DNA from: Schmidtea polychroa
Lineage: Eukaryota
Direction of reading: 5' to 3'
Length of the DNA stretch: 64,000 bases
Assembly (NCBI GenBank): GCA_044892525.1
Contig: CM097885.1
Location: forward strand, 119,040,001-119,104,000
Shown here: piece after piece, positions 1-64,000 of the stretch
How positions within the stretch are numbered: position 1 is the first letter of the stretch
Layout: each line of letters opens with the position of its first letter
Position numbers and translations under genes: made by a program
The notes under the pieces: generated by a model
Told to the model about the DNA's origin: nothing
Databases searched by the model: none
The model's input: the letters and a program-made list of their open reading frames with translations, nothing else

Positions 1-414
1 ACAAAGGCGAATATTTCGTATTTGGAATTTACGGAGAGAACCGGTTGGTATACAATACATCAAGAAATAATAAATCTAATACCTCCCACAAGAGGAGAAC
101 TAACTAGCAAAGAAGGAAAGGCTAGATTAGTAAGTATTCCTGGTTGTAAAGGAATAAATGCTTTGGATTGGTTTAGTATTAGAAAGGTAGCGAGTGTAAA
201 ACAGCCCCGCATAACTAAATTAATTAATAATTGTAGTTGTCAAAATACGTTAAGGGGGACAACGAGAGATAAAACGCCAACTTGGCTATTGTTAATTATG
301 ATAGGGGGAGTAATTTGCATGATTTTAATTTTAATATTAGCTACCCTTTGGATGTTTAGATTAAATATGCGGGATATTCGTTATTGGGAAAATATTTACG
401 AAACCGAGGTATAG
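1..414 (+). CDS. C-terminal part of an env-like membrane protein of an LTR retrotransposon (open from the window start)
   Basis: Frame 1 is open from base 1 (TKANISYLEFTERTGW...). A Cys-containing ectodomain is followed by a long hydrophobic span (WLLLIMIGGVICMILILILATLWMF) and a short tail. It lies about 480 bp upstream of a PPT and LTR. Confidence 0.55.
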   Translation, partial: TKANISYLEFTERTGWYTIHQEIINLIPPTRGELTSKEGKARLVSIPGCKGINALDWFSIRKVASVKQPRITKLINNCSCQNTLRGTTRDKTPTWLLLIMIGGVICMILILILATLWMFRLNMRDIRYWENIYETEV

Positions 415-877
415 AGGGAAAGTCTCACCATATACTAGGAAGTGTAAATATATATAGTTATTTATTTTATATGTTATTTATATTAGTATGTAGACTAATG
501 TGGGCTCAAATGAGCATCGGTAAAATCAGACATCAGCGTATGTCGACTTTGATTACCCTGCGAGGGTATATCACGAAAGTGATAGATACAGCACAAAAGA
601 GTTACACCTTTACAAAATCTCAGAGCCAGTTCCCGATGATCTGGATATCTAATCCAAGAGCGTTGCCACCCAACATGTGTCGTCGAAGTCAAAATGTGTA
701 TAAAATGACTTAACAATTATTTGATTTGTGCTATTAAGTGTTTTGACATTTATTATTTGTGATTGGAAACATCCATTTTATGTCTTGTCTTACTTGATTA
801 ATTTTTATGTTTTTATTGTAATGCTGTTTACCAAAAGCCTTTCTGTTAGTGTTATTTGTCTTGTTTTCGAGACGAAA

Positions 878-897
878 ATCTTTTAGGGGGTAAGACT
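878..897 (+). promoter_or_regulatory. Polypurine tract
   Basis: TTTCGAGACGAAAATCTTTTAGGGGGTAAGACT immediately before TGTTAGGG; same layout as the CGAGGACGAAA...AAGAGGGGAGATA tract before the LTR at 35120. Confidence 0.55.
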
Positions 898-1868
898 TGT
901 TAGGGATAGGCCTGGAGCCTTAATAATAAAATAAATAAAAATTACTAAAATTAGAAATAGGTAAAATAAAAACAATAAAGAATTACTTAAAATAAAGTTT
1001 ACACATATTTAATTACTATAAATAGAAATAAGCTGTATATAGTAATATTTAATTATACTGTTACTATAAATAGTAATTATAATATTACTATTAATATATT
1101 AAATAAATAATATTTATTATAAATACTGGTTCAAAACGAGAACCAGGGGACGACAAAATTGACGATAACTTGCGGACAAGGAAACTGATAAGAAAGTTTG
1201 AAAAGCAATTGAAATAATAATTTAGAAATTTATTACCATTTCTAAAAACAAAAAGAAAAACGTGATTAGAGAATCACCGTGTTGATTATAATTAAGAAGT
1301 TCAAAATTTGTCTACAACAAAACAAACGTGATTAAAGAATCACGGTGTCTCATCAATCAACCAGACGACAGTTCAACTCAAATTCCAGATCGTTTTTCAA
1401 ATTAGAAAAGTGACTATAAATTGTCAAACAGAACAAATCAGAATCAGTGAGAATATTTCTGGAGAAAAATTTGAACAGAATCGTGAAACAAAGGAAGACA
1501 GAAAAGGAGTCATCAATCTAGAAGGTAAAAAAAGTTTAGTATTCGAGTTGTGTAAGGATAAATTATTATCCTTGTGAAGTGAGATAGTTAAAATAAAGCG
1601 AACACAAAGCACAGATAGCGGCTTTCGTGTTACCTGGTAGCCCCAAAATCAGCCCTCTTACTTTACCATTATCTTTTCAATTTATTCAGCGATCGTTGTG
1701 CTACACAGGAGTCATCGATTTCTTGCAGGCTGTGGTAAACAGTAAGGATTAATAAATCCGTTTTCTTGTACTCTTTGTACATATATTATAAAGTTCATTT
1801 GTAAATTATAAAATACATTTTTATAAAAAGAGAAAGGAGTTTTCGTTTTTAATTCAGTGATTTAAACA
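898..1868 (+). repeat. Probable 3' LTR
   Basis: Starts TGTTA right after the PPT, has AATAAA near 1751 and ends TTTAAACA. The right boundary is inferred; there is no second copy in the window. Confidence 0.5.
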
Positions 1869-3277
1869 TTAAACGCGCAACCACATTAAATATAACTTAT
1901 TTATATTTATTTTTATTTATTTATCTTAATTAAATTATTGGAGTCATTTGTGTTAAGATCTGTAGTCCCCGTTTTTCGATCTTAACATATTAATAATTAA
2001 ACTTCAAATATATTATTAAATTAAAATGATTGTTTAAATATTCAAAAAAACGTTTTTTTAGAAAAAACATTATCCTTTGTCTTCCAAGTCGAGATCTCTC
2101 TGTTGATGACCTTGATCATTGACACCTTCTATTCGATCAAAGAAATTTTCCGTAAAAGCTGGACAAACCCATACTTCTTCGATTGCCAAAAGAAGTCAAT
2201 AATCAAAGTTGTTCCAGATAAATATTCCAATACTTTTACATCATACGATACTGGAGTCGACATGCCCAAATGTGAGTCTATCAACAATCTCAGTGCAATC
2301 GCCAGATCAAGTACCTGTGCTTTTGTGGAAACATTGACTGCTGAAGAAAATATTTCGATAATCGTTTCTTATGTCGTTTTCAATAAAAACATTATGCAAA
2401 TTAGTTTCGTGTCTCTACAATTTTATTTCCACTAAAGTCTTAGGTGATATTTTCTAAATTTTCGTTATGAAAAATATTTTAACTATTATTACATCTGTTT
2501 ATTATTTAATGACGGACCTAACAATACAGGAATCTTATTTAGAAAACTAATTCAACAAAATTTTGATCCAACAATCAAAAACTAAGATAGAACTTTTCAT
2601 GACAGTAATTTATTTTAAAAATTTCATAATTATCTCAAATTAATTTGTTTTGCAGTGAAGTCTTGGTTTCTCTTTAGTTTAATCATTTCATTAATCGTCT
2701 ACCCTTATTTGTCTTCCATTTGACTAAAAATGGCAATAAAAGAATTAATTGATTCAATAATAAAATTTATAAAAAGTTATTAGAAAACAAACAAATGAAG
2801 AAAGCTGTACTCAAAATACGTGTTAAAACAAAGATTGATCTAATAATGTTATAAGAGGACAGTAAAGGAAATTCAGAATTAGCAAAATTATCATGTTGAT
2901 TAAAATTTTTAGCATTTAAATTTTTTTCTTTAATTCAGCTTTATAATTGAAATGAATGGTAATCATCAATTTGTATTTTTCTTTGAAATACAGTTTAACT
3001 TTTGATTTCTCTAGGCTTTGCAATCAAAAGCTTTTAAAGCCTCAAATGAATTCGGTCATAATTTCAGATGTTTAAATTTTCAAAACATATTCATTTGCCA
3101 ACTATAAATTGGCATGAAGTCATGTAATTTTTCAATTGCGTTAATTTCAAAAGATTTTTTTCTTAATTTTATTATTATTTTTAAATACTTCGCAAATAGA
3201 TTTATTTATAGTTAAATAACAAATTTATTTATTTCCAATTATAGAATGACCATGATATAATATAATAATAATAATTC

Positions 3278-3712
3278 ATGATATTAATTAATTCATTGAA
3301 AGTAAATCCCCTGGTTCAAAAACCAGGAAATAAACAAGTTGGAGAAAAAACAGAAACTTGTCAAGATAAATTCATTAATTACTATTTCAAAGATATTTCG
3401 TCAACTCCGCTATTTCATCAATTTAATTTTTTTATTAAAATACAAAATACTAATTTGCTTTTTTCGGTAAATTCATCTGATGAAGTCTTTAAGCTAAAAT
3501 CTACTATAGCAAAGACATACCATATCCCAACAGATTCCTTTTATTTGAGCAAAGGCTGTAAAGTCATACATGACCACATCACTTTTAACCAATTGCATTC
3601 GAACCAATATTCGATAGCATTCAATCAGAGACTTTTACGCGATTCCATCCTAAATGACGCCTCCTCAAAAATAACTCCAATCAGCCAACATGTGTTTTTT
3701 ATAAATGAATAA
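3278..3712 (+). CDS. Ubiquitin-like (beta-grasp) domain ORF
   Basis: FFIKIQNTNLLFSVNSSDEVFKLKSTIAKTYHIPTDSFYLSKGCKVIHDHITFNQLHSNQYSIAFNQRLLRD aligns by eye with ubiquitin (IFVK..VEPSDTIENVKAKI..EGIPPDQQRL..GKQLEDGRTL..LRLRGG) but lacks the di-Gly. Confidence 0.55.
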   Translation: MILINSLKVNPLVQKPGNKQVGEKTETCQDKFINYYFKDISSTPLFHQFNFFIKIQNTNLLFSVNSSDEVFKLKSTIAKTYHIPTDSFYLSKGCKVIHDHITFNQLHSNQYSIAFNQRLLRDSILNDASSKITPISQHVFFINE

Positions 3713-3826
3713 TTTCTATTTTATAAATGTTGAAAATGTGTGTGATTGTAAATGTTTGTTAAAAAGGTACTGTTTAACGCAAATAGACTGTAAATTTGAA
3801 ATAAATAATGATGCTATCTTATAGAG

Positions 3827-4141
3827 TAGGGATTCTCAAAGTGTGATTCGCGAGCTAACTCAAAGGGCTCCACGGATCCCATAATCAAATTTGAAATAAA
3901 AATTATAAATTTAAATCACCTTAAAATTAAATTATAATTTAAAAAAATTTAACTTATAATTATTATTAATAATTATTATTAATATGAAATTAATTTGTTG
4001 TTTTGAAATATTCAGATTTACTTCATTTTAACTAAAAAATATGTAAATGTTAACTCAATATAGTGCACTACCCTACTAGATAACCAACAATACAGTGAGT
4101 AAGTCAGGGTTTCTAAAAGTGTGCTCTGCGGAGCCCTGGGG
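3827..4141 (+). mobile_element. Two hAT (Charlie-like) terminal fragments
   Basis: TAGGGATTCTCAAAGTGTG (3827) and CAGGGTTTCTAAAAGTGTGCTCTGCGGAGCCC (4105) resemble hAT-Charlie ends; no matching opposite end found. Confidence 0.3.
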
Positions 4142-5299
4142 ATTTATTACGTAATTCTTAAAGATCAACTATCTCTCTGCACTAACTATTTATCGAGGGC
4201 GCCATGGTACGGACTTTTACATAGTCTTTATTTCATTTTTTTTTCAACTATTACTAATTTAAGTTGTCACGGCACCTAAGTTTGAACATCTGAATGTTGT
4301 GGAATGGTTACTTGACTGATATGCTAACAGGTTTTTATTTTCATTTTTCAGGGTCCCTTTACCACCGCGTCGAAAGGGATTGAAGCGCACCTTCGCCTGT
4401 GTGGATACGTCCAGCAGGCTCGAGAGACGCCCACCTTGCAATCTACGTAAGGAATGGGACTGCGGCATCCAAAGTCCTATTTTGCTGGACTCCGATGAGG
4501 AATAATAAAAATTTTACTCATGAATAAAATATTCAGCATACATTTGTTTTTATTTTGGATAATATTTCTATTGGGATAATCGATCTACCTCCCTTAATTT
4601 GTGCTAGAAAGGGTGGGGTAATTGTGTTCCTCTTTGTGATTAGCCTTTGTTCCTACTGGAAATTGTAGCTACTATGAAACTATTCCTTACTTACTAATAT
4701 TTATTGGTTATAATTTTATTCTCCCGCCCCAGTAGGTTACCCATGGTTATTCAGTTATGCTAATTTATTCATCAATTACTAGTCAGTCAATTGCTAGTCA
4801 GTCATTTACTGTCATTTATTTCTAACATTTATTTAAGGCAGTCATTTCTTGAAACACTTATTTAATTTATTTGTTTTCTTTTTATTTATTTTATTTGCTC
4901 GTTTTACTTTGTTTATTTTTATCTATTTGTTAATTTATTTACTTATTCAATTTATCAATTTATTACTTTATTTATTTATTTTCCGAGGACGAAAAAAAAA
5001 CAGGGTCCGTTCAAATGGTTTATTTAATCCAATTGATTTAGCTCACCCTCATCCTCCGATTCCTCCGACATTTCTTCTACCTTCATCCGAAACATCACAA
5101 AATCTGCTTCATGCTGAAATAGTAAGATCTCCATACGATCTAATCACTTTTTCAGATGGAAGTTTTCTTCCTCCAAATCCGTTATCCTACCCTGCATACT
5201 ACGAAACTTCCGCTTCAGTTCTTGTGTATTTGTTTTGCACTCTTTGCACGACATTTCCGAGGATTCTGCAAATAGTTGACTGCCAAATCCGAATTTGTC

Positions 5300-6098
5300 A
5301 TCATTAGTCTATTTGTGTTAGGTTTTGTCGTCCCTTAGGTTGGTAATTGGAAAGGGGATGTGGTTGTATATGATGTCCGTTTCGATTCATTGATCGCCTT
5401 GACTTCCACGAAAACTGTTTGCCATCTGCCTGGTTCGGTTATCCATCGCTGATATTTAACTGCTATTTCCCATACCGTCTCTAAATCAGAAGTGTAAAGT
5501 GTAAAAACATGATTACCGGCATCTAATATAGTCAGGGTTCTTTGTTTGTAGTTAATAACAACTCTTTCATCATTTCCTGATTTTCTATATATTGTTACTC
5601 AGGGTTATACGATTTGGCTCGTTTCTGAGATAGATAGACTGGGTCTCACTCTTAAACCGTGACCATTGGTTTCTCACTACCGTTCCATTTTCGAGTCATA
5701 TGTTCTCGTAGTAGTTTGCATTAATTGAATAATTTTGATTCATCTTTAATTTCTCATAGCGGACAAATGATTTTCGCGAGTTAAGGGTGTCGACATTTAA
5801 TCCTTGAAATATGATTCGCACTTTCACCAAGTCCACTGGCTTCCAATATATATTGATTCCATTTATCCCTGGTTCTATTTCAATCAGATTTCGCATCTCT
5901 TTTGTGTGCACTTCTATCGGAATTTGCGTGTACCACTTTGACATGTTCTGTCTCAACAGCCACTGGTATTTGAAATTTGGCTTTAACTTTCGTATCGCAA
6001 ATATATCTCTATCATAAATCAGTTCTACAACTGGTGCCGTATTGTCTAGTAAATTAATAATTTCTATTTGGTCTGCGATCTCGCATTTACAGCTCCAC
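5300..6098 (-). pseudogene. Env-position ectodomain with fibronectin type III-like repeats
   Basis: Minus-strand translation WSCKCEIAD...FAIRKLKPNFKYQWLL...INIYWKPVDL...RYEKLKMNQNYSINANY contains FN3 hallmarks (W-x-P strand B; L-x-P-x-x-x-Y strand E/F); interrupted by stops. Confidence 0.55.
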
Positions 6099-6237
6099 NN
6101 NNNNNNNNNNNNNNNNNNNNNNNNNNNNNNNNNNNNNNNNNNNNNNNNNNNNNNNNNNNNNNNNNNNNNNNNNNNNNNNNNNNNNNNNNNNNNNNNNNNN
6201 NNNNNNNNNNNNNNNNNNNNNNNNNNNNNNNNNNNNN
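6099..6237. other. Assembly gap
   Basis: N run. Confidence 1.
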
Positions 6238-6465
6238 GTTTACCGCATATGGCAAGTCAATCCTTTTGCCGCTCGCGGCTGTTACTAATATCAGCATTGT
6301 TGTTACATATAATATCTTATTGATGTAGCTGACTGGTGTTGGATTTTCCGTGAATTTCTGTTTCAATTTTGTTTGACCCGTTACTTTATTTTGCTTGGAT
6401 CTTAATGGGTACCTATATTCATCTTCCTCTGGCACTAGTTTACATCGATTTGCATGCACAATCAT
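6238..6465 (-). CDS. Integrase C-terminus continuing into a signal-peptide-like segment
   Basis: VHANRCK (gypsy IN end motif), then a linker and ILYVTTMLILVTAASG, in the same frame as integrase; runs into the N gap. Confidence 0.55.
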
Positions 6466-6474
6466 CGGGTTAGC

Positions 6475-7467
6475 CTATTTACTCCTGAATGGTAACAATT
6501 TCAAATTGGTTTCGGTGGTGTCGCACACTTTGTAGGGTCCTTTAAATGGTCTTTGCAATTTAGGCGATAAACCTTTGAGAGGTTCTGGTCTGTTAAGATA
6601 TACTAGATCTCCAATCTTTATGCCATGCGCATGTGCTTTTTTATCGTAGGCTTCTTTATATTTCTCTTGGTTGTGCTTTATTGTCAAACAGGCTTTAGTC
6701 CATACTGATTGCATTCTTTCTTGCATCAATGCTTTATAATCGGGTATCTCCATATATTGTGAAATTGGTGGTTGAAATTTGAGATCAATCGGCATATTAT
6801 TTTTCCTTAAATACATCAAATAAAAAGGGGTCTCACCTGTACTTTGATTTACTGCATTTCTGTAGGCAAATAGACACGGCTTTATGAAGTCGTCTCAATC
6901 TTTCTGTTTTCGATTCACATATGATGAGATCATATTTATCAGTGTCCCATTAAATCGTTTCACTAATCCATCAGTTTGTGGATGATATGGTGAAATATTC
7001 AATTTCCAAATCCCAAATAGGTCTGTGATTGATTTGAACATTTCGCTTTGAAAGTTCTTCCATTGATCAGTTAGCAATTTCTTTGGAGTACCATAGCGAA
7101 ATATTATGTTTTCCACAAATATTCTAGCAATCGTGTCTGCTTTTTGGTTTGAAATAGCGTATGCTTCCGGCCATTTAGTAAAATAGTCACAAAAAACAAC
7201 AATGTATTTGTTTCCTTTTGTTGTTTCCGGTAATGGTCCCAGAATATCCATTGCCGTCATCTCCATCGGTGCTGCAAGTACTGGCATCGGTTTTAATAGT
7301 ACTTTAATCTTTTTACCAGTATTTCTGCGGGTGATGCATACTTTGCAACTGTTACACCAATTTTTCACGTCTTGTTCCATTGTTGGCCAACAGTATTTCA
7401 ATTTTAATCTTGATAGCGTCTTGCGCGTTGACAAATGACCTCCCAAAGCTCCATCATGATACTGCAT
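6475..7467 (-). pseudogene. pol: Gypsy integrase
   Basis: H2C2 finger (HDGALGGH...CNSC), DDE core (AMDILGPLP; LLTDQ; GLVKRFNGTL), GPY/F motif (PFKGPYKV); in-frame stops. Confidence 0.95.
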
Positions 7468-7551
7468 CAGTAATACGTCTCTGTGCTTGGCTGGGATAAT
7501 AATTAATGCTTCGCCATTTTTCCAACATTTAAGTATTCCATTATGAATTAC

Positions 7552-9180
7552 TTATTTGCTGTTTGCATATGTGAGTCGTTTCCAATCTTGTTCCTTTCTT
7601 ATTTTGACCGCTTGTTCCCTAAATTGTTTTAATTCACTATCGTTTTCCAGATCATTTTGTAGTTCAGACATATCATTAACAGCTTTGATTGCAGCGAATA
7701 TAGTGCCTTCCAATTTTTCAGGTGTCCCTTCCCTATCATTTTCTGGGATTCTTGACATTGCATCTGCATTCGCGTTAGCTTTACCTGTCCGATATTTAAT
7801 CTCAAAATCGTATTCTTGGAGGGCAATCAACCATCGTATTAACTTACTGGCTGAATCTCTGTGTTTCATTAACCATTGTAGTGGATTATGATCCGTATAA
7901 ACAGTAAATTTTCTGCCCAATAAATATTGTCTAAAAGTAGTAATTCCATACACTAACGCTAACGTTTCCTTTTCAATAGTTCAGTAGTTTTACTCGTGAG
8001 GCCTCAGTGATCTGCTTGCGTATGCTATTACGTGGTCCTTTTCACCTTCAAATTTTTGTCCCAACACCGCACCCAATGCAACATTGCTTGCATCCGTCAT
8101 CAAGATAAAGTGTTTCATAAAATCTGGGCATCGTAATATAGGAGTTGTCACTAATTTCTCTCTTAATGTATTGAAAGCGCTTTGTTGCATTTGTCCCCAA
8201 ATAAATTTATTGTTTTTCTTTAGTAACGTATTCAGTGTTTGAGCGATATGAGAGAAATCTTTTATAAATTTTCTGTAATAGCTAGCCAAACCTAAAAATT
8301 GTCTAACCTCATCGGCATCTTTTGGTACTGGGTACTCTTCCACTTTCTTGATGTTATCTGGATTAGTTTGTAACCCTCGCCGTGATATTATATGTCCGAC
8401 ATAAATCACTTATGCTTTGCCTCATTCACATTTCGATGGTTTGATTTTTAATTTTGCACTTTTGAGCCGTTTAAATACGGTTTCTACATCTTTGAGGTGT
8501 TCTTCAAAATCATTTGAAAATATTATTATATCGTCGATATACACCAATGCATGTCGAATACCTCGTAACACATAATTCATTCCTCGTTGGAATGTAGCTG
8601 GGGCTCCTGTTAATCCAAATGGTAACACATTGAACTCATAGAGTCCTTTGCCATCCGAGAACGCCGTCTTTCCTCTATCTTCCTCTTTTACTCTAAATTG
8701 ATTGTACCCTTTGTTTAAATCAATAACTGTGAAATATCGTGCCTCTCCCATTTGATCGAACATTTCTTTGGGTACCGGAATTGGATAAGTGTCTTTCCTC
8801 GTAACTTGATTTAGCTTCCGATAATCTACGCAAAATCGTAAGTCTCCATCTTTTTTCTTAACTATCACTATTGATGAGGAGAATGGTGACGCACTATCTC
8901 GAATTATTCCAAATTCATTCATTGTTGTAATCTGTCTATCACTTTCATCTTGATGAACGTAGGGGATTCTGTATGGCTTTATTTTTTTTGGAGTTTCGTC
9001 TAATAACGGTATTTCATGCTCAATTACATTGGTTAAACCCAAATCATATTCATGTTTGGCAAAGATATCTCGGTATTTACTCAACAGTTTTGTGAATTCC
9101 TTTTTCTGTATCTCATTTAAATCATTGCTTACCACTTCAGGCTCTTTATACACCTTGACGTTTCTATTTTTTTTTTGCAA
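7552..9180 (-). pseudogene. pol: Gypsy reverse transcriptase and RNase H
   Basis: RFCVDYRKLN, LPFGLTGAPATFQR, YIDDIII, TDASNVALGAVL, YTDHNPL, IKYRTGKANANADAMSR, split over three frameshifted ORFs. Confidence 0.95.
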
Positions 9181-9596
9181 TTTTTTTCAATAGACATTTT
9201 TGATAATTTTCCCAATTTTGTTTTTGGGTGTAACTGAACCGGTTTCTTACTGCTATTGGTTATATGAACTGGTACTATCTGATTTTCCACTTTGATAATT
9301 TCGTCACATATTGGTAGATCATATTTTTCGACTAGTGTTTGATTTGGTTCGAATATAAAATCACCATTATCCACACTCATGGTATTTGCACAATATACCA
9401 TCTCCGATTGTGGTGGTATTGTCAGTGTCTGATTCACAGACACCTCCCCTGCGAATTCAACAGGGTCTCCTCCATATTGATTGACGGGTAATTTCTGGCA
9501 ACTTGCGAAATCAATCATCTCTCTATTGAGAGGCATAACAGCATTATCATTTGCCATTTGGACTTGTTTTTGACTTCTGAGGTTGTATCGGTTCAC
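9129..9596 (-). pseudogene. Gag N-terminus fused in frame to the post-protease region of Pol (internal deletion)
   Basis: NRYNLRSQKQ...ASCQKLPVNQYGGDPVEFA matches the gag start at 31.23-31.33 kb, then switches to GEVSVNQTLTIPPQSEMVYC...VPVHITN, the pre-RT domain also seen at 44206. Confidence 0.75.
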
Positions 9597-9790
9597 TTTG
9601 AGCTAAACTTCAAACGTTAATCAATAATTTAAAATTACTTTTCAACTTCTTTTAAATCTTCCAATAATAGCCTTTAATATCTATGTCGTTAGCACTATTT
9701 TCAAAATTTCTCAGCCGACTTTCACTCACGTCTGTACTCTTTTTCCAAATATTTTGACAATAACTTTCAATAATTCTCTGCCGACTTTCT

Positions 9791-9808
9791 ATCACGTCGG
9801 GCTCATCA
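9791..9808 (-). promoter_or_regulatory. Primer binding site, tRNA-Trp type (TGG mutated to TGA)
   Basis: TGATGAGCCCGACGTGAT a few bases inside the LTR; intact homolog at 30856. Confidence 0.75.
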
Positions 9809-9815
9809 GAATATA

Positions 9816-10862
9816 TGTTGGGTTTTTGGTTACTTTAAGTTGGTTCCCTCTGACTCCTCGTGTCCTTTAAATCAAAACAATAACGACCCAACGTATATTG
9901 AAATAACAAGTTCACAATCCTTTATCACCACTTTACAATTAATAATCAAAATTACGTTTGATCGATTCTCCGCTCGGTGTTGATGCTTTGATAAAGATAA
10001 TATTCATCTTTTATTCTCTTAGGTTCTCTTGACCAACGTTTTCCTCTTTTTCTTGTTTGATTTGATCCTTTTCAAGCTTTTTATTCTTATTCTATTTCTT
10101 CTTTTTCCTTAATCTCCTAGATTCGTTTTCGCCTTTTCCTAAGCTCGGTTTCTTCTTACCTTACCTGAGGCAAAATGCCGATTTTCTCTGATTTTCCCTT
10201 TCCTTATATACTACTCGAAATCGGGATGACAAATGGTTATTGCCGAGCCTATCTTTCACTTGACATTTGCTTCCACATATCTGCTTCGGCTGTCACCCAT
10301 AATGGTCCAACGAACCAAGATAATTAATGGCCCTTCCGGCCTTTCTACCCGCACTATATTCTCCTTGCTCTTTTCCAATTAATCATTGTGTCAAGCTAAT
10401 GGGCCCAAATCTTCCTTCTGTTTACTTTTCTTCTTGTTTACCCAGCTCCGGTTTCCTTCATCTCTCGGGTTCTATACTGGGTCGGGTTTCTCATTAGCTC
10501 GGGTTTTCTATCAGCCAATTAATTAATTAATTAACATTTTCTGTTTTTACACATTCGAATGCTTTTCGACCCTTCCTAACCATTTTCTGATAAATCCCTA
10601 ATCATCATCTTGTTGACCATTAGCTACTCTATACCTGTCCCGTTTTCCCCATTCGATTTCGATGATTTTCCGGATGGATTTCCGGATTCTTGCCTTTCGT
10701 AATTGCTTTTGGCATTTTCTAATACTGCTTCCATCACACTTTCCTTTACTATCGATTCTGTGCATGATCACGCTTTTATTTGTCTTTTTTCTTCACTTAC
10801 TTTTTATTTAAATTATTAACCTAAATTTCATTTAAATTTATTTTAATTTACGGACCTCAACA
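9816..10862 (-). repeat. 5' LTR of element 1
   Basis: TGTTGAGGTCCG...CCCAACA on the minus strand; similar along its length to the LTRs at 29820 and 35120; flanked by GTAT. Confidence 0.9.
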
Positions 10863-13299
10863 GTATTTCTGTAATTTTCAGCATCATGATGTCTAGTGAC
10901 GATAAATTTGTTTACAGTCTTTACTTTGGTTGAATTGTGTAACTTATACAAGACATTACTAAAGTTTTTAATTTGTCATTTTTGTTTGAAACTGGTATAA
11001 ATAAAGTCAAAATTAGTACAACGTGTGACAGGAATTATTTTGGATAAATCCTCTGTGTCCCCTTTGTAATCTAAAAAATGAATAAGTCCTGAAACTTTAG
11101 AAAAATATGCAATTCGATCTTTCCAAGAATAATAATTTTCACACATATGATGTGCATCAGTCCAAATACACCAAACACCACTGAGAACCGTTTCCTATAA
11201 TATAACAAAAAAATCAATAATCTTACATTATAGATGTTCACGTTGATGTTCTCATTTAGAGTGCAGTCAGATACATCTTATACTATAGAAATCTGAAAAG
11301 TGGAAGAAAAATTAAAAACTGCAGACAAACACAACACATACTAAAAACACATACAAACTTTTGATATATCGAAATGCACCGCTGAGATACGTTTCTATTT
11401 TCAAGAGCAGATGAATTTGGTTCAATGTCTTTTCAATCCAGATTTGCTTTCCTGAAAGAAGCCCTTATATAGAGCTCAAAAAAATTACAAAAATTAAAAA
11501 AATTATTTTATTCATACTAGAAGATTTTTCCCAAAATGTTTTAAAAATATACATATTTTTGGTGATTGATTTATTTAATTAATTATAATTAAAAATATAT
11601 TTGACTCACGTTTTTTCGAAATAATTCCAAAATACTTTAATAAATTACATAAAATTCCTAAAAAAGTCTGAAAATTAATTAAAATAATTTATAATTATAT
11701 AGTTGATTAAAAGTAATATTTAAGAACTTGAATAATGATCTCATATCCATATGGATCAAAATTCAAGTCTTAAAATTTACTTTAAATAAAAAAATTACTT
11801 GTAAGCCATTTGTAATGAGAGAGCATGAGAGCATTAGACATTGACAATTCAAAATCAACCACAAATGTCTTTGGAGCAAATGACTTTCCTGGACAGCAAT
11901 TCATTAACAGTTTTATTTATCTGTCATCGGTAGATTGTTTCTTGTTTGATACTAAAACTAGCAATAGAAGCATTAATAATTTTGAGTCTTGAATTAGTGA
12001 TTGGAAAAAGATCATCTGAAAAAATAGTGTGGAAGCCACAGAAAATGTACCGTCAACAAACAAAATTTATAGCACTAAAAATCTGAAGCAAAAATTTTGT
12101 TGTTGCAAAAAATAATTATTATGTCCTTGTCATCTTTTCCTGTATCAAATGCAATCCAATCTTCTTCTTTCTTTTTTTCAAGTAACGACTTGGAATGTCA
12201 AACACTTTTGATTTTGGTGGATGCTTGACTTCTGGCTCACGGTGGCTTTGCACACATTTTTCCATTGTAGAAGAATTTGCCTCATCATCCAATTACCGGT
12301 GCTATTTGGTAGATGTTTCACTTTTTTCATCAAGCTTCTTTATTTTTTTTTGACTTTTTGAATGTTAACAACAACAGGCTCTGGAGACTGAGAGTGGTGA
12401 CCAATTTCTTTTGAAGCACTTGAAATGTATACTGTCTGATGGCCTGGACACTTATTGAAACTTGAAAATTGGCAATTGTGATTAAATGATGTCTTTTATA
12501 TTCTATTCAGAATAAAGACATTGTGATTGTCGATTGGTAGATTTTTCCTTTGTTTGAGGAAATAACTGAAAGTCCAGCATTTTCATCTTAAAGGAAGAAG
12601 TTCTTGTTTGGCAATTAGGCGCTATCATTAATGGAATGATAAACTCTTCTGGTTCAATGTCTGGGGAAACTTCTTCGGAAACTTCAGTCAACAAAAAATA
12701 TGGGATTCTGTTTCTCGGACTTCCCATTGTTTTCCATCAAAAGCTAAGGTTATCTTTATAGCAACTTTTTTTGATTGAATCCTTCTATTTTGTATTAATT
12801 TAATTTAATACTAAAAATTCAAATCTAAATAACTGATGAGAAATGTAAATAAATTTTCGATTTAATGTTGTTGATAAAAATTCAAGATTGTGTTCGATTC
12901 TTTATTTAAAGGTGGTATTCATTGGGGTAAAGAAATCGTAAGTTTTATATATATTCGAGAAATTCTTACTTCGTGTTCAAATGAGCAACATAAATATTTA
13001 AATTGATAAGCAGAAGAAATAATTAAAATTTATCCTTGGATCAAAGAAAATGGTGACTGGGAACATTTAAAAAAATTACAAAAACAATGTTTTATAAAAG
13101 TTATTTTTAAATTTTTGGTTTTATTTATTTCAAGTTTATTAAAAATTTATCAACTTTACGTGTTTTTATTTAACAATTAATGTTGACAAACAAAACAATA
13201 ATTATTTAGAGTTGCCTAACAATAATTTGGTTATATTATTTAAACAATAATTAAATATATATAATAATATTTTCATAATTAAGAATAGTTAAACATTTG

Positions 13300-13836
13300 T
13301 TACCAACTAACAACTTTATTTTCCGCCTCTACAGGGCCACGTCGATCAGGTTTGAAAGATGTCTTGTCCATTTCGATATCATCAGATAATGCCATTTTAT
13401 CCAGTAGCTGTTTCCGTCGAAGCACACGCGCGATTTCAAACTTCGACTTAACCAAATGTTTTACTTCGGACAACTGAGAAAATCGGTTGGATAATTCTTC
13501 AATTGAATAATTTCTGATTTCCGTTTTGCAAACAAATCGATTTGAAAGATCCGACATAGCATGATTCAATATTATTTCCTCACGAATACATAATACAATA
13601 TCGTTGCTTTTATTGACGAACTTATCTGTGAATTTAGAAGACTCGATCCCATGCATAATCATGAAAAATGATGGCAACAACTGTGAAAGTTCCGTGACAA
13701 TCGATACGATTACCGGGAATTTTTCCCTTCGCATATCTATCGATTTCATTAAACTAATTTTTGACATTGTTGAACGAATCTTGATTGGTAACATCAACTG
13801 AAGGATCACATTTAACACCTGAAGCCATTTTAACAA
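13300..13836 (-). CDS. Unknown ORF, possibly a degenerate TE gene
   Basis: 178-codon open frame in otherwise stop-rich AT DNA; no motif recognised. Confidence 0.25.
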   Translation of the reverse strand: MLKWLQVLNVILQLMLPIKIRSTMSKISLMKSIDMRREKFPVIVSIVTELSQLLPSFFMIMHGIESSKFTDKFVNKSNDIVLCIREEIILNHAMSDLSNRFVCKTEIRNYSIEELSNRFSQLSEVKHLVKSKFEIARVLRRKQLLDKMALSDDIEMDKTSFKPDRRGPVEAENKVVSW

Positions 13837-13991
13837 AGGAACTTTATCACTCCAAATTTCGATTCAAAAAGCCCTCCGACAATCCCGTTTTAAACAAATC
13901 AAATCTTATTTAATTCCAACAATTCGTCCAATCAATAATTTCTAAAAACTACAAACAACTCAAAATAAAAATTAACAATTAAACCTACTTC

Positions 13992-14102
13992 TCGCGTCTG
14001 TGTGCGCACACCAACAAGAATCGGTTTAACCAGACCGCGCACACAGACGCGATAGAAAAAAGCCAAATAAATGCCAGTCAGAGGCAATCCCCCTCTGACT
14101 GG
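13992..14102. other. Two GC-rich perfect hairpins
   Basis: TCGCGTCTGTGTGCGC/GCGCACACAGACGCGA (16-bp stem, 13992-14052) and CCAGTCAGAGG/CCTCTGACTGG (11-bp stem, 14074-14102). Confidence 0.8.
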
Positions 14103-14267
14103 TCGAAACACTATGTATATTTCTTTAGTTACCTACTAACGATAATTGTCTAGTAACAACAACTATTTGTTTTAATTTATCATTAATTCAAATTTAAATT
14201 TTATAAAATTAATTCAAATTTTATATTTTACGAGTAAGATTTTGTTTTCTTTTTTTATGAAGAAAAA

Positions 14268-14400
14268 TTATTTTACACATCTGTAAGAAACCCAAGATGA
14301 ATAAAAGATCTTATTTATGTGGATACTGTAATTTAAAATATATTTATATTAACATAAGATCTTTTATTCATCTTGGGTTTCTTACAGATGTGTAAAATAA
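14268..14400. repeat. 133-bp palindrome (47-bp perfect arms), MITE-like
   Basis: 14268-14314 is the exact reverse complement of 14354-14400. Confidence 0.8.
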
Positions 14401-14759
14401 GTAAATCTTCATACATCATTTTAGGAAAGAAATAAACTGTAAAATGTAAGGAATTATAAATTTTTATTTTATAAATAAATTAACATAAGAAATTTATTTT
14501 ATAAGTTAATTATTTTAAATAAGTTAATTATTGTAAACTATATATATTTTAAGAAATTTTTATTTTCAAATTTCACCACTGATTTCTTTTCCATTGTATT
14601 TATTAAGAAAGCGTGACTATTGACTGCTGATGTAAATATATCGATTTTTTTGATATTCACGAATTTTCGGCACTACCTTTTTCAAGTGAATTTGATTGAT
14701 TCATTTCTGAATGAGCTTGTCCAGAGTTAAATCATGTTCCTTTGGAAACAAATTTTATA

Positions 14760-14990
14760 CCGCGTAAACACTGAGTAAACAAAATCACACTATTTCCGGA
14801 AGTTTCACAACACATCAACAACTATACACTTATCCACACTCGCTCTGGAAAGCCCTAAACTGAAATTTTAAACCGCATTGCGACATATTCTCTTCCTGAC
14901 CAGCCTGATACATCTTTTCTTGCTAACGCATTCCGAGAATTCTTCACTGACAAGATTTGTGCCAAATTTACTATTCTGGCCTCTCTTGGT
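14760..14990 (+). pseudogene. Degenerate CR1/L2-type LINE ORF2 fragment
   Basis: LWKALN and LPDQPDTSFLANAFREFFTDKICAK resemble the endonuclease-RT linker motif (LANxFxxFFxDKI) of L2/CR1 elements. Confidence 0.3.
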
Positions 14991-15319
14991 TCATATAAAA
15001 TTCCAACTATTCCCTACCAAAACCATTCCATGGTACTATATACATGTATAATAGCAAAAGTATAGAACACATTTTAAACAGTCCAAATCGTTTCTAGCCA
15101 GAGATAGGTAAGCATTCTTTTGGCACTTAGCAGTTGACGCTTAAAAAGTCAATACAATATTGGTGTCGTTTTGAAGTCAACATATATACAATAAACGTCA
15201 GTCTATGTCACAAATCCTAATCACCTCTATAAGTATGTCACAAATTTCTCAACCCCTCCCCCATAAATTAAGACATTATTTACATGTTTATAAATCATAA
15301 ATGCAGGAAATTAGTATTA

Positions 15320-15496
15320 NNNNNNNNNNNNNNNNNNNNNNNNNNNNNNNNNNNNNNNNNNNNNNNNNNNNNNNNNNNNNNNNNNNNNNNNNNNNNNNNN
15401 NNNNNNNNNNNNNNNNNNNNNNNNNNNNNNNNNNNNNNNNNNNNNNNNNNNNNNNNNNNNNNNNNNNNNNNNNNNNNNNNNNNNNNNNNNNNNNNN
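15320..15496. other. Assembly gap
   Basis: N run. Confidence 1.
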
Positions 15497-16559
15497 GTGT
15501 CTAGCACTATGTGTCATTCGAAAGGTACTTGAATAAATCTGAATTAATGCATAAGTAATGGTAAGTAAATTTAATTTACGTATGGAAAAGTACTGACGTA
15601 CGGAAATCGAATTTTTTATAAATGTGTGTATTTAATAATAATTTAGAAAATCGAATTTTTTTTGACCTTTTTTATGATATAGGGTCCCGATAAATAATTT
15701 TGCGTTGGCCACCACAATTCTAAAGACGGCCATGTTGAATTCTCCTCTGTTTCGATCATCACCACATTCTTTGAGCGGAGCTATGTTGTGATGTTTTTAG
15801 ACTTGGAGACGCCACCGATTCATTGCTGACAAAATAATCGATTCGAACTAATTATTGATCTTTATGAAATGTTTCCAGTAAAACCACAGTTACACCTACA
15901 CTATCATCAACACGAATTTTGCTGGATCTGGAACATTAATATAAAGAACAAAATCTAGGCGACCAACAGGAATTGGCTCAACTATTACTGAATCAAAGAC
16001 TTGATCTAAATCTGCATTAGAGGCGCTGCTGACATAAATTAATTTCTATTCCAAATCATCTTCTAAGCTCTCAAGACATTCGAATTTAACTTTAAATATA
16101 AATTTGGAAGAATTTTGGCTGAATTTTCCAGAACTTCAATATTGCTTATATTAATTTTATCCATTGTCCCAAGTATTCAAAAATAATTGAAATATGATAT
16201 ATCCAAATAATAAATTGAAAGCTCTCAAAACTTTATTGGCATAAATTAACATAAATCTAAAAAACTTTTTAAATTTCTCTAACTTCCAATTTACAAGAAA
16301 TCACAAATTTAAACAACTAGATAACTTAGATAAAAATTTCCGAATTTCTCAAATAAAAGTAAATTAATTAAAAAATTAATATTCTTCAACATTCCCCACT
16401 CCTTGACAATTGTCAATTCAAAACCAGACAAGCATTCACAACTGCAATTAGCCACGACCATTATTATTAAGCTTTAATTTAATTAATTTATTTTATTTAA
16501 GTTTTATCGGACGCAGTACATGATTTTTGGATTTTCTCGTCTAATTCCAAGGTAAAGAT

Positions 16560-17894
16560 ATTCAAAATTGGTCTTATCTTTTCTTTTACACCACAACCAA
16601 TCTTCACTACTCAAACTTTCCCATCAACACCCTGAAATATCTCTTTGACTCTTGCTTATGGCCAACGGTCTTCTAAAACATTCGATTCTAACAGCCACAC
16701 AACGTCCCAACTTTAATTTCGGCGCCCTCCTTACACCATTTTTGTCTAATACCCTGAAATATCTCTTTGACTCTTGCTTATGGCCAACGGTCTTCTAAAA
16801 CATTCGATTCTAACAGCCACACAACGTCCCCAACTTTAATTTCGGCGCCCTTCTTACACCATTTTTGTCTAATACTTCGGTCTAATACATCGGTATCAAC
16901 TCCTTTTTCCACGGTTCCCAGAAATAGTTAAATAATAACAAAATTCTTCTTAATCTCTTCCTGTAATCTACCCCTCTTTTTCTGAAAGGTTTTCCTCTCG
17001 CTCAACTCCAGGCCATCTCGTCAATAAGAAGTGATTTGGAGTGAGGGCAATATCTTCTTTGCTATCAATACATTTGACCTTCAAAGGTCAATAATTAAAT
17101 AACCCTTCTACCCTTATTAATATTGTATTTAGTTTTTCGTCAGAAATGTCAGCTGTTCCAATAACCCTTTTCATAGCCCTTTTCGCTGACTTTATTAAGG
17201 ACTCAAAAACTCCTCCGACGTGTGGCGCTGATGGCGGGTTGAATATCCATCTAACTTGATTTTCCAACATCACTTTAGCCATTTTGTATGAATCCACCAC
17301 AAATTCTTGAACCTCTCTGGTAGCCCCTACAAAGTTTGTCCCATTATCCGATAAAATCTTTAAAGTTTTTCTTTTCTGCCGATGAAGCGCAGGAAGGCTC
17401 GAATAAATGCATCTGTCTAAAGAGTAAGCGATTTCACAATGAACTGCTCGGATTTGTAAGCAGGTGAATAAACAAAGATATTTTTCTGTCTCACTTTACA
17501 CATTCCCTGAAGTTTCAAATGGCCCCGCAAAATTTACAGCGACTTTTCCAAATATTTGCATCGGTTCATCAAATCTGAATGAAGGTAGTGGAGCCATTAT
17601 TTGTTCCATTCCCCTAGCTGTCCTTCTCTTACATTCATGACAATTGTTTTCACATTGCTTTGCTCTTAATATCCAATATTCCTTATTTATCTCACTCAAT
17701 ATGTGGTTCACTCCAGCATAATGATTTCTTTTCCTATGATAATCTTTTATGATTAGTCTGGTGACCCAACTCTTATCGCTCAGGATTATTGGGTACCTTG
17801 CTTTAATTGTTAGAATATCAGCGTTCACTATACGACTATTGCATCGTATAATTCCATCGTTATCTAAAATCGGATTCAGTCTGGTTAATTTCAC
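16560..17894 (-). pseudogene. BEL/Pao integrase with degenerate C-terminal DUF5641-like region
   Basis: LNPILDNDGIIRCNSRI, YPIIL, HYAGVNH...CHECK, VNFAGPF, YLCLFTC...RAVH, SDNGTNFVGA, WIFNPPSAPHVGGVFESLIKSAK, LTPNHFL. Confidence 0.9.
16631..16875 (+). repeat. Tandem duplication, 2 x 122 bp
   Basis: The CCTGAAATATCTCTTTGACTC...TTTGTCTAATAC unit starts at 16631 and again at 16753. Confidence 0.9.
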
Positions 17895-17896
17895 TA

Positions 17897-18866
17897 ATGC
17901 TAAAACAAAAAGCTAATGGCGATTGGAGAGCCTGTGGTGATTACAGACTACTGAATAAAATAACAGAGCCAGACAGCTACCCATTACCTATAATAAAAGA
18001 CATAATAAACCGATTAAACGGCGCTAAATACTTTTTAAAAATTGATATACAAAAGGCATATCATCAGATCCCCATCAGAAAAGAAGACGTAAAAAAACAG
18101 CAATAACAACACCGATAGGAATGTTCGAGTACAATAGAATGCCTTTCGGTCTACGAAATGCCGCAGCAACTTTCCAACGATTCATGGACCAAACAATGAA
18201 AAACAACAAAAACACAATTGCTTACCTAGACGACATTCTAATTACAAGCCCAGATAAAGCAACTCATATAAAAGACGTAGAAAAAGTATTCGAAACGCTG
18301 AACAAAGCAAAATTGAAAATAAACACACAAAAATGTGAATTTTGAAAACAGAAATAAACTTCCTTGGTCACACACTAAACGACAAAGGAACACAACCAAT
18401 TGAAAACAAAATAAACAGCATAAAAAATTACAAACTGCCGACAAACACAAGAGAGTTGAGGAGATTTCTAGGAATGGTAAACTTTTATCATTCTTACATC
18501 CCAAACTGCAGTAAATTACTAGCACCATTAAACGACCTTATCAAAACAAAACGGAATGTCATAATAAACTGGACACAACGAACAACCGAAACTTTCGAGA
18601 AAGCCAAAGAAAGTCTTTCAACGGCAACATTACTCGGTTACCCAGATCCAGAGCTAGATTACCAACTAACAACAGACTGTTCAGGTTTTGCAATGGGCGC
18701 AACAATTTTCCAGGAAAACAAATACGGCAAACAACCACTAGGATTCTTCTCTAAAAAACTAAAATCACACCAAACAAGACACTCAACATTCGACAGAGAA
18801 CTACTGGCAAAACACGAAGCAATCAAACACTTCCAACATTTGCTTGAAGGACGAAACTTCAAAACT
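17897..18866 (+). pseudogene. pol: Internal gypsy RT-RNase H fragment
   Basis: WRACGDYRLLN, MPFGLRNAAATFQR, YLDDILI, FLGMVNFY, TDCSGFAMGA, STFDRELLA; frameshifted, no LTRs. Confidence 0.9.
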
Positions 18867-18869
18867 TCG

Positions 18870-19111
18870 TGTTGCTTTTCTTTAACTGTTTGAAAACTGC
18901 ATAAGATTGCCCTTCAAGTAAAAATGGTATTACATTCATGACATTTTTCACATTCTTGGCTTCCAAAATAATTTCGAGTTTGTCTAACCATTCTTCCACA
19001 TCTGTATTTTTGCCATCGAATTTTTCCAACATTTTCAATTATAATCTTGCTGATTTCCATTTCCCGGATAGCTTGTAAGACTAACCGTTTTTCAAATTCC
19101 ATTTTTACCAC
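18870..19111 (-). pseudogene. Second integrase zinc-finger-like fragment (BEL-like)
   Basis: RNYFGSQECEKCHECN resembles EYWILRAKQCENNCHECK of the neighbouring BEL integrase. Confidence 0.3.
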
Positions 19112-19202
19112 ATTTTCATAATATTAAAACAACATTAATTGTTTAATATTCCTGCATGGAGTATAAATGCAAATAGTAGGGAGAAAGTGTATATATGTAG
19201 AA

Positions 19203-19331
19203 NNNNNNNNNNNNNNNNNNNNNNNNNNNNNNNNNNNNNNNNNNNNNNNNNNNNNNNNNNNNNNNNNNNNNNNNNNNNNNNNNNNNNNNNNNNNNNNNNN
19301 NNNNNNNNNNNNNNNNNNNNNNNNNNNNNNN
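19203..19331. other. Assembly gap
   Basis: N run. Confidence 1.
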
Positions 19332-19896
19332 GTCAGTGCAACAATGTTATATTCCAACTTTTACAATCCTAATTGAGAACACAAATGTAAAGGAAACATT
19401 AAAAGATGCTGATCAACGAGATGGAAGTCATAGACCCATTAAAATTTGAAATTTAATCAAATCAAGTGAACCTATTACCTGAGTGGCCATTGGAGAAAGA
19501 AATTTCCTAATCAAGAGCAACATTGTAAATCGAACCACCGAGAAAAACGAAGAGAAATCAGTTAAACTGATGTTAAGAAAACTCTTGGAAGAGGTCAGCT
19601 ACCAAATGAAATCCCAACCTTATTTCCGAGAAATCCGATGACCAAAGTAATCTACCAATCATTAACATGCTTACCCTAAAAGATAACTTTATAAAGCAAC
19701 CAGAATCCTAGCCTCAGAAATTCAAAAAGAATAAGAGAAAACAGTCAAATTCTGATAGAGGTAATCCGATGATCATCAGTAAGTATCGCGAGTTAATCAA
19801 AAGAATCAACACCTGAAATCAAATAGTTCTAAACAACCAAACTGAAGGATTGAAAATGGAACGCGCGGTGCAATTTTAACCGTTCCCCGAGTGATT

Positions 19897-22331
19897 TATT
19901 GGGCTATAGCCAAAATATTGAGAACTTGTTTTAATGAATTGGAAATCCTTATCATAAAAACCGCACCAAGATGAATTAAAATCTTTGAATATAAATCAAA
20001 TAATACAAAGTAAAGTATACAATTACTTGTGAATAAATAAAACACATATAATAAAATTGGAAGAACGCAAGGAGTTCCAATAACCAACACAGTTAAGAGT
20101 ATAACAACGCATTTGAAAATCTGCCAACTCGAAAATCAAGTAATAATAAATAAAATAAATAATTAATAATATACATACGAAGAATCATAATCAAATTAAT
20201 TAGGAATGTTATGGTTCGTATTTATATTCAAAGGAGCTGTGACAAAATTGCAGAATTTAAGAAAAAGAACATGAAAAATTTAATTAAAAAGAATAATTAA
20301 AAAGTAATTATAATAAAAATTTCCATTAAAATTGATAAAGAAATAACAAAATGAAATAAAAAATAAAATTATTAAATAATTTATTTGTTTAAAAGCAATT
20401 AAATACAAAATTCATGCAAGTTAAATCTGGCAGCACTCGTGTACATGTGCATAATCAATCAAAATTACATGCATTCTGATTGGACAGTGCAAAAGCGGAC
20501 AACCAAAATCAGTCTAAATACCGACTGAAAATTCATTTTTTCAACTTAAATAAACTTAACTTGCGAACTTAACTTGTATATTTGTTAACTTACTCTCAGT
20601 TTTTCGGAGATTATGAATGTTATGCCTTGGTGTTAATTTTGTTTTCTGTATAATGTAAAGCTTATAAATGTTAACGTGTTATTTAATTTTTGTTCTTTTT
20701 ATTGTTCATTTCTAAAAAACTTAACCATCTTTTCAGAGACAGCCCAAAAATAAGTTTATGCCGATCATTTGGATATTACGGAAAACCTAAAATGGACCTC
20801 TTTGAGGTTTGGGAATCGTTCAGAAACGTCATTATTCAGTCCATCGGTAGATGGCCCAGCGAAGTTTATCGGTATAGACAGTCGAGGCCTTCGGGTGATG
20901 CTACACTAGCCCGACAGGTTGAGTCTTTGTTTGGCGCTCAGAATATTTCAACAGTTATCACTAGGGCAACTTAAATGCCAAAAAATACCAAGATTAAATT
21001 ATGAAGTGTTGATTGAAATACTGGATAGATTTGAAAATGGTGAATTTTCAATACTATTTGGTTACAATTGTTTATCAAATGTATCGTTTTCTTCAGATTC
21101 TTGCGGTATAAAACAGTATATAGCTGTACGATTAGAATCAAATAGCATATCCTCCATTTGTAAACTAGAAAATCCCGAAGTTTCACTGAGTGTATATTCT
21201 ATGTTATTCAACTGTCCGCCAACATCTATTGCAGTGGAGAGGAGATTCTTTATGCTTAAAAAATGTTAGCATTAGATAAAGATTTCAACGATGAAAATTT
21301 ATACACTTATTTTGCATTTTATTTCAATAAGGATAATAATAATTCATCGGTAGAAGATGATGGTTCGGATTTTGAGATGCAATAGGTAGGATAGCTGGCT
21401 TTTTTAACCTTTTATGATTGTTGTATTAATAAACGGTATATCCTTACTATCCATTGTTTATTATTTTTTACTTTTTTTTATACTTAATCTCCTTTTCCTA
21501 ATTGGTTATTCATTGACCAATACTTCTCTTATGTAATTGGCTATTCTCTAACCAATACCATTTTATAAAGTACATCAAAATACATTCAACAAACAAATTA
21601 ATTTTATCCCATATTCATTTGGTAATTTTTTGACAACATATGCCAAATTTTGCCGAAAAAACTCATCAAAAAATTGCTAAATTTGGGTTGCCCTAGTTGT
21701 TACTATTCAGAATCCTGGTAGAACAGAGAGGGCGGATCCTTTTACCTGAGGCCCGCGCAGTGAAATTGGAGAACCCATTAGGAAAGGAAAATGGGCGACC
21801 AAGGAGTCGCCTTAGTGGAGGGAATGGTCGTATTACGAGTGTGTCAGATATTCTGAGAGATAGGTTAGGAAAATTCAAAATCAAACTAAAGCTACATATA
21901 TTATACAATAGATAGGGTAAAAGACTGTCTCGATGAGTCAGCAATAAGATTTAACATAGACCAGGATTAGAATATTTATAAACTTGGAAATAAGAGTGGA
22001 TCCCTGCGTAAAATTTCCGAAGGTAACATTGTAAGTAAGGTGGGCCAGAATAATTTGAATAAGGATAAACGATAATCTAGATAAGGAAGCGACGTAAGAC
22101 CTTCTATTGGCAGTCCTGAACCCAAAAATAAAAAGGAAATGAGGAGTAGTTCTAGTAGTAGAGCTAACCTGCTCATTGATTTTCAGCGACTGTGTACATT
22201 ACCAACATGATTTATGCCATGGGTACACAGATGGTAAAAAGTAAAATATTATGAAGGCGTTTAGGGAAGAATCAATGCCAAATCTATAAGTAATTCTAGA
22301 ACATATAAATGACATACCCTAAGCGCCAACA
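19897..22331 (+). repeat. Large LTR (3' LTR of a truncated element) with nested hAT insertion
   Basis: Starts T(A)TTGGGCT after the same pre-LTR motif as element 4 and ends GCGCCAACA. Has ATTGG plus a TATA-like block near 20480-20520 and shares blocks with the LTR at 61911. Confidence 0.65.
20962..21695 (+). mobile_element. Internally deleted hAT element
   Basis: TIR TAGGGCAAC/GTTGCCCTA; 8-bp flanks GTTATCAC/GTTGTTAC (6/8 match); remnant dimerisation motif PPTSIAVERRFFMLKK. Confidence 0.65.
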
Positions 22332-22383
22332 TTAGTATAAACATTTATTACATTTATCATGTTTCTCTAATATTTTTATAAAC

Positions 22384-22790
22384 TGTTGGAGTTTTTGGAA
22401 ATACGAAAAAATAAAAATTGCGATGATTTCCGATAATCACTCGGGAGAAAATCTCTCTAAACGCCATATGACTATTTCACACCGACCTATGTAGCCATGG
22501 CCATGACCATGTTGAAACTGTACGTAGTCGTCGAGAGTCAAGGAACATGTGACTTTGATTTCTAACACTACTTTTCATTTCTAAACTGCCGATAGAAGGA
22601 ATTAAGTTGATGCAAACGTTACAAAAATTGAATACATTAACAGAAGATAAGGTCTTCATTCATATCCACTGATATCTTTTCCGTGGCTTGTTAGTACACT
22701 TGCTCACTAATAATTATATAAATCAACACAATCAATACATGATAAACAGAAAAAATAATGAAAACCTTTATTCTGGGTTATAGCCCAACA
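22384..22790 (-). repeat. Short internally deleted solo LTR (407 bp), tail-to-tail with the LTR at 19897
   Basis: Minus strand TGTTGGGCTATAACC...CTCCAACA; flanks AAAC/AAAT; keeps the conserved U5 module. Confidence 0.6.
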
Positions 22791-23479
22791 AAATTTTTAG
22801 GAAGAATATTAGTTCAATGTTTTTGGAAAGGGCTCAATTACTATCATTACTATAGTTTTTTATTCAGGGTCTATTAGAACAATTAATGTTAATGAAAATC
22901 GACATCTTAAGGTCGGGTCGGCATGTCGACGAAATATTCATGTCAGGAACCACGTATCTTTGATCTCGTATATAAGCCGTACAACATGTTTTTAGCATAA
23001 TAAACAACTTTGGTTTTTTATAAGCTGTGTCTTATATGTGAAATTTTATGGTAAGGTATAGAACCTAATTTAATTTAAGAAAAATATTTTTCCTCTTAAA
23101 ATAACATATTGTAAATGTAAAAATGAAAATTTTTAGTGTCGAAATATCTTCAAAATTGTCATTTTTGAATATTATTAATTTTATTTCAACAATCACGAAA
23201 TTCCAATTTTATTTTGTTTTTTTATTCAAGTTTTAAGTAATATTTTGAATTATATTCATTTAAATTTCTATTTAGAATAACGTAGCTTAATATTTTATTA
23301 TTGTAATTAAATAAATATAATTGTTCTGTACACATTTCCAGTTTTTGATGCGGATGAATCAGAGTAAACTCAAAATTAACCCTTTTAATAAAATGGATAG
23401 AGACTTTAAATATGATGCTCGTCAATTAATAAAAGTAAAAACATTAACTTAAATTTAATATTCATTCTTAATATTTCAG

Positions 23480-25400
23480 GTTTTTGACAAAGAATCAAAG
23501 TCTTATGTAATTTTCCAAGTTTTATTTTGATATATAAAAATGTGATTTTAGATTTTTAATGTTGTTGACATTAAAATTAAATTATCTCAAGACCGAGTCA
23601 AATTGTATTTAATTAAGAAGTTGGAAGAAAAATTAATAATTGATCTTTGCATGAAGCATACGCTGATTAGTCGAGCAACTGATGCAGCTACTCCGAAAAT
23701 AGATTCTTGTCGATTGATTAGTGATCCAGCTGGCAATGAAGTTTTACTAAATTTTAAAAGTCCATCGATTGCCAATGAATATGAATTAAAATTCTTAGAG
23801 TAAATTAATTCGGTAGATAATATTGTGGTTTTATATTTGATTAGAAGTATGGGAATGTATAATACTACATATGCTAATATCTGTTTTGATGTAAATGTTA
23901 CAAATTTGGTAAACAAGTCATTGAAAGAATCAGCAAATGTTTCGCTATCTGGTTTGACTTTGGGTAAAGACCTAAAATCTTGGATAGAGCAAGAGTTTGT
24001 ATTTCCTGATATACACGTTGGTTTAAATCTAATTTAAAATGAAATATGACTTTGTTTTCTTGTTAAATAGATGCCATGTTATATATTAGAATTACGTGTT
24101 GGAGAAGAGTTGTTAACAATTCGAGGTAAAATATTACCAAAATAATTGAAGAAAGTCTAATTAATTTTACTTTAGATGACACTACTATACTTCAAGTTTA
24201 TGAGCATATTAATTACAGCAACACTAAAGGCCACTGCTTCCTTGGTTGTTTTTATGAAAGCATCAAACCGAACTCGACGCTTTTGATACAAATTAATTTC
24301 TATAATCACACAATTGAGTATGAAAAAGGCCAAATTCCGTATTCAATTGAAGAGAAATGGGGCGTAGGTGAAATGCCAAAATGGTTAACGGTTCGTTTTA
24401 TTGTTTCTTTCTCGGTTTCGAGGAAATTTAGAAGTCTTATTCTAATCGTTTTTTAGAGATTACTATCAGATATATACTATGATGGGCCTGATTCTAAGGG
24501 TGTTTTTCGGTTAAATGCCAAGGATAGTTCATTTTCGAAATGGTACAAACACATGCTTGATTGCGATGATTTTATCATTTCGGAAGATATCTTTAACAAA
24601 GCCGCTATTTTTAAAGTGAATTTATTTTTTAATCCATTTTGATTTAGCCGAATTTTAAATATAGTTTTTTTTGAGAAATATTGAAGGAAGTATAATGACG
24701 AAAAATACGAGAAAACAATTCAACGGTCTGTGTAAAAAATTCATGGAAATCAGTTTTGAAGAATTTTTCAAAAATTCTAAAAGGCAATCAAAATTTATCA
24801 AGTAAGTTTAATTGTTTTGTAAGTTTTAGATTGTTTTAGTGTAAAATTATTCTTCGTTTTTAGATTTATTATATATTAAAATGTTGATAAAAACCATAAT
24901 AATATTTTTATAGATTAATTCAATCTCTTCCAAAACCACATTTTTTTTTATTTCAAAACATCCTTGTTGTCCTCAGTGCTATTATAGATAGCCCAAATAC
25001 AAAAGTTGAGCCATTTGCTATTGCTCGTGCAATTGCTCCCAGTATTTTCCCTTTGGTCAGATTAAACTATTGGGGAAACTTATCGAACTTGTTGGAAGCG
25101 GCTATTTATCTGACAGACAAAATAGTTAAACCAGCAGATAGGAAACGAATTATTGAATCGTATAACAAAGTGAAAATTGAAACCAATAATTTAAAAAGTA
25201 AATTGAATTTTTGTGGTTTTATAATCAAATTTAATATTCCAGATGAAAACAGAATCAATAGTACAACATTTGGTGAAAATGATTCCATGTAAGCGATTTA
25301 TGTTATTTCTTAAATTATGTTTAGATCCTATGGTATATCTAAGAGTTCAGGGCTTCGGTTACCTTCATCTTTTATAGCACTCCGTGTAAATGGGTGATTA
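23480..25400 (+). pseudogene. Possible multi-exon gene of unknown function
   Basis: Several short open stretches bounded by TTTAG acceptors and GTAAG donors (for example an exon at about 24988-25288 ending CAT/GTAAGC); some stops; no family recognised. Confidence 0.3.
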
Positions 25401-25950
25401 TTTCTATAATCATGCATAGATTATAAAATACTAAATATTTTGATAATAATTTTAACCATTTAAGTGTATTTTGAATTAATCAATGATTTATAATAAATCA
25501 AAGAATTAATCGATTCCTAGCTATTATCGAATGTAGTAATAATACGAAATTATTAAATTATATACAGGCCTTTTTGAACGTGTAATTATCAGACACATTG
25601 ACCTGACAAGTTTATTTTAAAAAGTATGTCAGACAAATCGACCTATTATTGTTAGTTAAATGTGTCTGACGACAAAAAATTTATTTATTTATATTTACCT
25701 GTAAAACACTTGTTGTGGTGCGAGCTGTAAAGCACTGTCAGTCAAAAATTGACTGACATGGCACTGAGAGTGCTACGTTAAAAGGGAACATTTTTTGTTT
25801 AAAATGGTAATTTCTGACATTACAACAACTTTATTAAATGTCCTCTTTCCGCATAAAATGTCTTTGGAACACCTCAAAAAACTTTAAATCCTTTAATATC
25901 ATTATATTTAATTAGATTTATTACGAATCTATTTAAAGTCAATTTTTAGA

Positions 25951-26805
25951 ACTTTATCATCAATCACAGAATCCGATAGTAAACTGCAAAATACAATATC
26001 CTCCGACAAACTGTATGATTGCGAATTAGATAAAGATTCGGACCTTGAGAATTTTAGTCAAGATTCCATTTTGTCTGACAATGTGTCGTCGTCGGACATC
26101 GAGAGTGATTCATCAAACAAATCCTGTGATTATCCTAGTGAAGAAAAAATTAAAAATCTGCCCCAAACCAGTTCTGAAAAACAATTAGAAATGGATGAGA
26201 GAAATATCTGTGAAATTGAATCGAATGAAATGATTTCGAAATTCCAAAATTCCAAAAACATTTGCATGGGGTTAAAAATGAAACAAATCTATAGAAGTTG
26301 CAGTAAATTCCAAACTGATTCAGAATTCCAAATCGAAAAGGACAATTTCAAGGAAAAATTGTCACCTGTCTTGAGAAATGAAAAAAAGACTGTCGGCCAA
26401 AGACATAAATCACTAATTCAATCTGATTCGTTGGTAAAAGCATTAGATCGGGACGCTTTTGAATTCAGTGGATCAGATTTCGTTATAGTAAAAGATAACA
26501 TTAAAGAAAATTTTTCCCCAGTCTTAAGAAAAGACATAAAAAATATTGGACAGAGACACAAATCTCTTATTCAACCGGATTCATCGATGAAACCACTAGA
26601 TATCATGTCACCCAAATCAAGCAAAAATGTTAATTCTAGCAGCTCAACGCCAGTAGATTTTCCAGTCAAACGAAAATACAGTCGAAAAGCTTTGTCAGTA
26701 GTTTCTGAACTCAATAATAATAATAATGTTTGTGAGAATAACAATCACCGTAGCCGTTCTCCATATGTTAAAAAACTTATTAAATTATATGAGAATAAAA
26801 AATAA
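25951..26805 (+). CDS. Ser/Lys/Asn-rich low-complexity coding exon with an internal ~51-aa duplication
   Basis: Open from a TTTTTAG acceptor at about 25950 to TAA 26805, followed by AATAAA. KDNFKEKLSPVLR..GQRHKSLIQSDS is repeated as KDNIKENFSPVLR..GQRHKSLIQPDS. Confidence 0.45.
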   Translation, partial: TLSSITESDSKLQNTISSDKLYDCELDKDSDLENFSQDSILSDNVSSSDIESDSSNKSCDYPSEEKIKNLPQTSSEKQLEMDERNICEIESNEMISKFQNSKNICMGLKMKQIYRSCSKFQTDSEFQIEKDNFKEKLSPVLRNEKKTVGQRHKSLIQSDSLVKALDRDAFEFSGSDFVIVKDNIKENFSPVLRKDIKNIGQRHKSLIQPDSSMKPLDIMSPKSSKNVNSSSSTPVDFPVKRKYSRKALSVVSELNNNNNVCENNNHRSRSPYVKKLIKLYENKK

Positions 26806-26999
26806 TAAAGCGGAATCTTCAGATAAGCTCATTCTAGAAAATTTATTTATCAAACACAATTAATACAATTAACCGTTTAGTATTTATTTTATTACCTGTA
26901 CCTACTTTGTTTAATACTGTTCTTACATGCATTTTGTGTCTTAATGATGTTTATTGAATAAATTCTTTTTGGTAAATTTGGTGTTTAACTTTCTGAAAG

Positions 27000-28330
27000 A
27001 TGATATTTTGTTATTTCAAATATTCATTATCTCATGTGTTTAATATTGTAGATGAAAATAATAAAGATGTAGATTGTATTCGGTGTGAAGCAGGACATTG
27101 TGTAAAAGACTTAAAGGAGAGATTAGAAGAGAATGATGGGGAACAGATAATAGAGTTAAAGTTTAAAAATCGATGTTTACGTAATCATGAGTTTTTAATT
27201 GATTGTGGTTCTATATCAGGTAATAAAAATAAAGTGCAGATTGCAAAAATGACAAGTGATTATAAAAATGTAAAATCGGATCCACGGAAAATAATATAGG
27301 AGCTGAGAGAAGCTTTAGATGAGTGGGATTAAAATGAAATTAACGAAAGGTTGAAATTAGTTGAGGAAGCAGAATTTGACGACATAGGAAATTAGAAATT
27401 GTAAATGTAGTACGGCCATGTATAAAGGATCGAAGAATAAAGAGAAATTAAAATGCTTATAGCGAAAATTGGGAAAAGAGATTAGAGAGACCAGGTTGGA
27501 ATTAGAACCATTTGTAATAGCATTAGATTATGAAAAGGATGGGAAAACGGAGTATATAGAAGAAAATTGGTGTACAAAGGTTAGTAAATTACGGAAGGGA
27601 GCCGCTGAAAGAATGGGAAAGATGGAATTATTCTATTGACATTTAAAGGTGAAGAGTTAGATGACGATGAATATTTATACGATTGTGGGTTTATACCTCA
27701 AGAATTAGATGTAGACGGATATGTTCTGATACAGGATATTTAGTGAATTGTGTAGTACTAGTTAAAAATCAGATTTCAAATGCAGTATATGAGTCTGACA
27801 GGTCGAATGCTGATAAAGATGGAGATGACGTAAATGAAAGTAGAGTTGAAGGTGAAAGTGTAATAGATAATAATGACTTAGGAACAAATGAAAAAGATAA
27901 AAGTAAAATAACGGAAATACAAAAAAAATATTACAAAAAATCCTAGAACTTTGTATGAGATAAAAAAGACCCTAGTAAGGTCAAAATTAGAAGTTGATGA
28001 GACAAAAGGGTTACTAAAGAATATATCCAGTATATATCCAATGTTTGAAGTAAAAGTGGATGCAAAGAATGAATTGGGGGACAGAGAATTAAATGAAAAA
28101 GAAACTTCCTAGCGTTATGCAGAGATTTGGCGAAAATGATGAATTTTGTGATAGAGAGGTGATTAAAACTTATGCTGTTTTAGAAATAGACGCAGCTGCT
28201 CGAGTTTTAAATGAATATTTAATGAATTGGGTAACAAAGAATGGAGGTTGAGTGAAGCTGATTAAAGTGTGTACGACAAATGAAAATAATGAAATTAGTG
28301 TACCCTATAAATTGCTAAACAAGAAAGTTA
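27000..28330 (+). pseudogene. Degenerate purine-rich ORF, possibly non-LTR ORF1/gag-like
   Basis: LTFKGEELDDDEYLYDLWVY..RCRRICSDTGYLVNC resembles a decayed CCHC knuckle region; many stops. Confidence 0.25.
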
Positions 28331-28359
28331 GCCCAGAGATGAGAAAAACGATTATATTT

Positions 28360-29819
28360 CTCTGATCATGAGAAATCAAAGGGACATATGACATCTACTT
28401 TAGAATGGTTCGAGCTGGAAAATAGGCTAACAAAACGATGCACAATTGAAAAACAGAGCCAAAAATTGATAAACAGTGAAAGGCTCGTTGGCATAGTGTA
28501 TTTCAACGCCAAAGGGCCATTGTCCAATTTCTTTCTGAGCACAACATGGCTTTTCATAGTTCAATCGATAAACTACATAAGGCACACAATGGAAATCTTT
28601 TGGGTCTCGTTGAATTGCTGACAAAATTTGATCCGGTTTTGCAGGAACATATACAAAGAATACAAAATGATGAAATTCATGATCACTACTTGGGAAAGCG
28701 AATTCAAAACGAGCTCATTTCGTTGATGGTAAATAAGGTAAGGTAAATTATTGTAAGACGAGTAAAATCTGCTAAATACTTTTCAGTAATATTTGATTGC
28801 ACACCAGACTAAAGTCACCAAGAACAGATGTCAATGACAATTCGCTATGTAAGCCCAGGAGTAGGATATTCTGAAGTAATTCACGAGTACTTCATTCGTT
28901 TTCTAGAAGTAGAAGAAAGTACTGGACAACTCCTGCTTGATATCTTACTATTTGAACCGACAAGATTGGGCTTAGATGTTTCTAATATCCGCGGTCAAGG
29001 ATAAGACAACTGTGCGAACATGAAGGGTCATAGGTCAGGCGTACAGCCCCATCTTTTTTCAATAAAATCTAGAGCATTTTACCCGTTTTACCTGTCACAG
29101 CTACAACTTGCTGCTATGTGATATGGCAATAAATTGTCCTGATGCAATGACGTTTTTTGGTATAATTCAACAAATCTATGTTTTACTTTCTGCTTCAACA
29201 AAACGATGGGCTATCTTTTCCAAGTATGTTCGAAATATTTCAGTAAAACCAGTTTGTGAAACAAATTGGGAAAGCCATGTGGAAAGTGTAAAGGCAGTGC
29301 GATATCAAGCAGGCAAAATCTATGATGCACTTTTCGAAGTTGCAGACCAAAGTAGTAATCCAAAAGCTCGAAGTGAAGCATAGTAAATGTGCAACTTAAG
29401 AACTTCAATTTCATTGTTTCAATTGTCTTTTGGTATGACATATTGTTCCAGTTTAATTACATCAGCAAAGAATTACAAAAGATTTCTGTCGATCTACTAA
29501 CTGAAATTGACATCATGGAACATACTTGCAAATCTTACAGAGATGACTGTTTTGAAACAGCAATAGCAATTGCAAAAGAAATTGCCAAGAACTTAGAAGT
29601 TGGACCCATTTTTAAAGAGACCAGAGTGCGAAAAAGAAAAAAACAATTTACATATGAAGTAGAAGAAAAGTTTCACACTGATTTTTTTAACCAGATTGTT
29701 GATGTTGCAATCATGTCGATTGACAGTCGATTTGAACAACTACGAATGCATCATAACTCGTTTGGATTTTTTTATAAATTTCATCAATTACAAAAAAAGG
29801 ATCTACTGAATTGCAGTAT
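28360..29819 (+). pseudogene. hAT transposase (ZMYM1/DUF4371-type), 5' part
   Basis: HEKSKGH (TTF zinc finger), NGNLLGLVELL, YLGKRIQNELI, YFSVIFDCTPD, EQMS, RGQG*DNCANMKG, TNWESH; several stops. Confidence 0.9.
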
Positions 29820-30848
29820 TGTTGAGGTCTGTAAATTAAAAAGAAATTTAGGTTAATAAGTGAAGAGAAAAGACAAATAAAAGCGGGATCATGCACAGAA
29901 TTGATAGTAAAGGAAAATGTGATGGAAGCAGTATTAGAAAATGCCAAAGCAATTACGAAAGGCGAGAATCCGGAAATCCGAGAAAAATCAATAAAGGGAA
30001 AAATCATCGAAATCGAATGGGAAAAACGGGACAGGTATAGATTAGCTAATGGTCAACAAGATGATGGTTAGGGATTTATCAGAAAAGGGTTAGGAAGGGT
30101 CGAAAAACATTCAAACGTATGGAAACAGAAAACGTTAATTAATTAATTAATTGGCTAATGGAAAACCCGAGCTAATGGGAAACCCGAGCCAATGGAGAAC
30201 CCGAGAGATAAAGGAAACCCGAGCTGGGTAAACAAGAAGAAAGGCAAACAAAAGGAAGATTTGGGCCCATTAGCTTGACACAAAGATTAATGGGAAAAGA
30301 GTAAGGAGAAGATAGCGCGCGTAGGAAGACCGGTAGGGCCATTAATTATCTGGATTCGTTGGACCATTATGGGTGACAGCCGAAGCAAACACGTAGGAGA
30401 AAATGTCAAACGAAAGATTGGCTCGGCAATAACCATTTGTCATCCTGATTTCGAGGAGTATATAAGCAAAGGGAAAATCAGAGAAAATCGGCATTTTGCC
30501 TCAGGTAGGGTAAGAAGAATCGAGAATAGTCGAGAGGTAAAAACGAATTTAGGGAAGTAGGGAAAAGAAGAAATAGAATTAAGAATACGAAAAGGTGAAA
30601 AGGAATCAAACCAAACAGAAACCGAGGAAAACGAGAGTCAAGAGAATCGAAAGGATCGAAAGGTGAATATTATTTGTTTGCAAAGCATCAACGCCTAGCG
30701 GAGAATCGTATAAAACTTTGATTGGTAATTGTAGCGTGATAATAAATTGTGAACCTGTTGTTTCAATATACGTTGGGTTGTTCATTGTTTTGATTTAAAG
30801 AACACAGGAGTCAGAGAGAACCGACTTGAAATAATCCAAAGCCCAACA
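29820..30848 (+). repeat. 5' LTR (1029 bp)
   Basis: Nearly identical to 35120-36149; only three differences spotted by eye. Confidence 0.97.
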
Positions 30849-30855
30849 TATATTC

Positions 30856-30873
30856 TGGTGAGCCCGACGTGAT
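30856..30873 (+). promoter_or_regulatory. Primer binding site, tRNA-Trp
   Basis: TGGTGAGCCCGACGTGAT is complementary to the ...ATCACGTCGGG(G/C)TCACCA 3' end typical of animal tRNA-Trp(CCA). Confidence 0.85.
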
Positions 30874-31160
30874 CGAAAGTCGGCGGAAGGTTACTAAAGT
30901 TAGTGAAAAAGTTAATTATTGGAAAAGTACTAAAGACGTGATTGGAAGTCGGAGGAAAATTATCTAAAGTAGTGGAAAATATTTTTTTGGAAAATAATAC
31001 CGTCGTGATAGAAAGTCGGCAGAAAATTATTGCAAAAATATTTGGGAAAAGAGTACAGACGTGATCTCAGTCGGTGGAGAATAATTGGAAGTAGTTAAAA
31101 AAATGTATTGGAGAATAGTATTGACGAGATAAATATTGAAGGTCATTTTGGAAGATTGAA

Positions 31161-32624
31161 TTGATTAAAGAATTTGATTTAGGAAAAGTAAATTTAAATT
31201 ATTATTTACCGTTTGAATTTTTGCCCAAAGTGAATCGATATAACCTCAGAAGTCAGAAACAAACCCAAATGGCTAGTTGCCAAAAATTACCAGTCAACCA
31301 ATATGGAGGAGACCCTGTTGAGTTCGCTGATTTTATGGACGATTACTATATGTATGCGTCAGCATATGGATGGTCAGAAGAGATAATGGTGCAAAGATTT
31401 CCGTTATATTTGAAAGGAACAGCCAAAGAAGTCTGGAAGCAAATAAATAAGAAAATATTTGAAAATGACTGGAATAAATTAAAAGATACGTTGGAAAGTA
31501 AATTTATATGCCCTGATATTAAAAGGATGACGAAGAAAACATTTTTTCAAAGAATACAAGCATCAGATGAATCCATTAGTGAATATGGGTACACTTTGAT
31601 TTCATTGGCGAGAAAGGCTTTCTCAATAAACTCTGTTAATGATGACATTAATGTTCATAATATTATTATCGATATATTTCTGAAGGGTATCAACAATGAT
31701 TTGAAATCGATGGCTGCTATGTTACAATATGATGATGTGTTTGATTTAATAAAGAAACTTTCAAGTGTTGAAAGAATGATGGATGATTTTAACAAGCTCA
31801 AAGATTATAAGGTCCAATGTTTCAAACAAAATTTTAGAAGTAGTGATTTCCCGTATCATCCGAATGTTTGTTATGGACACTCAAATATTTCTAATGATTT
31901 GAAGACTTTTGATATTGAAATTAATTCTTCCTCGTGTAATTATGAATCTAAAGATCACAGGAGTAATTTAATAGTTAACAAATATAATCCTGTTAGTGAA
32001 TCGAAAGGTAGTGATATCTTTTCGGAAAATGATGATCAAAAAAATTTGAATATTAAAGATAAGTGTCAGCTGTATAGTTGCAGTGTAAAAGATCAAGTTA
32101 CTTACTTAAAGGGTTGTGTGAGAGAAGGCGAATGTATATTTGATGATCATACTCAATTACTTTCAGAAATATCAACGGTCGAAACATTCAATGCGAATTC
32201 ATCGATAGTTCAGACTAATGAAATATCTTATGAAAAAGTGTTGGTTTTGGAAAACATATCTCATTTGAATCTACCAAATTTCAAAAATAATTTGATGCAA
32301 AATACAAACAATAAAGATGAATACAATATGCTCAAAAAATGTGAACTAAATAATGATTCTATATTTATAAATTTGGGTATAATCTATGTCATTCTGAAAT
32401 TGATATGGATCATTTATAAAAAAATAATACAACATTATGCATTTACTGACTCAAGCATGAGGAATTATGCCTGTCTTCCATCATCTTTATATGTCACCGT
32501 AATATATTTAAATTGTGGAAATAAAATTGGATCCAACGGGGAAATAAAAAAGAAAAAAAAATATTCAACATCTAACTTGGACAATATTCATCTTACCCAC
32601 AAACATTCATTCAAACATACATAA
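31161..32624 (+). CDS. gag: Gag (retrotransposon capsid domain) with unrelated C-terminal extension; likely start ATG 31269
   Basis: YGGDPVEFADFMDDY...FPLYLKGTAKEVW...WNKLKDTLESKF...FFQRIQASDESISEYGYTLISLARKAF is a Retrotrans_gag pattern; 487 codons open. Confidence 0.85.
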   Translation: MIKEFDLGKVNLNYYLPFEFLPKVNRYNLRSQKQTQMASCQKLPVNQYGGDPVEFADFMDDYYMYASAYGWSEEIMVQRFPLYLKGTAKEVWKQINKKIFENDWNKLKDTLESKFICPDIKRMTKKTFFQRIQASDESISEYGYTLISLARKAFSINSVNDDINVHNIIIDIFLKGINNDLKSMAAMLQYDDVFDLIKKLSSVERMMDDFNKLKDYKVQCFKQNFRSSDFPYHPNVCYGHSNISNDLKTFDIEINSSSCNYESKDHRSNLIVNKYNPVSESKGSDIFSENDDQKNLNIKDKCQLYSCSVKDQVTYLKGCVREGECIFDDHTQLLSEISTVETFNANSSIVQTNEISYEKVLVLENISHLNLPNFKNNLMQNTNNKDEYNMLKKCELNNDSIFINLGIIYVILKLIWIIYKKIIQHYAFTDSSMRNYACLPSSLYVTVIYLNCGNKIGSNGEIKKKKKYSTSNLDNIHLTHKHSFKHT

Positions 32625-32959
32625 AATAAAATAACGCATGTCTCTTCAAAAAAAAAAGGAAAGCCACTTGGGGATTGCTGTTGGGCGGTTCGGGATCTAT
32701 TGGTCGCTGGTGGGGCCATCTGTGAATTGAGTTTTATCTATAAACAAGAAGTATTAAAACACACGTTTTTGTTAGTCTCACTTTGTGTCGAATTTGAAGT
32801 GGAGGCAAGAGAATTCCAATTGATTGCGACATTTGAGGACGGTGGATTCTGAACCATTTGCTTAGGCGGGGTTCGATTTGGGCGGGAGGCAGTGAATGAG
32901 AAATAATATAGATAAAATTGATTATTTTCATTACAGAATTTATCAATACAAAATTAAAA

Positions 32960-33600
32960 TAAAGAGAATAGAAAAGTTGTCCTTTGGCATTTTTAAGATA
33001 AAAATATTCAAGTTTAGATAAATAATTTGGTACATGAACAGCAATACTCTTGTCTACATCTTCATAGCAAAGTAGTCCACATTTATAATCTGATAAGATG
33101 CGTGCATCATTGACTACCTCGATGTTGGTCGATTCAAAAACGAAACCCAAATAAACATCAAATGGGAAATATTTCACAAACGGAATAGCGTGACTGATTT
33201 TGTTAAAGCTTCTCATTAACAATTATTGTTGAACCGAAAACGTACAGTGGATAAACATCATTGAAATTTTGATCTTTCGACACATACCATCTGCTCCAAT
33301 TCAATCTGTAAGGTATGGCATTGAGATTCCGATGCCCGAATATTGCTAATCTATCAAAGAAATCCAATGACAAATGATAAAGGTTTTTCAAATTGATAAA
33401 AACATCATCATCTATGAAGATAAATCTTTGCTGGCTTATTGAATTCAGACACAAATGAAGCCTCATCCAATATATTTCCGCCATTAACTTTAATGTATTA
33501 TTCAAATAAGTATCTTTGAAATTACTTGAATCATGTCGTTGCTATTTTCCAGCTCTAATTTAATAATGAAAATACTGTACATTGAAATTCCCAATTTAAT
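32960..33600 (-). pseudogene. Captured beta-1,3-galactosyltransferase (GT31, Galactosyl_T-like) fragment
   Basis: NDMIQ..FKDTYLNNTLK, FIDDDVFIN (DxD), PYRLNWSRWYVS, YPLYVFG, FDVYLG, IAVH in GT31 order; frameshifted; no introns apparent. Confidence 0.75.
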
Positions 33601-34039
33601 TAATTGTATCTTACTTTTATATTGTTTTTATTCATTTGGCTGTTAACTAAAATTTTGACTTAGTCGAATTTTTCTATAATTAGGTCATAGAACTATTATC
33701 GACAAAAAAATAATTGAATTGTGTGATCATTTGATCTCGATGGAAATGTTCTTTATTTATTCAGACAAGCTTTTAAATAGGTTTAGTCAAACAAATTAGC
33801 AACTATGGCAACAATAGAGAATTCTTATTCCAGTCCAAAAGAGATACAGAATTAAATACGACAGAGCTTTGGTGTTAGTTGTTTTGCTGGGCTGTAATCT
33901 CTAAATAAATATTTCTCAATCGATTGGCGAAGAAAAGTAACAGGATGCGTTAATGAAATGTGTCTGACTCATGGAATTTGATTCGTCAATTTTTAGTTTA
34001 AATTTTCTGCCCACAAAAATTTCTAGCACACAATTAAAT

Positions 34040-34757
34040 CTGTTTATCTCCATTTCTAGATTATTCATTGCCAATTGTTGCTATTTTTGGAATTCTTGGA
34101 CCTTTAATTAGCCAGTCTGATAAATCTGTTTATCTCCATTTCCAAATTATTCGTTGCCAATTATTGCTATTTTTGGAATTCTTGGACATGTTATCATGAT
34201 TTTGGTATATCTATTTGAACATAAAATGTCAAGATTTTCCAGTTATTGTGTTACAATCTCTAGTACTCATGTTGTGATTTTAATAATGAATTCTCTGATG
34301 GACGATGTATACGGCGTCTTCCTCCAATGCAGTTTTATTCGATTCAGTTACGAAAATTCGTCATTTATCTTTGCTTTTTTGTATCATAACGATTCTGTTG
34401 TTCAATTCACCTCATCTGGAATTTTAGTCAAACACTGCGTAGAAATGTACATTGAAAAACAATACAATTGGTAAAGTTTCAGTTCTCACAAAGTATCATT
34501 CGCCTAAGTTGTGGAGAGCGAGAATTCAAAGAGCCAAATTATTGCCGGGAGACCTACAGAAAAATAATCTTGAAATGAATCGAATTTGCGGACATTTGGC
34601 TTTATATACGGTCTTCCTATTGTTCAGGTTTCCAATGGTTGTTGCGATGTGGATGCGTCATTACAACGGTTGTAATATTTCTGCCAAAGTTTTATCTAGA
34701 TTATTTTTATCAGTTAAAGTTGTTTCATATTCTTTAGATTTCTTATTATATGTTTAA
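34040..34757 (+). pseudogene. Captured rhodopsin-like GPCR fragment (TM1-3 and TM6-7)
   Basis: PIIAIFGILGHVIMILV (TM1), TSSGILVKHCVEMY (TM3/DRY-like), VFLLFRFP (TM6), VSYSLDFLLYV (TM7). TM4-5 are missing and TM1 is tandemly duplicated. Confidence 0.6.
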
Positions 34758-35106
34758 CTAATTTTCGTTGGAGATTTATTAAATATCTCGCTGCACCACT
34801 TTTACACTGTGAGACCATAAGTAAATCGTCTTGTTTATTTAGATTCGAAATTAATGAAGCATGACAGCCGTCAAAAGGTTTGAATGTAGAAATAAAATTA
34901 TAATTTCAGTGATATCTACCCTACCCCAATCAGCATCCACGCCTTCAAACAGATATGTTCGTCAGTGCCCCGTCAAAAAAAAACCGTTTCATAGGCTTCC
35001 GATGTCAAAGTCACCACAGAAGATGAAACAAAAACTGAGTCCAGACAATAATTGTGAAGGGATAATCACATCAAAATGTGGATTTCGAGGACGAAAATTC
35101 TTTTTT

Positions 35107-35119
35107 AAGAGGGGAGATA
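35107..35119 (+). promoter_or_regulatory. Polypurine tract
   Basis: AAGAGGGGAGATA directly before the 3' LTR. Confidence 0.85.
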
Positions 35120-36149
35120 TGTTGAGGTCTGTAAATTAAAAAGAAATTTAGGTTAATAAGTGAAGAGAAAAGACAAATAAAAGCGGGATCATGCACAGAA
35201 TTGATAGTAAAGGAAAATGTGATGGAAGCAGTATTAGAAAATGCCAAAAGCAATTACGAAAGGCGAGAATCCGGAAATCCGAGAAAAATCAATAAAGGGA
35301 AAAATCATCGAAATCGAATGGGAAAAACGGGACAGGTATAGATTAGCTAATGGTCAACAAGATGATGGTTAGGGATTTATCAGAAAAGGGTTAGGAAGGG
35401 TCGAAAAACATTCAAACGTATGGAAACAGAAAACGTTAATTAATTAATTAATTGGCTAATGGAAAACCCGAGCTAATGGGAAACCCGAGCCAATGGAGAA
35501 CCCGAGAGATAAAGGAAACCCGAGCTGGGTAAACAAGAAGAAAGGCAAACAAAAGGAAGATTTGGGCCCATTAGCTTGACACAAAGATTAATGGGAAAAG
35601 AGTAAGGAGAAGATAGCGCGCGTAGGAAGACCGGTAGGGCCATTAATTATCTGGATTCGTTGGACCATTATGGGTGACAGCCGAAGCAAACACGTAGGAG
35701 AAAATGTCAAACGAAAGATTGGCTCGGCAATAACCATTTGTCATCCTGATTTCGAGGAGTATATAAGCAAAGGGAAAATCAGAGAAAATCGGCATTTTGC
35801 CTCAGGTAGGGTAAGAAGAATCGAGAATAGTCGAGAGGTAAAAACGAATTTAGGGAAGTAGGGAAAAGAAGAAATAGAATTAAGAATACGAAAAGGTGAA
35901 AAGGAATCAAACCAAACAGAAACCGAGGAAAACGAGAGTCAAGAGAATCGAAAGGATCGAAAGGTGAATATTATTTGTTTGCAAAGCATCAACGCCGAGC
36001 GGAGAATCGTATAAAACTTTGATTGGTAATTGTAGCGTGATAATAAATTGTGAACCTGTTGTTTCAATATACGTTGAGTTGTTCATTGTTTTGATTTAAA
36101 GAACACAGGAGTCAGAGAGAACCGACTTGAAATAATCCAAAGCCCAACA
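35120..36149 (+). repeat. 3' LTR (1030 bp)
   Basis: Copy of 29820-30848. Confidence 0.97.
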
Positions 36150-36153
36150 GTAT

Positions 36154-36870
36154 GAATCTGGAGAAAAGCTCACAGCCTGCGAAAGTAAAGATCTTGATGG
36201 TTTCATGCTTGCTGAAGATTTGCAATCATTGAGTTCCATAATTCCTGCAGCCACCTACAACGATCCTGTTAAGATTTTGCAGTTTCTGTTAGTAAACAAG
36301 CGCTATAGTGACTTTCCTAACACACACATTGCACTTCGAATACTTCTAACTATTTCTGTCACTGTTGGTTCCGGGGAAAGAAGCTTTTCGAAATTTAAAC
36401 TTATTAAAATATAATATATGCAATATATGCAATCAACAATGATTCAAGATCGGCTTAGTAACTTAGCTATTTTGTCAATCGAGAATGATGTTGCTAAGGA
36501 TCTTGACAATAATGAACTTATTACAGATTTTGCAGCAGTCAAAGCTCGCAAGATTTGCTTGTAAGTTGTAAGTAGAAGATACAACCAAACCAACGCTATA
36601 GTGTATATAGTTTATAATTTAGAGTTATATATGAACTCTTAATTTGCATGTCAAAACAAAACATTTTAATTATTAATTTTTTTTTGAGTTGTATGATCTT
36701 CAATTAAATGAATAAAACTGTAATTATTGATGTGTCAACGCTGTTATAGAATAAAAATTTAAGTATTTTAATTTTTTATTTCCCATTATTTTAATATATG
36801 TAGAAATGTAATTTTTTGCATGGGCCCCGCTCATCATTTGCTGCCTTGGGCCCGCATGCCCTAGGGCCGA
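36154..36870 (+). pseudogene. hAT transposase 3' part (dimerisation domain) and element end
   Basis: FPNTHIALRILLTISVTVGSGERSFSKFKLIK...STMIQDRLSNLAILSIE, stop at 36563; GC-rich subterminal GGGCCCCGCTC...GGGCCCGCATGCCCTAGGGCC. Confidence 0.9.
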
Positions 36871-36949
36871 AAATTTTTAATTATCTTAATTCGATATGAT
36901 TTCATTTTTCAATTGAATAGTAATTATGAAAATGTAATTTGGGGTCATT

Positions 36950-38745
36950 GCATAATTACGTCACGCGAAAAATGACCAAAACTGAAAAAGATCCAAACAG
37001 TTCAAACAGCGGTTTCCTGTTCACACAAGCGGGTGAACAGACGTGTTTATCTGAACTGTCGCTGGTGTCTGCGACTTTTGCTACTTCTTCTTCAACTACT
37101 TCAGTAAAAATTAATGTGGCATTCGTTTTTCTACGACAGATGCGATAATGATTTGTCTTGACAACAACAGTTGGAAAATTCATGCCACAGACTTGAAATT
37201 GTCTCTTTTCCAAATCCACAATGGAGATTGATGGACAATACAGATCAAATGGGTATGGCTGTCTGAGTTTGGTTTGATTCGTAACATCCGGGTGAATATC
37301 TTGAAGAAGAAGAAGAACGGACAGATGGCAAAAATGACGACCTGTTGGTATCGGATCCTTCGGAGGCAATGCATTAATCCCAAAATCGTGTGCTCAAAAA
37401 CACGAGGATATGGTAAAAACCTGTTTGGTAAGATTTTTCGAAATTGAGGATAGCGAAATGGTTTGCAGCAAGATACATTTGTACACTTGACCACTTGAAG
37501 CATGTACTATGAACTCATTATGTGCTGCTACCGCCACAGTAGGTTTGCAACTTCTTCTCTGGAAACTCGCAGTGTTTCATTGCCTTATGGTATTGGAATA
37601 GCCTCCGCATACACTACATTTTTGTCGATGACTGTTTTACTCCATATAGATGCTAAGACATTCATGGTGTGAAAGAAATTCCTTTTTTTCAATTCTTCGT
37701 CGATTATCTTTCCACTTGCACCAATATGTGAACCAAAATGTTCGTGATCAAGAACCAACCCACAAATGTCATGGGATAGGGGAGCCATTTTACTTTCACA
37801 GGGATTATATGCAATGTAGCCTCTTGGAGTAATAACAACTATGTACATGTCAAGATCATATTCCAGAAAACATTAATCGCCTCTTCAATAACTTTCGGAT
37901 ACCGTGCATTCTCGCCTGGTCCTCCATCTGACTGTGACACCAAAGATGGTTTAACATTTCCGGATGGTGTTTTGACAACATTCTCAAACCCTTCATCATC
38001 AACTATGCGGCGTATGTCCGTGCCATATAAGCTGGCTCAGTGTTGCCTTGTCACCAACAGTGTCATCGTTGATAGTTAGGAAGGCGTACACTGAAGGTAT
38101 CAATTTATATTTCTCGGCTACCACCCAACCGTGATCTGGCAATTTTACTCGGTACTCTGTACTCATCATAATTGGCTGCTATTTACTTTCTGCTGCAATT
38201 CCAAGAGCTATTCTAGCTTTATCGTCTGGCGAAAATAGCATTGTGTTTTGTGGACCAATAAGTGTGCATAGTTCCATAACGAGACTGATAGCAGCCAAAC
38301 CAAACTGGGCATCTTCATTTTTCTTCCGAGCATTGAATTGTGTTTTGACAAGTTTCACCGGAACCGTTTGTACATGTCTTTTGCCTTCATTTGTACTCCA
38401 GCGACATTTACAATAATTCAGATCGACACTCAGGATCAGCTCCAGCTTCATTGGAAAAAACGAGTTCCCAAATCACATTGAGAAGATCTGGATATTTCTG
38501 CTCCTTTCTGGGACGCCCAGGTTTTTCAAGTAATGTTTCACCTGCAGCTGCGGATAATTTTTGATATTTTTTTTTTCAAACGAGATATCTGTGCTCGAAA
38601 ACGGTTAAGTCGGAGAGTTTGATTAGCTTGTTGGATTTTCTTTTTGCTAGTATCCAAGTTCTTCAATTCCTTTCCTACAGCTTCTGAATCACCTAAACCT
38701 TTATGTTGCTTTAATACAAGGAATGATATTTTGGCATTTACTTGT
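36950..38745 (-). pseudogene. Zator-type (TP36-related) DDE transposase relic
   Basis: STNEGKRHVQTVPVKL, SPDDKARIALG, YRVKLPDH.WVVA..KLIPSVYA, SDGGPGENARY, YNPCESKMAPLS, HFGSH, WSKTVID; frameshifts and stops; 5' end cut by the foldback element. Confidence 0.75.
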
Positions 38746-40329
38746 ATGATGGTGATAAGTTTTAATGGTGATAAATTTAATTGATAAATTTAATTAATTT
38801 CTTGATAATTAGTTGTATTTTATTGAATTGTTTTTAAATTTTAAATTAATTTTATTGACAATTAGGTTAATAATTAAGTGATAGAATAAATTTTTGATGA
38901 TAACTTTGTAATATATTTGACTAAATAATGTTTTCAATAATTTTCTAAGAATATTTACACATTGATGAACTTTAAAAAACATAAGCTAAGAAACCAGTTA
39001 ACTTTATCAAGGACTTTAAATTTACTTGATAATTATTGTAGGATACTGAAATTTAGTTTGCTGTTACCGCTTGAAAATGATTGGTTGAATAGCTGAAGAA
39101 TTATGATCAAACAATATATATCATCTCTAGTTAGGTATTTGATGGGTGAAATATTTGTAGGAAATAATGAGTTTATTATGTCTGTTACATAAGTCGACTT
39201 TAGCGTCAAAATGTGTTTTTAAAATATATTTAAATTTTAAAATACCACAACGTAATATATTTTTTCCCTGCCCTTCCATGATTTTGATTGGTTAGTGGGC
39301 TCTTATTATTTAGCTTCTAAATTATTTCAATGGAAGAATATTTGGTGTCTTTAACAGTTAATGAAAAGTTATATTTTTGAAGTTCTTTAAGGATTTTAAG
39401 AGCTGGGATATTGTCGGTGAGATTTAATGAGAGGTCGGTTAAGATGAGAATATATGATTTTTTAAGGGTGATGTTGGTAAAATATCAATGTTTTAAGGGA
39501 AATTGCAATACATTAGTCAGTTATGAATCAATAATAATGTGAAATTATATCGTTTTATTAGGCTGTGATTAATGCACAGTAAATTAATTTAGAACAATGT
39601 TTTATTAAGTAGAGATGATGATCGATTTACTTGGTTTTGACAATGAAATCTTTACAGATAATTGGGATTGATGTCAACTTTAAATTATTTCTCTTTGACA
39701 ATTATTAACTTATTAAAATTTCTATTTAAAATTAGCTTAAAAAATTATTCCATAAAAGTTTCTATTAAAATTTGACTTAAAAAATTATTTCTTAAAAATT
39801 TCATTTTAAATTTTTATTTCTCAGAAGCGGTTGGTTATTCCAACTTTTTGTTAATAAATTTTAATTTAAAGTTTTGAACCTATAATTTAAAAATAAAACA
39901 TTAAGTTACCTATTTATCCTTGTATTACTTTATTTAAAATTTTTTACCATAATTTACAACCAAATATAACCCTTATTTTCATATTTAACCAATAATTTCA
40001 TGTAGTGAATGATTAATTGACAATGATTTGCATCTTTAATTACTATTGAAAAATAATACATAAAAATTTCCATCTAAAATTAACATTGAAAAATAATTCA
40101 TAAAAATTAACTTTAAAAAATAAATTATTTCATTAAAATTTTCATCTAAAATTAACACTGAAAAATATTTCATAAAAATGTATATTAAAAATTATCTTAA
40201 AAAATATTCGTTAAAAATTTTCATTTAAAATTTTCAATTCTCAATCACCAACTATTATTCCAACTTTTTGTAAATAAATTTAAAAATCTAACTTTAATTT
40301 ACTTATTACATTACTTAAATTTACTTATT

Positions 40330-40930
40330 TAACTTTAATTTAAAGTTTTTGACCATTGATTACTTAATTTTAAATTTTGATTCTTAATTAACTTTAATTT
40401 TTTTTTTAGAACCTTAATTAACTTATTTGAGCCCATTGATTACTTTAATTTAAATATTTGGACCTTAATTTACTTATTTGAACCCATTGATTGCTTTAAT
40501 TTTAAATTTTAGACCATAATTAACTTATTTGAACCCATTGATTAATTTAATTTAATTTTTTAGAACCTTAATTAACTCATTTGAACCAATTGATTACTTT
40601 AATTTAATTGTTTTTTAGGATCTTAATTTACTTATTTCAGCCCATTGATTACTTTAATTCAATTATTAGACCCATAATTTACTTTAGTTTCTTAATTTGA
40701 ACCCATAATTTACTCTAATTCAATTTTTAGACCCATAATTTACTTTAATTCAAAAATCTGAGCCCATAATTTACTGTAATCCAATTTTAAGACCCATAAT
40801 TTACTTTAATTCAAAAATCTGAGCCCATAATTTACTGTAATCCAATTTTAAGACCCATATTTTACTTTACTTCAAAAATCCTAGCCCATAATTTGCTGTA
40901 ATTTAATATTTTGGATCCATAATTTACTTT
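40330..40930 (+). repeat. Degenerate tandem array, ~37-41-bp unit
   Basis: Recurring AATTTACTTTAATTCAAAAATCTGAGCCCAT / TTTGAACCCATTGATT units. Confidence 0.8.
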
Positions 40931-40949
40931 AATTCAAAAATTTACAATG

Positions 40950-41340
40950 CTTTTTTTAGTGAAGACCACCTTTTTCTATTGAAAATATCCTGAGACCTTA
41001 AATTACCATGGCTTTTTTAGTGATAATCAGATTTTGTATTGAAAATCCTAGGACCAAGGAGACCCACCCAAATAATACTGACTTATCCTTTGCTTTTTGT
41101 ATTGAAAATATCCTGAGACTTTAAATTACCACTGTTTTTTTAGTGTAGACCACCTATTTGTATTGAAAATATCCTGAGACCTTGAATTACCATGCTTTTT
41201 TAGTGTAAACCGTCTTTTTGTATTGAAAATCCCTGGACTATGGAGATCCCTTCACTATAGTCTGAATAATCCATGCTTTTTTAGTGTAGACTACCTTTTT
41301 CTATTGAAATTCTTAGGACCAAGGAGACCCACCCAAATAA
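40950..41340 (+). repeat. Degenerate tandem array built on TTTTTTAGTG.AGAC.ACC and ATTGAAAATATCCTGAGAC motifs
   Basis: Motifs recur at about 40950, 41015, 41135, 41195 and 41278. Confidence 0.7.
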
Positions 41341-41816
41341 TACTTATCCTTGGCTTGTTTATTGAAAAAAAATTTTTTGTATTTAAAATCCCAGAAAAAA
41401 ATCATTGGAGCGTACGGCAAAAATTATGTAATCAAAATGATGTCTACGGCAAAAATTATGCAATCAAAATTTGCAACATTTTTTAACCCCCCCCTATTGC
41501 TGCCGGGAGCTCCTAACTACCTACTCAGCTTCTATAATAATTTTTATTATAATCAGTAGAAAAACCTTTTCAAAATGTCTAAATTTAACAAAAATGTTGA
41601 TTTTCATCAAAAATGAATAATTGTCAACTCATCACTACGTGGAATTGATGATAATTTAAATTACAATGAAAGACTAATGAATTCTTATTTACAAAACATT
41701 CTTCTTTTAATTGATTACTACTGACTTATTATTGCAATGTAAAAATCACATTCAATAAATACTTATTGTTGATCAGTTTTATTATATATACTCCGACAGG
41801 ATGTTTTGACCCCCTA

Positions 41817-41887
41817 AGGGTACTGGTCATAAAGGTACTGGTCGTAAGGGTATTAGTCGTAAGGGTATTAGTCGTAAGGGTATTGGT
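41817..41887 (+). repeat. 15-bp minisatellite (GTCGTAAGGGTATTA)
   Basis: Four to five tandem degenerate copies. Confidence 0.8.
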
Positions 41888-44205
41888 AACTCTCAACCAC
41901 CACCTACCCATTAACTAGTTACCATGTACTAACAACTAGGTCTCAAACAACTAAATACTAAACATTTACAACCACATACTAACAACCACCATCAAAACCC
42001 ATCGAGGAATTAACAAATGTCAACCTACAACTAAATACTTACAACCAGATACCTGCTACCAAGTACTTACAATTAGAAACCAAGTACCAACAATCAACTA
42101 ACAACACATAAAAATAATAGCAATTAAATACAAAATATTCTTCATCACATACACTATCTTCTTATCAAAATCTAAAAAGTCAACCAACTACTTACAACCA
42201 ACAACTATGTACTAACAAATTGATCTTTAAAATAAAATACTCGTCACTTGAAAAATTAGATGGAAAATTATTTGAACTCAAGGCATAACTTGGTAAAAAT
42301 TGATTAAATTATTGTAAAAATTTAAATTATTCAAAACATACTAAATAAAAAAATATAATTAATGGACAAGAAAGAACATTAAATTTGAATCATTAAGTCA
42401 CTTGCAAGATTTGTAAGATACTGGATAGTAAATAAAAAATACTAATCATTCAAGTTAATATGAATCAACTAAGATAATAAATTAATAAAATTTTAAAATA
42501 AGATCTAGTAGATAATTGATTTAGATTGAATAAATTAATTGAAATAAAATTAATTTTAATTATTTTTTTAAAAGTAATACATGTACTCAAATTGATTGAC
42601 TGATTGCTCAAAATATTCAAAAAAAACAGTATAAATTCATTACAATTATCAAAGTCAGCAATCTACAATAAAAATAATTATCATTAAATTCCAAAAGAGA
42701 CTAGATAACTAATGATAACATCTAATAAACCAGTAAATTCATTTAAATGACAATAATTGGTATATTCAAGCGAATTCTCTAATAAAATCATCTAAAAAGC
42801 ATCAAATTTCATATATATTCATATATTCCCCTCAAACTAACAAGATTCCTTAAAATCCCTTAAATGACTATATTTCAACCCTTAATTCATATTATTACAA
42901 ATATCATTTAAAAAGCATCAAATTTCCTTGAAATAACTCTATCCTTAAAGATTGATATTTTAATGATAAGTACCCGTAAAAGATCATATATTCCCCTCAG
43001 ACTAATAAGATTGCTTAAAATCCCTTTAAATGACTATAATTCTAACTTTAATTCCTATTATCATACATATTTCACTATTGATAAAACCAGTTACAATTAA
43101 ATTTTTGTTAATCACTGTAAATTTTTTTAAATCATTGTACTCGAAATTTAAAATAAATATAACTGACTAGGTCCCATTGAAAGATTAAATTTATCCATTC
43201 AATAAAATATATTTCTTCAAATGGTCAACTTTTGTCGTTGTCCGTCTAAATAAAGATAAAAATAATTTAAAGTTGACATCAATCCCAATTATCTGTAAAG
43301 ATTTCATTGTCAAAACCAAGTAAATCGATCATCATCTCTACTTAATAAAACATTGTTCTAAATTAATTTACTGTGCATTAATCACAGCCTAATAAAACGA
43401 TATAATTTCACATTATTATTGATTCATAACTGACTAATGTATTGCAATTTCCCTTAAAACATTGATATTTTACCAACATCACCCTTAAAAAATCATATAT
43501 TCTCATCTTAACCGACCTCTCATTAAATCTCACCGACAATATCCCAGCTCTTAAAATCCTTAAAGAACTTCAAAAATATAACTTTTCATTAACTGTTAAA
43601 GACACCAAATATTCTTCCATTGAAATAATTTAGAAGCTAAATAATAAGAGCCCACTAACCAATCAAAATCATGGAAGGGCAGGGAAAAAATATATTACGT
43701 TGTGGTATTTTAAAATTTAAATATATTTTAAAAACACATTTTGACGCTAAAGTCGACTTATGTAACAGACATAATAAACTCATTATTTCCTACAAATATT
43801 TCACCCATCAAATACCTAACTAGAGATGATATATATTGTTTGATCATAATTCTTCAGCTATTCAACCAATCATTTTCAAGCGGTAACAGCAAACTAAATT
43901 TCAGTATCCTACAATAATTATCAAGTAAATTTAAAGTCCTTGATAAAGTTAACTGGTTTCTTAGCTTATGTTTTTTAAAGTTCATCAATGTGTAAATATT
44001 CTTAGAAAATTATTGAAAACATTATTTAGTCAAATATATTACAAAGTTATCATCAAAAATTTATTCTATCACTTAATTATTAACCTAATTGTCAATGAAA
44101 TTAATTTAAAATTTAAAAACAATTCAATAAAATACAACTAATTATCAAGAAATTAATTAAATTTATCAATTAAATTTATCACCATTAATACTTATCACCA
44201 TCACA

Positions 44206-47200
44206 ATGTGCTTAAAAGATAAAACCGGCAGGATATGTAAAATGAACGCGATAATCAGATGTCCAGAGAAAATAATAGTACCAGCAAATTCGCAAATGAT
44301 ATGCCAGATTAAAGTAGATACGGGCATGGAAGGGGAAGTTATTTTCGAACCAAGTAAATCCTTTGAAAAGAGACGAGAGTTACCACTAGCAAGAGAGATA
44401 ATAACAATAAACCAAGAAGGAGTAATACCGATCAACATCACAAATTTCGAAGAGGAAGGCAAAATTATCGATGAAAATGAAAGACTGGGTAAATTGACTC
44501 CAATGATGGATATAGAGTTACCAAAAGTGACCAACGAAACAGCAAAAGATTACGAATTATGGACAATCGACAGTACATTGTTGACTGTCACCGAAAAAGG
44601 AAAATTACACAAGCTATTAGTAGAATATAAAGATATATTTGCCATCTCATATTTAGATTTGGGTACATTTGATGTTACCCTACATGCAATACCACTGATA
44701 GATGAAACTCCAATTGCGTCGAGACCATACAAACTAGCAGAAATGCAAAAAGAAATAGCTGAAGCAGAAGTACAAAAAATGCTAGATGCAAAAGTAATCG
44801 AACCAAGTTGCTCAACCTGGCAGTTTCTAGTGGTCATGGTGAAAAAGAAAGATGGCACGTAAAGATTCTGTATCGACTATCGAAAATTAAACGCAGTAAC
44901 AAAGAGGGATACCTACCCATTACCAGACATCAATGAGATGTTACTTATGTTGCAAGGGGCAGCATATTTTACGTCTTTAGATTTAAAAAGTGGATACTGG
45001 CAGATTAAAGTCAAGGATGAGGACAAAGAAAAGACCGCTTTCACGTTGGGACGAGATCTATATCAGTTCAGAAAAATGCCATTCGGACTGACCAACGCAC
45101 CAGCATCGTTCCAAAGGTGTGTGAACTTCGTCACTCATGGAATCAAACAATGTATGGTATATATTGATGATTTACTAATATATTCAGCGACATTTGAACA
45201 ACATCTGGAGGATATCAGAAATGTATTTATACGCTTACGACAACGGAAACTCGAACTCAAACCTTCAAAATGCGATTGGGCAAAAGAGAAAGTTACGTTC
45301 TTAGGACATATAGTGTCAGCCAAAGGAAAAGAGCCAGATCCACGAAACATCGAAAAAATAAAAACATGCCCAGCACCAAAAACCGTCACGCAAGTGCAAG
45401 AATTCCTAGGATTATGTGGATATTACCGAAAATTCATCAAAAATTATGCAGGAATTGCGAAACCAATCCAAGAATTAGTAAAGAAAGATATCTCGTTCAT
45501 TTGGGAAAAGGAACAGCAAGAGGCATTCGAGACGTTGAGAGATAAATTGATTGAAGCACCAATCCTAGTACACCCATATTTCAAGAAGCCATTTCTATTG
45601 GCAACCGACGCAAGCGGATATGCAGCATGAGCAATTTTAGGACAACTAGATGACGAAGGAAAAGAGAGAGTAATCGGATATTACAGTCGAACGTTCAAAA
45701 AACACGAGAAGAACTATTCAGTAACCGAAAGAGAAGCATTGGCTATAATACAAGCAATCAAACATTTCCGATATTTGCTATGGGGACACGAGATATGCAT
45801 AACCACAGATCATCAACCATTAGTGTGGTTAGGGCAACATAAAGAAGCGTCAAGTAGACTGATGAGATGAGCCATGCATATAAAATTCAAAGCAGGAAGA
45901 GCAAATGCCAATGCCGACTGCATGTCGAGGTTTATTTTCCCAGATTTGGTGGATCAAGAAATGCAACGGATATGTCTAATAGTAGCAGAAGATTTAGATT
46001 TTTGTCAATTACGAAAAGATCAGCAAGAAGATGCAGAATTAAAGCAAATTATTGATTATGTGAAAACGGGAAAACCAGATGTGTATGAGAAAGACCAAAA
46101 ATTAAAAGAACATATGGACAAACACTGACATCGATACGTCATAGAAAAAGATTGGCTGTTGATAATGGATGGAGAAAAGCGATTAATGTGTATACCGGGA
46201 AATAGACGGAAAGATCTATTGACACAATATCACGATGGTAGATTGGGAGGACATATGTCATCAAAAAAGACGTTAGCGAGAATGAAACAGAAATATTTTT
46301 GGCCTACATTAACCGAGGACGTAACAGAATGGGTGAAAAATTGTCTAACTTGTGCAACCAGGAAAAACACTGGATCAAAATGGAAAGCACCGTTAACGCC
46401 AATGCCGGTACCGATAGAACCTATGACGATGATATCGATGGACGTAGTTGGTCCATTACCCGAATCAGATAGAGGAAATGTCTTTATTTTAGTAATTACG
46501 GATTACCTCACGAAATTCCCAGAAGCATTCGCTATGCCAGATCAAAAAGCTAAAACAATCGCAAAAATACTGGTAGAGGAGATATGTTGCCGGTACGGAA
46601 CGCCAAAACAAATACTAACAGATCAAGGAACTAATTTCATGAGTGAAATAATGAGTGAAGTGACTAACTACTTCAAAATCGCAAAGTTGAGAACATCACC
46701 GTATCACCCCCAAACAAACGGGATGACGGAAAGATTCAATGGAACACTCATTCAAATGCTGTCGAATTATGTCGACCGGCACCAACGAGATTGGGACGAA
46801 TATATAAATCTGTGCCTTATGGCGTACAGAATGTCAATACATGCATCTACGAAAATGAGCCCATTCAAATTAATGTACGGAAGAGAATGTAACATGCCAA
46901 TGGACCTGGAATACCAACCACCAATATCGCAATATATGGAGATAGGCGATTACGTCACAAAATTCAAAGAAAGAATGCAGGAGATTTGGGAAACGGCAGG
47001 GTTGAATATCAAGTTTTACCAGGAAAGTTGTAAAGACTTACACGATCGAAAGAAAAATGTGAAACAACATACATTCCAGACAGGCGATTGGGTAATGATA
47101 GAAACACCCGAATTAATTCCAGGAACCACCAAAAAATTACAATGGAATGGAAAAGGGCCATACGAGATTCTATTTGTAGGTGAAACCAACGTGAGAGTAA

Positions 47201-47643
47201 AGTTGGTAAATAACCCGTTCACCAGGCCAATATACGTCAATGTGGCACGTTGTAAACCAATCCCAAAAACAGCCACCAGTCAACCAGAAGGCCGTACGTT
47301 AACCACACGTTCGCAAACCTACAGAATGAACATGATGCAGCAGCTCGCAGAACCAATAACCGGACAATTGGGTATACAACCATCGGAAGCCGAAAAGATT
47401 GTAAAAGATGTAAAAATTAAAATACCCGGATGGGCAAAAGATAGACTAGATTTCGAAATATTAGGCGGTCTATTGACAATGATCGAAAATTACGCAAACA
47501 GAGAAAGAACACATCCATTATTACGAGTAGTTAAAAGTCAATGGCCAACATTACTTACAATAACAGATCATTATGGAGACACACCATTACATAAACTCAT
47601 GAAAGTAGGCAACATTGAGCAAATACTAGAAACAATAGAATAA
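44206..47643 (+). pseudogene. pol: Pol: post-protease domain, RT, RNase H, integrase
   Basis: RFCIDYRKLN, MPFGLTNAPASFQR, YIDDLLI, TDASGYAA, TDHQPL, HDGRLGGH..CLTC, SMDVVGPLP, LTDQGTNF, NGMTERFNGTL, GKGPYEI; in-frame stops at 44860, 45628, about 45868 and 46126. Confidence 0.97.
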
Positions 47644-49092
47644 TTTCACTACTGCAAGAGATCAACAGAACAAGAAAACAACCAAGGCTACACACCATTA
47701 ATGATAGCAGCAAACAAAGGCAAAACAAAAGACATTATAACAGCATTACTTGAAACAGGATCGAAAATAACTACACAAGATCATGACCAGAAAAATGCGC
47801 TACATCACGCAATCGAAGGGGAAAATGCAGAAACATTCATAACGCTGATGGAACTACTATCATATGAGGATAACCGAGAGGTCGGAAACATGTATGACGG
47901 ACTACTGACGGCGATCAAAGAGAAACTAACAACAATCACCGGAATATTAATTGCATGGAGGAACCCAATTAGAAATGATTATATGATAGACGTAAACGAA
48001 ACATTCACAAGAGGGGAAAATACGTTAATGAAGGAAGCAATGAAAGGACATCATTTATTCGAAATCCCAAACCAATTATTAGAACGAGGGATAAAGTTCA
48101 CAAACCATAAAGATGAGCAGCTATTAAAAAAGCGAATCGACATATTCGAAAAATCAATATTTCAATTCATTAACAAAGTGCGAGATAAATATTGGGAAAC
48201 GGTAAGCGTGTTATATATGATGGACACGATGAACAACATTCGCGAGAATTACTTAGACATTATTCAAGTACTTATAGCAGAAGAACGAATCAATAACTCA
48301 ACCGGAAAGAAAATAAAAATAAAGAAATGGGCATCAAAGGAACCAAAGTCGCAAACGAATCAAACTACAACAAATAAAGTCATTGAAACAAGACCGACAA
48401 ATTCAGATCATGAAACAATAATACGCAAAGCTAAAGAGGTGTTCTTCGAAGAAATGCAAGAGTTATCAGACGAAATGATATTATCAAAAATCATAAAAAC
48501 CGTGCATACATATGCAAGAGATCAAACAACGAATTTAGATATCGGGAAAATCAAAACCTTCATGCCACGAGCATTTACGATGTCGACAAAGGATCAAAGA
48601 ACACCATTGCAACAGGCAATATTGGCAGCAAAAGAAAACCGAGCAATAACGATCATAAGAATCCTCAGAGATTTGGGTGAGGAAACTAACACGAAAAACG
48701 AACAAGGCGAAACAGCCATGATGTATGCAGCTATAACAAAAATACACCCAAAAACATTACATATATTACATCAATCGGGATCGAGACTAGATGAAAAGTC
48801 AAACGAAGGAAACTCCACAATGGATTGGGCAACCATACAGCCAAACCTAGAAATGATCAGATTCCTCTGCAAAAATGCGACAAAAGAGGAAGTTGAAAAC
48901 ATCTGCAAAAATACATCTCAATTCCAGTGGAATACTGTAAGGAAAAATCTAGAAGCAATGAAGCTATTATTAACATGGAAAGTACCGCAAAGTAATAAAT
49001 ATGCGATAAATATAAACGAATTCTATGAAAACGGGGAAAATGCGATGGTAAAAAACACATTAACCAAAGGGGGGACACAAAAATCATACTAA
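47500..49092 (+). CDS. Ankyrin-repeat extension of Pol (two clusters), one in-frame stop at 47641
   Basis: YGDTPLH, QGYTPLMIAA, QKNALHHA, QRTPLQQA, QGETAMMYAA, EGNSTMDWA. ORF 47701 is in frame with integrase ORF 46159 across a single TAA. Confidence 0.85.
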
Positions 49093-49537
49093 TTGTATTA
49101 AATAGAGAAAACCTGAGATTCACAAAAAAACAGAACGAACAACAACGAATTGGAAAACACCGCCGTGTAAAGAGAATTAGTAAAAGAATGGAACAGGAAA
49201 AGACATGCAGCAACCGGGAGAAAGTAGTTCGAATTTGAAGCTAAACTAGCAAGAAATAGAGTACTGACAGCATACCGAAGACTGTTTGAACGATATAAAT
49301 GTCGAGGACGACATTTTAAACGACAGCGGGGGAGACAAATACGACGATAATGACGGAAAAGGTCGAAAGGAAGACAGAGAGAAAAGAAAACCGGAGGAGG
49401 ATAACCAAGGAAACAAAGACTCAAATATGGAAAAGGAGGGAAACAACCTGGAAAACAAGATGAAAGAGGAGGAAAAAACAAATGATGGAAAACAGAGGGT
49501 ATGCCTACCTATCACCAACAAAGAAATAGAAACGAAC

Positions 49538-50377
49538 ATGATATTGATGATACTTGTGCTAACCATGATAGAGATAGTAACAGCTCATGGAGGGATGAGA
49601 ACGATAAAAGAGACCAAAGAAGCGGAAAATCACGACAATAAAGAGGAAGAACTAAAACAGGAAAAGAAAAAGCAAGTACAAGAACAACAATGGGATCTAA
49701 AAGAAAGGTGTATACTAGGAAGATGCATGTCTAGAACATATCAGAGACTAGTGCTGATAAATGAAGATACGGAACCAATAACGGGAGTGGGAATACAGGA
49801 AGCGTACCAACATCGAAACGGGAAGAGAATAACGAAAGTTAAATGGAAAGAGATACACCTAGGAAAAGGAGGTGAGATAGCAATAACACAACTTCAACCA
49901 AGGAAAGAACACAAAGTTTGTATTTCAAGGTTAGGACCAGGAGAGTACTGTCTACAATATGTAACACAGCAACAACCACCAAAGGAATATACGGTCTGTA
50001 TTTTGAGAAAAAGACCAGAAAAGGAATGCCGACGATATCCGGGGAAAAGGGGAAAGAAAAGAAAGATCAATGACAAAGGAGAAGAAGAAGGGAAACGCAA
50101 GAAAACCAATGAGAAAAACCAAGACAATTACGTGTCAGAAGAGGAAATGGAAAAAATACAAAAAATGGCAAAAGAAGGAATTAACGAGGAAATAGCAAGA
50201 ATACGAGGGTTGGAGAAAGGAAAAGCCAATGCAGAAAAAGAAAACGAGAAAAGTACTGAAGTAGGGAGTACCATTACAAACAATGGAAAATCAGAAATTA
50301 TCAGCGTAAACCAGATGATATGGATCAGTGGAATAATAATAACCGGTGCGTTCATAACCATAACGGGGGGACGATAA
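49538..50377 (+). CDS. Predicted type I membrane protein with FN3-like ectodomain
   Basis: Signal-like MILMILVLTMIEIVTAHG; KVKWKE..IAITQLQPRKEHKVCIS (FN3-like); C-terminal MIWISGIIITGAFITITGG. Confidence 0.55.
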   Translation: MILMILVLTMIEIVTAHGGMRTIKETKEAENHDNKEEELKQEKKKQVQEQQWDLKERCILGRCMSRTYQRLVLINEDTEPITGVGIQEAYQHRNGKRITKVKWKEIHLGKGGEIAITQLQPRKEHKVCISRLGPGEYCLQYVTQQQPPKEYTVCILRKRPEKECRRYPGKRGKKRKINDKGEEEGKRKKTNEKNQDNYVSEEEMEKIQKMAKEGINEEIARIRGLEKGKANAEKENEKSTEVGSTITNNGKSEIISVNQMIWISGIIITGAFITITGGR

Positions 50378-50849
50378 AAATAATCCGAGATAAACAACAG
50401 CGTAGCAAACTCGAAATGATCAGAGTCAGAAATTTCCAACATCGGGTAAAAAGACCCAGTAAAATAAGCCAAGAGCAGTGGATGGAGGCCTGGAATGCGC
50501 AGCGCCCTCCGAATCTACAAATATAGAAAGGGTTATGACTGTATATAATTGTAAAAAGTAAGTATATCTTATGTATATAACAGTATCATATTCTTATATA
50601 AGCGCGGTATTAATATTATATAACGATCGGGAGAAATAAACAATATAAAATTAAATAAGACAAAGATTGAGAGTGTGTATAAAATTAAGAATGGAGCAAG
50701 GAAACAACGAAATAAACCACAACACAGCAACCGAAGACATGTGGAAGCAACAATTCGCCCTATTAGCACAATTAGTATCTAATCTGCAGGAGCAAGGACT
50801 TACGATGTAAAGAAACTTAGTCGACAGTCTAAACAAAGGATTTAGTTAT

Positions 50850-51050
50850 TTGAAAATAATTGAGGATCAGAGGACAAAAATCGAACAAATGCAAAGAGAG
50901 TTAGAGCGGATAACACGATACAGCCAGAGACAAGAAGATGAGTTAGTAAGAATGGCGGAGGAAGCAGAACAAGAGGAGATGGAAGACTGGTCAGAATGGT
51001 TAATGAGGAGAGAAGAGGGCGGACAGGAGGCCGACTCTTCTGAACCATAA
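50850..51050 (+). CDS. Small acidic coiled-coil ORF
   Basis: Heptad-like EQMQRELERITRY...EDELVRMAEE; non-ATG start in the track. Confidence 0.35.
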   Translation: MKIIEDQRTKIEQMQRELERITRYSQRQEDELVRMAEEAEQEEMEDWSEWLMRREEGGQEADSSEP

Positions 51051-51134
51051 ACAAAACCCAAACTAGGTGTAAATAATTGTAAATAAAATATTGAACCTAT
51101 ATCGATAAGAAACTATATGTATATAATTGTAGAC

Positions 51135-52523
51135 ATGGATAAGCAAAGAAGAGAGGAGTTTAACGAAATCATCGAACTAGTCAGAAATTCCACAGCAATC
51201 AAAATACACAAGCATGTTATGTGTGGGATATGTGAAAAGTTGTTAAAGGAACCCCATCAAACCAAATGCGGATGCAGATTATGCAAAGAATGCATAAAAG
51301 AGGCAATAAAGAGTAGACCACAGTGGTGTCCGGTATGTAAAGAAACCCTGATATCAAGTCTGGAAGATACCAATGAGGATAAAGCCGCAGTAAAAGATAT
51401 GTTGAACGCTAATCTGGGATGTAAAAATACCCCATGCGAATGGAAAGGACTAATATGGAAAGTAAAACAACATATAAAGGAATGTATATACCGAGTCAGC
51501 CAATGTGACCGATGCCAAAAAAAAATCCAAGCCAACGAAGAAAGAGAACATCAAAGCCAATGTGAGGAAAGGCTAGAAAGATGTGAATATTGCGGCGAAA
51601 CAGACACAAGGAAAAATCTAACCCCCAAACATCACAATGTACAAGAGGAAAAGATATGTGCAGAATTCTGTGGTGAGTGTCCAAATGGATGTAAAACAGG
51701 CGGAATGGTAAAAATAGCCCAACATCTAAAGGAATGTGAAAAGAAAAGAATAATATGTGTATTAGGCAAATGGGGCTGTCAGAAACTACTGCACCAAGGA
51801 GAATTGCTACACCATTTAACAGAAAACGTATCAACTCACGCAGAGATGTGGTCAACCGCGTTGCAAGAAAATGAAGAAAAAGTTCAACAAATGGAGATAG
51901 AAATAACATCGTTGAAAGCATTGGTAAAAGAACTGTTAGAAGAAAGAGAAGCCTTCGAAGAAGCCCGAGCAAACATAAAGATGCAAATAAATCGGATAGA
52001 AATCAGTAATAATCAGGCCAAGGTGCTGCATCAAAAGATAAACGAAATAAATCTCAATGAGGTAATACCAACAACACCCTACATATGGAAAATAACGGGA
52101 GTGAAAGAAAAAATACGAAAAGCAAAAATTGGGGAAGATACAAGAATAACAAGCCCCGCATTTCATTCGTGGAAGAACGGATATAAAATGAAAATAAAGA
52201 TATACCCCAACGGGGACGGAACCGGATTGGGGACACACTTCTCTATATTCTTTCTATTATGTAAAGGAGAACATGATGAGATAATAGAGTGGCCGTTTCA
52301 GGCAAAAAACGATATCACAATAATGAATGACCAAAGCATACACGAACAAAGCTTCAAAACAACGGGAAACCAGCTATGTTATCAGAGACCTCTTGAAGAA
52401 GAAGGAGCAGCAACGGGAGCACCTACGTTCATTCTACAACGGAAGTTAGAGGATATGGCAAGAAATGACACGATATATATAAAAATGTCAGTGAGAAAAG
52501 ACGGGAAGGGTAGAACAGAATAG
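51135..52523 (+). CDS. TRAF: TRAF-family protein (RING, TRAF zinc fingers, coiled coil, MATH), intact and intronless
   Basis: CGICEKLLKEPHQTKCGCRLCKEC...CPVC (RING); CKNTPCEWKG..HIKEC, CDRC..HQSQC, CEYC, CPNGC..HLKEC, CVLGKWGC..H (zf-TRAF); coiled coil; YIWKI..SPAF..GYKMKIKIYPNGDGTGLGTHFSIFFLLCKGEHDEIIEWPF..YQRP..NDTIYIK (MATH). Confidence 0.95.
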   Translation: MDKQRREEFNEIIELVRNSTAIKIHKHVMCGICEKLLKEPHQTKCGCRLCKECIKEAIKSRPQWCPVCKETLISSLEDTNEDKAAVKDMLNANLGCKNTPCEWKGLIWKVKQHIKECIYRVSQCDRCQKKIQANEEREHQSQCEERLERCEYCGETDTRKNLTPKHHNVQEEKICAEFCGECPNGCKTGGMVKIAQHLKECEKKRIICVLGKWGCQKLLHQGELLHHLTENVSTHAEMWSTALQENEEKVQQMEIEITSLKALVKELLEEREAFEEARANIKMQINRIEISNNQAKVLHQKINEINLNEVIPTTPYIWKITGVKEKIRKAKIGEDTRITSPAFHSWKNGYKMKIKIYPNGDGTGLGTHFSIFFLLCKGEHDEIIEWPFQAKNDITIMNDQSIHEQSFKTTGNQLCYQRPLEEEGAATGAPTFILQRKLEDMARNDTIYIKMSVRKDGKGRTE

Positions 52524-52873
52524 CTAGCGTGAATAATGTTGTATATAATTAATTTGTATATATCGGTGTATATAACCAATAAAATAGTATATAATAATGG
52601 TATGGGAACCTCAAATACGACAACCAAAAATGAAGCGAAAAATCCATGAAAAACATTAATTGAATAATAAAATTATTACTACGATAAAAATTTAACCAAG
52701 GTATATAATTTAGAAATGACACAAGAGAAAATAGCCACAAACAACGAGGGCCCAGCAGCAATCAGAATTAGTGGGGAAATCAAGAGGAAATGGAACAAAG
52801 TAATGTTCCAATTAACCAACCTAACCCGGAACCACATTGAAGAAGCTAGGGAATACGAGAGTAATAAATATCG

Positions 52874-53755
52874 ATGAACAATTTGAGAGCCGAAGCAGAA
52901 GCATGTAAAAGAGCCTCGAAGTGGGCGGCGCTAGAAAATACTCGCCAGGAAGCACACATCCATTACTTGAAACAGCTGGTGCAGGAAGCAAGGAAAAGAC
53001 TAACCGACGAAAACACAAAACGAGAAGCAGAAAAGCAAAAGGAAGAGAGGAAAATGAATCAACTATTGGCAGAAGACAGGAAATGGAAGCGACAGAGCAG
53101 AGAGATAAAAAAGGAAATGAGAGAATTGCCACAAAAACTAGGTTTTGAAAACGAGCAAGGCAAATGGGAAGAAATTCTGGACCAAAAGGAGGAATTAAAG
53201 CGACTGAGAAAGGTCGCCGCCCGCAGTCAAACATGGCAGACCAAGGCCATGGAGTTTGAAAGGCACTTGGCGATGAAAATCTCCATAAAGGAACACGAAA
53301 ACGCTGCAATGGAAGAGATGATCCTACAGCAATCATGACGGATCGTGGAACTAGTAAATAAAGTCGCCGAACTAGAAAGAGATAACAATGGATATAAAGG
53401 AGCTCTGGAACAGAGAAATATGATAGTGGCGGGGAAAAATAAAAAGCTGGAGAACGAAAGAAAAATGTATAATGAAAACATCAAAAATTTGGAGATAAAG
53501 ATCGAAAAATGGAAAAGCGATGAAAAGATAAAGGAACTAGATAAGCAAATAGAGGTGAAAGATGATGAGACGAGATACCTCACCTATTTGCACGACGAAG
53601 AGCTGAATATAACCAGAGAATTAAGAGACGATGTTCACGAGCTGAGGGCTCAAATTCCTCAATACCAGATACCATACGACCCCATTGCTATCCAGCTACA
53701 GTCATCGGTCGAGAGCGATGAGAGATACGTGGGTCAAGAAGAAACCTTCGTATAG
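52874..53755 (+). CDS. Coiled-coil accessory ORF, one in-frame stop at 53336
   Basis: Two in-frame E/K/R-rich ORFs (154 aa and 136 aa) separated by a single TGA. Confidence 0.6.
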
Positions 53756-53925
53756 AAACTAATAAAAAGACAAAAATATAAAATCGGGACCTATATCCCA
53801 AACAAAAAAATTAAAAGTATAGTAAAAGTATCTAAGGGACTGTAACCCTGATTATCTAAAAATGCATATAAATGTATAAGTATAAGCCGCATTGTAGCGC
53901 ACTATTAATTGTAAATATTGTAGAC

Positions 53926-54351
53926 ATGAAGATTGAAGAAATAATAGAACCCATGATTGAAGTAGAAGAAGGAGAAATTGAAGTAGAAACCACGGAAACA
54001 CAAATACTAAAGGAAGAATTATTGGAAGAGAAACGAGAAAACGAGAGACTGGTAAACAAATACATAGAAGATCGGAAAATAATAAAGGTGCTAAAGAAAG
54101 AATACAAAGTACTAGAGGAGGTAAAGAGAGAAACGGAGGAGAGAAACGAATGGCTGCAAGAACAACGAAAGCGAGGGAGAAATTGGGAAAAGATCGCGGA
54201 AGAATTATGGAAAGAAAGGGCAAGCTTCAAAGCGGAGGAAGTAATCGAAGGTTACTGGAAAACAGAGGCGAAAGAGCGCCAGGCAACCATAAACAAATTG
54301 AGTCAACAGTTGAAGGAAAAACAACAAGAAAGTGAAGAGATGAAGAAATGA
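53926..54351 (+). CDS. Coiled-coil accessory ORF
   Basis: ATG in the same GTAGACATG context as TRAF; E/K-rich heptads; degenerate continuation to about 54640. Confidence 0.55.
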   Translation: MKIEEIIEPMIEVEEGEIEVETTETQILKEELLEEKRENERLVNKYIEDRKIIKVLKKEYKVLEEVKRETEERNEWLQEQRKRGRNWEKIAEELWKERASFKAEEVIEGYWKTEAKERQATINKLSQQLKEKQQESEEMKK

Positions 54352-54680
54352 AGCCGCAAGTATAAGGAAATCGAAACGAAGCACCAGCAATAGCAGCATC
54401 GAAGAGGTAATCATCAGGAGCCCGAACAAGATTTCCTATAAATCGAACTAAAAAGAAACCTCGACAAGAAAGGGGAAGAAATAAGAAAACTAGAAAAGGA
54501 GATAAGACACTTGAAAAGGGAAGCACGTGAAAAAGATAGACAGTTAGAAATGCTACCCGAGTTAAGACACAGGGTCATTAAAGCAGAGTCTACCCTGATG
54601 AGAATCGCCGAAAATAACCCCAAAGGAGAACCGTCTAACTGAAAACCGTTAAAGCCAATTGTAAATATAATAAATAATAG

Positions 54681-55247
54681 ATGTATAACAGTATGATGCG
54701 GTGCGGAGTGATAGTCACACTGATAATATTGGCTAACAATCTGATGAGTAAGTCGCAGATCAATCCCCAGATAGATAACATCCGAGACCACAAAAGAAAG
54801 AACCCGAAAGCCGAATCCGAATCCTCCAAACGGGCATACCCCATCTCAGTAAAGATCAATATCGTGGACAACATCCGCTCAACCCGAGCCTATATCAACA
54901 ATGTCCGAATAATGTGCCGAGACAATCCCATATGTAAAACGATAAATAAAGTGATGATAGAACAGATCCATCACTTGGACCAGCTGGAATCACAAATACA
55001 GCAGGAAAATTTCGAACTAGAGAAAACCGAGAAATCCACAGAACCAGGCGACACACATCTCCTCTTATATGTGGTGATCGCGGAAACCATCCTCCTATGC
55101 CTTCTAAGTCAGAAAGAGATGTCAAGTCTCGACAACAACGAGAGAAGCCTCGCACCAAAACCCCCAAGAAGTGATCCTGACAAACCTTATCCCAACAACG
55201 TTCCGACCCAGAACGACCAATACCAAGATCAGTCAATCAAAAGCTAA
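54681..55247 (+). CDS. Small predicted membrane protein (signal peptide, CX5C, coiled coil, TM, Pro-rich tail)
   Basis: MMRCGVIVTLIILANNL; CRDNPIC; LLLYVVIAETILLCLL; AATAAA at about 55420. Confidence 0.55.
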   Translation: MYNSMMRCGVIVTLIILANNLMSKSQINPQIDNIRDHKRKNPKAESESSKRAYPISVKINIVDNIRSTRAYINNVRIMCRDNPICKTINKVMIEQIHHLDQLESQIQQENFELEKTEKSTEPGDTHLLLYVVIAETILLCLLSQKEMSSLDNNERSLAPKPPRSDPDKPYPNNVPTQNDQYQDQSIKS

Positions 55248-55523
55248 CAGTCAACTCTACCTTAACATTAATATCCCAACTCACCAACAGCCACCAGCAG
55301 AAACATCCGATTGTTGAACAGTATCTGAACTATAACGGAAACATTATCTGTGAAACTTTTATTGTATATTGTGATTCTTTATTGTGATTCTTACTTATCT
55401 TAACTTTGCCATTTGTCTGAATAAAAATTTGTTGTTGATTATTGTTTTACCTTTTTATGAATGAGTGAAGGTAGTTCGAATATGTAATTGCGGGACGCAA
55501 TTTTGATGGGTCCCCCAGTGATT

Positions 55524-56500
55524 TGTTGGGCTGAGTCGAAAGCATGGGTAGGAAAGTAGGACAAGCAAGATGTTAAAGAAAATAAAAATAAAATAAACAA
55601 ATTTAAAAATAAACTAGAATCAAAATACAAAAGAAACAATAATTAAAATATAAGAATTAAAACAAAAAATAAAAATAAGAAAATCAAAATAAGAAAATAA
55701 AATAACGAATAAAATGACGCAAAATTTAATAAATAATGAGGAAACTAAAGAAACAAAAAAAATATAATAAAAATAAGGAAAATAAGGAAAAATAACCAAA
55801 AAACAGAAAAGGTAAATTAAATTAGAAAAACTAAGCGGTACTCAATTCTGATTGGTCCGCACACATGAAAAATTAATATATAAGTAAGCACCAAAATCAT
55901 TAAAATCACGGCTAATTCAAAAAATTCTATAGGTAAGCAAACTTCGAAAATATCATGACGGTTAATTCAAAAAATTCTATAGGTAAATCCAGAAAACAGC
56001 AGCGACATACAGAAACTATTCAAGAAACCACCAGTACTAGAAATCGACATTCAAGGAGCAATCATTAGTAGGAATCAATCAGATTACTTTCGACAACGTA
56101 ACGATTAATTTCGACTCAGCCCTCATACCGATAACGATAGTAAGGAGATCTTTTATTTTTGAAAAGTTAAAAGTAATCATGGATATTTGTTAAATAATTA
56201 AAATTTTTGTTTAATGCGAATTTCTCTTCATTTGATCCTTTTTCTTTTCGTTTAATAATCTTAACAAGGTTAATAATTTAAATGTTTACATGTGATTGAT
56301 AATAATAAAGGACTTATTTAGAAATTTTTATGATTTGTTTCATGATCTAATTTTTTATGATTTACATTTTATGAGGAACGTGGAGTTGAGACGTTTCATG
56401 TCATGGTGTGAGGGGCCTTCGGGTGCTCAGCCGGTGGACATGAAACCTTTCAATCACGCAGTTGATTCGGGCCGTAATTTGGGGGCTTCCTCACGGGTCC
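55524..56500 (+). repeat. 3' LTR of element 4 (end not located)
   Basis: TGTTGGGCTG start shared with 61911 and 19897; ATTGG box near 55850; GGCCTTCGGGTG block shared with the LTR at about 20865. Confidence 0.55.
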
Positions 56501-57840
56501 GTCGCTGAAGGTCATCTAAATCTATTTAGGATAGTAGAACACAAGCTGCATAAGAAATTTTAAAAATCGTAAGAAAAGTAATGTTCACGGGTCACAGTGA
56601 TTGAGGGAGCTACCATCTTTATGCCTACAATGACTCTACAAACCAGCGGCATTATTCTTCGAAAAGTTCACGTCATCACCGTCTGTAAATCTGAATCTCT
56701 AATTCTTCCCTTGATGACTCGATTAACACTCATCTCCAGCGAAATTCTCCAACACCTTAAAGTTGAGCTCTCATTTTATTTTTCGGAGGTTAAGCCGATT
56801 CGAAATTTTCACCATGATATCTTGACATTCAGACGATAGAGCATAATAATAACATTGTTGAAAATTTTAATAACAAAACTGTATGTGTAACAATACTTTA
56901 TTTAAATACATTGGCAAATTCTGAACTACCTGCGTAAACATCTCCTATGCGATTCTTTCAGAATATTGGTCACTGAAGTGAAAGTAATAGATATCTTCTA
57001 GATGGTTTAGAGAGATTCCCCATCGCTTAATATATCCAACTCGAGAGAAATTGCAAATTATAGCAACGAATTCCAATTTTGCCGGTTAGATGCGAACTGA
57101 CAGAAGACGACATGATATCAAAAAAATTTTCCAATTCAACTCGTTATGGCAAGTAGAATTTCATCAAGTAAAACATGTGCATGTACATATTGTATCTGCT
57201 AGTGACGATAGTCATATGTGAGAATGCGTGAGAAATAACATAACTAACGAGTAACCATTAACAGTAGAAAGTTGCACCATAGGACGCACTCGGCAGAATT
57301 TTTATCGTTGTGTATAGTAGTGGGTGAGAATATTAGATAACAACTGCCATAAGGCACGTCACCCAGGCCGGTAATTCCCAGATTTTTGTTTTTGATAAAA
57401 ATTTTGTGTCATTAATCTAGATAATTGAGTAATCGACAGACGACTACTGTAGGCGATTCAAGTCCTTAAAGTCCAAATTTTAGAGATTTTCAATTAAGTA
57501 TTATAAATAATAATTGAAAAGTATTACAAATAATAATTAAAAAGTATTATAAATAATAATTAAACTTAAACAGATCTATCCGGGTAATTCCTTAGATCCT
57601 CATGTATAAAAATCGTCAAGCGGGAAAGGGAAAGCCTTGGGGAAAATAAACAGCTCTATATATATTATTTTTTTTTATTTTTATCTAAATTGTGATTTGG
57701 TATTTTTAAGAGAAATTCAGAAGTTACTAAATTCACTCAATTGCAGAATTTTCATACTTGACTTATTTGCATTCGTCAAGACAATAGTATATGTTATTAA
57801 TTAATTATGGTAAATAATATACAAAGTAGTAATGATTAGT

Positions 57841-59205
57841 TGTTTGGGGGGGGGGGGGATTCCCTTACCCGTCTAACCTGATCTCCTTTCCTTGACGAAT
57901 ATCCGAGGCAGGGAATGGATAGTTGCGCCCAATTTATGACTTTTCCAATACCATATATTCTGTTTATCATAATCTCTTCTTTATAGCTATCCGACATGCT
58001 ACCGAATACCAAACCTGTACTACGCCCTTGTTTCTCCTGTTCCGACAAAGATTCTATCATCAAAGATTTGCAGGCCCAGATCGGTCGACACAAAAGAAAA
58101 ATCGACGAACTGGAAGGCACATGGTTCAGCCCAGTGCAGATGAAGGAAGTACAGAAGAAGCTCTTCACAAAGTATACTTGCAGGCGGCGACTACTCGAAA
58201 GATCGTCAGCATCCCCATCCACGAAGCGGACAACATCTTCCCAGTACATCATGATACTTCGTCTAAGTCATCACCTCCGACTAAGAAGTCCTGTCGGGAA
58301 TGTGTAGAGGCCGACCTCTCGTCTAAGCAATCGGATATAATCTTCACCGGGACCAGTAAGGCGCCACCAACTATCGCATCTACATCTGCAGCGCCCCCAA
58401 ATGTTCCGACGACAACAAAACCTAGGCGACGGCAACTCTCGAGGGCCGAACGCAAGAAAAAACAGCGGGAACGAGCGACCGCCAAACAGGACAAACAATC
58501 GACGGGCAACCCGGTTAACGTCAACACTCCCTCTGCAGTGATCGATTTAACAACAGGGATCCCAGGGCGAATCATCTCCGCTGCTGGTGTAACCTGGGAG
58601 GAAAATTCCTCCGAATATTTCAATTTGGACGAGTTTTTAGCCGACACAGAGTGGGGAAAATGAGAACCCCGCTGTGGAGTACTCTTATCATCCGCAAACG
58701 TTCGGACTAAATTATTAACGTTTTCTCTCTCTTTCCTCTTCTCATCAAGGTATATCTGTGGTGTGTAAATTGTCTGTGTTTTGTGTCATGATATTGAAAT
58801 AAATCAATTTTTCGTTCTTATATATTTTCCTTTGTGAGGAGTTCGGTACAGATTTTTGTGAATATAGGCGAAGGCCTTCAAGGTTCGATGGGGCATTAAC
58901 CAATTTGCATTTAACATGAATATAGTGAGAGGTTTGATAATGTGAATAGACGTAAGTCCTTCTATCGGCAGTCGGGAGAAGGAAGTCGAGGCCTCAGTTA
59001 GCAGTAGGCTCACCTGCTTACTGGCGTCTCGCCGGCATAGTATATTTCCAACGTGAAGCAATTCACGGGTACTATGTTGGATTATAGGTTGTGCAAGGCT
59101 CTACTCGGGGTTGACGAAGTAATGGCTAACATATGCGGAATGGACAATCATCTCTTAGACGAAAAGTTAAAATAGTTGAAGTCAACCGAGTAGTGCCCAG
59201 CAACA
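57841..59205 (+). repeat. Solo LTR containing an ORF
   Basis: TGTTTGGGG...CCCAGCAACA; 4-bp flanks TAGT/TGGT; AATAAA at about 58799; carries the conserved U5 module. Confidence 0.55.
57996..58663 (+). CDS. LTR-internal ORF, probably one frameshifted gene (CxxC + coiled coil, then Ser/Thr/Pro-rich and basic region)
   Basis: Overlapping ORFs 57996-58307 and 57923-58663; pyrimidine-rich acceptor TCTCTTCTTTATAG 9 nt before GACATG; GC-richer than the flanks. Confidence 0.45.
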
Positions 59206-59305
59206 TGGTGAAATCCTTTGAGCTTTTACCCCACTTTTTTCTTTCATCATCTGCTGCTGCATAATCCATAGGAGTAAGACATGTATTTTTAGTATCGGAA
59301 TTATA

Positions 59306-59521
59306 CCGTATTTTAGCGCATATAACGCGCGCGTTATACGCATTTTTACAAACCGTGCACCCCTCATGCGCGGTATCTGTGGGTGCGCGCTTTATGATTT
59401 ATATTTTACACGTGGCGGCATTGCCAGTGGAAATATTTTTATGATGTGACAGTAACCCTACCATCGGTTTTATTGTTTATTGTAATCAGATTCCGCGCGC
59501 GTTATATGCGCTAAAATACGG
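59306..59521. mobile_element. Tc1/mariner (pogo/Tigger-like) MITE, 216 bp
   Basis: TIR CCGTATTTTAGCGCATATAACGCGCGC / GCGCGCGTTATATGCGCTAAAATACGG, flanked by TA on both sides. Confidence 0.85.
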
Positions 59522-59540
59522 TAATTTAAAATAGTTTCTA

Positions 59541-59861
59541 TTAATGCCTTGTGAATGAATGTATTATTTTCACCCTCAATCTTGATATTATTAAATCCCA
59601 ACACTGCAAATTGTTCGGTATTACATCTGCATTGGCATCCAAAACTTTTCTATCTTTATCTATAACCTTGATCTGAACAGTCAATAAAGTATCGTTCAAA
59701 TCTAAATATTCAGTTTGCGAACCATTAATATAAAACTCTATATTATTTCTACTATCGGTAATTGAATTCATAGAAAAAACTTCCTCAAATGCCCAAAATT
59801 CTATTACAGCCTGGGGCGATGGTCTATCAAATATACATAATTCAGATTTACCACAAATCAT
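59541..59861 (-). pseudogene. Maverick/Polinton (adintovirus-like) major capsid protein, N-terminal fragment
   Basis: KSELCIF..PQAVI...IEFYINGSQTEYLDLNDTLLTVQIKV..DVIPNN matches the animal Maverick MCP start (KSELDLF..IEF..YLDL..V.PVNN); truncated afterwards. Confidence 0.75.
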
Positions 59862-60220
59862 TTTGCAAATATAGTTCCATGTCCTTTCATTCGTTTGTTT
59901 ATACGTAATATTCCATGTCTTTTACTTTTTGGAGCCGGAGCTGGAGAATTTTCTTTTTGAAACATACCTGCAACCCCTGGTAAAACTTTCCCTAATTCAG
60001 CTAAAGCATTTGTTTTTAGAGATGGTAATATTTTCTGTACATTCATAATAACATCTTTTGCAGTTTTAATACCAAAACTACCAATACGTTTAAGAATAGG
60101 CAATGCAAATCTACCAATTGTTCTCAACCATCCCGATCCGTAATGTTTACCAATAAAATATGGTAATTCACCGCCAGATTGGCTACCACTATACGTACTA
60201 ATAATATCACAATTTGCCAT
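59858..60220 (-). CDS. Maverick small basic core-type protein (QxGG/GxG motif) between the capsid genes
   Basis: QSGGELPYFIGKHYGSGWLRTIGRFALPILKRIG, basic C-terminus; overlaps both neighbours. Confidence 0.65.
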   Translation of the reverse strand: MANCDIISTYSGSQSGGELPYFIGKHYGSGWLRTIGRFALPILKRIGSFGIKTAKDVIMNVQKILPSLKTNALAELGKVLPGVAGMFQKENSPAPAPKSKRHGILRINKRMKGHGTIFAK

Positions 60221-60656
60221 CTACTTTACGAAAATGTAATGTCAAATGAGTTTTTGAACCTTTTGAAAAGTTTATAAGTTTTCCACTATCATCACGAATA
60301 TTTATTTCTATATTGTTTATACATGAACTTGCTATTGGTAAATACATGGGATTATCGATATTTATATTGACAATTTCATCATGTTAATATTTTCCAATCC
60401 ATACCGATTTCAAAAGAGGAACACTGGAATCACCAACAATTATGGGTTCGATGATGTTAGTATATATGAACATTTATTGATGATGTTCTAGTATTCTTGG
60501 TTTGCGTATACCAGTCGATTTTTCTCGATATTTTTGCTTACCTAATCCAAGTGAATTTGCCAAATTTTTATCAAATGTAACTTCGCAAATATCATCATTC
60601 AAACTGAAGGTAAACATCAAATCTTTCACAATTTCCAAATTTTTGTTGTAACTACA
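60207..60656 (-). pseudogene. Maverick minor capsid (penton-like) protein, C-terminal half
   Basis: MFIYTNIIEPIIVGDSSVPLLKSV..PMYLPI..NNIEINIRDDSGKLINF..TLHFRK; two stops; N-terminus absent. Confidence 0.75.
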
Positions 60657-61159
60657 TTAAATTTTAATTAAAAATCTAGATATTACATACAAAATAGCAA
60701 TACCTGTTGCAAGTTTTATATAATTTTTAAATTTTATTTTGTGCTCGTCGATTTCTGTGGCATTTCGGGCGAGTTGGTTCAATACACCCCATCCGCCATT
60801 GGCTTCAATCCATGGTGTAAACTTGGACTTGATTATCTAGAAAATAAATATATAGATTATAAAAGTAATACTTCTTGAGACCTCTGATAATAGTGTTTTG
60901 AGTCCCACAAACCTTTTTCTATGATGATCTTCATATAAGCGAACCCTACTATTATTCGGGTCCACTTCATTTCATCGTCACATAGGCAATTAAATAACTT
61001 TTTTGTTTCTAGGCAATCTGACTTGAGCATATCTTCGTAATCGATATGATTCCCTTCGATAATTTTTTCTGTCCGATCGACCAAGTAACTGAGGCTTTCC
61101 ACAATGTTCTTGTTTATTACTTCGCTTAAAAGATTTTCAATTAAATTTGGTTGCGACAT
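60657..61159 (-). CDS. Bcl-2-family protein, two exons (61159-60872 and 60836-60657), 155 aa
   Basis: BH1-like LFNCLCDDEMKWTRIIVGFAY; a 35-nt GT..AG phase-0 intron joins it in frame to BH2 PWIEANGGWGVL and a C-terminal tail anchor KLATGIAILYVISRFLIKI. Confidence 0.8.
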
Positions 61160-61268
61160 TTCTACAATAATTTAAAATATAATGTTTTATTTATACTAAT
61201 ACTGTATGATTCTGATTGGTTGATAGACTATAAATGTAAAATATATACGAGTTTTGATTTGATACACT
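61160..61268. promoter_or_regulatory. Compact bidirectional promoter
   Basis: 109 bp between divergent ATGs, with GATTGG (CCAAT) and TATAAAT. Confidence 0.45.
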
Positions 61269-61763
61269 ATGAAAACTATATTCATATTGCTAATTATTAT
61301 AACGAGTGTGTGCTCACACAATACAACAATAACAGTGGAGTCTTTTAATAAATCAATATGTGTTTGTCCGAATACAGCCAAGTTGATGAATATTTTATAT
61401 ATTCTCGACAAACCAAAATGGTCAAAGCATCCAGGAAAAAGAATATCTCAAAGATTGGAGAATTTAGAAAAAAGCTATGAATTATCATTTGTACAAAATA
61501 TAAAATTTAAATTGATCGATCATATTGAAGTTTCTAATAACTCTATTGTTGAAAATAAAAAGAATATGAAAATTATTGATAAGAAGCATGATTATTTGTT
61601 AAAAAAGATTGAATTATTATTAAGCGAAATTCAAACAATCAAAGGATCAATAGAATATCTGAAAAACAATTCAACGTTACCAATTTCAAACAATATTGCT
61701 GCGAATACGAGTACATCAATATTTAGTTTACCCTTGTTAATTTTAAATTATTTAATTGTTTAA
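61269..61763 (+). CDS. Secreted or GPI-anchor-like coiled-coil glycoprotein
   Basis: Signal peptide MKTIFILLIIITSVCS, CVC, several N-x-S/T sequons, coiled coil LLKKIELLLSEIQTIKGSIEYL, terminal hydrophobic IFSLPLLILNYLIV; AATAAA at the stop. Confidence 0.65.
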   Translation: MKTIFILLIIITSVCSHNTTITVESFNKSICVCPNTAKLMNILYILDKPKWSKHPGKRISQRLENLEKSYELSFVQNIKFKLIDHIEVSNNSIVENKKNMKIIDKKHDYLLKKIELLLSEIQTIKGSIEYLKNNSTLPISNNIAANTSTSIFSLPLLILNYLIV

Positions 61764-61910
61764 ATAAATGTATGTTTTGTTGATTTGTTGATTTGCGAGT
61801 TGTTGAGCGTGAGCAGTACCCTTACGACAAATACCCATAGGGGGACAGAATATTTTGTCGAATAAACTCGGAGTATATATATTAATTATAATAATAAAAA
61901 TATTAATAAT

Positions 61911-63476
61911 TGTTGGGCTGAAACCGAGAATTGAGAGCTTGTTTTAATGAATCAAAAATACATAACATAAAAATCGCACCAAGTTAAATTAGAACACCAG
62001 TCAATACAAATTAAAGTACATAACACATTGATGATAAATAAGACCGGGTAATAAAATAAAGGAACGCAAAAAAAGGTCGCGATCACTAACACAGTTAGGA
62101 GAAATATCGCAATCGGAATAGCTAACAACAAAAAATAAAATAATGGGTAATAAATTAATTAATAATATGAAAAATTGTTAAATAAATAAATTTAAAATAA
62201 AATATCTATTAAACGGATAAAATGATAAAAAGTAGAATAAAAGTAGAAAAATTAGATGAATTATAAAATTTATAAAACCAGATTGTTTAAATCAATGAAA
62301 CTAAAATAAAGTTAACTAAACTTATTTAAATTATAAAAACTTGTAAAACTAAATTAAAATTAGCAAAAACTATTTAAATTATAGAATTATAAAAATAAAT
62401 CTTAAAAATTAATAATAAATAGAATTTTGATTAATTCAATTAATTAAATTAAAAAATAAACAATTGCACACATTCACGCATGCATGCAAAAATTAATCAG
62501 AATTGCCTCGCATTCTAATTGGATATAGTAGCAGAGAATGCGTGGGCGTACAATTCAATCAGTATAAATACGGATTGAAATTTCAGTTGTTCAACTTGTT
62601 AAGCTGGTTTTCAGATTTACACAACAAATCGTGTTTCAGGCAGTGAACATATGCTCTCAATTTTCGATTTCATGCCATCGTGGTATTGGATATGGTAATT
62701 TTATTTGTTAATTTGTAATTTTGAGGTAAATTTTTAAAATTAATAAATCTTTGTATTACATTTAGTTTTAATTAATTTATTTTTGGTTTTGTTTTTCTTT
62801 AATTGTTTAATTTCATTTAGATTTTAAGTTTTAAATAATAATTTTATTCGGTTCAACTTTTACATAAATTAATTTTGAATAGTAGTTATAGTGGAACTGG
62901 AATCCAGTAGGCCACAGCTTAAGGGACACTAGTTGTTCCTCTTGCGAGTAGGTCAGCTGCTTTTTCAGATTCACACGGAGTGATCGGGCCATCACGAGGA
63001 GGCTTCTCCCCTGGTCCGTCTCCGTAAGTATTTTCTAGTCGGAAATAGGTTTGACTTAGAAATACAGGCAGATCCCTGCGCAAATTTTTTGAAGAATAAT
63101 TTAAATATTATAGGGAGTATATAACAATAATTATTAGATGGAAAATAGGGGCTGATCCCTGCGCAAAATTGTATAAGAGAACAATTGGAAATACCCATAA
63201 TTGAGGACCACAAATGATCCAAAAACAGCATACATAGTGAATAATGACGTAAGACCTTCTATCGGCAGTCTAGAACCCGAAAAGAAAATACAATGGGGAG
63301 AATTTTTAGTAATAGAGCTCACCTGCTCATTGTTTTTTCACCTTTGTGTACAGTACCAACATGGTCGTCGCCATGGGTACACAAATGGTTTAAATTGCAA
63401 TAGTCATGGAGGTGCTTAGGAAAGAGTCGAACGAGTATGATTACCCCTAACGTATTTTAAAATGTAAAAATGACAC
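61911..63476 (+). repeat. Large LTR related to 19897-22331 (end lies in the gap)
   Basis: TGTTGGGCTG start; ATTGG/TATAAATA/TCAGTT promoter at 62519-62587; conserved U5 module at 63246-63383. Confidence 0.7.
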
Positions 63477-63650
63477 NNNNNNNNNNNNNNNNNNNNNNNN
63501 NNNNNNNNNNNNNNNNNNNNNNNNNNNNNNNNNNNNNNNNNNNNNNNNNNNNNNNNNNNNNNNNNNNNNNNNNNNNNNNNNNNNNNNNNNNNNNNNNNNN
63601 NNNNNNNNNNNNNNNNNNNNNNNNNNNNNNNNNNNNNNNNNNNNNNNNNA
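63477..63650. other. Assembly gap
   Basis: N run. Confidence 1.
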
Positions 63651-63971
63651 GCAGCATTTATTAATTAAAACAATAAAAACAAATATTTTATTAGGCTTCT
63701 AGAAGCTAATTATAGAAGCTGTAAAAAAATTTAAAGTTTGTGTCATTTGAAATTTTAAATGTAAAAATTTTAAGTTTTTAGTAAACCAATTCATTATATT
63801 TACAACCAATGAGAATTAAGAGAAAGGAAATAAAAGAAAGATTGAAAGGAATTTTAGGGAAGAACATTGCTAAATTCCAGGAGATTGACAAGGACTATCT
63901 TATAGTTGAAAATTCTTTCATTAAATACATTATTTGCAACAAAAGGCTTAAATTATCATTTTATTGTTTTA

Positions 63972-64000
63972 AATAATAATAATAATAATAATAATAATAA
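63972..64000 (+). repeat. (AAT)n microsatellite
   Basis: Perfect trinucleotide run to the window end. Confidence 0.9.

Follow-up and report, generated by a model that had tools for sequence, protein, structure and literature searches.

A predicted four-helix RNA domain beside the tRNA-Pro primer binding site of Burro-type retrotransposons in Schmidtea polychroa

At the 3′ end of Burro-type LTRs in Schmidtea polychroa lies a conserved module that is predicted to form four RNA helices (H1 to H4), the last of which closes at the start of the primer binding site (PBS) for tRNA-Pro. The first-pass annotation of a 64,000-nucleotide stretch (assembly GCA_044892525.1, contig CM097885.1, positions 119,040,001 to 119,104,000 of the forward strand; referred to as the window) had claimed a selected RNA structure. 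This claim is supported by covariation in 36 copies and in 23 further ones, and by an excess of G-U over A-C cells. We propose that the predicted domain acts as a 5′-leader replication signal, framing the tRNA-Pro PBS for primer loading and packaging, and we put the probability of this reading at about 0.5. The cis-acting RNA structures of LTR retrotransposons have been mapped mainly in yeast Ty1 and Ty3. Structured leaders around the PBS are known; the present case is new in its fold, in lying within the LTR, in the pairing of the spacer and in the absence of a polypurine tract. With thousands of naturally diverged copies, one animal genome is enough to define the fold by covariation alone.

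The module in the window and its helices

All four copies of the module are present where the first-pass annotation had placed them. Block 1, the sequence with which the module was said to begin, is exact at 22091, 58949 and 63246 and has three mismatches at 22608 (-); shuffles gave 0/100. Copy 1 starts with the H1 hairpin (22091-22115 (+)), in which a 3-bp outer stem, a purine-rich internal loop and a 2-3-bp inner stem carry a conserved UUCUA-type loop. The H1-H2 linker follows (22116-22130 (+)), a PAS-like candidate with 7 nt complementary to the T-arm of tRNA-Pro. H2 (22131-22184 (+)) is a long stem with a conserved 1x3 internal loop, where U stands opposite CAC (AAC in copy 1). H3 (22190-22230 (+)) contains a 5-nt bulge, CC/GG and an invariant AA, and the H4 region (22231-22331 (+)) gives an 11-bp stem that closes near the LTR end. 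The decayed LTR around copy 1 (19897-22331 (+), approximately 2.4 kb, its start approximate) is preceded by the Burro pre-LTR signal. No PBS was found after this or any other copy in the window.

The other three copies are damaged within the module. Copy 2 (22487-22608 (-)) has a broken H1 outer stem and has lost approximately 20 nt, comprising the linker and part of the H2 5′ arm. It sits in an internally deleted solo LTR (22384-22790 (-)), which confirms the 407-bp deleted LTR described earlier, with TG...CA ends and flanks alike at 3/4 positions. Copy 3 (58949-59076 (+); H1 58949-58973, H2 58989-59030, H3 59036-59076) lacks 13 nt of the H2 inner stem, and its linker is without the T-arm complement; it belongs to the 3′ LTR (55524-59205 (+), 3.7 kb) of a Burro-type element. 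Copy 4 (63246-63384 (+); H1 63246-63270, linker 63271-63284, H2 63285-63338, H3 63344-63384) shows two changes adjoining the H2 loop and is part of an LTR of the short-LTR subfamily B (61911-63476 (+)), the 3′ end of which is masked by N. In the other three LTRs, which end at 22331, 22384 and 59205, the module stops 102, 103 and 129 nt before the LTR end, in agreement with the 100-130 nt given before. Folded as single sequences, copies 1-4 have z-scores of -2.35, +0.43, -4.35 and -1.57, and in view of these values the fact that the 407-bp LTR still contains the module speaks only weakly for selection.

The structure drawn in the first-pass annotation stands for H3, whose outer and inner stems match its description of a two-part stem-loop, and misses H1, H2 and H4. 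Block 1 was taken as a plain sequence block and is actually the H1 hairpin. Most of the supposed variable purine spacer belongs to the 5′ arm of a long stem pairing around block 2, so that the two together form H2. The GNRA loop, listed as a feature of the module, occurs in only 12/59 rows. A covariance model scores the four window copies, which are part of its 36-row training set, at 86-144 bits and finds no others in the window, the next match having 8 bits.

The training alignment holds 36 copies aligned by sequence alone, with pairwise identities of 39-97% (mean 59%). It comprises 33 of 41 cluster representatives (copies 1 and 2 included), copies 3 and 4 and a second copy from locus L043; truncated or badly decayed representatives were excluded by eye. 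RNAalifold recovers H2 and H3 unaided, and H1 was not recovered. Over 37 named pairs, two of which are mostly unpaired and were later dropped, 87.3% of the cells are paired, versus 69.9% after shuffling and 33-38% after sliding. Two-sided changes are seen in 28 of the 37 pairs. An all-against-all scan of the same rows ranks 9,730 column pairs, and the top 10 are all among the proposed pairs. Under a tree-aware null, only two pairs exceed all 40 replicates and five reach E ≤0.25.

Among 32 model matches in new loci, five short ones were excluded, and 23 of the remaining 27 were kept as a held-out set at less than 90% identity to the training rows. Since these loci were chosen with the H3 pattern, the test is independent for H1 and H2 only. 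In the held-out copies, 678 of 792 cells are paired (85.6%) versus 34-38% after sliding, and 17 new pair types appear. When all 59 rows are scanned with weights, proposed pairs make up 7 of the top 10, and most of the non-proposed top pairs reflect the split between subfamily D and the rest. G-U cells outnumber A-C cells by 211 to 64 on the plus strand, which is therefore the favoured strand.

Approximately ten near-invariant unpaired bases are spread across the three helices. A140, A141 and U105 occur in 59/59 rows and A102 and U34 in 58 each, and the C, A and C of the H2 internal loop occur in 56, 58 and 53 of the 59. The apical loops of H2 and H3 are variable. The H1 loop resembles a tRNA T-loop, but with U in place of the tRNA purine. 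None of the covariation scans highlights a pseudoknot pair. Pairing of the H1 loop with the linker as a pseudoknot was considered and set aside, as the partner often abuts the stem without a spacer.

Host elements and the tRNA-Pro primer binding site

The hosts match Burro-type gypsy elements, to which we assign them by size and by the domain description in the available part of PMC6431247. Burro, or GYPSM1, denotes giant gypsy-like LTR retrotransposons of Schmidtea mediterranea (Jurka 2007; Grohme 2018; via PMC6431247), for which the same part describes many accessory ORFs. Four host elements that we measured are approximately 30-36 kb long with LTRs of 3.7-5.2 kb, and 4-bp target duplications flank the elements where checked. 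In the window element that holds copy 3, the ORFs at 44863-52520 encode RT, RNase H and integrase as well as ankyrin, RING and MATH domains, and two related loci have gag and zinc knuckles (Pfam on ORFs). Total size, LTR length and these domains are shared with Burro/GYPSM1. In contrast to our analysis, the published account, in the part available, covers proteins only and contains no LTR RNA structure (PMC6431247). Two further elements of approximately 15.5 kb, with LTRs of 1.65 kb, keep the module; only a gag-type ORF was seen in them, and this derivative is likely a non-autonomous family.

The RT is 91-99% identical among four subfamilies, and the LTRs are mostly unalignable between subfamilies. 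To judge from these sequences, the hosts are one clade with fast-changing LTRs. The four window LTRs, which had been called diverged, belong to one clade and are thus not independent origins. Neighbouring module copies are LTR pairs. Ordinary BLAST fails to link the subfamilies, and the module model serves as a clean marker for Burro LTRs. We notice that the RT of subfamilies C, C2 and G is 98-99% identical with LTRs largely unalignable, which suggests LTR swapping or very fast LTR turnover. An ORF of 250-290 aa lies within the LTRs of several subfamilies (L033:1232-2017, L043, L046 and L049) and ends 300-400 nt before the module. It is decayed in the window, at approximately 57900-58660, and the four ORFs tested have no Pfam match at the curated cut-off.

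The PBS was defined as the complement of tRNA-Pro, whose sequence was taken from the same genome, and was searched without the module motif to avoid selection bias. Our sample is the first 30 of 1,076 PBS matches, from subfamilies B (8), C (2), D (13) and G (7), the labels being those of this analysis. The H1 loop, the H2 loop and H3 lie upstream of the PBS in 30/30 loci, with H3 starting 113-173 nt before it. The PBS is located 7-8 nt beyond the LTR end (loci L051-L080), where the usual distance is 0-3 nt. In four of five elements the 5-nt word TGATT immediately precedes the 3′ LTR, and in three of them it also follows the 5′ LTR. Together with the PBS offset, this implies unusual cDNA ends for integrase.

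A fourth predicted helix bridges the LTR end. In 30/30 loci, the 47 nt that follow H3 pair with a 29-nt stretch reaching up to the PBS, with -19.9 to -29.4 kcal/mol. As the basal 6-10 pairs of H4 involve the 7-8-nt spacer beyond the LTR, the helix can form in full only at the 5′ LTR, in the 5′ leader. In the predicted pairing, the PBS starts at the H4 foot and H3 lies approximately 15-25 nt from it. The H4 arms change in step between subfamilies B/G, C and D. Arms of one subfamily average -22 to -26, versus -10.5 to -18 across subfamilies. The exception is D with C, where the 5′ arms of D pair equally well with the 3′ arms of C (-22.3) and with those of D (-21.8). The H4 region alone folds no better than shuffles (z -1.7 to +0.5), and H4 is therefore less secure than H2 and H3.

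The linker between H1 and H2 holds an exact complement of tRNA-Pro nt 50-55 in 19/36 rows. Against nt 49-55, at least 6 contiguous pairs (G-U allowed) are formed in 40/59 rows (23/36 and 17/23), compared with a background of 9.5% of random LTR windows, and this stretch is the best of 66 tRNA 7-mers. All rows come from one clade, so the match amounts to one event. The complement is missing in 19/59 rows, including all of subfamilies C, E and F. Because subfamily C lacks it, yet shares the PBS and has LTR pairs 99.9% alike, the T-arm contact cannot be essential. A CCC run also matches the anticodon arm in 29/59 rows, and the linker letters could alternatively pair with the H1 loop (at least 4 pairs in 38/59 rows).

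A contact of the proposed kind is described for HIV, in which the PAS, 8 nt in U5, binds tRNA nt 48-55 after the T-stem has been opened by the PBS (available part of PMC3675109). Our module resembles the HIV-1 U5/PBS in a structured, presumed U5 region adjoining the PBS, and 6-8 nt complementary to the 5′ strand of the primer T-arm make its linker a PAS-like candidate. It differs in the primer, tRNA-Pro, in its fold and in the offset PBS. The complement also differs in lying in a predicted single-stranded linker approximately 200-250 nt upstream, and three subfamilies lack it. The natural split into subfamilies that have the T-arm complement and those that do not offers a ready contrast for PAS-like priming outside retroviruses.

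In the D loci, a second GAACC complementary to the tRNA T-arm is found approximately 20-30 nt after the PBS (e.g. L055, L060), in 13/13 versus 0/17 of the others. Genes for tRNA-Pro(TGG) are arrayed in tandem, with a period of 475 bp, at G000:C1:130.90-130.95 Mb (L278-L283), and the tRNA 3′ pattern has 1,552 matches in the genome.

The proposed leader signal and other readings

As a 5′-leader replication signal, the domain would be transcribed as R or U5, and H4 would set the PBS beside H3. The conserved loops may dock on each other or bind a protein, most simply the zinc-knuckle Gag. The PBS would open the tRNA's acceptor stem and its T stem, and in most subfamilies the linker could then pair with the freed T-arm strand, as an optional second grip on the primer. 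Packaging and priming are the best fit of the functions offered by the first-pass annotation, given the fixed position before the PBS, the closure of H4 on the spacer and the T-arm complement in the linker. Its suggestion of a dimerisation signal fares poorly: a palindromic apical loop, as in DIS-type hairpins, is present in 4, 2 and 6 of 59 rows for H1, H2 and H3. On the other hand, retroviral packaging signals are mostly downstream of the PBS, which counts against a leader signal placed upstream.

Ty1 and Ty3 make additional contacts with the tRNA, and their structured 5′ ends contain Gag sites (available parts of PMC5371799 and PMC4974528). It is by analogy with them that the domain would bind protein and affect priming and packaging (PMC4974528, PMC5371799). 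According to the same parts, the likeness extends to a compact cis-required 5′ RNA for priming and packaging, retained in mini-elements, and to additional tRNA contacts and 5′-3′ pairing near the PBS. In contrast to Ty1 and Ty3, no pseudoknot was detected here, and the module is wholly LTR-internal, upstream of the PBS and approximately 3 kb before gag.

The HTLV Rex-response element and the MPMV CTE are precedents for an RNA response or transport element, through which an accessory protein or host factor could govern nuclear export, import or stability. We consider such a role of the module somewhat unlikely. Its invariant loops on freely varying stems do resemble protein sites, and the H2 internal loop has the shape of a C-loop (1x3, within a hairpin, the longer strand starting with C), as defined in the available part of PMC9516175. 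According to the same part, a C-loop is required for viroid nuclear localisation; the comparison also draws on the available part of PMC8570644. The numerous Burro accessory ORFs, among them the 250-aa ORF within several LTRs, would provide candidate proteins. In the B LTR, however, the module is kept and that ORF was not seen; a transport role also leaves unexplained both the closure of H4 on the PBS spacer and the fixed PBS distance. Control of transcription or 3′-end formation, whether TAR-like, poly(A)-hairpin-like, or through a U1 site that blocks 5′-LTR polyadenylation or a splice donor, appears unlikely to us. The module is present in both LTRs and its H1 internal loop reads GTAAG, a donor-like word, in 33/59 rows, but subfamily D keeps the fold without this word, and AATAAA at a shared offset near the module was found in none of the six LTRs listed. 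On one B element, contigs of sets X1 and X7, whose RNA origin is guessed, overlap or adjoin the module, X1 is thinly covered in mid-LTR and X6 shows a different pattern; RNA ends and level are not readable from these sets, which carry no weight in our ranking. No splice joint at H1 is listed in four contig sets on this element, which cannot show RNA ends.

A self-cleaving or ligating ribozyme, processing or circularising the element RNA by the primer site and linked to the missing polypurine tract, would be a new ribozyme class if the module were catalytic. The near-invariant unpaired bases over three helices, for which no Rfam family accounts, speak for it, and hammerheads are reportedly present in the LTRs of retrozymes. 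Like these, our module is a conserved structured RNA within the LTR; unlike them, its hosts include pol-coding elements and the hammerhead core (CUGANGA and GAAA at a three-way junction) is found in 0/59 rows on either strand, with no Rfam match. Scans of both strands of the 59 rows with class core motifs likewise gave no core of the hairpin ribozyme, twister, twister-sister, pistol or HDV kind. The HDV L3 word UYCNCGY is found in 0/59 rows on the plus strand and in 14 on the minus strand, where the fold does not apply; H1 read as P1/P3/L3 of the HDV nested double pseudoknot gives a P1 of at least 6 bp in 1/59 and a 5-bp P2 in 1/59. The hairpin ribozyme loop B strands AGAAACA and GUAYAUUAC occur in 3/59 rows each on the plus strand, and its loop A words, present in 53/59 on both strands, are too short to discriminate. 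Twister, twister-sister and pistol words are seen in 0-1/59 rows, and hatchet, judged by Rfam only (E up to 5-10), gave no match. For an ENE triple-helix element, with its U-rich internal loop on both strands, two U5 runs occur in only 2/59. Other points against catalysis are that no pseudoknot pair is prominent and that an invariant unpaired G is absent, unless the GG of H3 is unpaired. The hosts also retain LTR pairs of the ordinary kind, a complete tRNA PBS and target duplications of 4 bp, and by established LTR biology cleavage within the 5′ leader would take away the terminal repeat required for strand transfer. No known core was found, and an undescribed ribozyme, as proposed in the first-pass annotation, is quite improbable. 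Conservation at the DNA level (hairpins in minus-strand strong-stop DNA, integrase sites or promoter sites), or inherited likeness with stems arisen by chance, is in our view very improbable. In one clade with very close pol genes, shared ancestry explains sequence likeness, and the antisense of copy 3 also folds well (z -2.91). But outside the module, LTRs of different subfamilies can mostly not be aligned, while inside it two-sided changes keep the pairing; the G-U excess on the plus strand also argues against the DNA level.

Copy number and other conserved signals

The genome searched comprises 781 Mb, and its counts from exact patterns are lower bounds. Exact matches to the 15-nt core of block 1 number 2,809, versus 0 for the reversed control, and the H3 pattern has 7,018 versus 6 in controls. 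The first 30 loci of the H3 pattern all score at least 86 bits by the covariance model, many of them overlapping the training set. A search for the module before another TGG-type PBS gave 39 matches versus 5 in controls; the matches listed are ordinary copies, and their loci supplied the held-out set. In viral contigs, two patterns gave at least 120 and 7 matches, and by inspection none of the matches listed has the full fold. One strict pattern gave 2 matches in the metagenome and no model match. Eight of the viral and metagenome pattern loci score at most 17 bits by the covariance model, and an RT query found no relative in the viral contigs.

No Rfam family matches the module. Neither five loci compared at E up to 5 nor the 3.8-kb LTR compared at E up to 10 had a match within it. 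At gathering scores, the whole window gave only a mir-753 precursor (11717-11777 (-)), a family which we take to be a planarian microRNA. A full-text literature search, with Grohme 2018, its supplements and Repbase outside its scope, returned no description of the module, and the available parts of PMC8532177, which reports expression of BURRO1 in smedwi-2 RNAi animals, PMC13238120 and PMC12220202 contain nothing on LTR structure.

A polypurine tract is absent before the 3′ LTR, where the window (55484-55523 (+)) and five elements have 5-8 purines in 15 nt. Instead, this site contains a conserved small hairpin and a stretch able to pair with the PBS over 8-16 bp, with -15 to -20 kcal/mol. The stretch resembles the tRNA 3′ end. 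5′-3′ cyclisation or unusual plus-strand priming is a possible role of this signal. The window also contains a gypsy LTR pair of another kind (29820-30861 and 35120-36164, 99.3% alike), with a different PBS and a normal polypurine tract, in which the module is absent. A galactosyltransferase-like fragment is located in that element (33206-33541 (-)), and an inverted pair of 944 bp lies at 38747-39690 and 43260-44203 (99.8% alike).

Far upstream of the module, we notice a second structured island in the LTR (window 56353-56510 (+)), also present in B, C and C2 LTRs (L275, L258 and L274). BLAST gave no match to it in the LTRs of G or D, in which other strong hairpins are present. The island consists of a long hairpin with compensatory changes and a small hairpin, is 82-93% alike between otherwise barely alignable LTRs, and reaches a folding z of -8.8 in one 120-nt window. 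It may mark the transcription start or the R region.

Follow-up and report, generated by a model that had tools for sequence, protein, structure and literature searches.

Host-gene capture by LTR retrotransposons has been described in metazoans, where, in the available text of a survey of LTR-mediated retrocopies, host sequence takes the place of internal open reading frames (ORFs) between the two LTRs, at least two parental genes can be present per element, and some retrocopies, such as CG17604_r and CG10212_r, were re-copied as non-autonomous elements and are found at several sites (PMC5131818). Flatworms fall outside the species list given in that text. Plant TR-GAG elements are described as having two LTRs and a single Gag ORF with no pol, and as moving with the proteins of a related autonomous element (PMC8704663), and maize Bs1 is described as an LTR element with segments of several host genes, none of them a full ORF (PMC13317346). 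The mechanism is thus already known in animals (PMC5131818) and plants, as far as these partial texts describe it. Two groups of flatworm gypsy elements also bear on the locus described here: according to the text available, the giant planarian element Burro exceeds 30 kb, codes for pol and carries extra domains as open ORFs (PMC6431247), while the CsRn1 clade has a 4-bp target site duplication (TSD), tRNA-Trp priming and a CHCC Gag motif (PMC2582038). For planarians, the literature we searched, which excluded most subscription papers and Repbase, held no report of a gag-only or gene-capturing LTR element.

Within a 64-kb stretch of the Schmidtea polychroa genome (the window), we characterized a 6.3-kb, pol-less gypsy-type LTR element spanning 29820-36149; coordinates refer to the + strand unless noted. 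It is flanked by the sequence GTAT on the left (29816-29819) and on the right (36150-36153), a 4-bp TSD for which the chance agreement of a random pair of 4-mers is p = 0.007. A 6-bp reading of the TSD was rejected, as both LTRs and that of a second element in the window (element 1) share the same CA end. The 5′ LTR (29820-30848, 1029 nt) and the 3′ LTR (35120-36149, 1030 nt) both have TG...CA ends and differ by two substitutions in 1029 bases and by one 1-nt indel within an A run; the 5′ LTR has a TATA-like box at 30459 and AATAAA at 30741. After a 7-nt spacer follows an 18-mer that begins with TGG and occupies the position of a primer binding site (PBS, 30856-30873), which may be tRNA-Trp-like. 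No tRNA genes were found in the window, and a literature search with the PBS sequence turned up no relevant paper. The 5′ leader contains a 69-bp tandem repeat (30864-31030, 2.4 copies), longer than that of element 1, with each unit beginning with the 3′ half of the PBS. At the other end, a pre-PPT motif, presumably of the kind typical of gypsy ORF ends, and a polypurine tract (PPT) occupy 35081-35117, with the 11 purines of the PPT at 35107-35117, 2 nt ahead of the 3′ LTR. A sequence-only reading of this locus had reported a perfect TSD, near-identical LTRs, and an intact PBS and PPT, and had suggested computing LTR divergence; each of these observations held, with the PBS best described as PBS-like.

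The insertion interrupts a decayed hAT transposase, with same-strand remnants on both sides. On the left these are stop-bounded pieces (28343-29815, + strand; a weak DUF4371 match, E = 0.14), and on the right the hAT sequence continues into the dimerisation domain (36154-36565, + strand; Dimer_Tnp_hAT, E = 2.2e-05). Since the TSD lies within continuous hAT remnants and both priming signals are present, the chimera arrived at this site as a single unit, as had been claimed. An Rfam search gave a single chance match (E = 0.71) and a phage tblastn gave no match. With its LTRs, TSD, PBS-like site and PPT, the element is a non-autonomous LTR retrotransposon of the Ty3/gypsy type that lacks pol. The 4-bp TSD is shared with the CsRn1 clade as described in the text available, as is tRNA-Trp priming if the PBS is indeed tRNA-Trp-like; the LTRs of about 1 kb compare with 381 bp in PwRn1, a member of that clade (PMC2582038).

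The absence of pol, also reported before, is borne out by homology searches. No protease, reverse transcriptase, RNase H or integrase was detected inside the element, and nine pol or post-pol ORFs from two neighbouring gypsy elements gave no match to the interior below E = 0.07 in a search whose positive control worked. The tenth query, the gag start of element 1, matched the interior only at the shared gag start. A Burro-like element is also present in the window. The element studied here resembles Burro in being a planarian gypsy element with host-like domains, but it is 6.3 kb long, has no pol and carries dead cargo, which places it outside Burro as described in the available text (PMC6431247).

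Element 1 (6240-10862, − strand) belongs to the same LTR family and is defective: the window contains no 3′ LTR for it, almost the whole of gag and the protease region are deleted, and pol is broken up into at least six stop-bounded pieces. It provides evidence for large internal deletions within its family, which has the gypsy domain order RT-RH-IN and cis signals in common with the capsid-bearing element. The 7-nt spacer is identical in the two elements, the PBS differs at one base, and both have the same LTR ends and adjoin the same 4-mer on opposite strands (n = 2). The 5′ LTR and the LTR of element 1 have 100 mismatches in 1005 aligned bases (10%). Because its gag is nearly all lost and its pol is in pieces, element 1 is excluded as a helper; it likely marks the helper family only. 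The earlier proposal of an autonomous partner related to element 1 may hold for the family, but element 1 itself is dead.

The one long ORF of the element (31269-32624, + strand) is uninterrupted for 451 codons and matches Retrotrans_gag (PF03732, E = 7.7e-07). The match corresponds to a capsid region (aa 1-168, 31269-31772) with 46-48% identity to the homologues P0001-P0004. Relative to element 1, gag has a 48-nt in-frame deletion directly after the start codon, and the 18 shared codons show five synonymous and no nonsynonymous differences. Neither a CHCC nor a CCHC zinc knuckle pattern occurs in the six frames of the element; PF00098 is carried by two of four gag relatives, in which the motif is CCHC. 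This separates the element from the CsRn1 clade and its CHCC motif, as given in the available text (PMC2582038). The capsid is fused to a 283-codon open tail (31773-32624) without a zinc knuckle or protease motif and with one hydrophobic stretch (aa 364-382); in 2000 shuffles, no ORF exceeded 135 codons. The tail had no Pfam family over the cut-off (the best was a sub-threshold TUNAR match) and no Atlas match, and it lies outside the coverage of all five gag homologues. Those five were the only matches in the homologue search, with no full-length close one among them; the exact protein is absent from a collection of 15 billion proteins, where planarian coverage seems poor, and the capsid had only two chance matches to PDB sequences. 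An AlphaFold model on a 5-row alignment had a mean pLDDT of 34.9, too low for a fold search. Diacylglycerol-kinase cargo, suggested by the match P0005, was rejected, as P0005 aligns with gag aa 2-79 only and on that account looks like a chimeric gene model.

The gag described earlier as open is indeed open over 451 codons, but it is a capsid only, with a long tail in place of a complete Gag. The element is like TR-GAG in having two LTRs, one Gag-type ORF and no pol, and unlike it in being from an animal and in having a capsid-only Gag with a tail and host cargo, where the Arabidopsis example in the available text is a full-length, 562-aa Gag (PMC8704663). It works like TR-GAG but, lacking a full-length Gag, falls outside that class. 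How a Gag that lacks the zinc knuckle would bind its own RNA is not obvious, which leaves selection on it unexplained.

The interior carries two pieces of host genes. The first (33971-35051, + strand, sense) is a nearly whole copy of the Schmidtea mediterranea PROF1 receptor SMDGB4, and it qualifies as PROF1 by this identity and by the TM7 motif [N/D]F..[Y/F]. The start at 33971 was inferred, as the published SMDGB4 protein lacks its N-terminus, and the stop is at 35049-35051, so that the cargo ends about 30 nt short of the element's own 3′ end. By eye, 219 of 264 aligned residues were identical, a comparison that covers 264 of 410 residues, leaves out the last 10 residues of SMDGB4 and drops three positions overlapping a frameshift. 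The copy has three premature stops, four frameshifts and three large internal deletions, as well as a direct duplication of the start of TM1 (34035-34187, + strand, 86-bp spacing) whose two copies show 4 differences in 67 bases. Identity is even between the conserved core (178/216) and the C-tail (41/48; Fisher p = 0.83), and three premature stops compare with 2.75 expected at 8%, which together indicate neutral decay from a close parent. The first ESM Atlas match was a GPCR cluster (0.95); the cargo was missed by Pfam, by the longer-protein homologue search (0 of 103 candidates) and by a search of PDB sequences (0 matches). The GPCR assignment in the sequence-only reading was correct, although what it took for a fragment spans almost the whole length between start and stop, with deletions inside.

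The second piece (32992-33600, − strand) is antisense to the element and represents the C-terminal ~60% of a GT31 gene up to the gene end. This identification, likewise made before, is confirmed by a Galactosyl_T match (PF01762, E = 4.8e-08, 33.5 bits against a curated cut-off of 23) and by identity to P0006 in three pieces (75/105, 23/32 and 17/27 residues). The piece is colinear with proteins and has two frameshifts and a 1-codon deletion; its N-terminal part was sought upstream and not detected (9 of 9 tests at p ≥ 0.58). In about 200 aligned codons there are no in-frame stops where about two are expected at 8%, so GT31 may be the younger piece. Beyond it lies an S/P/Q/N-rich, exon-like sequence (32640-32953, − strand) with no Pfam match and a candidate 45-nt GT-AG intron (32764-32720), a possible third cargo; being antisense, the candidate intron is uninformative on RNA origin. 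PROF1 genes appear to be intronless (PMC3261222), and since both cargo genes lack, or may lack, introns, capture from RNA and from DNA is indistinguishable.

Host sequence in place of internal ORFs between both LTRs, two parents in one element, and cargo that ends shortly before the element's own 3′ end are all features shared with the metazoan retrocopies as far as their survey describes them (PMC5131818). Those retrocopies were recognised by their missing introns, and most are young with little divergence from the parent, whereas the planarian cargo has diverged by about 8% and is badly damaged within young LTRs, with one piece antisense and the capsid ORF open. The element is like Bs1 in bearing host gene segments, and differs from the translated chimeric ORF in the available account of Bs1 in that neither GT31 nor the GPCR is in frame or intact (PMC13317346). 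An in-frame capture is conceivable for the gag tail alone.

The cargo has diverged by 7.8% (5.6-10.3) as against ~0.1% per LTR lineage, an age ratio of about 80 and at least 16. The duplication within the GPCR gives the same picture (4/67 against 2/1029 differing bases in the LTRs; Fisher p = 1.7e-4), and the cargo decayed long before the insertion. Every one of the six frameshifts falls in the cargo, leaving gag free of them (p = 0.02 given the lengths) although 5.5 would be expected there at the cargo's rate, and an unselected 451-codon frame has a 1% chance of staying open at 8% from substitutions alone. The divergence of the LTRs from element 1 is comparable in magnitude to the cargo age. 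Capture looks old, with only the last copying recent. Decay before insertion, as had been proposed, is upheld, but capture before decay does not strictly follow, and "active transduction" was overstated for an element in which only the final round is recent.

A young gag-bearing element could instead have taken up an already decayed PROF1/GT31 pseudogene block in one or a few recent rounds, perhaps as a one-off copy, with the decay having occurred in the host genome. This accounts for old cargo, young LTRs and an open gag without long-term selection; unplaced PROF1-like fragments, possibly pseudogenes, were noted in the genome (PMC3261222), and the two cargo pieces lie side by side, oppositely oriented, with an unassigned 370-nt spacer and a possible intron-bearing neighbour. 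However, it requires an earlier ectopic SMDGB4 duplicate that was transcribed or copied, and it leaves the missing zinc knuckle, the 283-codon tail and the 10% LTR divergence unaccounted for, features suggestive of a lengthy, separate existence as a non-autonomous element. We consider such late capture unlikely.

The contrast between gag and cargo bears on two further explanations. In one, the interior of a young element was replaced at the locus by ectopic recombination or break repair, or the LTRs of an old chimera were homogenised by gene conversion. LTR/Gypsy elements are enriched near Schmidtea synteny breakpoints, with a proposed role as repair templates (PMC11410931), and element 1 illustrates that large internal deletions occur. 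An old resident copy, however, should carry a decayed gag, each LTR has its own private substitution (with element 1 as the reference), and replacement after insertion would still call for a donor that had already decayed and for a fused ORF that was intact, making a DNA-level event improbable. In the other, repeat collapse of the LTRs or an interior joined from another locus created the structure during assembly, with some frameshifts being sequencing errors. Assembly of this genome is known to be difficult, the window has four variable-size gaps, and several single-base indels sit in homopolymers. There are, however, no gaps between 19331 and 63477, the nearest being more than 10 kb from the element; the LTRs differ at three sites, with TSD, PBS and PPT all in place; gag has no indels over 1353 nt against ~3 single-base losses in 610 nt of GT31 (p = 0.012); and errors are unable to yield 17% amino-acid divergence, stops and large deletions. 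We regard an artefact as very improbable.

We think it probable that the element is an old, non-autonomous chimera of the TR-GAG/Bs1 kind that helper enzymes have recently copied again and in which selection has maintained an open gag. An ancestor in the family of element 1 would have lost the nucleocapsid, protease and pol region, with host sequence filling the place; the PROF1 GPCR (sense) and the end of the GT31 gene (antisense) were most likely gained by template switching onto co-packaged RNA. The chimera would then have persisted over ~8% neutral divergence, the cargo decaying as passive filler while selection held the capsid ORF open, which would imply repeated copying. Transcription from the 5′ LTR and packaging with the Gag-Pol of a presumed intact helper of the element 1 family would be followed by priming at the element's own PBS and PPT, both in position, and integration with a 4-bp TSD. 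The present copy stems from a recent round and landed in a dead hAT transposon.

A bolder version, which we hold to be rather unlikely, is a long-lived, multi-copy gypsy-family parasite whose nucleocapsid-less capsid and new 283-residue tail, with its membrane-anchor-like helix, are selected in cis, for example for seeding or hijacking helper particles, and whose cargo, PROF1 together with GT31 in antisense, could supply the piRNA pathway and thereby regulate the parents in trans. If true, a long-lived parasite with a remodelled Gag would be an animal counterpart of TR-GAG and Bs1. The open tail on a knuckle-less Gag is the one unexplained feature worth specialist attention.

With this element, the known range of gene capture by LTR retrotransposons, and that of gag-only non-autonomous elements, comes to include planarians. 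Since the parent GPCR can be named, public S. mediterranea assemblies allow the capture to be dated and its junctions to be tested. No new gene arises, as the cargo is dead. Copies of this kind would explain some of the PROF1-like fragments, and counts of the GPCR and GT31 families could be inflated by them.

The Ty3/gypsy-type LTR element at 29820-36149 (+) is bounded by a 5′ LTR of 1029 nt (29820-30848, +) and a 3′ LTR of 1030 nt (35120-36149, +), each running from TG to CA. The pair is distinguished by two substitutions and one 1-nt indel within an A run, a computed divergence of 0.19%, or ~0.1% per lineage. The TSD, GTAT, is present at both ends of the element (chance match of a random 4-mer pair, p = 0.007), and together they fill the span given in the sequence-only reading, 29816-36153. 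An 18-nt PBS-like site at 30856, which begins with TGG and may resemble tRNA-Trp, follows the 5′ LTR after a 7-nt spacer (30849-30855), and a PPT of 11 purines ends 2 nt upstream of the 3′ LTR. The boundaries and priming signals described in the sequence-only reading are thus borne out. Both flanks are same-strand remnants of one hAT transposase, with its dimerisation domain on the right (Pfam, E = 2.2e-05) and a weak Pfam match to DUF4371 on the left, and no assembly gap falls within 19331-63477. Because of the LTRs, TSD, priming signals, shared hAT flanks and gap-free stretch, the element is a genuine insertion into a dead DNA transposon, and the chimera arrived recently as one unit, as had been proposed. 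Misassembly fits more poorly than an old non-autonomous lineage, and we regard it as very improbable.

The gag ORF (31269-32624, +) is open over 451 codons and has a Retrotrans_gag match. Five homologs align to its N-terminal 17-37% only, including the gag relative P0004, with 79/168 residues identical over aa 2-168. Four of these are true gag relatives, two of them with zinc knuckles; zinc knuckle, protease and RT motifs were found in none of the six frames of the element interior. An open gag had been claimed, and although the frame is indeed open, its gag part is capsid only, since homologs are limited to the N-terminal part and the interior has no knuckle. The claimed lack of pol holds: besides the motif check, pol ORFs taken from two gypsy elements nearby matched each other, as a positive control, and had no match in the interior. 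The remaining 283 codons of gag form an open tail, much longer than chance would give (longest in 2000 shuffles, 135 codons), with a single hydrophobic stretch at aa 364-382. No relatives of the tail were detected in ESM Atlas or Pfam searches, the predicted fold was uninformative (pLDDT 34.9), and the protein collection searched contains no exact match to the gag protein. Of the whole element, only this tail, borne by a knuckle-less Gag, lacks an explanation. Separately, a diacylglycerol-kinase gene model (P0005) carries a terminal gag piece of the same family (54/78 identical), probably another insertion fused in by gene prediction.

Element 1 (10862-6240, −; LTR 10862-9816) is a defective relative that shares the element's LTR ends, a near-identical PBS and the conserved 7-nt spacer (9815-9809). 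The usual LTR-to-PBS spacer is 1-3 nt, shorter than in these two elements. Aligned over 1005 bases, the LTRs of the two show 100 differences. Element 1 also adjoins the reverse complement of the TSD 4-mer (10863-10866 vs 29816-29819; n = 2), which may reflect a target-site preference. Almost nothing is left of its gag after a deletion from early gag to the pre-RT region, pol is broken into six or more pieces, and its 3′ LTR is absent from the window. Downstream of integrase is a gap-interrupted ORF-like sequence (6474-5696) with no Pfam match in the part tested. The lost gag and broken pol rule out element 1 as the helper, and we infer that an intact relative would serve instead.

Other repeats lie nearby. 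Pieces of two further retroelements stand back to back at 17088-18893: one, on the minus strand, is integrase-like (by eye Pao-like, without a Pfam match), and the other, on the plus strand, comprises RT/RNase H. A Burro-like giant gypsy remnant at 44161-55250 (+; compare the Burro elements of PMC6431247) has RT, RNase H, integrase and ankyrin repeats, and its RING/MATH (TRAF-like) domains lie in an ORF of their own of 478 aa; its 5′ part ends abruptly at an inverted-repeat element. The 944-nt inverted repeats of the latter (38747-39690 / 43260-44203, 99.8% identical) enclose AT-rich tandem arrays without an ORF of 120 aa, and the unit could be of foldback type or else a product of the assembly. 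A 39-nt spacer separates the arms of a perfect 47-nt inverted repeat at 14268-14400, and there are dispersed pairs at 22091-22273 / 63246-63428 (78% identity) and 19896-20172 / 61910-62168 (69%). Short-intron exon-like sequence at 23460-26805 (+), with a terminal 297-aa ORF lacking a Pfam match, is probably a host gene or pseudogene.

Both predicted cargos are present. The GT31 cargo (33600-32992, −) has a Galactosyl_T match (Pfam) and is identical to the unnamed protein P0006 at 75/105, 23/32 and 17/27 residues in three pieces; the parent may be another gene, of which P0006 would be a paralog. Alignments to two further proteins, P0156 and P0008, reach the C-terminus bar a few residues, and the N-terminal part of GT31 was sought upstream and not found. 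Its lesions are two frameshifts and a one-codon deletion. It has no in-frame stops over ~200 codons, where ~2 are expected, which counts against the reading we favour. Adjacent low-complexity exon-like pieces (32953-32640, −), with a candidate 45-nt GT-AG intron in frame, are a possible third cargo.

The GPCR cargo had no match by Pfam or homolog search; in the ESM Atlas, GPCR clusters ranked first (0.95). Compared by eye in seven segments, it is identical at 219/264 positions to S. mediterranea SMDGB4, a 410-aa receptor labelled PROF1 (PMC3261222, supplement file 8), of which 400 residues entered the comparison. The cargo probably starts at 33971 and reaches a stop at 35049-35051 (+). It has three premature stops and four frameshifts, the start of TM1 is duplicated (86 bp), and deletions have taken out TM3, TM5 for the most part and a portion of the tail. 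Tail (41/48) and core (178/216) are equally well conserved (p = 0.83), the pattern that neutral decay of a copy of a closely related parent produces; in an orthologous gene of a remote species, the tail should have diverged more than the rest. Together with the Burro-like neighbour, the match to SMDGB4 assigns the window to S. mediterranea or a near relative.

In neutral simulations, 83% identity corresponds to 7.8% nucleotide divergence (5.6-10.3), and 2.75 stops are predicted for the GPCR cargo against the three observed. Cargo divergence is ~80 times the per-lineage value of the LTRs, and at least 16 times, and as independent evidence copies of the duplicated cargo segment differ at 4/67 bases (p = 1.7e-4 vs LTRs). 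As the sequence-only reading held, the cargo therefore decayed before the element inserted. Local DNA replacement or LTR conversion fits less well than an old non-autonomous lineage, and we consider it quite improbable. All six frameshifts lie in cargo (p = 0.02), with none in gag where 5.5 are predicted at the cargo rate, and all five gag differences from element 1 are synonymous. Either gag is under selection beside decaying cargo, or the cargo decayed elsewhere and was joined late. The latter, capture of an already decayed pseudogene block, seems unlikely to us, however, because the long open tail in place of a zinc knuckle, together with LTRs that stand 10% apart from those of element 1, fits better with a non-autonomous lineage of long standing.

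We think it probable that host sequence was captured by template switching, that the chimera was copied repeatedly with gag under selection, and that the element-1 family would have mobilised it, all three together. PMC5131818 describes, for fly, mosquito, zebrafish, chicken and mammals, LTR-bounded elements in which host sequence has taken the place of the internal ORFs, including multi-gene chimeras, and chimeras at several sites; PMC8704663, a gag-only TR-GAG element that transposes in Arabidopsis; and PMC13317346, three captured gene segments in maize Bs1. The element resembles these in its way of working and belongs to the non-autonomous LTR class. However, it falls outside strict TR-GAG, since its Gag is not full-length, and outside the CsRn1 clade (PMC2582038), having no CHCC, and it is not a member of Burro. 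The literature searched describes no planarian cargo-bearing non-autonomous element, though Repbase and bioRxiv supplements, outside that scope, may contain one.

At its boldest, the element could be a long-lived multi-copy parasite whose knuckle-less capsid and tail are selected in cis and whose cargo could feed the piRNA pathway, which we consider unlikely. Planarian LTR elements are piRNA targets (PMC8532177), and on that basis we speculate that cargo piRNAs might silence the parent genes in trans. The process itself is already known; the element adds a genuine, well-formed case from a new lineage, one in which a parent gene bears a name (SMDGB4).

Follow-up and report, generated by a model that had tools for sequence, protein, structure and literature searches.

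A decayed copy of a Burro-type gypsy element in Schmidtea polychroa and its conserved accessory gene cassette

The stretch of Schmidtea polychroa DNA analyzed here, 64,000 nucleotides long and hereafter called the window, contains a gypsy-type integrase followed by a row of genes of other kinds, including one for a TRAF. This raises the question of whether these genes belong to the retroelement and, if so, whether they form a fixed set and what they might do. Positions 44204-59202 are the 3' half of a decayed gypsy LTR element copy (family A), and the reading that we consider probable is that of a 28-30 kb Burro-type element whose cassette, fixed and conserved, likely targets the survival or immune signalling of the host, its genes being predicted to be expressed from sub-genomic mRNAs of their own. 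A preliminary description, made from the sequence alone, had placed the element at 44204-56500; its start holds, and its end falls inside the LTR, which runs from 55524 to about 59202. The features are as follows.

38747..44203, no strand: unrelated element with 944-bp inverted arms, bordering the copy on the side that lacks the 5' half
44204..50526, plus strand: 3' part of ORF1, roughly residues 2500-4617 in whole copies (tblastn with the ORF1 of a whole natural copy; Pfam)
44863..46128, plus strand: reverse transcriptase (RT) and RNase H region (RVT_1, E 2.5e-33; RT_RNaseH_2, E 2.3e-11; three-frame translation)
46129..47250, plus strand: integrase, H2C2 zinc finger and core (Pfam: Integrase_H2C2, E 6.9e-21; rve, E 3.7e-12)
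47644..49092, plus strand: ankyrin-repeat region, two blocks (Pfam: Ank_2, E 1.3e-19)
49427..50526, plus strand: membrane tail of ORF1 (hydropathy; structure model)
50540..54667, plus strand: ten TGTA(A/T)ATA octamers in five inter-ORF spacers (window motif count)
50691..51050, plus strand: 119-aa accessory ORF, one stop in the window copy (dN/dS 0.09)
51135..52523, plus strand: full-length TRAF ORF, intronless and open in the window copy (Pfam; dN/dS 0.08)
52716..53755, plus strand: 351-aa charged, coiled-coil-like ORF, with a frameshift and stops in the window copy (dN/dS 0.05)
53926..54642, plus strand: charged, coiled-coil-like ORF of about 235 aa, three stops in the window copy (dN/dS 0.13)
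54681..55314, plus strand: last ORF, about 205-225 aa, single-pass membrane-type, frameshifted in the window copy (hydropathy; dN/dS 0.24)
55524..59202, plus strand: 3' LTR, about 3.7 kb, TG...CA (ends from the paired LTRs of five whole copies; right end accurate to about 3 nt)
57996..58663, plus strand: 247-aa ORF within the LTR, frameshifted in the window copy, no family match (dN/dS 0.09 on 8 pairs)

The ORF1 part in the window holds the pre-RT region, RT, RNase H, integrase, ankyrin blocks and membrane tail. It is 90% and then 77% identical to the ORF1 of a whole copy (tblastn) and has its reading frame broken by five stops and by two or more frameshifts. As first described, more than 8 kb separate the integrase core from the LTR, and all cargo lies in a single orientation on one A-rich strand (42% A). 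Only the 3' LTR of this copy is present in the window, and its 5' half was found neither there nor within 10 kb on each side. A gag at 31140 with LTR pairs at 29820 and 35120 was considered as the missing half and rejected, as these belong to another family (C). The two outer ends of the neighboring inverted-arm element carry no matching target duplication.

Whole copies of family A were recovered elsewhere in the genome (G000), as the preliminary description had proposed to do through paired LTRs and target duplications. They measure 28.0-29.8 kb in total and about 21.8 kb internally, with paired TG...CA LTRs of 3.76-3.86 kb; 5 of the 10 stretches tested had whole LTR pairs with 4-bp target duplications. 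The two LTRs of a copy are 99.6-99.95% identical, which points to recent copying. At least 149 close RT matches to family A are present in the genome, and about 70 of the 149 scored sit in open frames of at least 4,700 codons (counted by eye). Whole copies have one giant ORF of about 4,600 aa (4,617 aa in the copy analyzed in detail) in a single frame, followed by five small ORFs that include the full TRAF. Structure and copies bear out the preliminary reading of a giant gypsy element, akin to Burro and with virus-like accessory genes. The ORFs proved to belong to the element and to occur in many copies; they are not the single-copy host genes that would have refuted that reading.

ORF1 encodes, in order, gag with CCHC, a BCL2-fold domain, env, protease, RT, RNase H, integrase, ankyrin repeats and a membrane tail; the Pfam positions of the pol domains follow the Ty3/gypsy order (protease-RT-RNase H-integrase). 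In a whole copy, a Monjiviricetes-type, env-like fusion protein lies in frame between gag and pol (PF24664, E 1.1e-55). The domain before it is a weak BCL2 match by Pfam alone (E 0.037); its predicted structure (pLDDT 78) matched Bcl-2-family chains in all 39 Foldseek rows listed (best E 3e-3, TM 0.57). A ubiquitin/SUMO-like domain is weakly matched in family A (PF00240, E 0.1; 2e-4 in family C), and a Pfam search of the window and a whole copy gave no match for a dUTPase-like domain between protease and RT. The ankyrin repeats (Ank_2, E about 1e-19) and the hydrophobic segments of the first membrane protein were rightly noticed at the outset; they are not genes of their own and instead make up the C-terminal third of the gag-pol ORF, which stops and frameshifts interrupt in this copy; in whole copies the ankyrin repeats follow the integrase in the same frame. 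By hydropathy the membrane tail comprises a hydrophobic segment, a cysteine-bearing beta-rich domain, a second hydrophobic segment and a short tail. Its initial "FN3-like" label is not established, with no match in Pfam or the Atlas. The AlphaFold model is all-beta and of low confidence (pLDDT 54), and fold searches (Foldseek, VIA-align) returned generic, assorted beta-sandwiches at Z below 6, with FN3 chains at Z 4.5-4.8 among unrelated sandwiches scoring up to 5.8. Inspection of the tails by eye for TRAF-binding motifs revealed nothing convincing.

The genome also holds three further families (B, C and D). Family B, the sister of family A, has the Burro1 layout, with a MATH domain inside ORF1 and a BIR-RING IAP after the TRAF, and is gene-for-gene syntenic with family A except for these two; a three-repeat ectodomain is a further extra of family B. 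MATH is absent from ORF1 of family A, and Pfam detected no BIR domain among the ORFs of a whole copy. The RTs of A and B are 89% identical over 390 aa. On the RT phylogeny, which the preliminary description had suggested comparing with cargo content, the cassette families A and B group together (support 99), apart from C and D (support 99). The 119-aa ORF is homologous to a 151-aa ORF of family B, the 351-aa ORF is 31% identical to a 532-aa ORF and the ORF of about 235 aa 25% identical to a 261-aa ORF, and a 161-aa leader ORF of family A ends in a RING that matches the one in the family B IAP at 36% identity over 39 aa. The charged ORFs have the look of the coiled-coil proteins first proposed and are homologous between the two families; they are of low complexity, and their Pfam matches are all below threshold. 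The second membrane protein was confirmed as the last ORF, which has a hydrophobic segment by hydropathy.

The TRAF is well defined, with RING, zinc fingers, coiled coil and MATH (MATH_2, E 1.5e-25), and gave 91 scored matches at 82-100% in the genome. The TRAFs of families A and B group in a single clade (SH-aLRT 100) and have one origin. Many TRAF genes exist in the host, and those compared are about 25-34% identical to the element TRAF and fall outside its clade; the tree is a quick version in which the position among host TRAFs is weakly resolved.

Could the cargo be functionless captured host sequence, or host genes that happen to lie beside a pol fragment? The mostly broken ORFs of the window copy and the abundance of host TRAFs would fit such passengers. 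Yet the cargo lies inside paired LTRs, host TRAFs stand outside the element clade, and dN/dS is far below 1 across subfamilies, the medians being 0.05-0.24 for the individual cargo ORFs, compared with 0.01 for RT and integrase. The cassette is under purifying selection across subfamilies, and together with the LTR data this refutes the passenger reading, to which we give practically no credence. A second proposal was a swappable slot after the integrase, in which the same pol would frequently acquire different cassettes. It had been suggested by an integrase resembling that of another element in the window ("element 1", family C). The common motifs are real; the closeness is not, since that element belongs to a distant family (pol only 45% identical, 49-50% in RT/RNase H). 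Families do differ, B having its extra IAP ORF and ectodomain and C neither ankyrin repeats nor downstream ORFs, and the last ORF, the fastest-diverging cassette gene, falls to 22% identity between subfamilies with 95%-identical integrases. Nevertheless, six cassette parts occurred in order in 20/20 RT-picked copies, and the last ORF was detected in 19 and is frameshifted in the 20th, although these copies were drawn from the 149 best-scoring RT matches and deleted variants are therefore under-sampled. Copies picked by their TRAF were linked to pol in 12/12 cases and kept the same order through to the LTR in 11/12. Families A and B have all ORFs but one in common at an identity of 57% in the ORF1 core, and even 22%-identical last ORFs align over their full length. 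A swappable slot within family A is thus largely refuted, and frequent exchange in general appears very improbable; from family to family, the post-integrase region changes slowly as parts are gained, lost or diverge. The last ORF is 22-66% identical among copies with 94-98% identical integrases. Positive selection on it was not demonstrated, the top pairwise dN/dS being 0.41 in 15 of 30 copies, as an 80% coverage rule left out the most distant subfamily.

If the cassette is a fixed set of genes, one can ask how six or seven ORFs are expressed from one provirus. The spacers between the ORFs carry a distinctive punctuation. The ten octamers of the window start at 50540, 50572, 51068, 51078, 51118, 52540, 52555, 52567, 53910 and 54660, that is, 10 in 869 nt against 0.7 expected, a number reached in 0/2000 resamples; the other strand has none. 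Sense-strand TGTA(A/T)ATA was present in 154/158 spacers. Four representatives (2,691 nt) held 36 sense and 2 antisense octamers, with position 5 free (A18 T15 C2 G1). In four of the five spacers the first TGTA(A/T)A lies 14-23 nt past the stop; the fourth is the exception, with no octamer close to the stop (0/32 in the first 45 nt), and 3/32 copies lack it there altogether. None of 13 host TRAF stops had an octamer within 200 nt, and families C and D have one octamer each. At the other end of the spacers, an acceptor-like AG was found at most 3 nt before the ATG in 98/102 fixed starts, a count that left out the last ORF and matches in GC-richer context. WWAG, a stricter pattern than the one scored at ORF starts, preceded 85/936 background ATGs in AT-rich DNA. 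For the last ORF the AG was seen in only 21/31; in the first count, which included it, any of several in-frame ATGs could be taken as the start. The spacer from the TRAF to the next ORF is 188-221 nt long in the copies shown (31 measured). Octamers, mostly with an AG before the next ATG, occur in both A and B, whose spacers otherwise share little. As copies are related, counts over them are not independent events, and the signals carry the weight of five or six spacers in two families.

On the sense strand the octamers fit the Pumilio-element consensus UGUANAUA (given in the part of PMC5758885 consulted), with position 5 free, and are predicted PUF sites. They are also AT-rich and overlap TATA-like and AATAAA-like words, so the spacers could instead act as promoters within the element, as poly(A) signals or as both, which would make every small ORF a short transcription unit and the octamer either a DNA site (TATA-like or forkhead-like) or an end signal made of UGUA plus AAUAAA. 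In keeping with this, TGTATATAA includes a TATA-like word, TGTAAATAAA includes AATAAA and directly follows the stop in several family B spacers, and the spacers, at 35-220 nt, are compact and in this resemble those of operons, which in Macrostomum have a mode of about 100 bp (PMC8629364, partial text). Against it, strong internal poly(A) sites would presumably cut the genomic RNA, and planarian poly(A) sites are described without UGUA in the accessible part of PMC5068929. The free position 5 breaks AATAAA and the forkhead consensus word but not the Pumilio consensus. We regard promoters or poly(A) signals as unlikely.

In the preferred reading of separate sub-genomic mRNAs, the protease encoded in ORF1 would process the ORF1 product into separate capsid, BCL2-fold, envelope, enzyme, ankyrin and membrane proteins. 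The small ORFs would each become the first ORF of an mRNA through splicing to the AG that closely precedes their ATG. The route has about an even chance of being cis-splicing from the leader at the 5' end, is appreciably less likely to be spliced-leader trans-splicing and is less likely again to be something else. A spliced-in AUG start for ORF1 itself was rejected: the open frame extends 103-115 codons upstream of the gag ATG, with variable 5' ends and no constant acceptor. Each 3' UTR would then begin with the TGTANATA octamers, through which a PUF/Pumilio protein may set mRNA stability or translation. The TRAF might serve as an adaptor, an E3 ligase or a decoy amid the expanded TRAFs of the host, and the BCL2-fold and leader RING proteins could supply any anti-death activity, replacing the IAP. 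More tentatively, Burro accessory genes in general may form an operon-like cassette, in which one long RNA is spliced at an acceptor before each ATG, possibly to the host spliced leader, and Pumilio elements after each stop tie the cargo, including the B-IAP of family B, to a stem-cell RNA regulator.

How does this compare with known systems? An expanded planarian TRAF/MATH family is reported in the portions of PMC6109357 and PMC7586133 available to us; as far as their main texts go, neither links TRAFs to transposons, and "transpos" and "Burro" are absent from the latter. The planarian host TRAFs described there have the same domain order as the element TRAF. In the element TRAF, as in the host TRAFs retrieved for comparison, the RING has CxC where CxH is usual. 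Unlike host TRAFs, the element TRAFs form their own clade and were multiplied by retrotransposition. With scores of open, intronless, selected copies, planarian TRAF counts and knock-downs may mix host and element genes. If the more tentative operon-like reading is true, retroelement-borne TRAFs would explain part of the planarian TRAF expansion.

Families C (element 1) and D resemble family A in having gag, BCL2-like, env and pol domains in one frame, together with a ubiquitin-like domain that is a weak match in A, and C likewise has a hydrophobic segment, ectodomain and transmembrane segment after the integrase. They differ in size (14-18 kb, LTRs of 0.8-1.1 kb, an ORF of 3,319 aa) and have neither ankyrin repeats nor downstream ORFs.

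The preliminary description was unsure whether this cargo set is among those of Burro. In the available text of PMC6431247 the reported Burro cargo comprises ankyrin, MATH/TRAF, Smc-like coiled coil, BIR and BCL2, so the cargo types of family A are already on record; the cassette of family A is largely known and follows the Burro plan, and the headline is not new. There is nearly an even chance that family A is itself the published Burro-2, -3 or -4, its cassette and transcripts already described. Four Burro families with these motifs are named, and related TRAFs occur in the public protein sets P0001, P0017 and P0007. On the other side, the same partial text, compared by description only, notes BIR in Burro-2 to -4, and family A has none. 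Neither Burro spacers nor an IAP-less Burro family was found in the literature searched; Grohme 2018 and Lee 2026 may cover both.

By description (PMC6431247, partial text), Burro1/GYPSM1 is like family A in size (about 30 kb), in its one giant ORF with gag, zinc knuckles, BCL2-like domain, in-frame env, pol and ankyrin repeats and in its TRAF/MATH cargo; its ubiquitin-like domain has a weak match in family A (E 0.1), and its coiled-coil cargo a counterpart in the coiled-coil-like charged ORFs. Its layout, with MATH in ORF1 and BIR, is found in family B, which is syntenic with A. Family A departs from it in an ORF1 of 4,617 rather than 4,873 aa without MATH, in a longer, two-block ankyrin region and in lacking the BIR-RING IAP (B-IAP); its 247-aa LTR ORF has no match among the LTR ORFs of family B. 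B-IAP is an element-borne death-pathway gene in a downstream ORF, a position comparable to that of the family A cargo, and Burro1 is claimed to aid stem-cell survival through B-IAP (Lee et al., Dev Cell 2026, cited in the part of PMC13465017 seen). By analogy with B-IAP and with host TRAFs (PMC7586133, in part), it is plausible that the cassette of family A, which has no IAP, modulates death or immune signalling; the reported B-IAP mechanism cannot apply to it as such because it has no BIR domain. This recently copied, IAP-less sister lineage offers a built-in comparison for the stem-cell survival claim and, if the more tentative operon-like reading is true, a natural control for the reported Burro1 mutualism. 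Also similar by description (PMC6431247, partial text) is the Burro-like element of Dugesia (Girardia) tigrina, which likewise has an ORF1 without MATH and a TRAF domain in a separate accessory ORF; that ORF is described as upstream and its ORF1 has 5,140 aa, whereas the TRAF of family A is the second downstream ORF.

A genome search with the family A TRAF gave at least 91 scored matches (82-100% identity, from 2,030 candidates) and one with its reverse transcriptase (RT) at least 149 (96-100% identity), both counts being lower bounds; about 70 of the 149 RT matches, counted by eye, sit in open frames of at least 4,700 codons. Around the TRAF matches, 12 of 12 copies were joined to pol and 11 continued into the LTR. 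The preliminary description had proposed recovering full-length copies, and 5 of the 10 stretches extended upstream yielded whole LTR pairs with 4-bp target duplications, the pairs being 3.76-3.86 kb long and 99.6-99.95% identical; three others had interrupted or partial pairs and two had none. The total length of family A is 28.0-29.8 kb.

Features of family A and of related families
Leader ORF, whole copy: 161 aa, with a C-terminal IAP-type RING
ORF1 (the giant gag-pol ORF), whole copy: 4,617 aa, with gag, CCHC, ubiquitin-like (weak), BCL2-fold, fusion glycoprotein, protease and RT, and in its later part RNase H, integrase, ankyrin and membrane tail
Small ORFs after ORF1, whole copy, in order: 119, 462 (TRAF), 351, about 235-254 and 219 aa
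LTR ORF: 247 aa, window 57996-58663
Non-purine motif before the 3' LTR: window 55470-55523
Family B, downstream ORFs, in order: 151, 474 (TRAF), 392 (BIR+RING), 532, 261 and 328 aa
Family C in the window: 5000-10840 (-); 29820-32624 and 35120-36164 (+); also in stretches L119-L124

Because a whole copy has a single 4,617-aa ORF1, the ankyrin repeats and the first membrane protein are parts of ORF1 and not separate genes. The predicted model of its BCL2 region had a pLDDT of 78, and the Foldseek matches listed were all Bcl-2-family chains (best E 3e-3). Short R/I-x-N-M-like words recur at ORF1 domain borders in two whole copies (L059, L060), and one is found in the window after the integrase, at ~47320.

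In the window copy, adenine makes up 42% of the + strand between 44204 and 55523, which gives Pfam profile matches to RT, RNase H, integrase, ankyrin and RING/MATH. Five stops in frame and two or more frameshifts interrupt its large ORF, and every small ORF is broken except the TRAF. Since the LTR ends are known from whole copies, the 3' LTR can be placed at 55524 to ~59202. An inverted-repeat element with 944-bp arms ends at 44203, adjoining the copy, and the missing 5' half was not found in the window or 10 kb either side. That element (38747-44203) is gene-less, 5.5 kb long, with arms 99.8% alike and tandem repeats inside; related sequence also interrupts another family A copy (L037-L039). 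Another env-bearing gypsy lies immediately to the left of the window, in the 10-kb flank L078, its gag, env and pol being 34-39% similar to those of family A. The segment 59304-60220 (-) contains a short hairpin pair together with two fragmentary ORFs, which have no Pfam match and which we take to resemble Maverick/Polinton genes.

The preliminary description had also suggested a swappable post-integrase slot. We surveyed 20 RT matches out of the 149, favouring those of lower identity and those not among the TRAF matches. The ankyrin, membrane tail, ORF119, TRAF and both coiled-coil-like ORFs were present in order in all 20, and 19 gave a match to the last ORF, which is frameshifted in the remaining one. 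On these 20 copies, none of which has a pol without the cassette, swapping is largely refuted within family A. Identity to the window copy was 94-98% for the integrase, dropping to 22-66% for the last ORF. Median pairwise dN/dS (pairs with dS >0.15, saturated pairs left out, 5-28 of 30 copies per gene) was 0.01 in RT and integrase; most of the cargo gave 0.05-0.13, the leader RING 0.17 and the last ORF 0.24. Selection acting on the element preserves the cargo of family A. The 247-aa LTR ORF is also under purifying selection and, being located inside the LTR, is carried by solo LTRs too; one such copy is found next to a host TRAF gene (L118).

A second family, B (L099-L106), was found by MATH search, the MATH lying within a 4,688-aa ORF1. 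Homology to A ORFs was detectable for four of its downstream ORFs, and its last ORF has the same place as that of A, with a hydrophobic segment. The 392-aa IAP had no counterpart among the A ORFs; of the 150 scored BIR matches, the majority fall in 392-393-codon frames. One clade (SH-aLRT 100) unites the TRAFs of A and B with three unnamed public proteins and excludes seven host TRAFs (quick tree, 43 rows), which points to a single old capture. Host TRAFs (L107-L118) are of two kinds, intronless (~455-475 codons) and intron-bearing, the latter clustering on C2 at 115-121 Mb.

The gypsy of the window known as "element 1" is a member of family C, which measures 14-18 kb with LTRs of 1.06 kb and whose single 3,319-aa ORF carries ubiquitin-like, BCL2-like, env and, after the integrase, membrane protein/tail regions; no ankyrin and no small ORFs were found in its copies. 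Its integrase gave 150 scored matches at 94-100% identity. Family D, sister of C, has 0.8-kb LTRs and the same ORF plan, both copies being broken (L125-L130). An RT/RNase H tree (14 rows; 4 of 18 inputs left out as absent or short) joined A and B at 99 and C and D at 99. In A and B the position directly before the 3' LTR is taken by a shared non-purine motif rather than by a plain polypurine tract, and both have, 7-8 nt past the 5' LTR (L060, L099), a primer-site-like word that presumably resembles a proline-tRNA site; the purine tract of C and D is ordinary.

The gaps between the ORFs (35-220 nt each) carry a recurrent octamer. The window's five spacers hold ten sense TGTA(A/T)ATA in 869 nt against 0.7 expected (reached in 0 of 2000 resamples) and no antisense ones; a whole A copy has ten in 880 nt and B eight in 694 nt, and no excess was found in ORF1. 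It is present in 154 of 158 measurable spacers (33 stretches), as against 18 of 2,333 background 60-nt windows; it is missing within 200 nt of all 13 host TRAF stops. In four of the five spacers, the first TGTA(A/T)A lies 14-23 nt after the stop, the fourth spacer having it only further on, and little beyond octamer and A-runs can be aligned between A and B spacers. With position 5 free and the others fixed, the octamer matches UGUANAUA, the Pumilio-element consensus (PMC5758885). At 98 of 102 fixed starts an AG is found no more than 3 nt from the ATG (146 of 158 by a looser rule, the last ORF being weakest at 21 of 31); 9% of background ATGs have an AG pattern, narrower than that used for element ORFs. 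As the copies are kin, the octamer and AG counts overstate independence. The putative spacer code is a lead worth testing. UGUA is reportedly absent from planarian poly(A) sites (PMC5068929), and operons resolved by trans-splicing exist in flatworms (PMC8629364).

With the anatomy, conservation and recent copying of family A established, a working scheme can be proposed. The ORF1 polyprotein would be processed into its products by proteolysis, the small ORFs might be expressed from sub-genomic mRNAs via splicing, and the octamers are a predicted route of PUF control. The element TRAF could act on host survival or immune signalling, as an analogy with host TRAFs suggests: knocking these down increases cell death (PMC7586133).

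Among known systems, Burro1/GYPSM1, as described in PMC6431247, has a B-type layout and agrees with family B in its MATH within ORF1 and its BIR-RING IAP; B-IAP is the name of a Burro1 gene with RING and BIR in PMC13465017. Compared with Burro1 as so described, family A is without the in-frame MATH and B-IAP. Family C is a smaller relative of Burro that has no small ORFs. Family A works like Burro and sits in the Burro clade, and it may correspond to Burro-2, -3 or -4.

What the first reader, a model, noticed from the sequence alone, without database searches (positions are those of the whole stretch)
51135..52523. Intact full-length TRAF gene carried by a retrotransposon
Seen: a complete RING-zinc finger-coiled coil-MATH ORF of 462 codons, intronless, with the same A-rich bias as pol, and open while pol has several stops. 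The RING has CGC where TRAFs usually have CGH. Established: TRAFs are TNFR/TLR adaptors and E3 ligases, and planarians have an expanded TRAF-like family. Inference: retroelement-borne TRAFs may drive part of that expansion, act as host-manipulating factors, or this copy is being domesticated.
Basis: partly seen in the sequence, partly recalled or inferred. Interest (0 to 1): 0.9.

Follow-up and report, generated by a model that had tools for sequence, protein, structure and literature searches.

The report
TRAF gene inside planarian gypsy retroelement
A complete, open TRAF (immune and cell-survival adaptor) gene sits among the extra genes of a dead, 5'-truncated gypsy-type retroelement in a planarian genome; this is real, but TRAF modules are already described in the planarian "Burro" retroelements, and nothing shows that this copy has been domesticated.

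Summary
Bases 51135-52523 (+) are an uninterrupted 462-codon ORF with an all-Cys RING, five TRAF-type zinc fingers, a long coiled-coil helix and a TRAF-C/MATH domain. Sequence and predicted fold match TRAF2/3/5/6.

It lies in a 12-kb A-rich block (44204-56126, +). The block holds gypsy RT-RNase H-integrase fused to ankyrin repeats, then a membrane-protein ORF, TRAF, coiled-coil ORFs, a second small membrane ORF and a candidate 3' LTR. Third-codon-position composition is the same in TRAF and pol. The spacers share the A skew and the flanks do not. A 15-nt polypurine-like motif occurs only just after pol-ANK and just before the candidate LTR. So TRAF is most likely an accessory gene of the element.

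The element is a relic. Gag, protease start and 5' LTR are missing, and pol-ANK carries five in-frame stops. TRAF being open is not evidence of selection: 1.5 stops are expected, P(0)=0.23.

The idea is not new. Burro/GYPSM1 retroelements were reported in 2007, 2018 and 2019 to carry RING, Smc, MATH_TRAF_C, ankyrin, BIR and BCL2-like motifs. The difference here is a stand-alone TRAF ORF downstream of integrase-ankyrin. No sibling copy could be retrieved, so copy number and selection remain untested.

The parts
44204..56126 (+). Retroelement fragment, 5'-truncated. It contains pol-ankyrin, the accessory ORFs including TRAF, and a candidate 3' LTR.
   Evidence: Continuous A-rich strand skew (AT skew +0.29 to +0.53 in ORFs and +0.33 to +0.49 in spacers), against about 0 in both flanks. 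All ORFs are on the + strand. The left edge abuts a 944-nt inverted-repeat arm that ends at 44203.
44204..49089 (+). Broken pol polyprotein frame: pre-RT (protease-side) remnant, reverse transcriptase, RNase H, integrase (H2C2 zinc domain, DDE core, GPY/F tail) and a C-terminal ankyrin-repeat region. It has 5 in-frame stops and no frameshift.
   Evidence: Pfam RVT_1, RT_RNaseH, Integrase_H2C2, rve and Ank_2/Ank_4. An ankyrin repeat starts upstream of the first ATG of the ankyrin segment, so the repeats continue from the integrase frame. Stop count. No dUTPase or other family is found in the 233 aa before RT.
49220..49234 (+). Polypurine-like 15-mer, copy 1, just after the end of pol-ankyrin.
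   Evidence: GAARGTAGTTCGAAT occurs only twice in the 64 kb, both times in this element on the + strand; 0.01 matches are expected by chance. Only about 20 nt around the motif align.
49286..50374 (+). Accessory ORF U1 (363 aa): charged N-terminus, two hydrophobic segments (near residues 80-100 and 344-363) and a Cys-containing middle. It may be an envelope-like or membrane-protein remnant.
   Evidence: ORF list and hydropathy. No Pfam family above noise.
51135..52523 (+). TRAF ORF, 462 codons plus stop, intact.
51222..51338 (+). RING finger (residues 30-68) with all eight ligands Cys.
   Evidence: Pfam zf-C3HC4. Alignment to the TRAF6/TRAF5 RING shows His to Cys and Asp to Cys at two ligand positions. 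Cys positions.
51420..51839 (+). Five TRAF-type zinc fingers (residues 96-235).
   Evidence: Motif scan. Alignment to TRAF6 RING-ZF1-ZF2 structures. Ligand columns are invariant among relatives. Foldseek TM 0.71 to 3hcs. Pfam zf-TRAF itself did not reach E 0.01 on this protein, but it does on the relatives P0001, P0014 and P0007.
51828..52052 (+). Coiled-coil (TRAF-N) helix, residues 232-306.
   Evidence: A single long helix in the model with pLDDT 85-95. It aligns to the TRAF3 coiled coil.
52080..52493 (+). TRAF-C / MATH domain, residues 316-453.
   Evidence: Pfam MATH_2 at 1.4e-25 (profile 2-136 of 136) and TRAF-mep_MATH at 1.3e-24. TRAF2/3 TRAF domains at E about 1e-27. Foldseek probability 1.0.
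52868..53752 (+). Coiled-coil accessory reading frame (U2/U3), with one in-frame stop.
   Evidence: Open segments lie in one frame. Only weak coiled-coil-type Pfam noise is found.
53872..54351 (+). Accessory ORF U4 (159 aa), Glu/Lys-rich and coiled-coil-like.
54681..55247 (+). Accessory ORF U5 (188 aa): hydrophobic N-terminus and one hydrophobic segment near residues 123-146.
55467..55481 (+). Polypurine-like 15-mer, copy 2, after the last ORF.
55483..56126 (+). Candidate 3' LTR (low confidence). The start lies between 55483 and 55523. A 13-nt terminal inverted repeat sits at 55528-55540 and 56110-56122.
   Evidence: The exact inverted 13-mer is found only at these two places. The termini are TG...CA, and the TGTTG.GG... 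/ ...GCCC..CA ends resemble those of the proven LTR pair at 29820/35120. The A skew ends here. No second LTR copy is available to confirm it.
38747..44203 (.). Neighbour: two 944-nt arms in inverted orientation (99.8-100% identical) around AT-rich tandem repeats. The right arm ends exactly where the retroelement fragment begins.

Best explanation
The TRAF ORF is an accessory gene of a gypsy-type (Burro-like) LTR retroelement of a planarian. An ancestor of the element captured a host TRAF. The gene then travelled in the 3' accessory region, downstream of an integrase-ankyrin polyprotein, together with membrane-protein and coiled-coil ORFs.

The copy in this window is a dead fragment. The 5' LTR, gag and the start of the protease are missing, and pol-ankyrin is interrupted five times. 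Its TRAF frame is still open simply because too little time has passed for a stop to arise.

Mechanism in active relatives (inferred, not shown): the protein keeps every architectural part of a signalling TRAF. These are a zinc-binding RING for E2 recruitment, TRAF zinc fingers, a trimerising coiled coil and a receptor-peptide-binding TRAF-C. It would therefore join or compete with host TRAF complexes and bias NF-kB/JNK and cell-survival signalling in cells that express the element. The ankyrin repeats would act alongside it, as BIR and BCL2-like modules may do in Burro elements.
For: Shown:
- TRAF identity and completeness.
- Gypsy RT-RH-IN with fused ankyrin repeats upstream on the same strand.
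- Identical third-position composition of TRAF, ankyrin and pol. The A skew persists through all spacers and stops at both edges of the block.
- No LTR-like repeat between integrase and TRAF.
- A 15-nt polypurine-like motif present only after pol-ankyrin and before the candidate 3' LTR, bracketing the accessory region; chance expectation is 0.01.
- The nearest relatives form a separate clade within the sampled TRAF relatives (rough NJ tree, no support values). Five of six are decayed, with deletions or frameshifted tails, as expected for TE-borne copies.
- The window is planarian: the best named relatives are Dendrocoelum and Dugesia TRAFs, and there is a mir-753 hit.

Published precedent: Burro1/GYPSM1 carries RING(AIR1)-Smc-MATH_TRAF_C, ankyrin, BIR and BCL2-like motifs, and the D. 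tigrina element has MATH_TRAF_C in a separate accessory ORF (PMC6431247).

Neutral openness: 1.48 stops expected, P(0)=0.23.
Against: - No sibling copy was available, so recurrence of the pol-ANK-...-TRAF order is not shown.
- There is no LTR pair. The 3' LTR is only a candidate and has no clean polypurine tract directly at its edge.
- In published Burro1 the TRAF module lies upstream of the protease, and in D. tigrina upstream of ORF1. Here it lies downstream of integrase.
- A second gypsy element in the window, about 50% identical in pol, shows no TRAF after its integrase, although an assembly gap interrupts that stretch.
- The function of the protein is pure inference.
Confidence: 0.72

Rival explanations
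1. Composite junction. The TRAF and the ORFs around it come from a different part or a different copy of a Burro-like element, where the TRAF module lies upstream of the protease. Recombination, nested insertion with deletion, or mis-assembly then placed it behind this pol. It would still be TE-borne, but the order seen here would not be the element's native architecture.
For: The published Burro1 and D. tigrina layouts put TRAF upstream of pol. The same fragment already shows one abrupt junction, at 44203/44204 next to a perfect 944-nt inverted repeat that could be an assembly or rearrangement product. The window has four N gaps.
Against: No compositional break, LTR or gag/zinc-knuckle sequence lies between integrase and TRAF or after TRAF. 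The polypurine-like motif pair brackets the whole accessory region. There is no N gap inside 44204-56126.
Confidence: 0.12
2. Host gene next to a TE. The TRAF is an intronless host paralogue or retrogene that merely lies beside a retroelement fragment.
For: Planarians have 121-282 MATH/TRAF transcripts (PMC6109357, PMC7586133), so chance adjacency is possible. The frame is intact. No sibling copy proves linkage.
Against: The TRAF lies 3.5 kb inside the skewed block, with about 3.6 kb more of the same skew downstream. Its synonymous-site composition equals that of pol, while the flanks have no skew. The motif pair brackets it. Its closest relatives are mostly degenerate copies.
Confidence: 0.08
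3. Domesticated copy. The element died, but its TRAF is kept by selection as a host gene.
For: The ORF is complete and all zinc ligands and the full MATH profile are retained, while pol-ankyrin has five stops.
Against: P(0 stops)=0.23 under equal decay. The ankyrin segment (482 codons) and U1 (363 codons) are equally stop-free. There is no evidence of an orthologue, of expression or of a dN/dS signal.
Confidence: 0.08

Closest known systems
[quoted passage not shown] 2018; reviewed in PMC6431247)
   Same: A planarian host and a gypsy-type RT-RH-IN. Host-derived regulatory modules include a RING + coiled-coil (Smc) + MATH_TRAF_C set and ankyrin repeats inside the polyprotein.
   Different: In Burro1 the TRAF module is part of the 4,873-aa ORF1, upstream of the protease. 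Here it is a separate ORF about 3.5 kb downstream of integrase. No dUTPase is found before RT, and no BIR or BCL2-like domain is found in the retained 12 kb. Direct sequence comparison was impossible because no Burro reference is held.
Burro-like element of Dugesia (Girardia) tigrina (PMC6431247)
   Same: MATH_TRAF_C is encoded by a stand-alone accessory ORF rather than inside the polyprotein.
   Different: That ORF is described as upstream of ORF1. Here it is downstream of pol.
Host planarian TRAFs: Dugesia japonica TRAF-2-like A, Dendrocoelum lacteum TRAF-2 and TRAF-4
   Same: The same RING, zinc-finger, coiled-coil and MATH architecture, and similar length for the full-length relatives (the D. 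japonica entry P0017 is N-terminally shorter, 356 aa).
   Different: Only 28-32% identical. The window protein groups instead with P0004 and the decayed P0001/P0014/P0020 set at 36-41%.
Vertebrate TRAF2/3/5/6
   Same: TRAF-C at E about 1e-27 and 30-34% identity. The RING-ZF region aligns with TRAF6/TRAF5, and the predicted fold agrees.
   Different: The RING is all-Cys (C4C4) rather than C3HC3D. No TRAF_BIRC3_bd match was found.
Accessory-gene capture by retroviruses and large DNA viruses, such as the accessory ORFs of fish foamy-like ERVs (PMC6431247); viral IAP, vBcl-2 and ankyrin proteins (own knowledge)
   Same: A mobile or viral genome carrying host-derived regulators of cell death and innate signalling.
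   Different: Here the captured gene is a complete TRAF adaptor/E3, and the carrier is an LTR retroelement of a flatworm.

Membership tests
TRAF protein family | N-terminal RING finger with eight zinc ligands | tested here: met
   Pfam zf-C3HC4 at residues 30-68. Aligned ligand by ligand with TRAF6/TRAF5. The variant has Cys at the His position and Cys at the final Asp position.
TRAF protein family | TRAF-type zinc fingers between RING and coiled coil | tested here: met
   Five CCHC/CCHH units at residues 96-235. Alignment to TRAF6 ZF1-2. Foldseek TM 0.71 to 3hcs. Pfam zf-TRAF is below E 0.01 on this protein but hits its relatives.
TRAF protein family | Coiled-coil TRAF-N followed by TRAF-C/MATH beta-sandwich | tested here: met
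   Helix 232-306 and strands 316-454 in the model. MATH_2 full-length match. TRAF2/3 TRAF domains at E 1e-27 and Foldseek probability 1.0.
TRAF protein family | Trimerisation, receptor-peptide binding and E3 ligase activity | not testable with these tools
   These would need biochemical or structural data on the protein itself.
Ty3/gypsy LTR retrotransposon | pol order RT - RNase H - integrase, with an H2C2 zinc domain, DDE core and GPY/F tail | tested here: met
   Pfam RVT_1, RT_RNaseH, Integrase_H2C2 and rve in that order. GPY motif region in the integrase tail. Best database relatives are gypsy integrases.
Ty3/gypsy LTR retrotransposon | Pair of long terminal repeats with target-site duplication | tested here: inconclusive
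   No direct repeat flanks the block. The 5' end is lost at 44204. Only a candidate 3' LTR with a 13-nt terminal inverted repeat is present.
Ty3/gypsy LTR retrotransposon | gag, protease and primer-binding site | tested here: not met
   Absent from this copy. The block starts inside the pre-RT region, and nothing related lies upstream of the inverted repeat. This is read as truncation, not as absence from the family.
Ty3/gypsy LTR retrotransposon | Polypurine tract before the 3' LTR | tested here: inconclusive
   A purine-rich 15-mer at 55467-55481 is duplicated at 49220-49234, but it is not immediately adjacent to an unambiguous LTR start.
Burro giant retroelements | Host-derived modules (TRAF/MATH, ankyrin) carried by the element | tested here: met
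   Ankyrin fused to integrase and a full TRAF ORF, against the description in PMC6431247.
Burro giant retroelements | dUTPase between protease and RT; BIR and BCL2-like modules; env between gag and pol | tested here: not met
   No Pfam family in the 233 aa before RT, and none of these domains in any ORF of the block. The region upstream of the protease is missing, so env and BCL2 cannot be judged.
Burro giant retroelements | Sequence similarity to the Burro1-4 / GYPSM1 references; total length above 30 kb | not testable with these tools
   No reference sequence is held in any collection available here, and the copy is truncated.

The most novel reading that the evidence does not exclude
A sizeable share of the planarian 'TRAF-like' and ankyrin gene expansion consists of ORFs carried by gypsy/Burro-like retroelements such as this one. 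The expansion amounts to 121-282 MATH/TRAF transcripts, many of them partial. The same would apply to the 'genic' traf and ankyrin mRNAs that SMEDWI-3 piRNAs degrade by ping-pong. Part of what is read as host gene-family expansion and as piRNA control of host mRNAs would then be ordinary transposon biology. A few of these copies may have been recruited as real signalling genes.
Probability: 0.3. Interest if true: 0.6.

Novelty: new member of a known kind. Interest (0 to 1): 0.35.

Why it matters
Planarian papers treat the very large TRAF/MATH family as a host expansion relevant to immunity, survival and regeneration (PMC6109357, PMC7586133, PMC8807557). They report separately that piRNAs degrade many traf and ankyrin-repeat mRNAs (PMC6824462). 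This window shows, in one 12-kb fragment, a retroelement carrying exactly those two kinds of gene. If such copies are numerous, gene counts, RNAi off-target expectations and the reading of 'genic' piRNAs in planarians all need a transposon filter. In itself the finding re-discovers a published property of Burro-type elements. It adds an architectural variant, with a stand-alone complete TRAF downstream of integrase-ankyrin and an all-Cys RING.

Tried and rejected
Searches for sibling copies or context all failed:
- The word-indexed protein search gave one distant hit for the single sequence and three for an alignment.
- Exact look-ups of the TRAF and of P0007 found no contig.
- The IMG/VR scan gave nothing.
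- The integrase relative P0153 lies on a 3-kb contig whose downstream gene fragment is not TRAF-like.

The exhaustive representative search found 5,792 TRAF/MATH relatives, but none above 42% identity. The element's own family is therefore not in the collections.

P0007 is an unnamed database protein. In it an integrase GPY/F tail, very like the tail of the window's minus-strand gypsy element, runs in frame into a full TRAF. It looked like a second case of TRAF after integrase. It may equally be a chimeric gene model, and its TRAF groups with host-type TRAFs, so I use it only as a hint.

A shared AT-rich motif upstream of the accessory ORFs was examined and dropped, because it is no more frequent than chance and aligns poorly.

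The Grohme et al. 2018 paper could not be read. The Rfam and tRNA scans gave nothing bearing on the element.

I also enumerated those segment bounds once in my working notes to myself while reasoning. These outputs show indirectly where the pol frame is interrupted. After noticing this I printed counts only.

Full report
**1. The observation**

Bases 51135-52523 on the + strand are one open frame of 462 codons plus a stop. An in-frame ATG six codons upstream (51117) is an alternative start. With the local composition (A .43, T .19, G .22), about 7% of random codons would be stops. An open run of this length is therefore not chance (about 1e-15, my arithmetic).

- Pfam finds a RING (residues 30-68) and a full-length MATH/TRAF-C domain (316-453, E 1e-25).
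- A search of PDB sequences returns TRAF3, TRAF2, TRAF1 and TRAF5 TRAF domains at E about 1e-27. It returns TRAF6/TRAF5 RING-zinc-finger fragments at E 1e-15 to 1e-13.
- Five CCHC/CCHH fingers fill residues 96-235.
- An AlphaFold model built on 12 relatives (pLDDT 79) shows one long helix at 232-306 and a beta-sandwich at 316-454.
- Foldseek returns TRAF2/3/5 TRAF domains and the TRAF6 N-terminal domain (TM 0.71).

The His ligand of TRAF6/5 is Cys here, and the final Asp ligand of TRAF6 is also Cys, so the RING is all-Cys. The nearest relatives P0001 and P0020 keep the same CGC.

**2. The surroundings**

The ORF lies in a block, 44204-56126, with a strong excess of A over T on the + strand. 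The skew stops at both edges. From left to right the block contains the following.

- A pol frame with a pre-RT remnant, RT, RNase H and integrase (Pfam). It continues into ankyrin repeats. The first ankyrin repeat begins upstream of the first ATG of that segment, so the repeats belong to the pol polyprotein.
- A 363-aa ORF with two hydrophobic segments (U1).
- The TRAF ORF.
- Glu/Lys-rich coiled-coil frames (U2/U3, U4).
- A 188-aa ORF with a hydrophobic N-terminus and one membrane-like segment (U5).
- About 0.9 kb of non-coding sequence.

The pol-ankyrin frame has five in-frame stops and no frameshift, and U2/U3 has one stop. The 5' end is lost. The block starts inside the pre-RT region, directly against the arm of a 944-nt perfect inverted repeat. 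Nothing element-like lies beyond that repeat.

**3. Is the TRAF part of the element?**

Evidence for:

- Third-position base use is the same in TRAF (.48/.16/.19/.16), pol (.47/.16/.19/.18) and ankyrin. All spacers share the skew, and the flanks have none.
- No LTR-like repeat separates integrase from TRAF.
- A 15-nt purine-rich motif (GAARGTAGTTCGAAT) occurs only twice in 64 kb. One copy is just after pol-ankyrin (49220) and the other just after the last ORF (55467), where 0.01 matches are expected by chance. This pattern would fit a central and a 3' polypurine tract, and it ties the two ends of the accessory region together.
- Downstream lies a candidate 3' LTR (about 55483/55523-56126). It has a 13-nt terminal inverted repeat and TG...CA ends like those of a proven LTR pair elsewhere in the window.
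- The closest proteins among 1.8 billion representatives are only 36-42% identical. They form a clade with the window protein. Five of the six (P0001, P0014, P0020, P0088, P0152) are visibly decayed, as TE-borne copies usually are. The tree is a rough NJ tree without support values.
- The organism is a planarian. The best named relatives are Dendrocoelum and Dugesia TRAFs, and a mir-753 precursor is present.

Evidence against or missing:

- No sibling copy could be fetched.
- The LTR is unconfirmed.
- A second gypsy element in the window, on the minus strand and about 50% identical in pol, has no detectable TRAF.

**4. What is known**

Arkhipova and Yushenova (PMC6431247) summarise earlier work. 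Jurka (2007) found RING(AIR1), Smc, MATH_TRAF_C, BIR and ankyrin motifs in GYPSM1, which is the same as Burro1. Grohme et al. (2018) found these plus a BCL2-like motif in Burro-2, -3 and -4. A Dugesia tigrina Burro-like element encodes MATH_TRAF_C in a separate accessory ORF. RING + Smc + MATH_TRAF_C is what a TRAF looks like to domain searches.

A TRAF in a planarian gypsy-type retroelement is therefore an established observation. The suggestion that such modules 'meddle' with host apoptosis and ubiquitination is likewise already published.

The differences here are:

- a complete, stand-alone TRAF ORF about 3.5 kb downstream of integrase-ankyrin, rather than upstream of the protease or of ORF1;
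- no dUTPase before RT;
- no BIR or BCL2-like domain in the retained part.

Whether this is one of the named Burro families could not be tested.

**5. Selection and domestication**

I scaled the five stops of pol-ankyrin by the number of stop-creating substitutions available in each frame. This predicts 1.48 stops in TRAF, giving P(0)=0.23. The ankyrin segment and U1 are stop-free as well. The open frame therefore carries no signal of selection, and the copy sits in a truncated, decaying element. Domestication is possible but unsupported.

**6. Likely mechanism**

Shown: all structural parts of a signalling TRAF are retained.

Inferred: in active relatives the protein would enter or compete with host TRAF trimers and E2 enzymes. 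It would shift NF-kB/JNK and survival signalling in favour of cells that express the element, with the ankyrin repeats as a second module of that kind. This copy itself probably does nothing.

**7. Wider link (hypothesis)**

The planarian literature counts 121-282 MATH/TRAF transcripts, many of them partial (PMC6109357, PMC7586133). It also reports that SMEDWI-3 piRNAs degrade 'a multitude of traf mRNAs' and ankyrin-repeat transcripts by ping-pong (PMC6824462). In the passages I read, none of these papers mentions retroelement carriage.

This element carries both kinds of gene. Part of that expansion and of those 'genic' piRNA targets may therefore be retroelement ORFs. This was not testable here.

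**8. Verdict**

It is a new member, and possibly an architectural variant, of a known kind, of moderate-to-low interest.

**9. Slip**

One search printed open-segment bounds that indirectly reveal where pol is interrupted, and I also enumerated those bounds once while reasoning. After noticing this I printed counts only.

Noticed in passing
window 38747-39690 and 43260-44203: Two 944-nt arms in inverted orientation, 99.8-100% identical. They enclose 3.6 kb of very AT-rich sequence with tandem repeats of about 51 and 61 nt (40000-41400). The right arm ends exactly at the truncated 5' edge of the TRAF-bearing element. This could be a foldback-type or long-TIR element, or an assembly artefact.
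   Followed up: partly
window 49220-49234 and 55467-55481: A purine-rich 15-mer is present only at these two sites in the window, both inside the element on the + strand. It may be a central and a 3' polypurine tract.
   Followed up: partly
window 29820-36164: An LTR element with 1,045-nt LTRs that are 99.3% identical (29820-30861 and 35120-36164), with TGTTGAGG...CCCAACA ends and a purine tract before the 3' LTR. It has a 487-aa gag ORF (31161-32624), and no RT or integrase was detected. It is apparently a young non-autonomous element.
   Followed up: partly
window ~4000-10840, minus strand: A second gypsy-type element, about 50% identical in pol to the TRAF-bearing one. Upstream of it is an LTR-like stretch (9693-10840) that is 84% identical to the LTRs of the gag-only element. 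It is decayed and interrupted by an N gap, and no TRAF or ankyrin is detectable after its integrase.
   Followed up: partly
protein P0007 (unnamed MetaClust/UniParc entry) versus window 6292-6546 (-): The first 55 residues or so of this 511-aa database protein are an integrase GPY/F tail very similar to that of the window's minus-strand gypsy element. The protein then continues in frame into a complete TRAF of the host-like clade. It is either another retroelement with TRAF right after integrase or a chimeric gene model.
   Followed up: partly
window 11717-11777, minus strand: Rfam match to the mir-753 microRNA precursor, exactly at the gathering score (62 bits). I know mir-753 as a planarian miRNA family (own knowledge), which fits a planarian origin of the window.
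   Followed up: no
window 49286-50374 and 54681-55247: Two accessory ORFs with membrane-like hydrophobic segments (U1: two segments with a Cys-containing middle; U5: hydrophobic N-terminus plus one segment). They have no family match and may be remnants of envelope-like proteins.
   Followed up: partly
window 17927-18893, plus strand: An isolated RT/RNase H fragment of a third, more distant gypsy-type element.
   Followed up: no
window 36205-36414, plus strand: A short ORF whose end resembles, by eye only, the C-terminal dimerisation motif of hAT transposases. No family search was run on it.
   Followed up: no
window 56380-56510: A GC-rich island with a 10-nt stem (GTTTCATGTC...GACATGAAAC) just right of the element. 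It has no Rfam family at gathering score.
   Followed up: no
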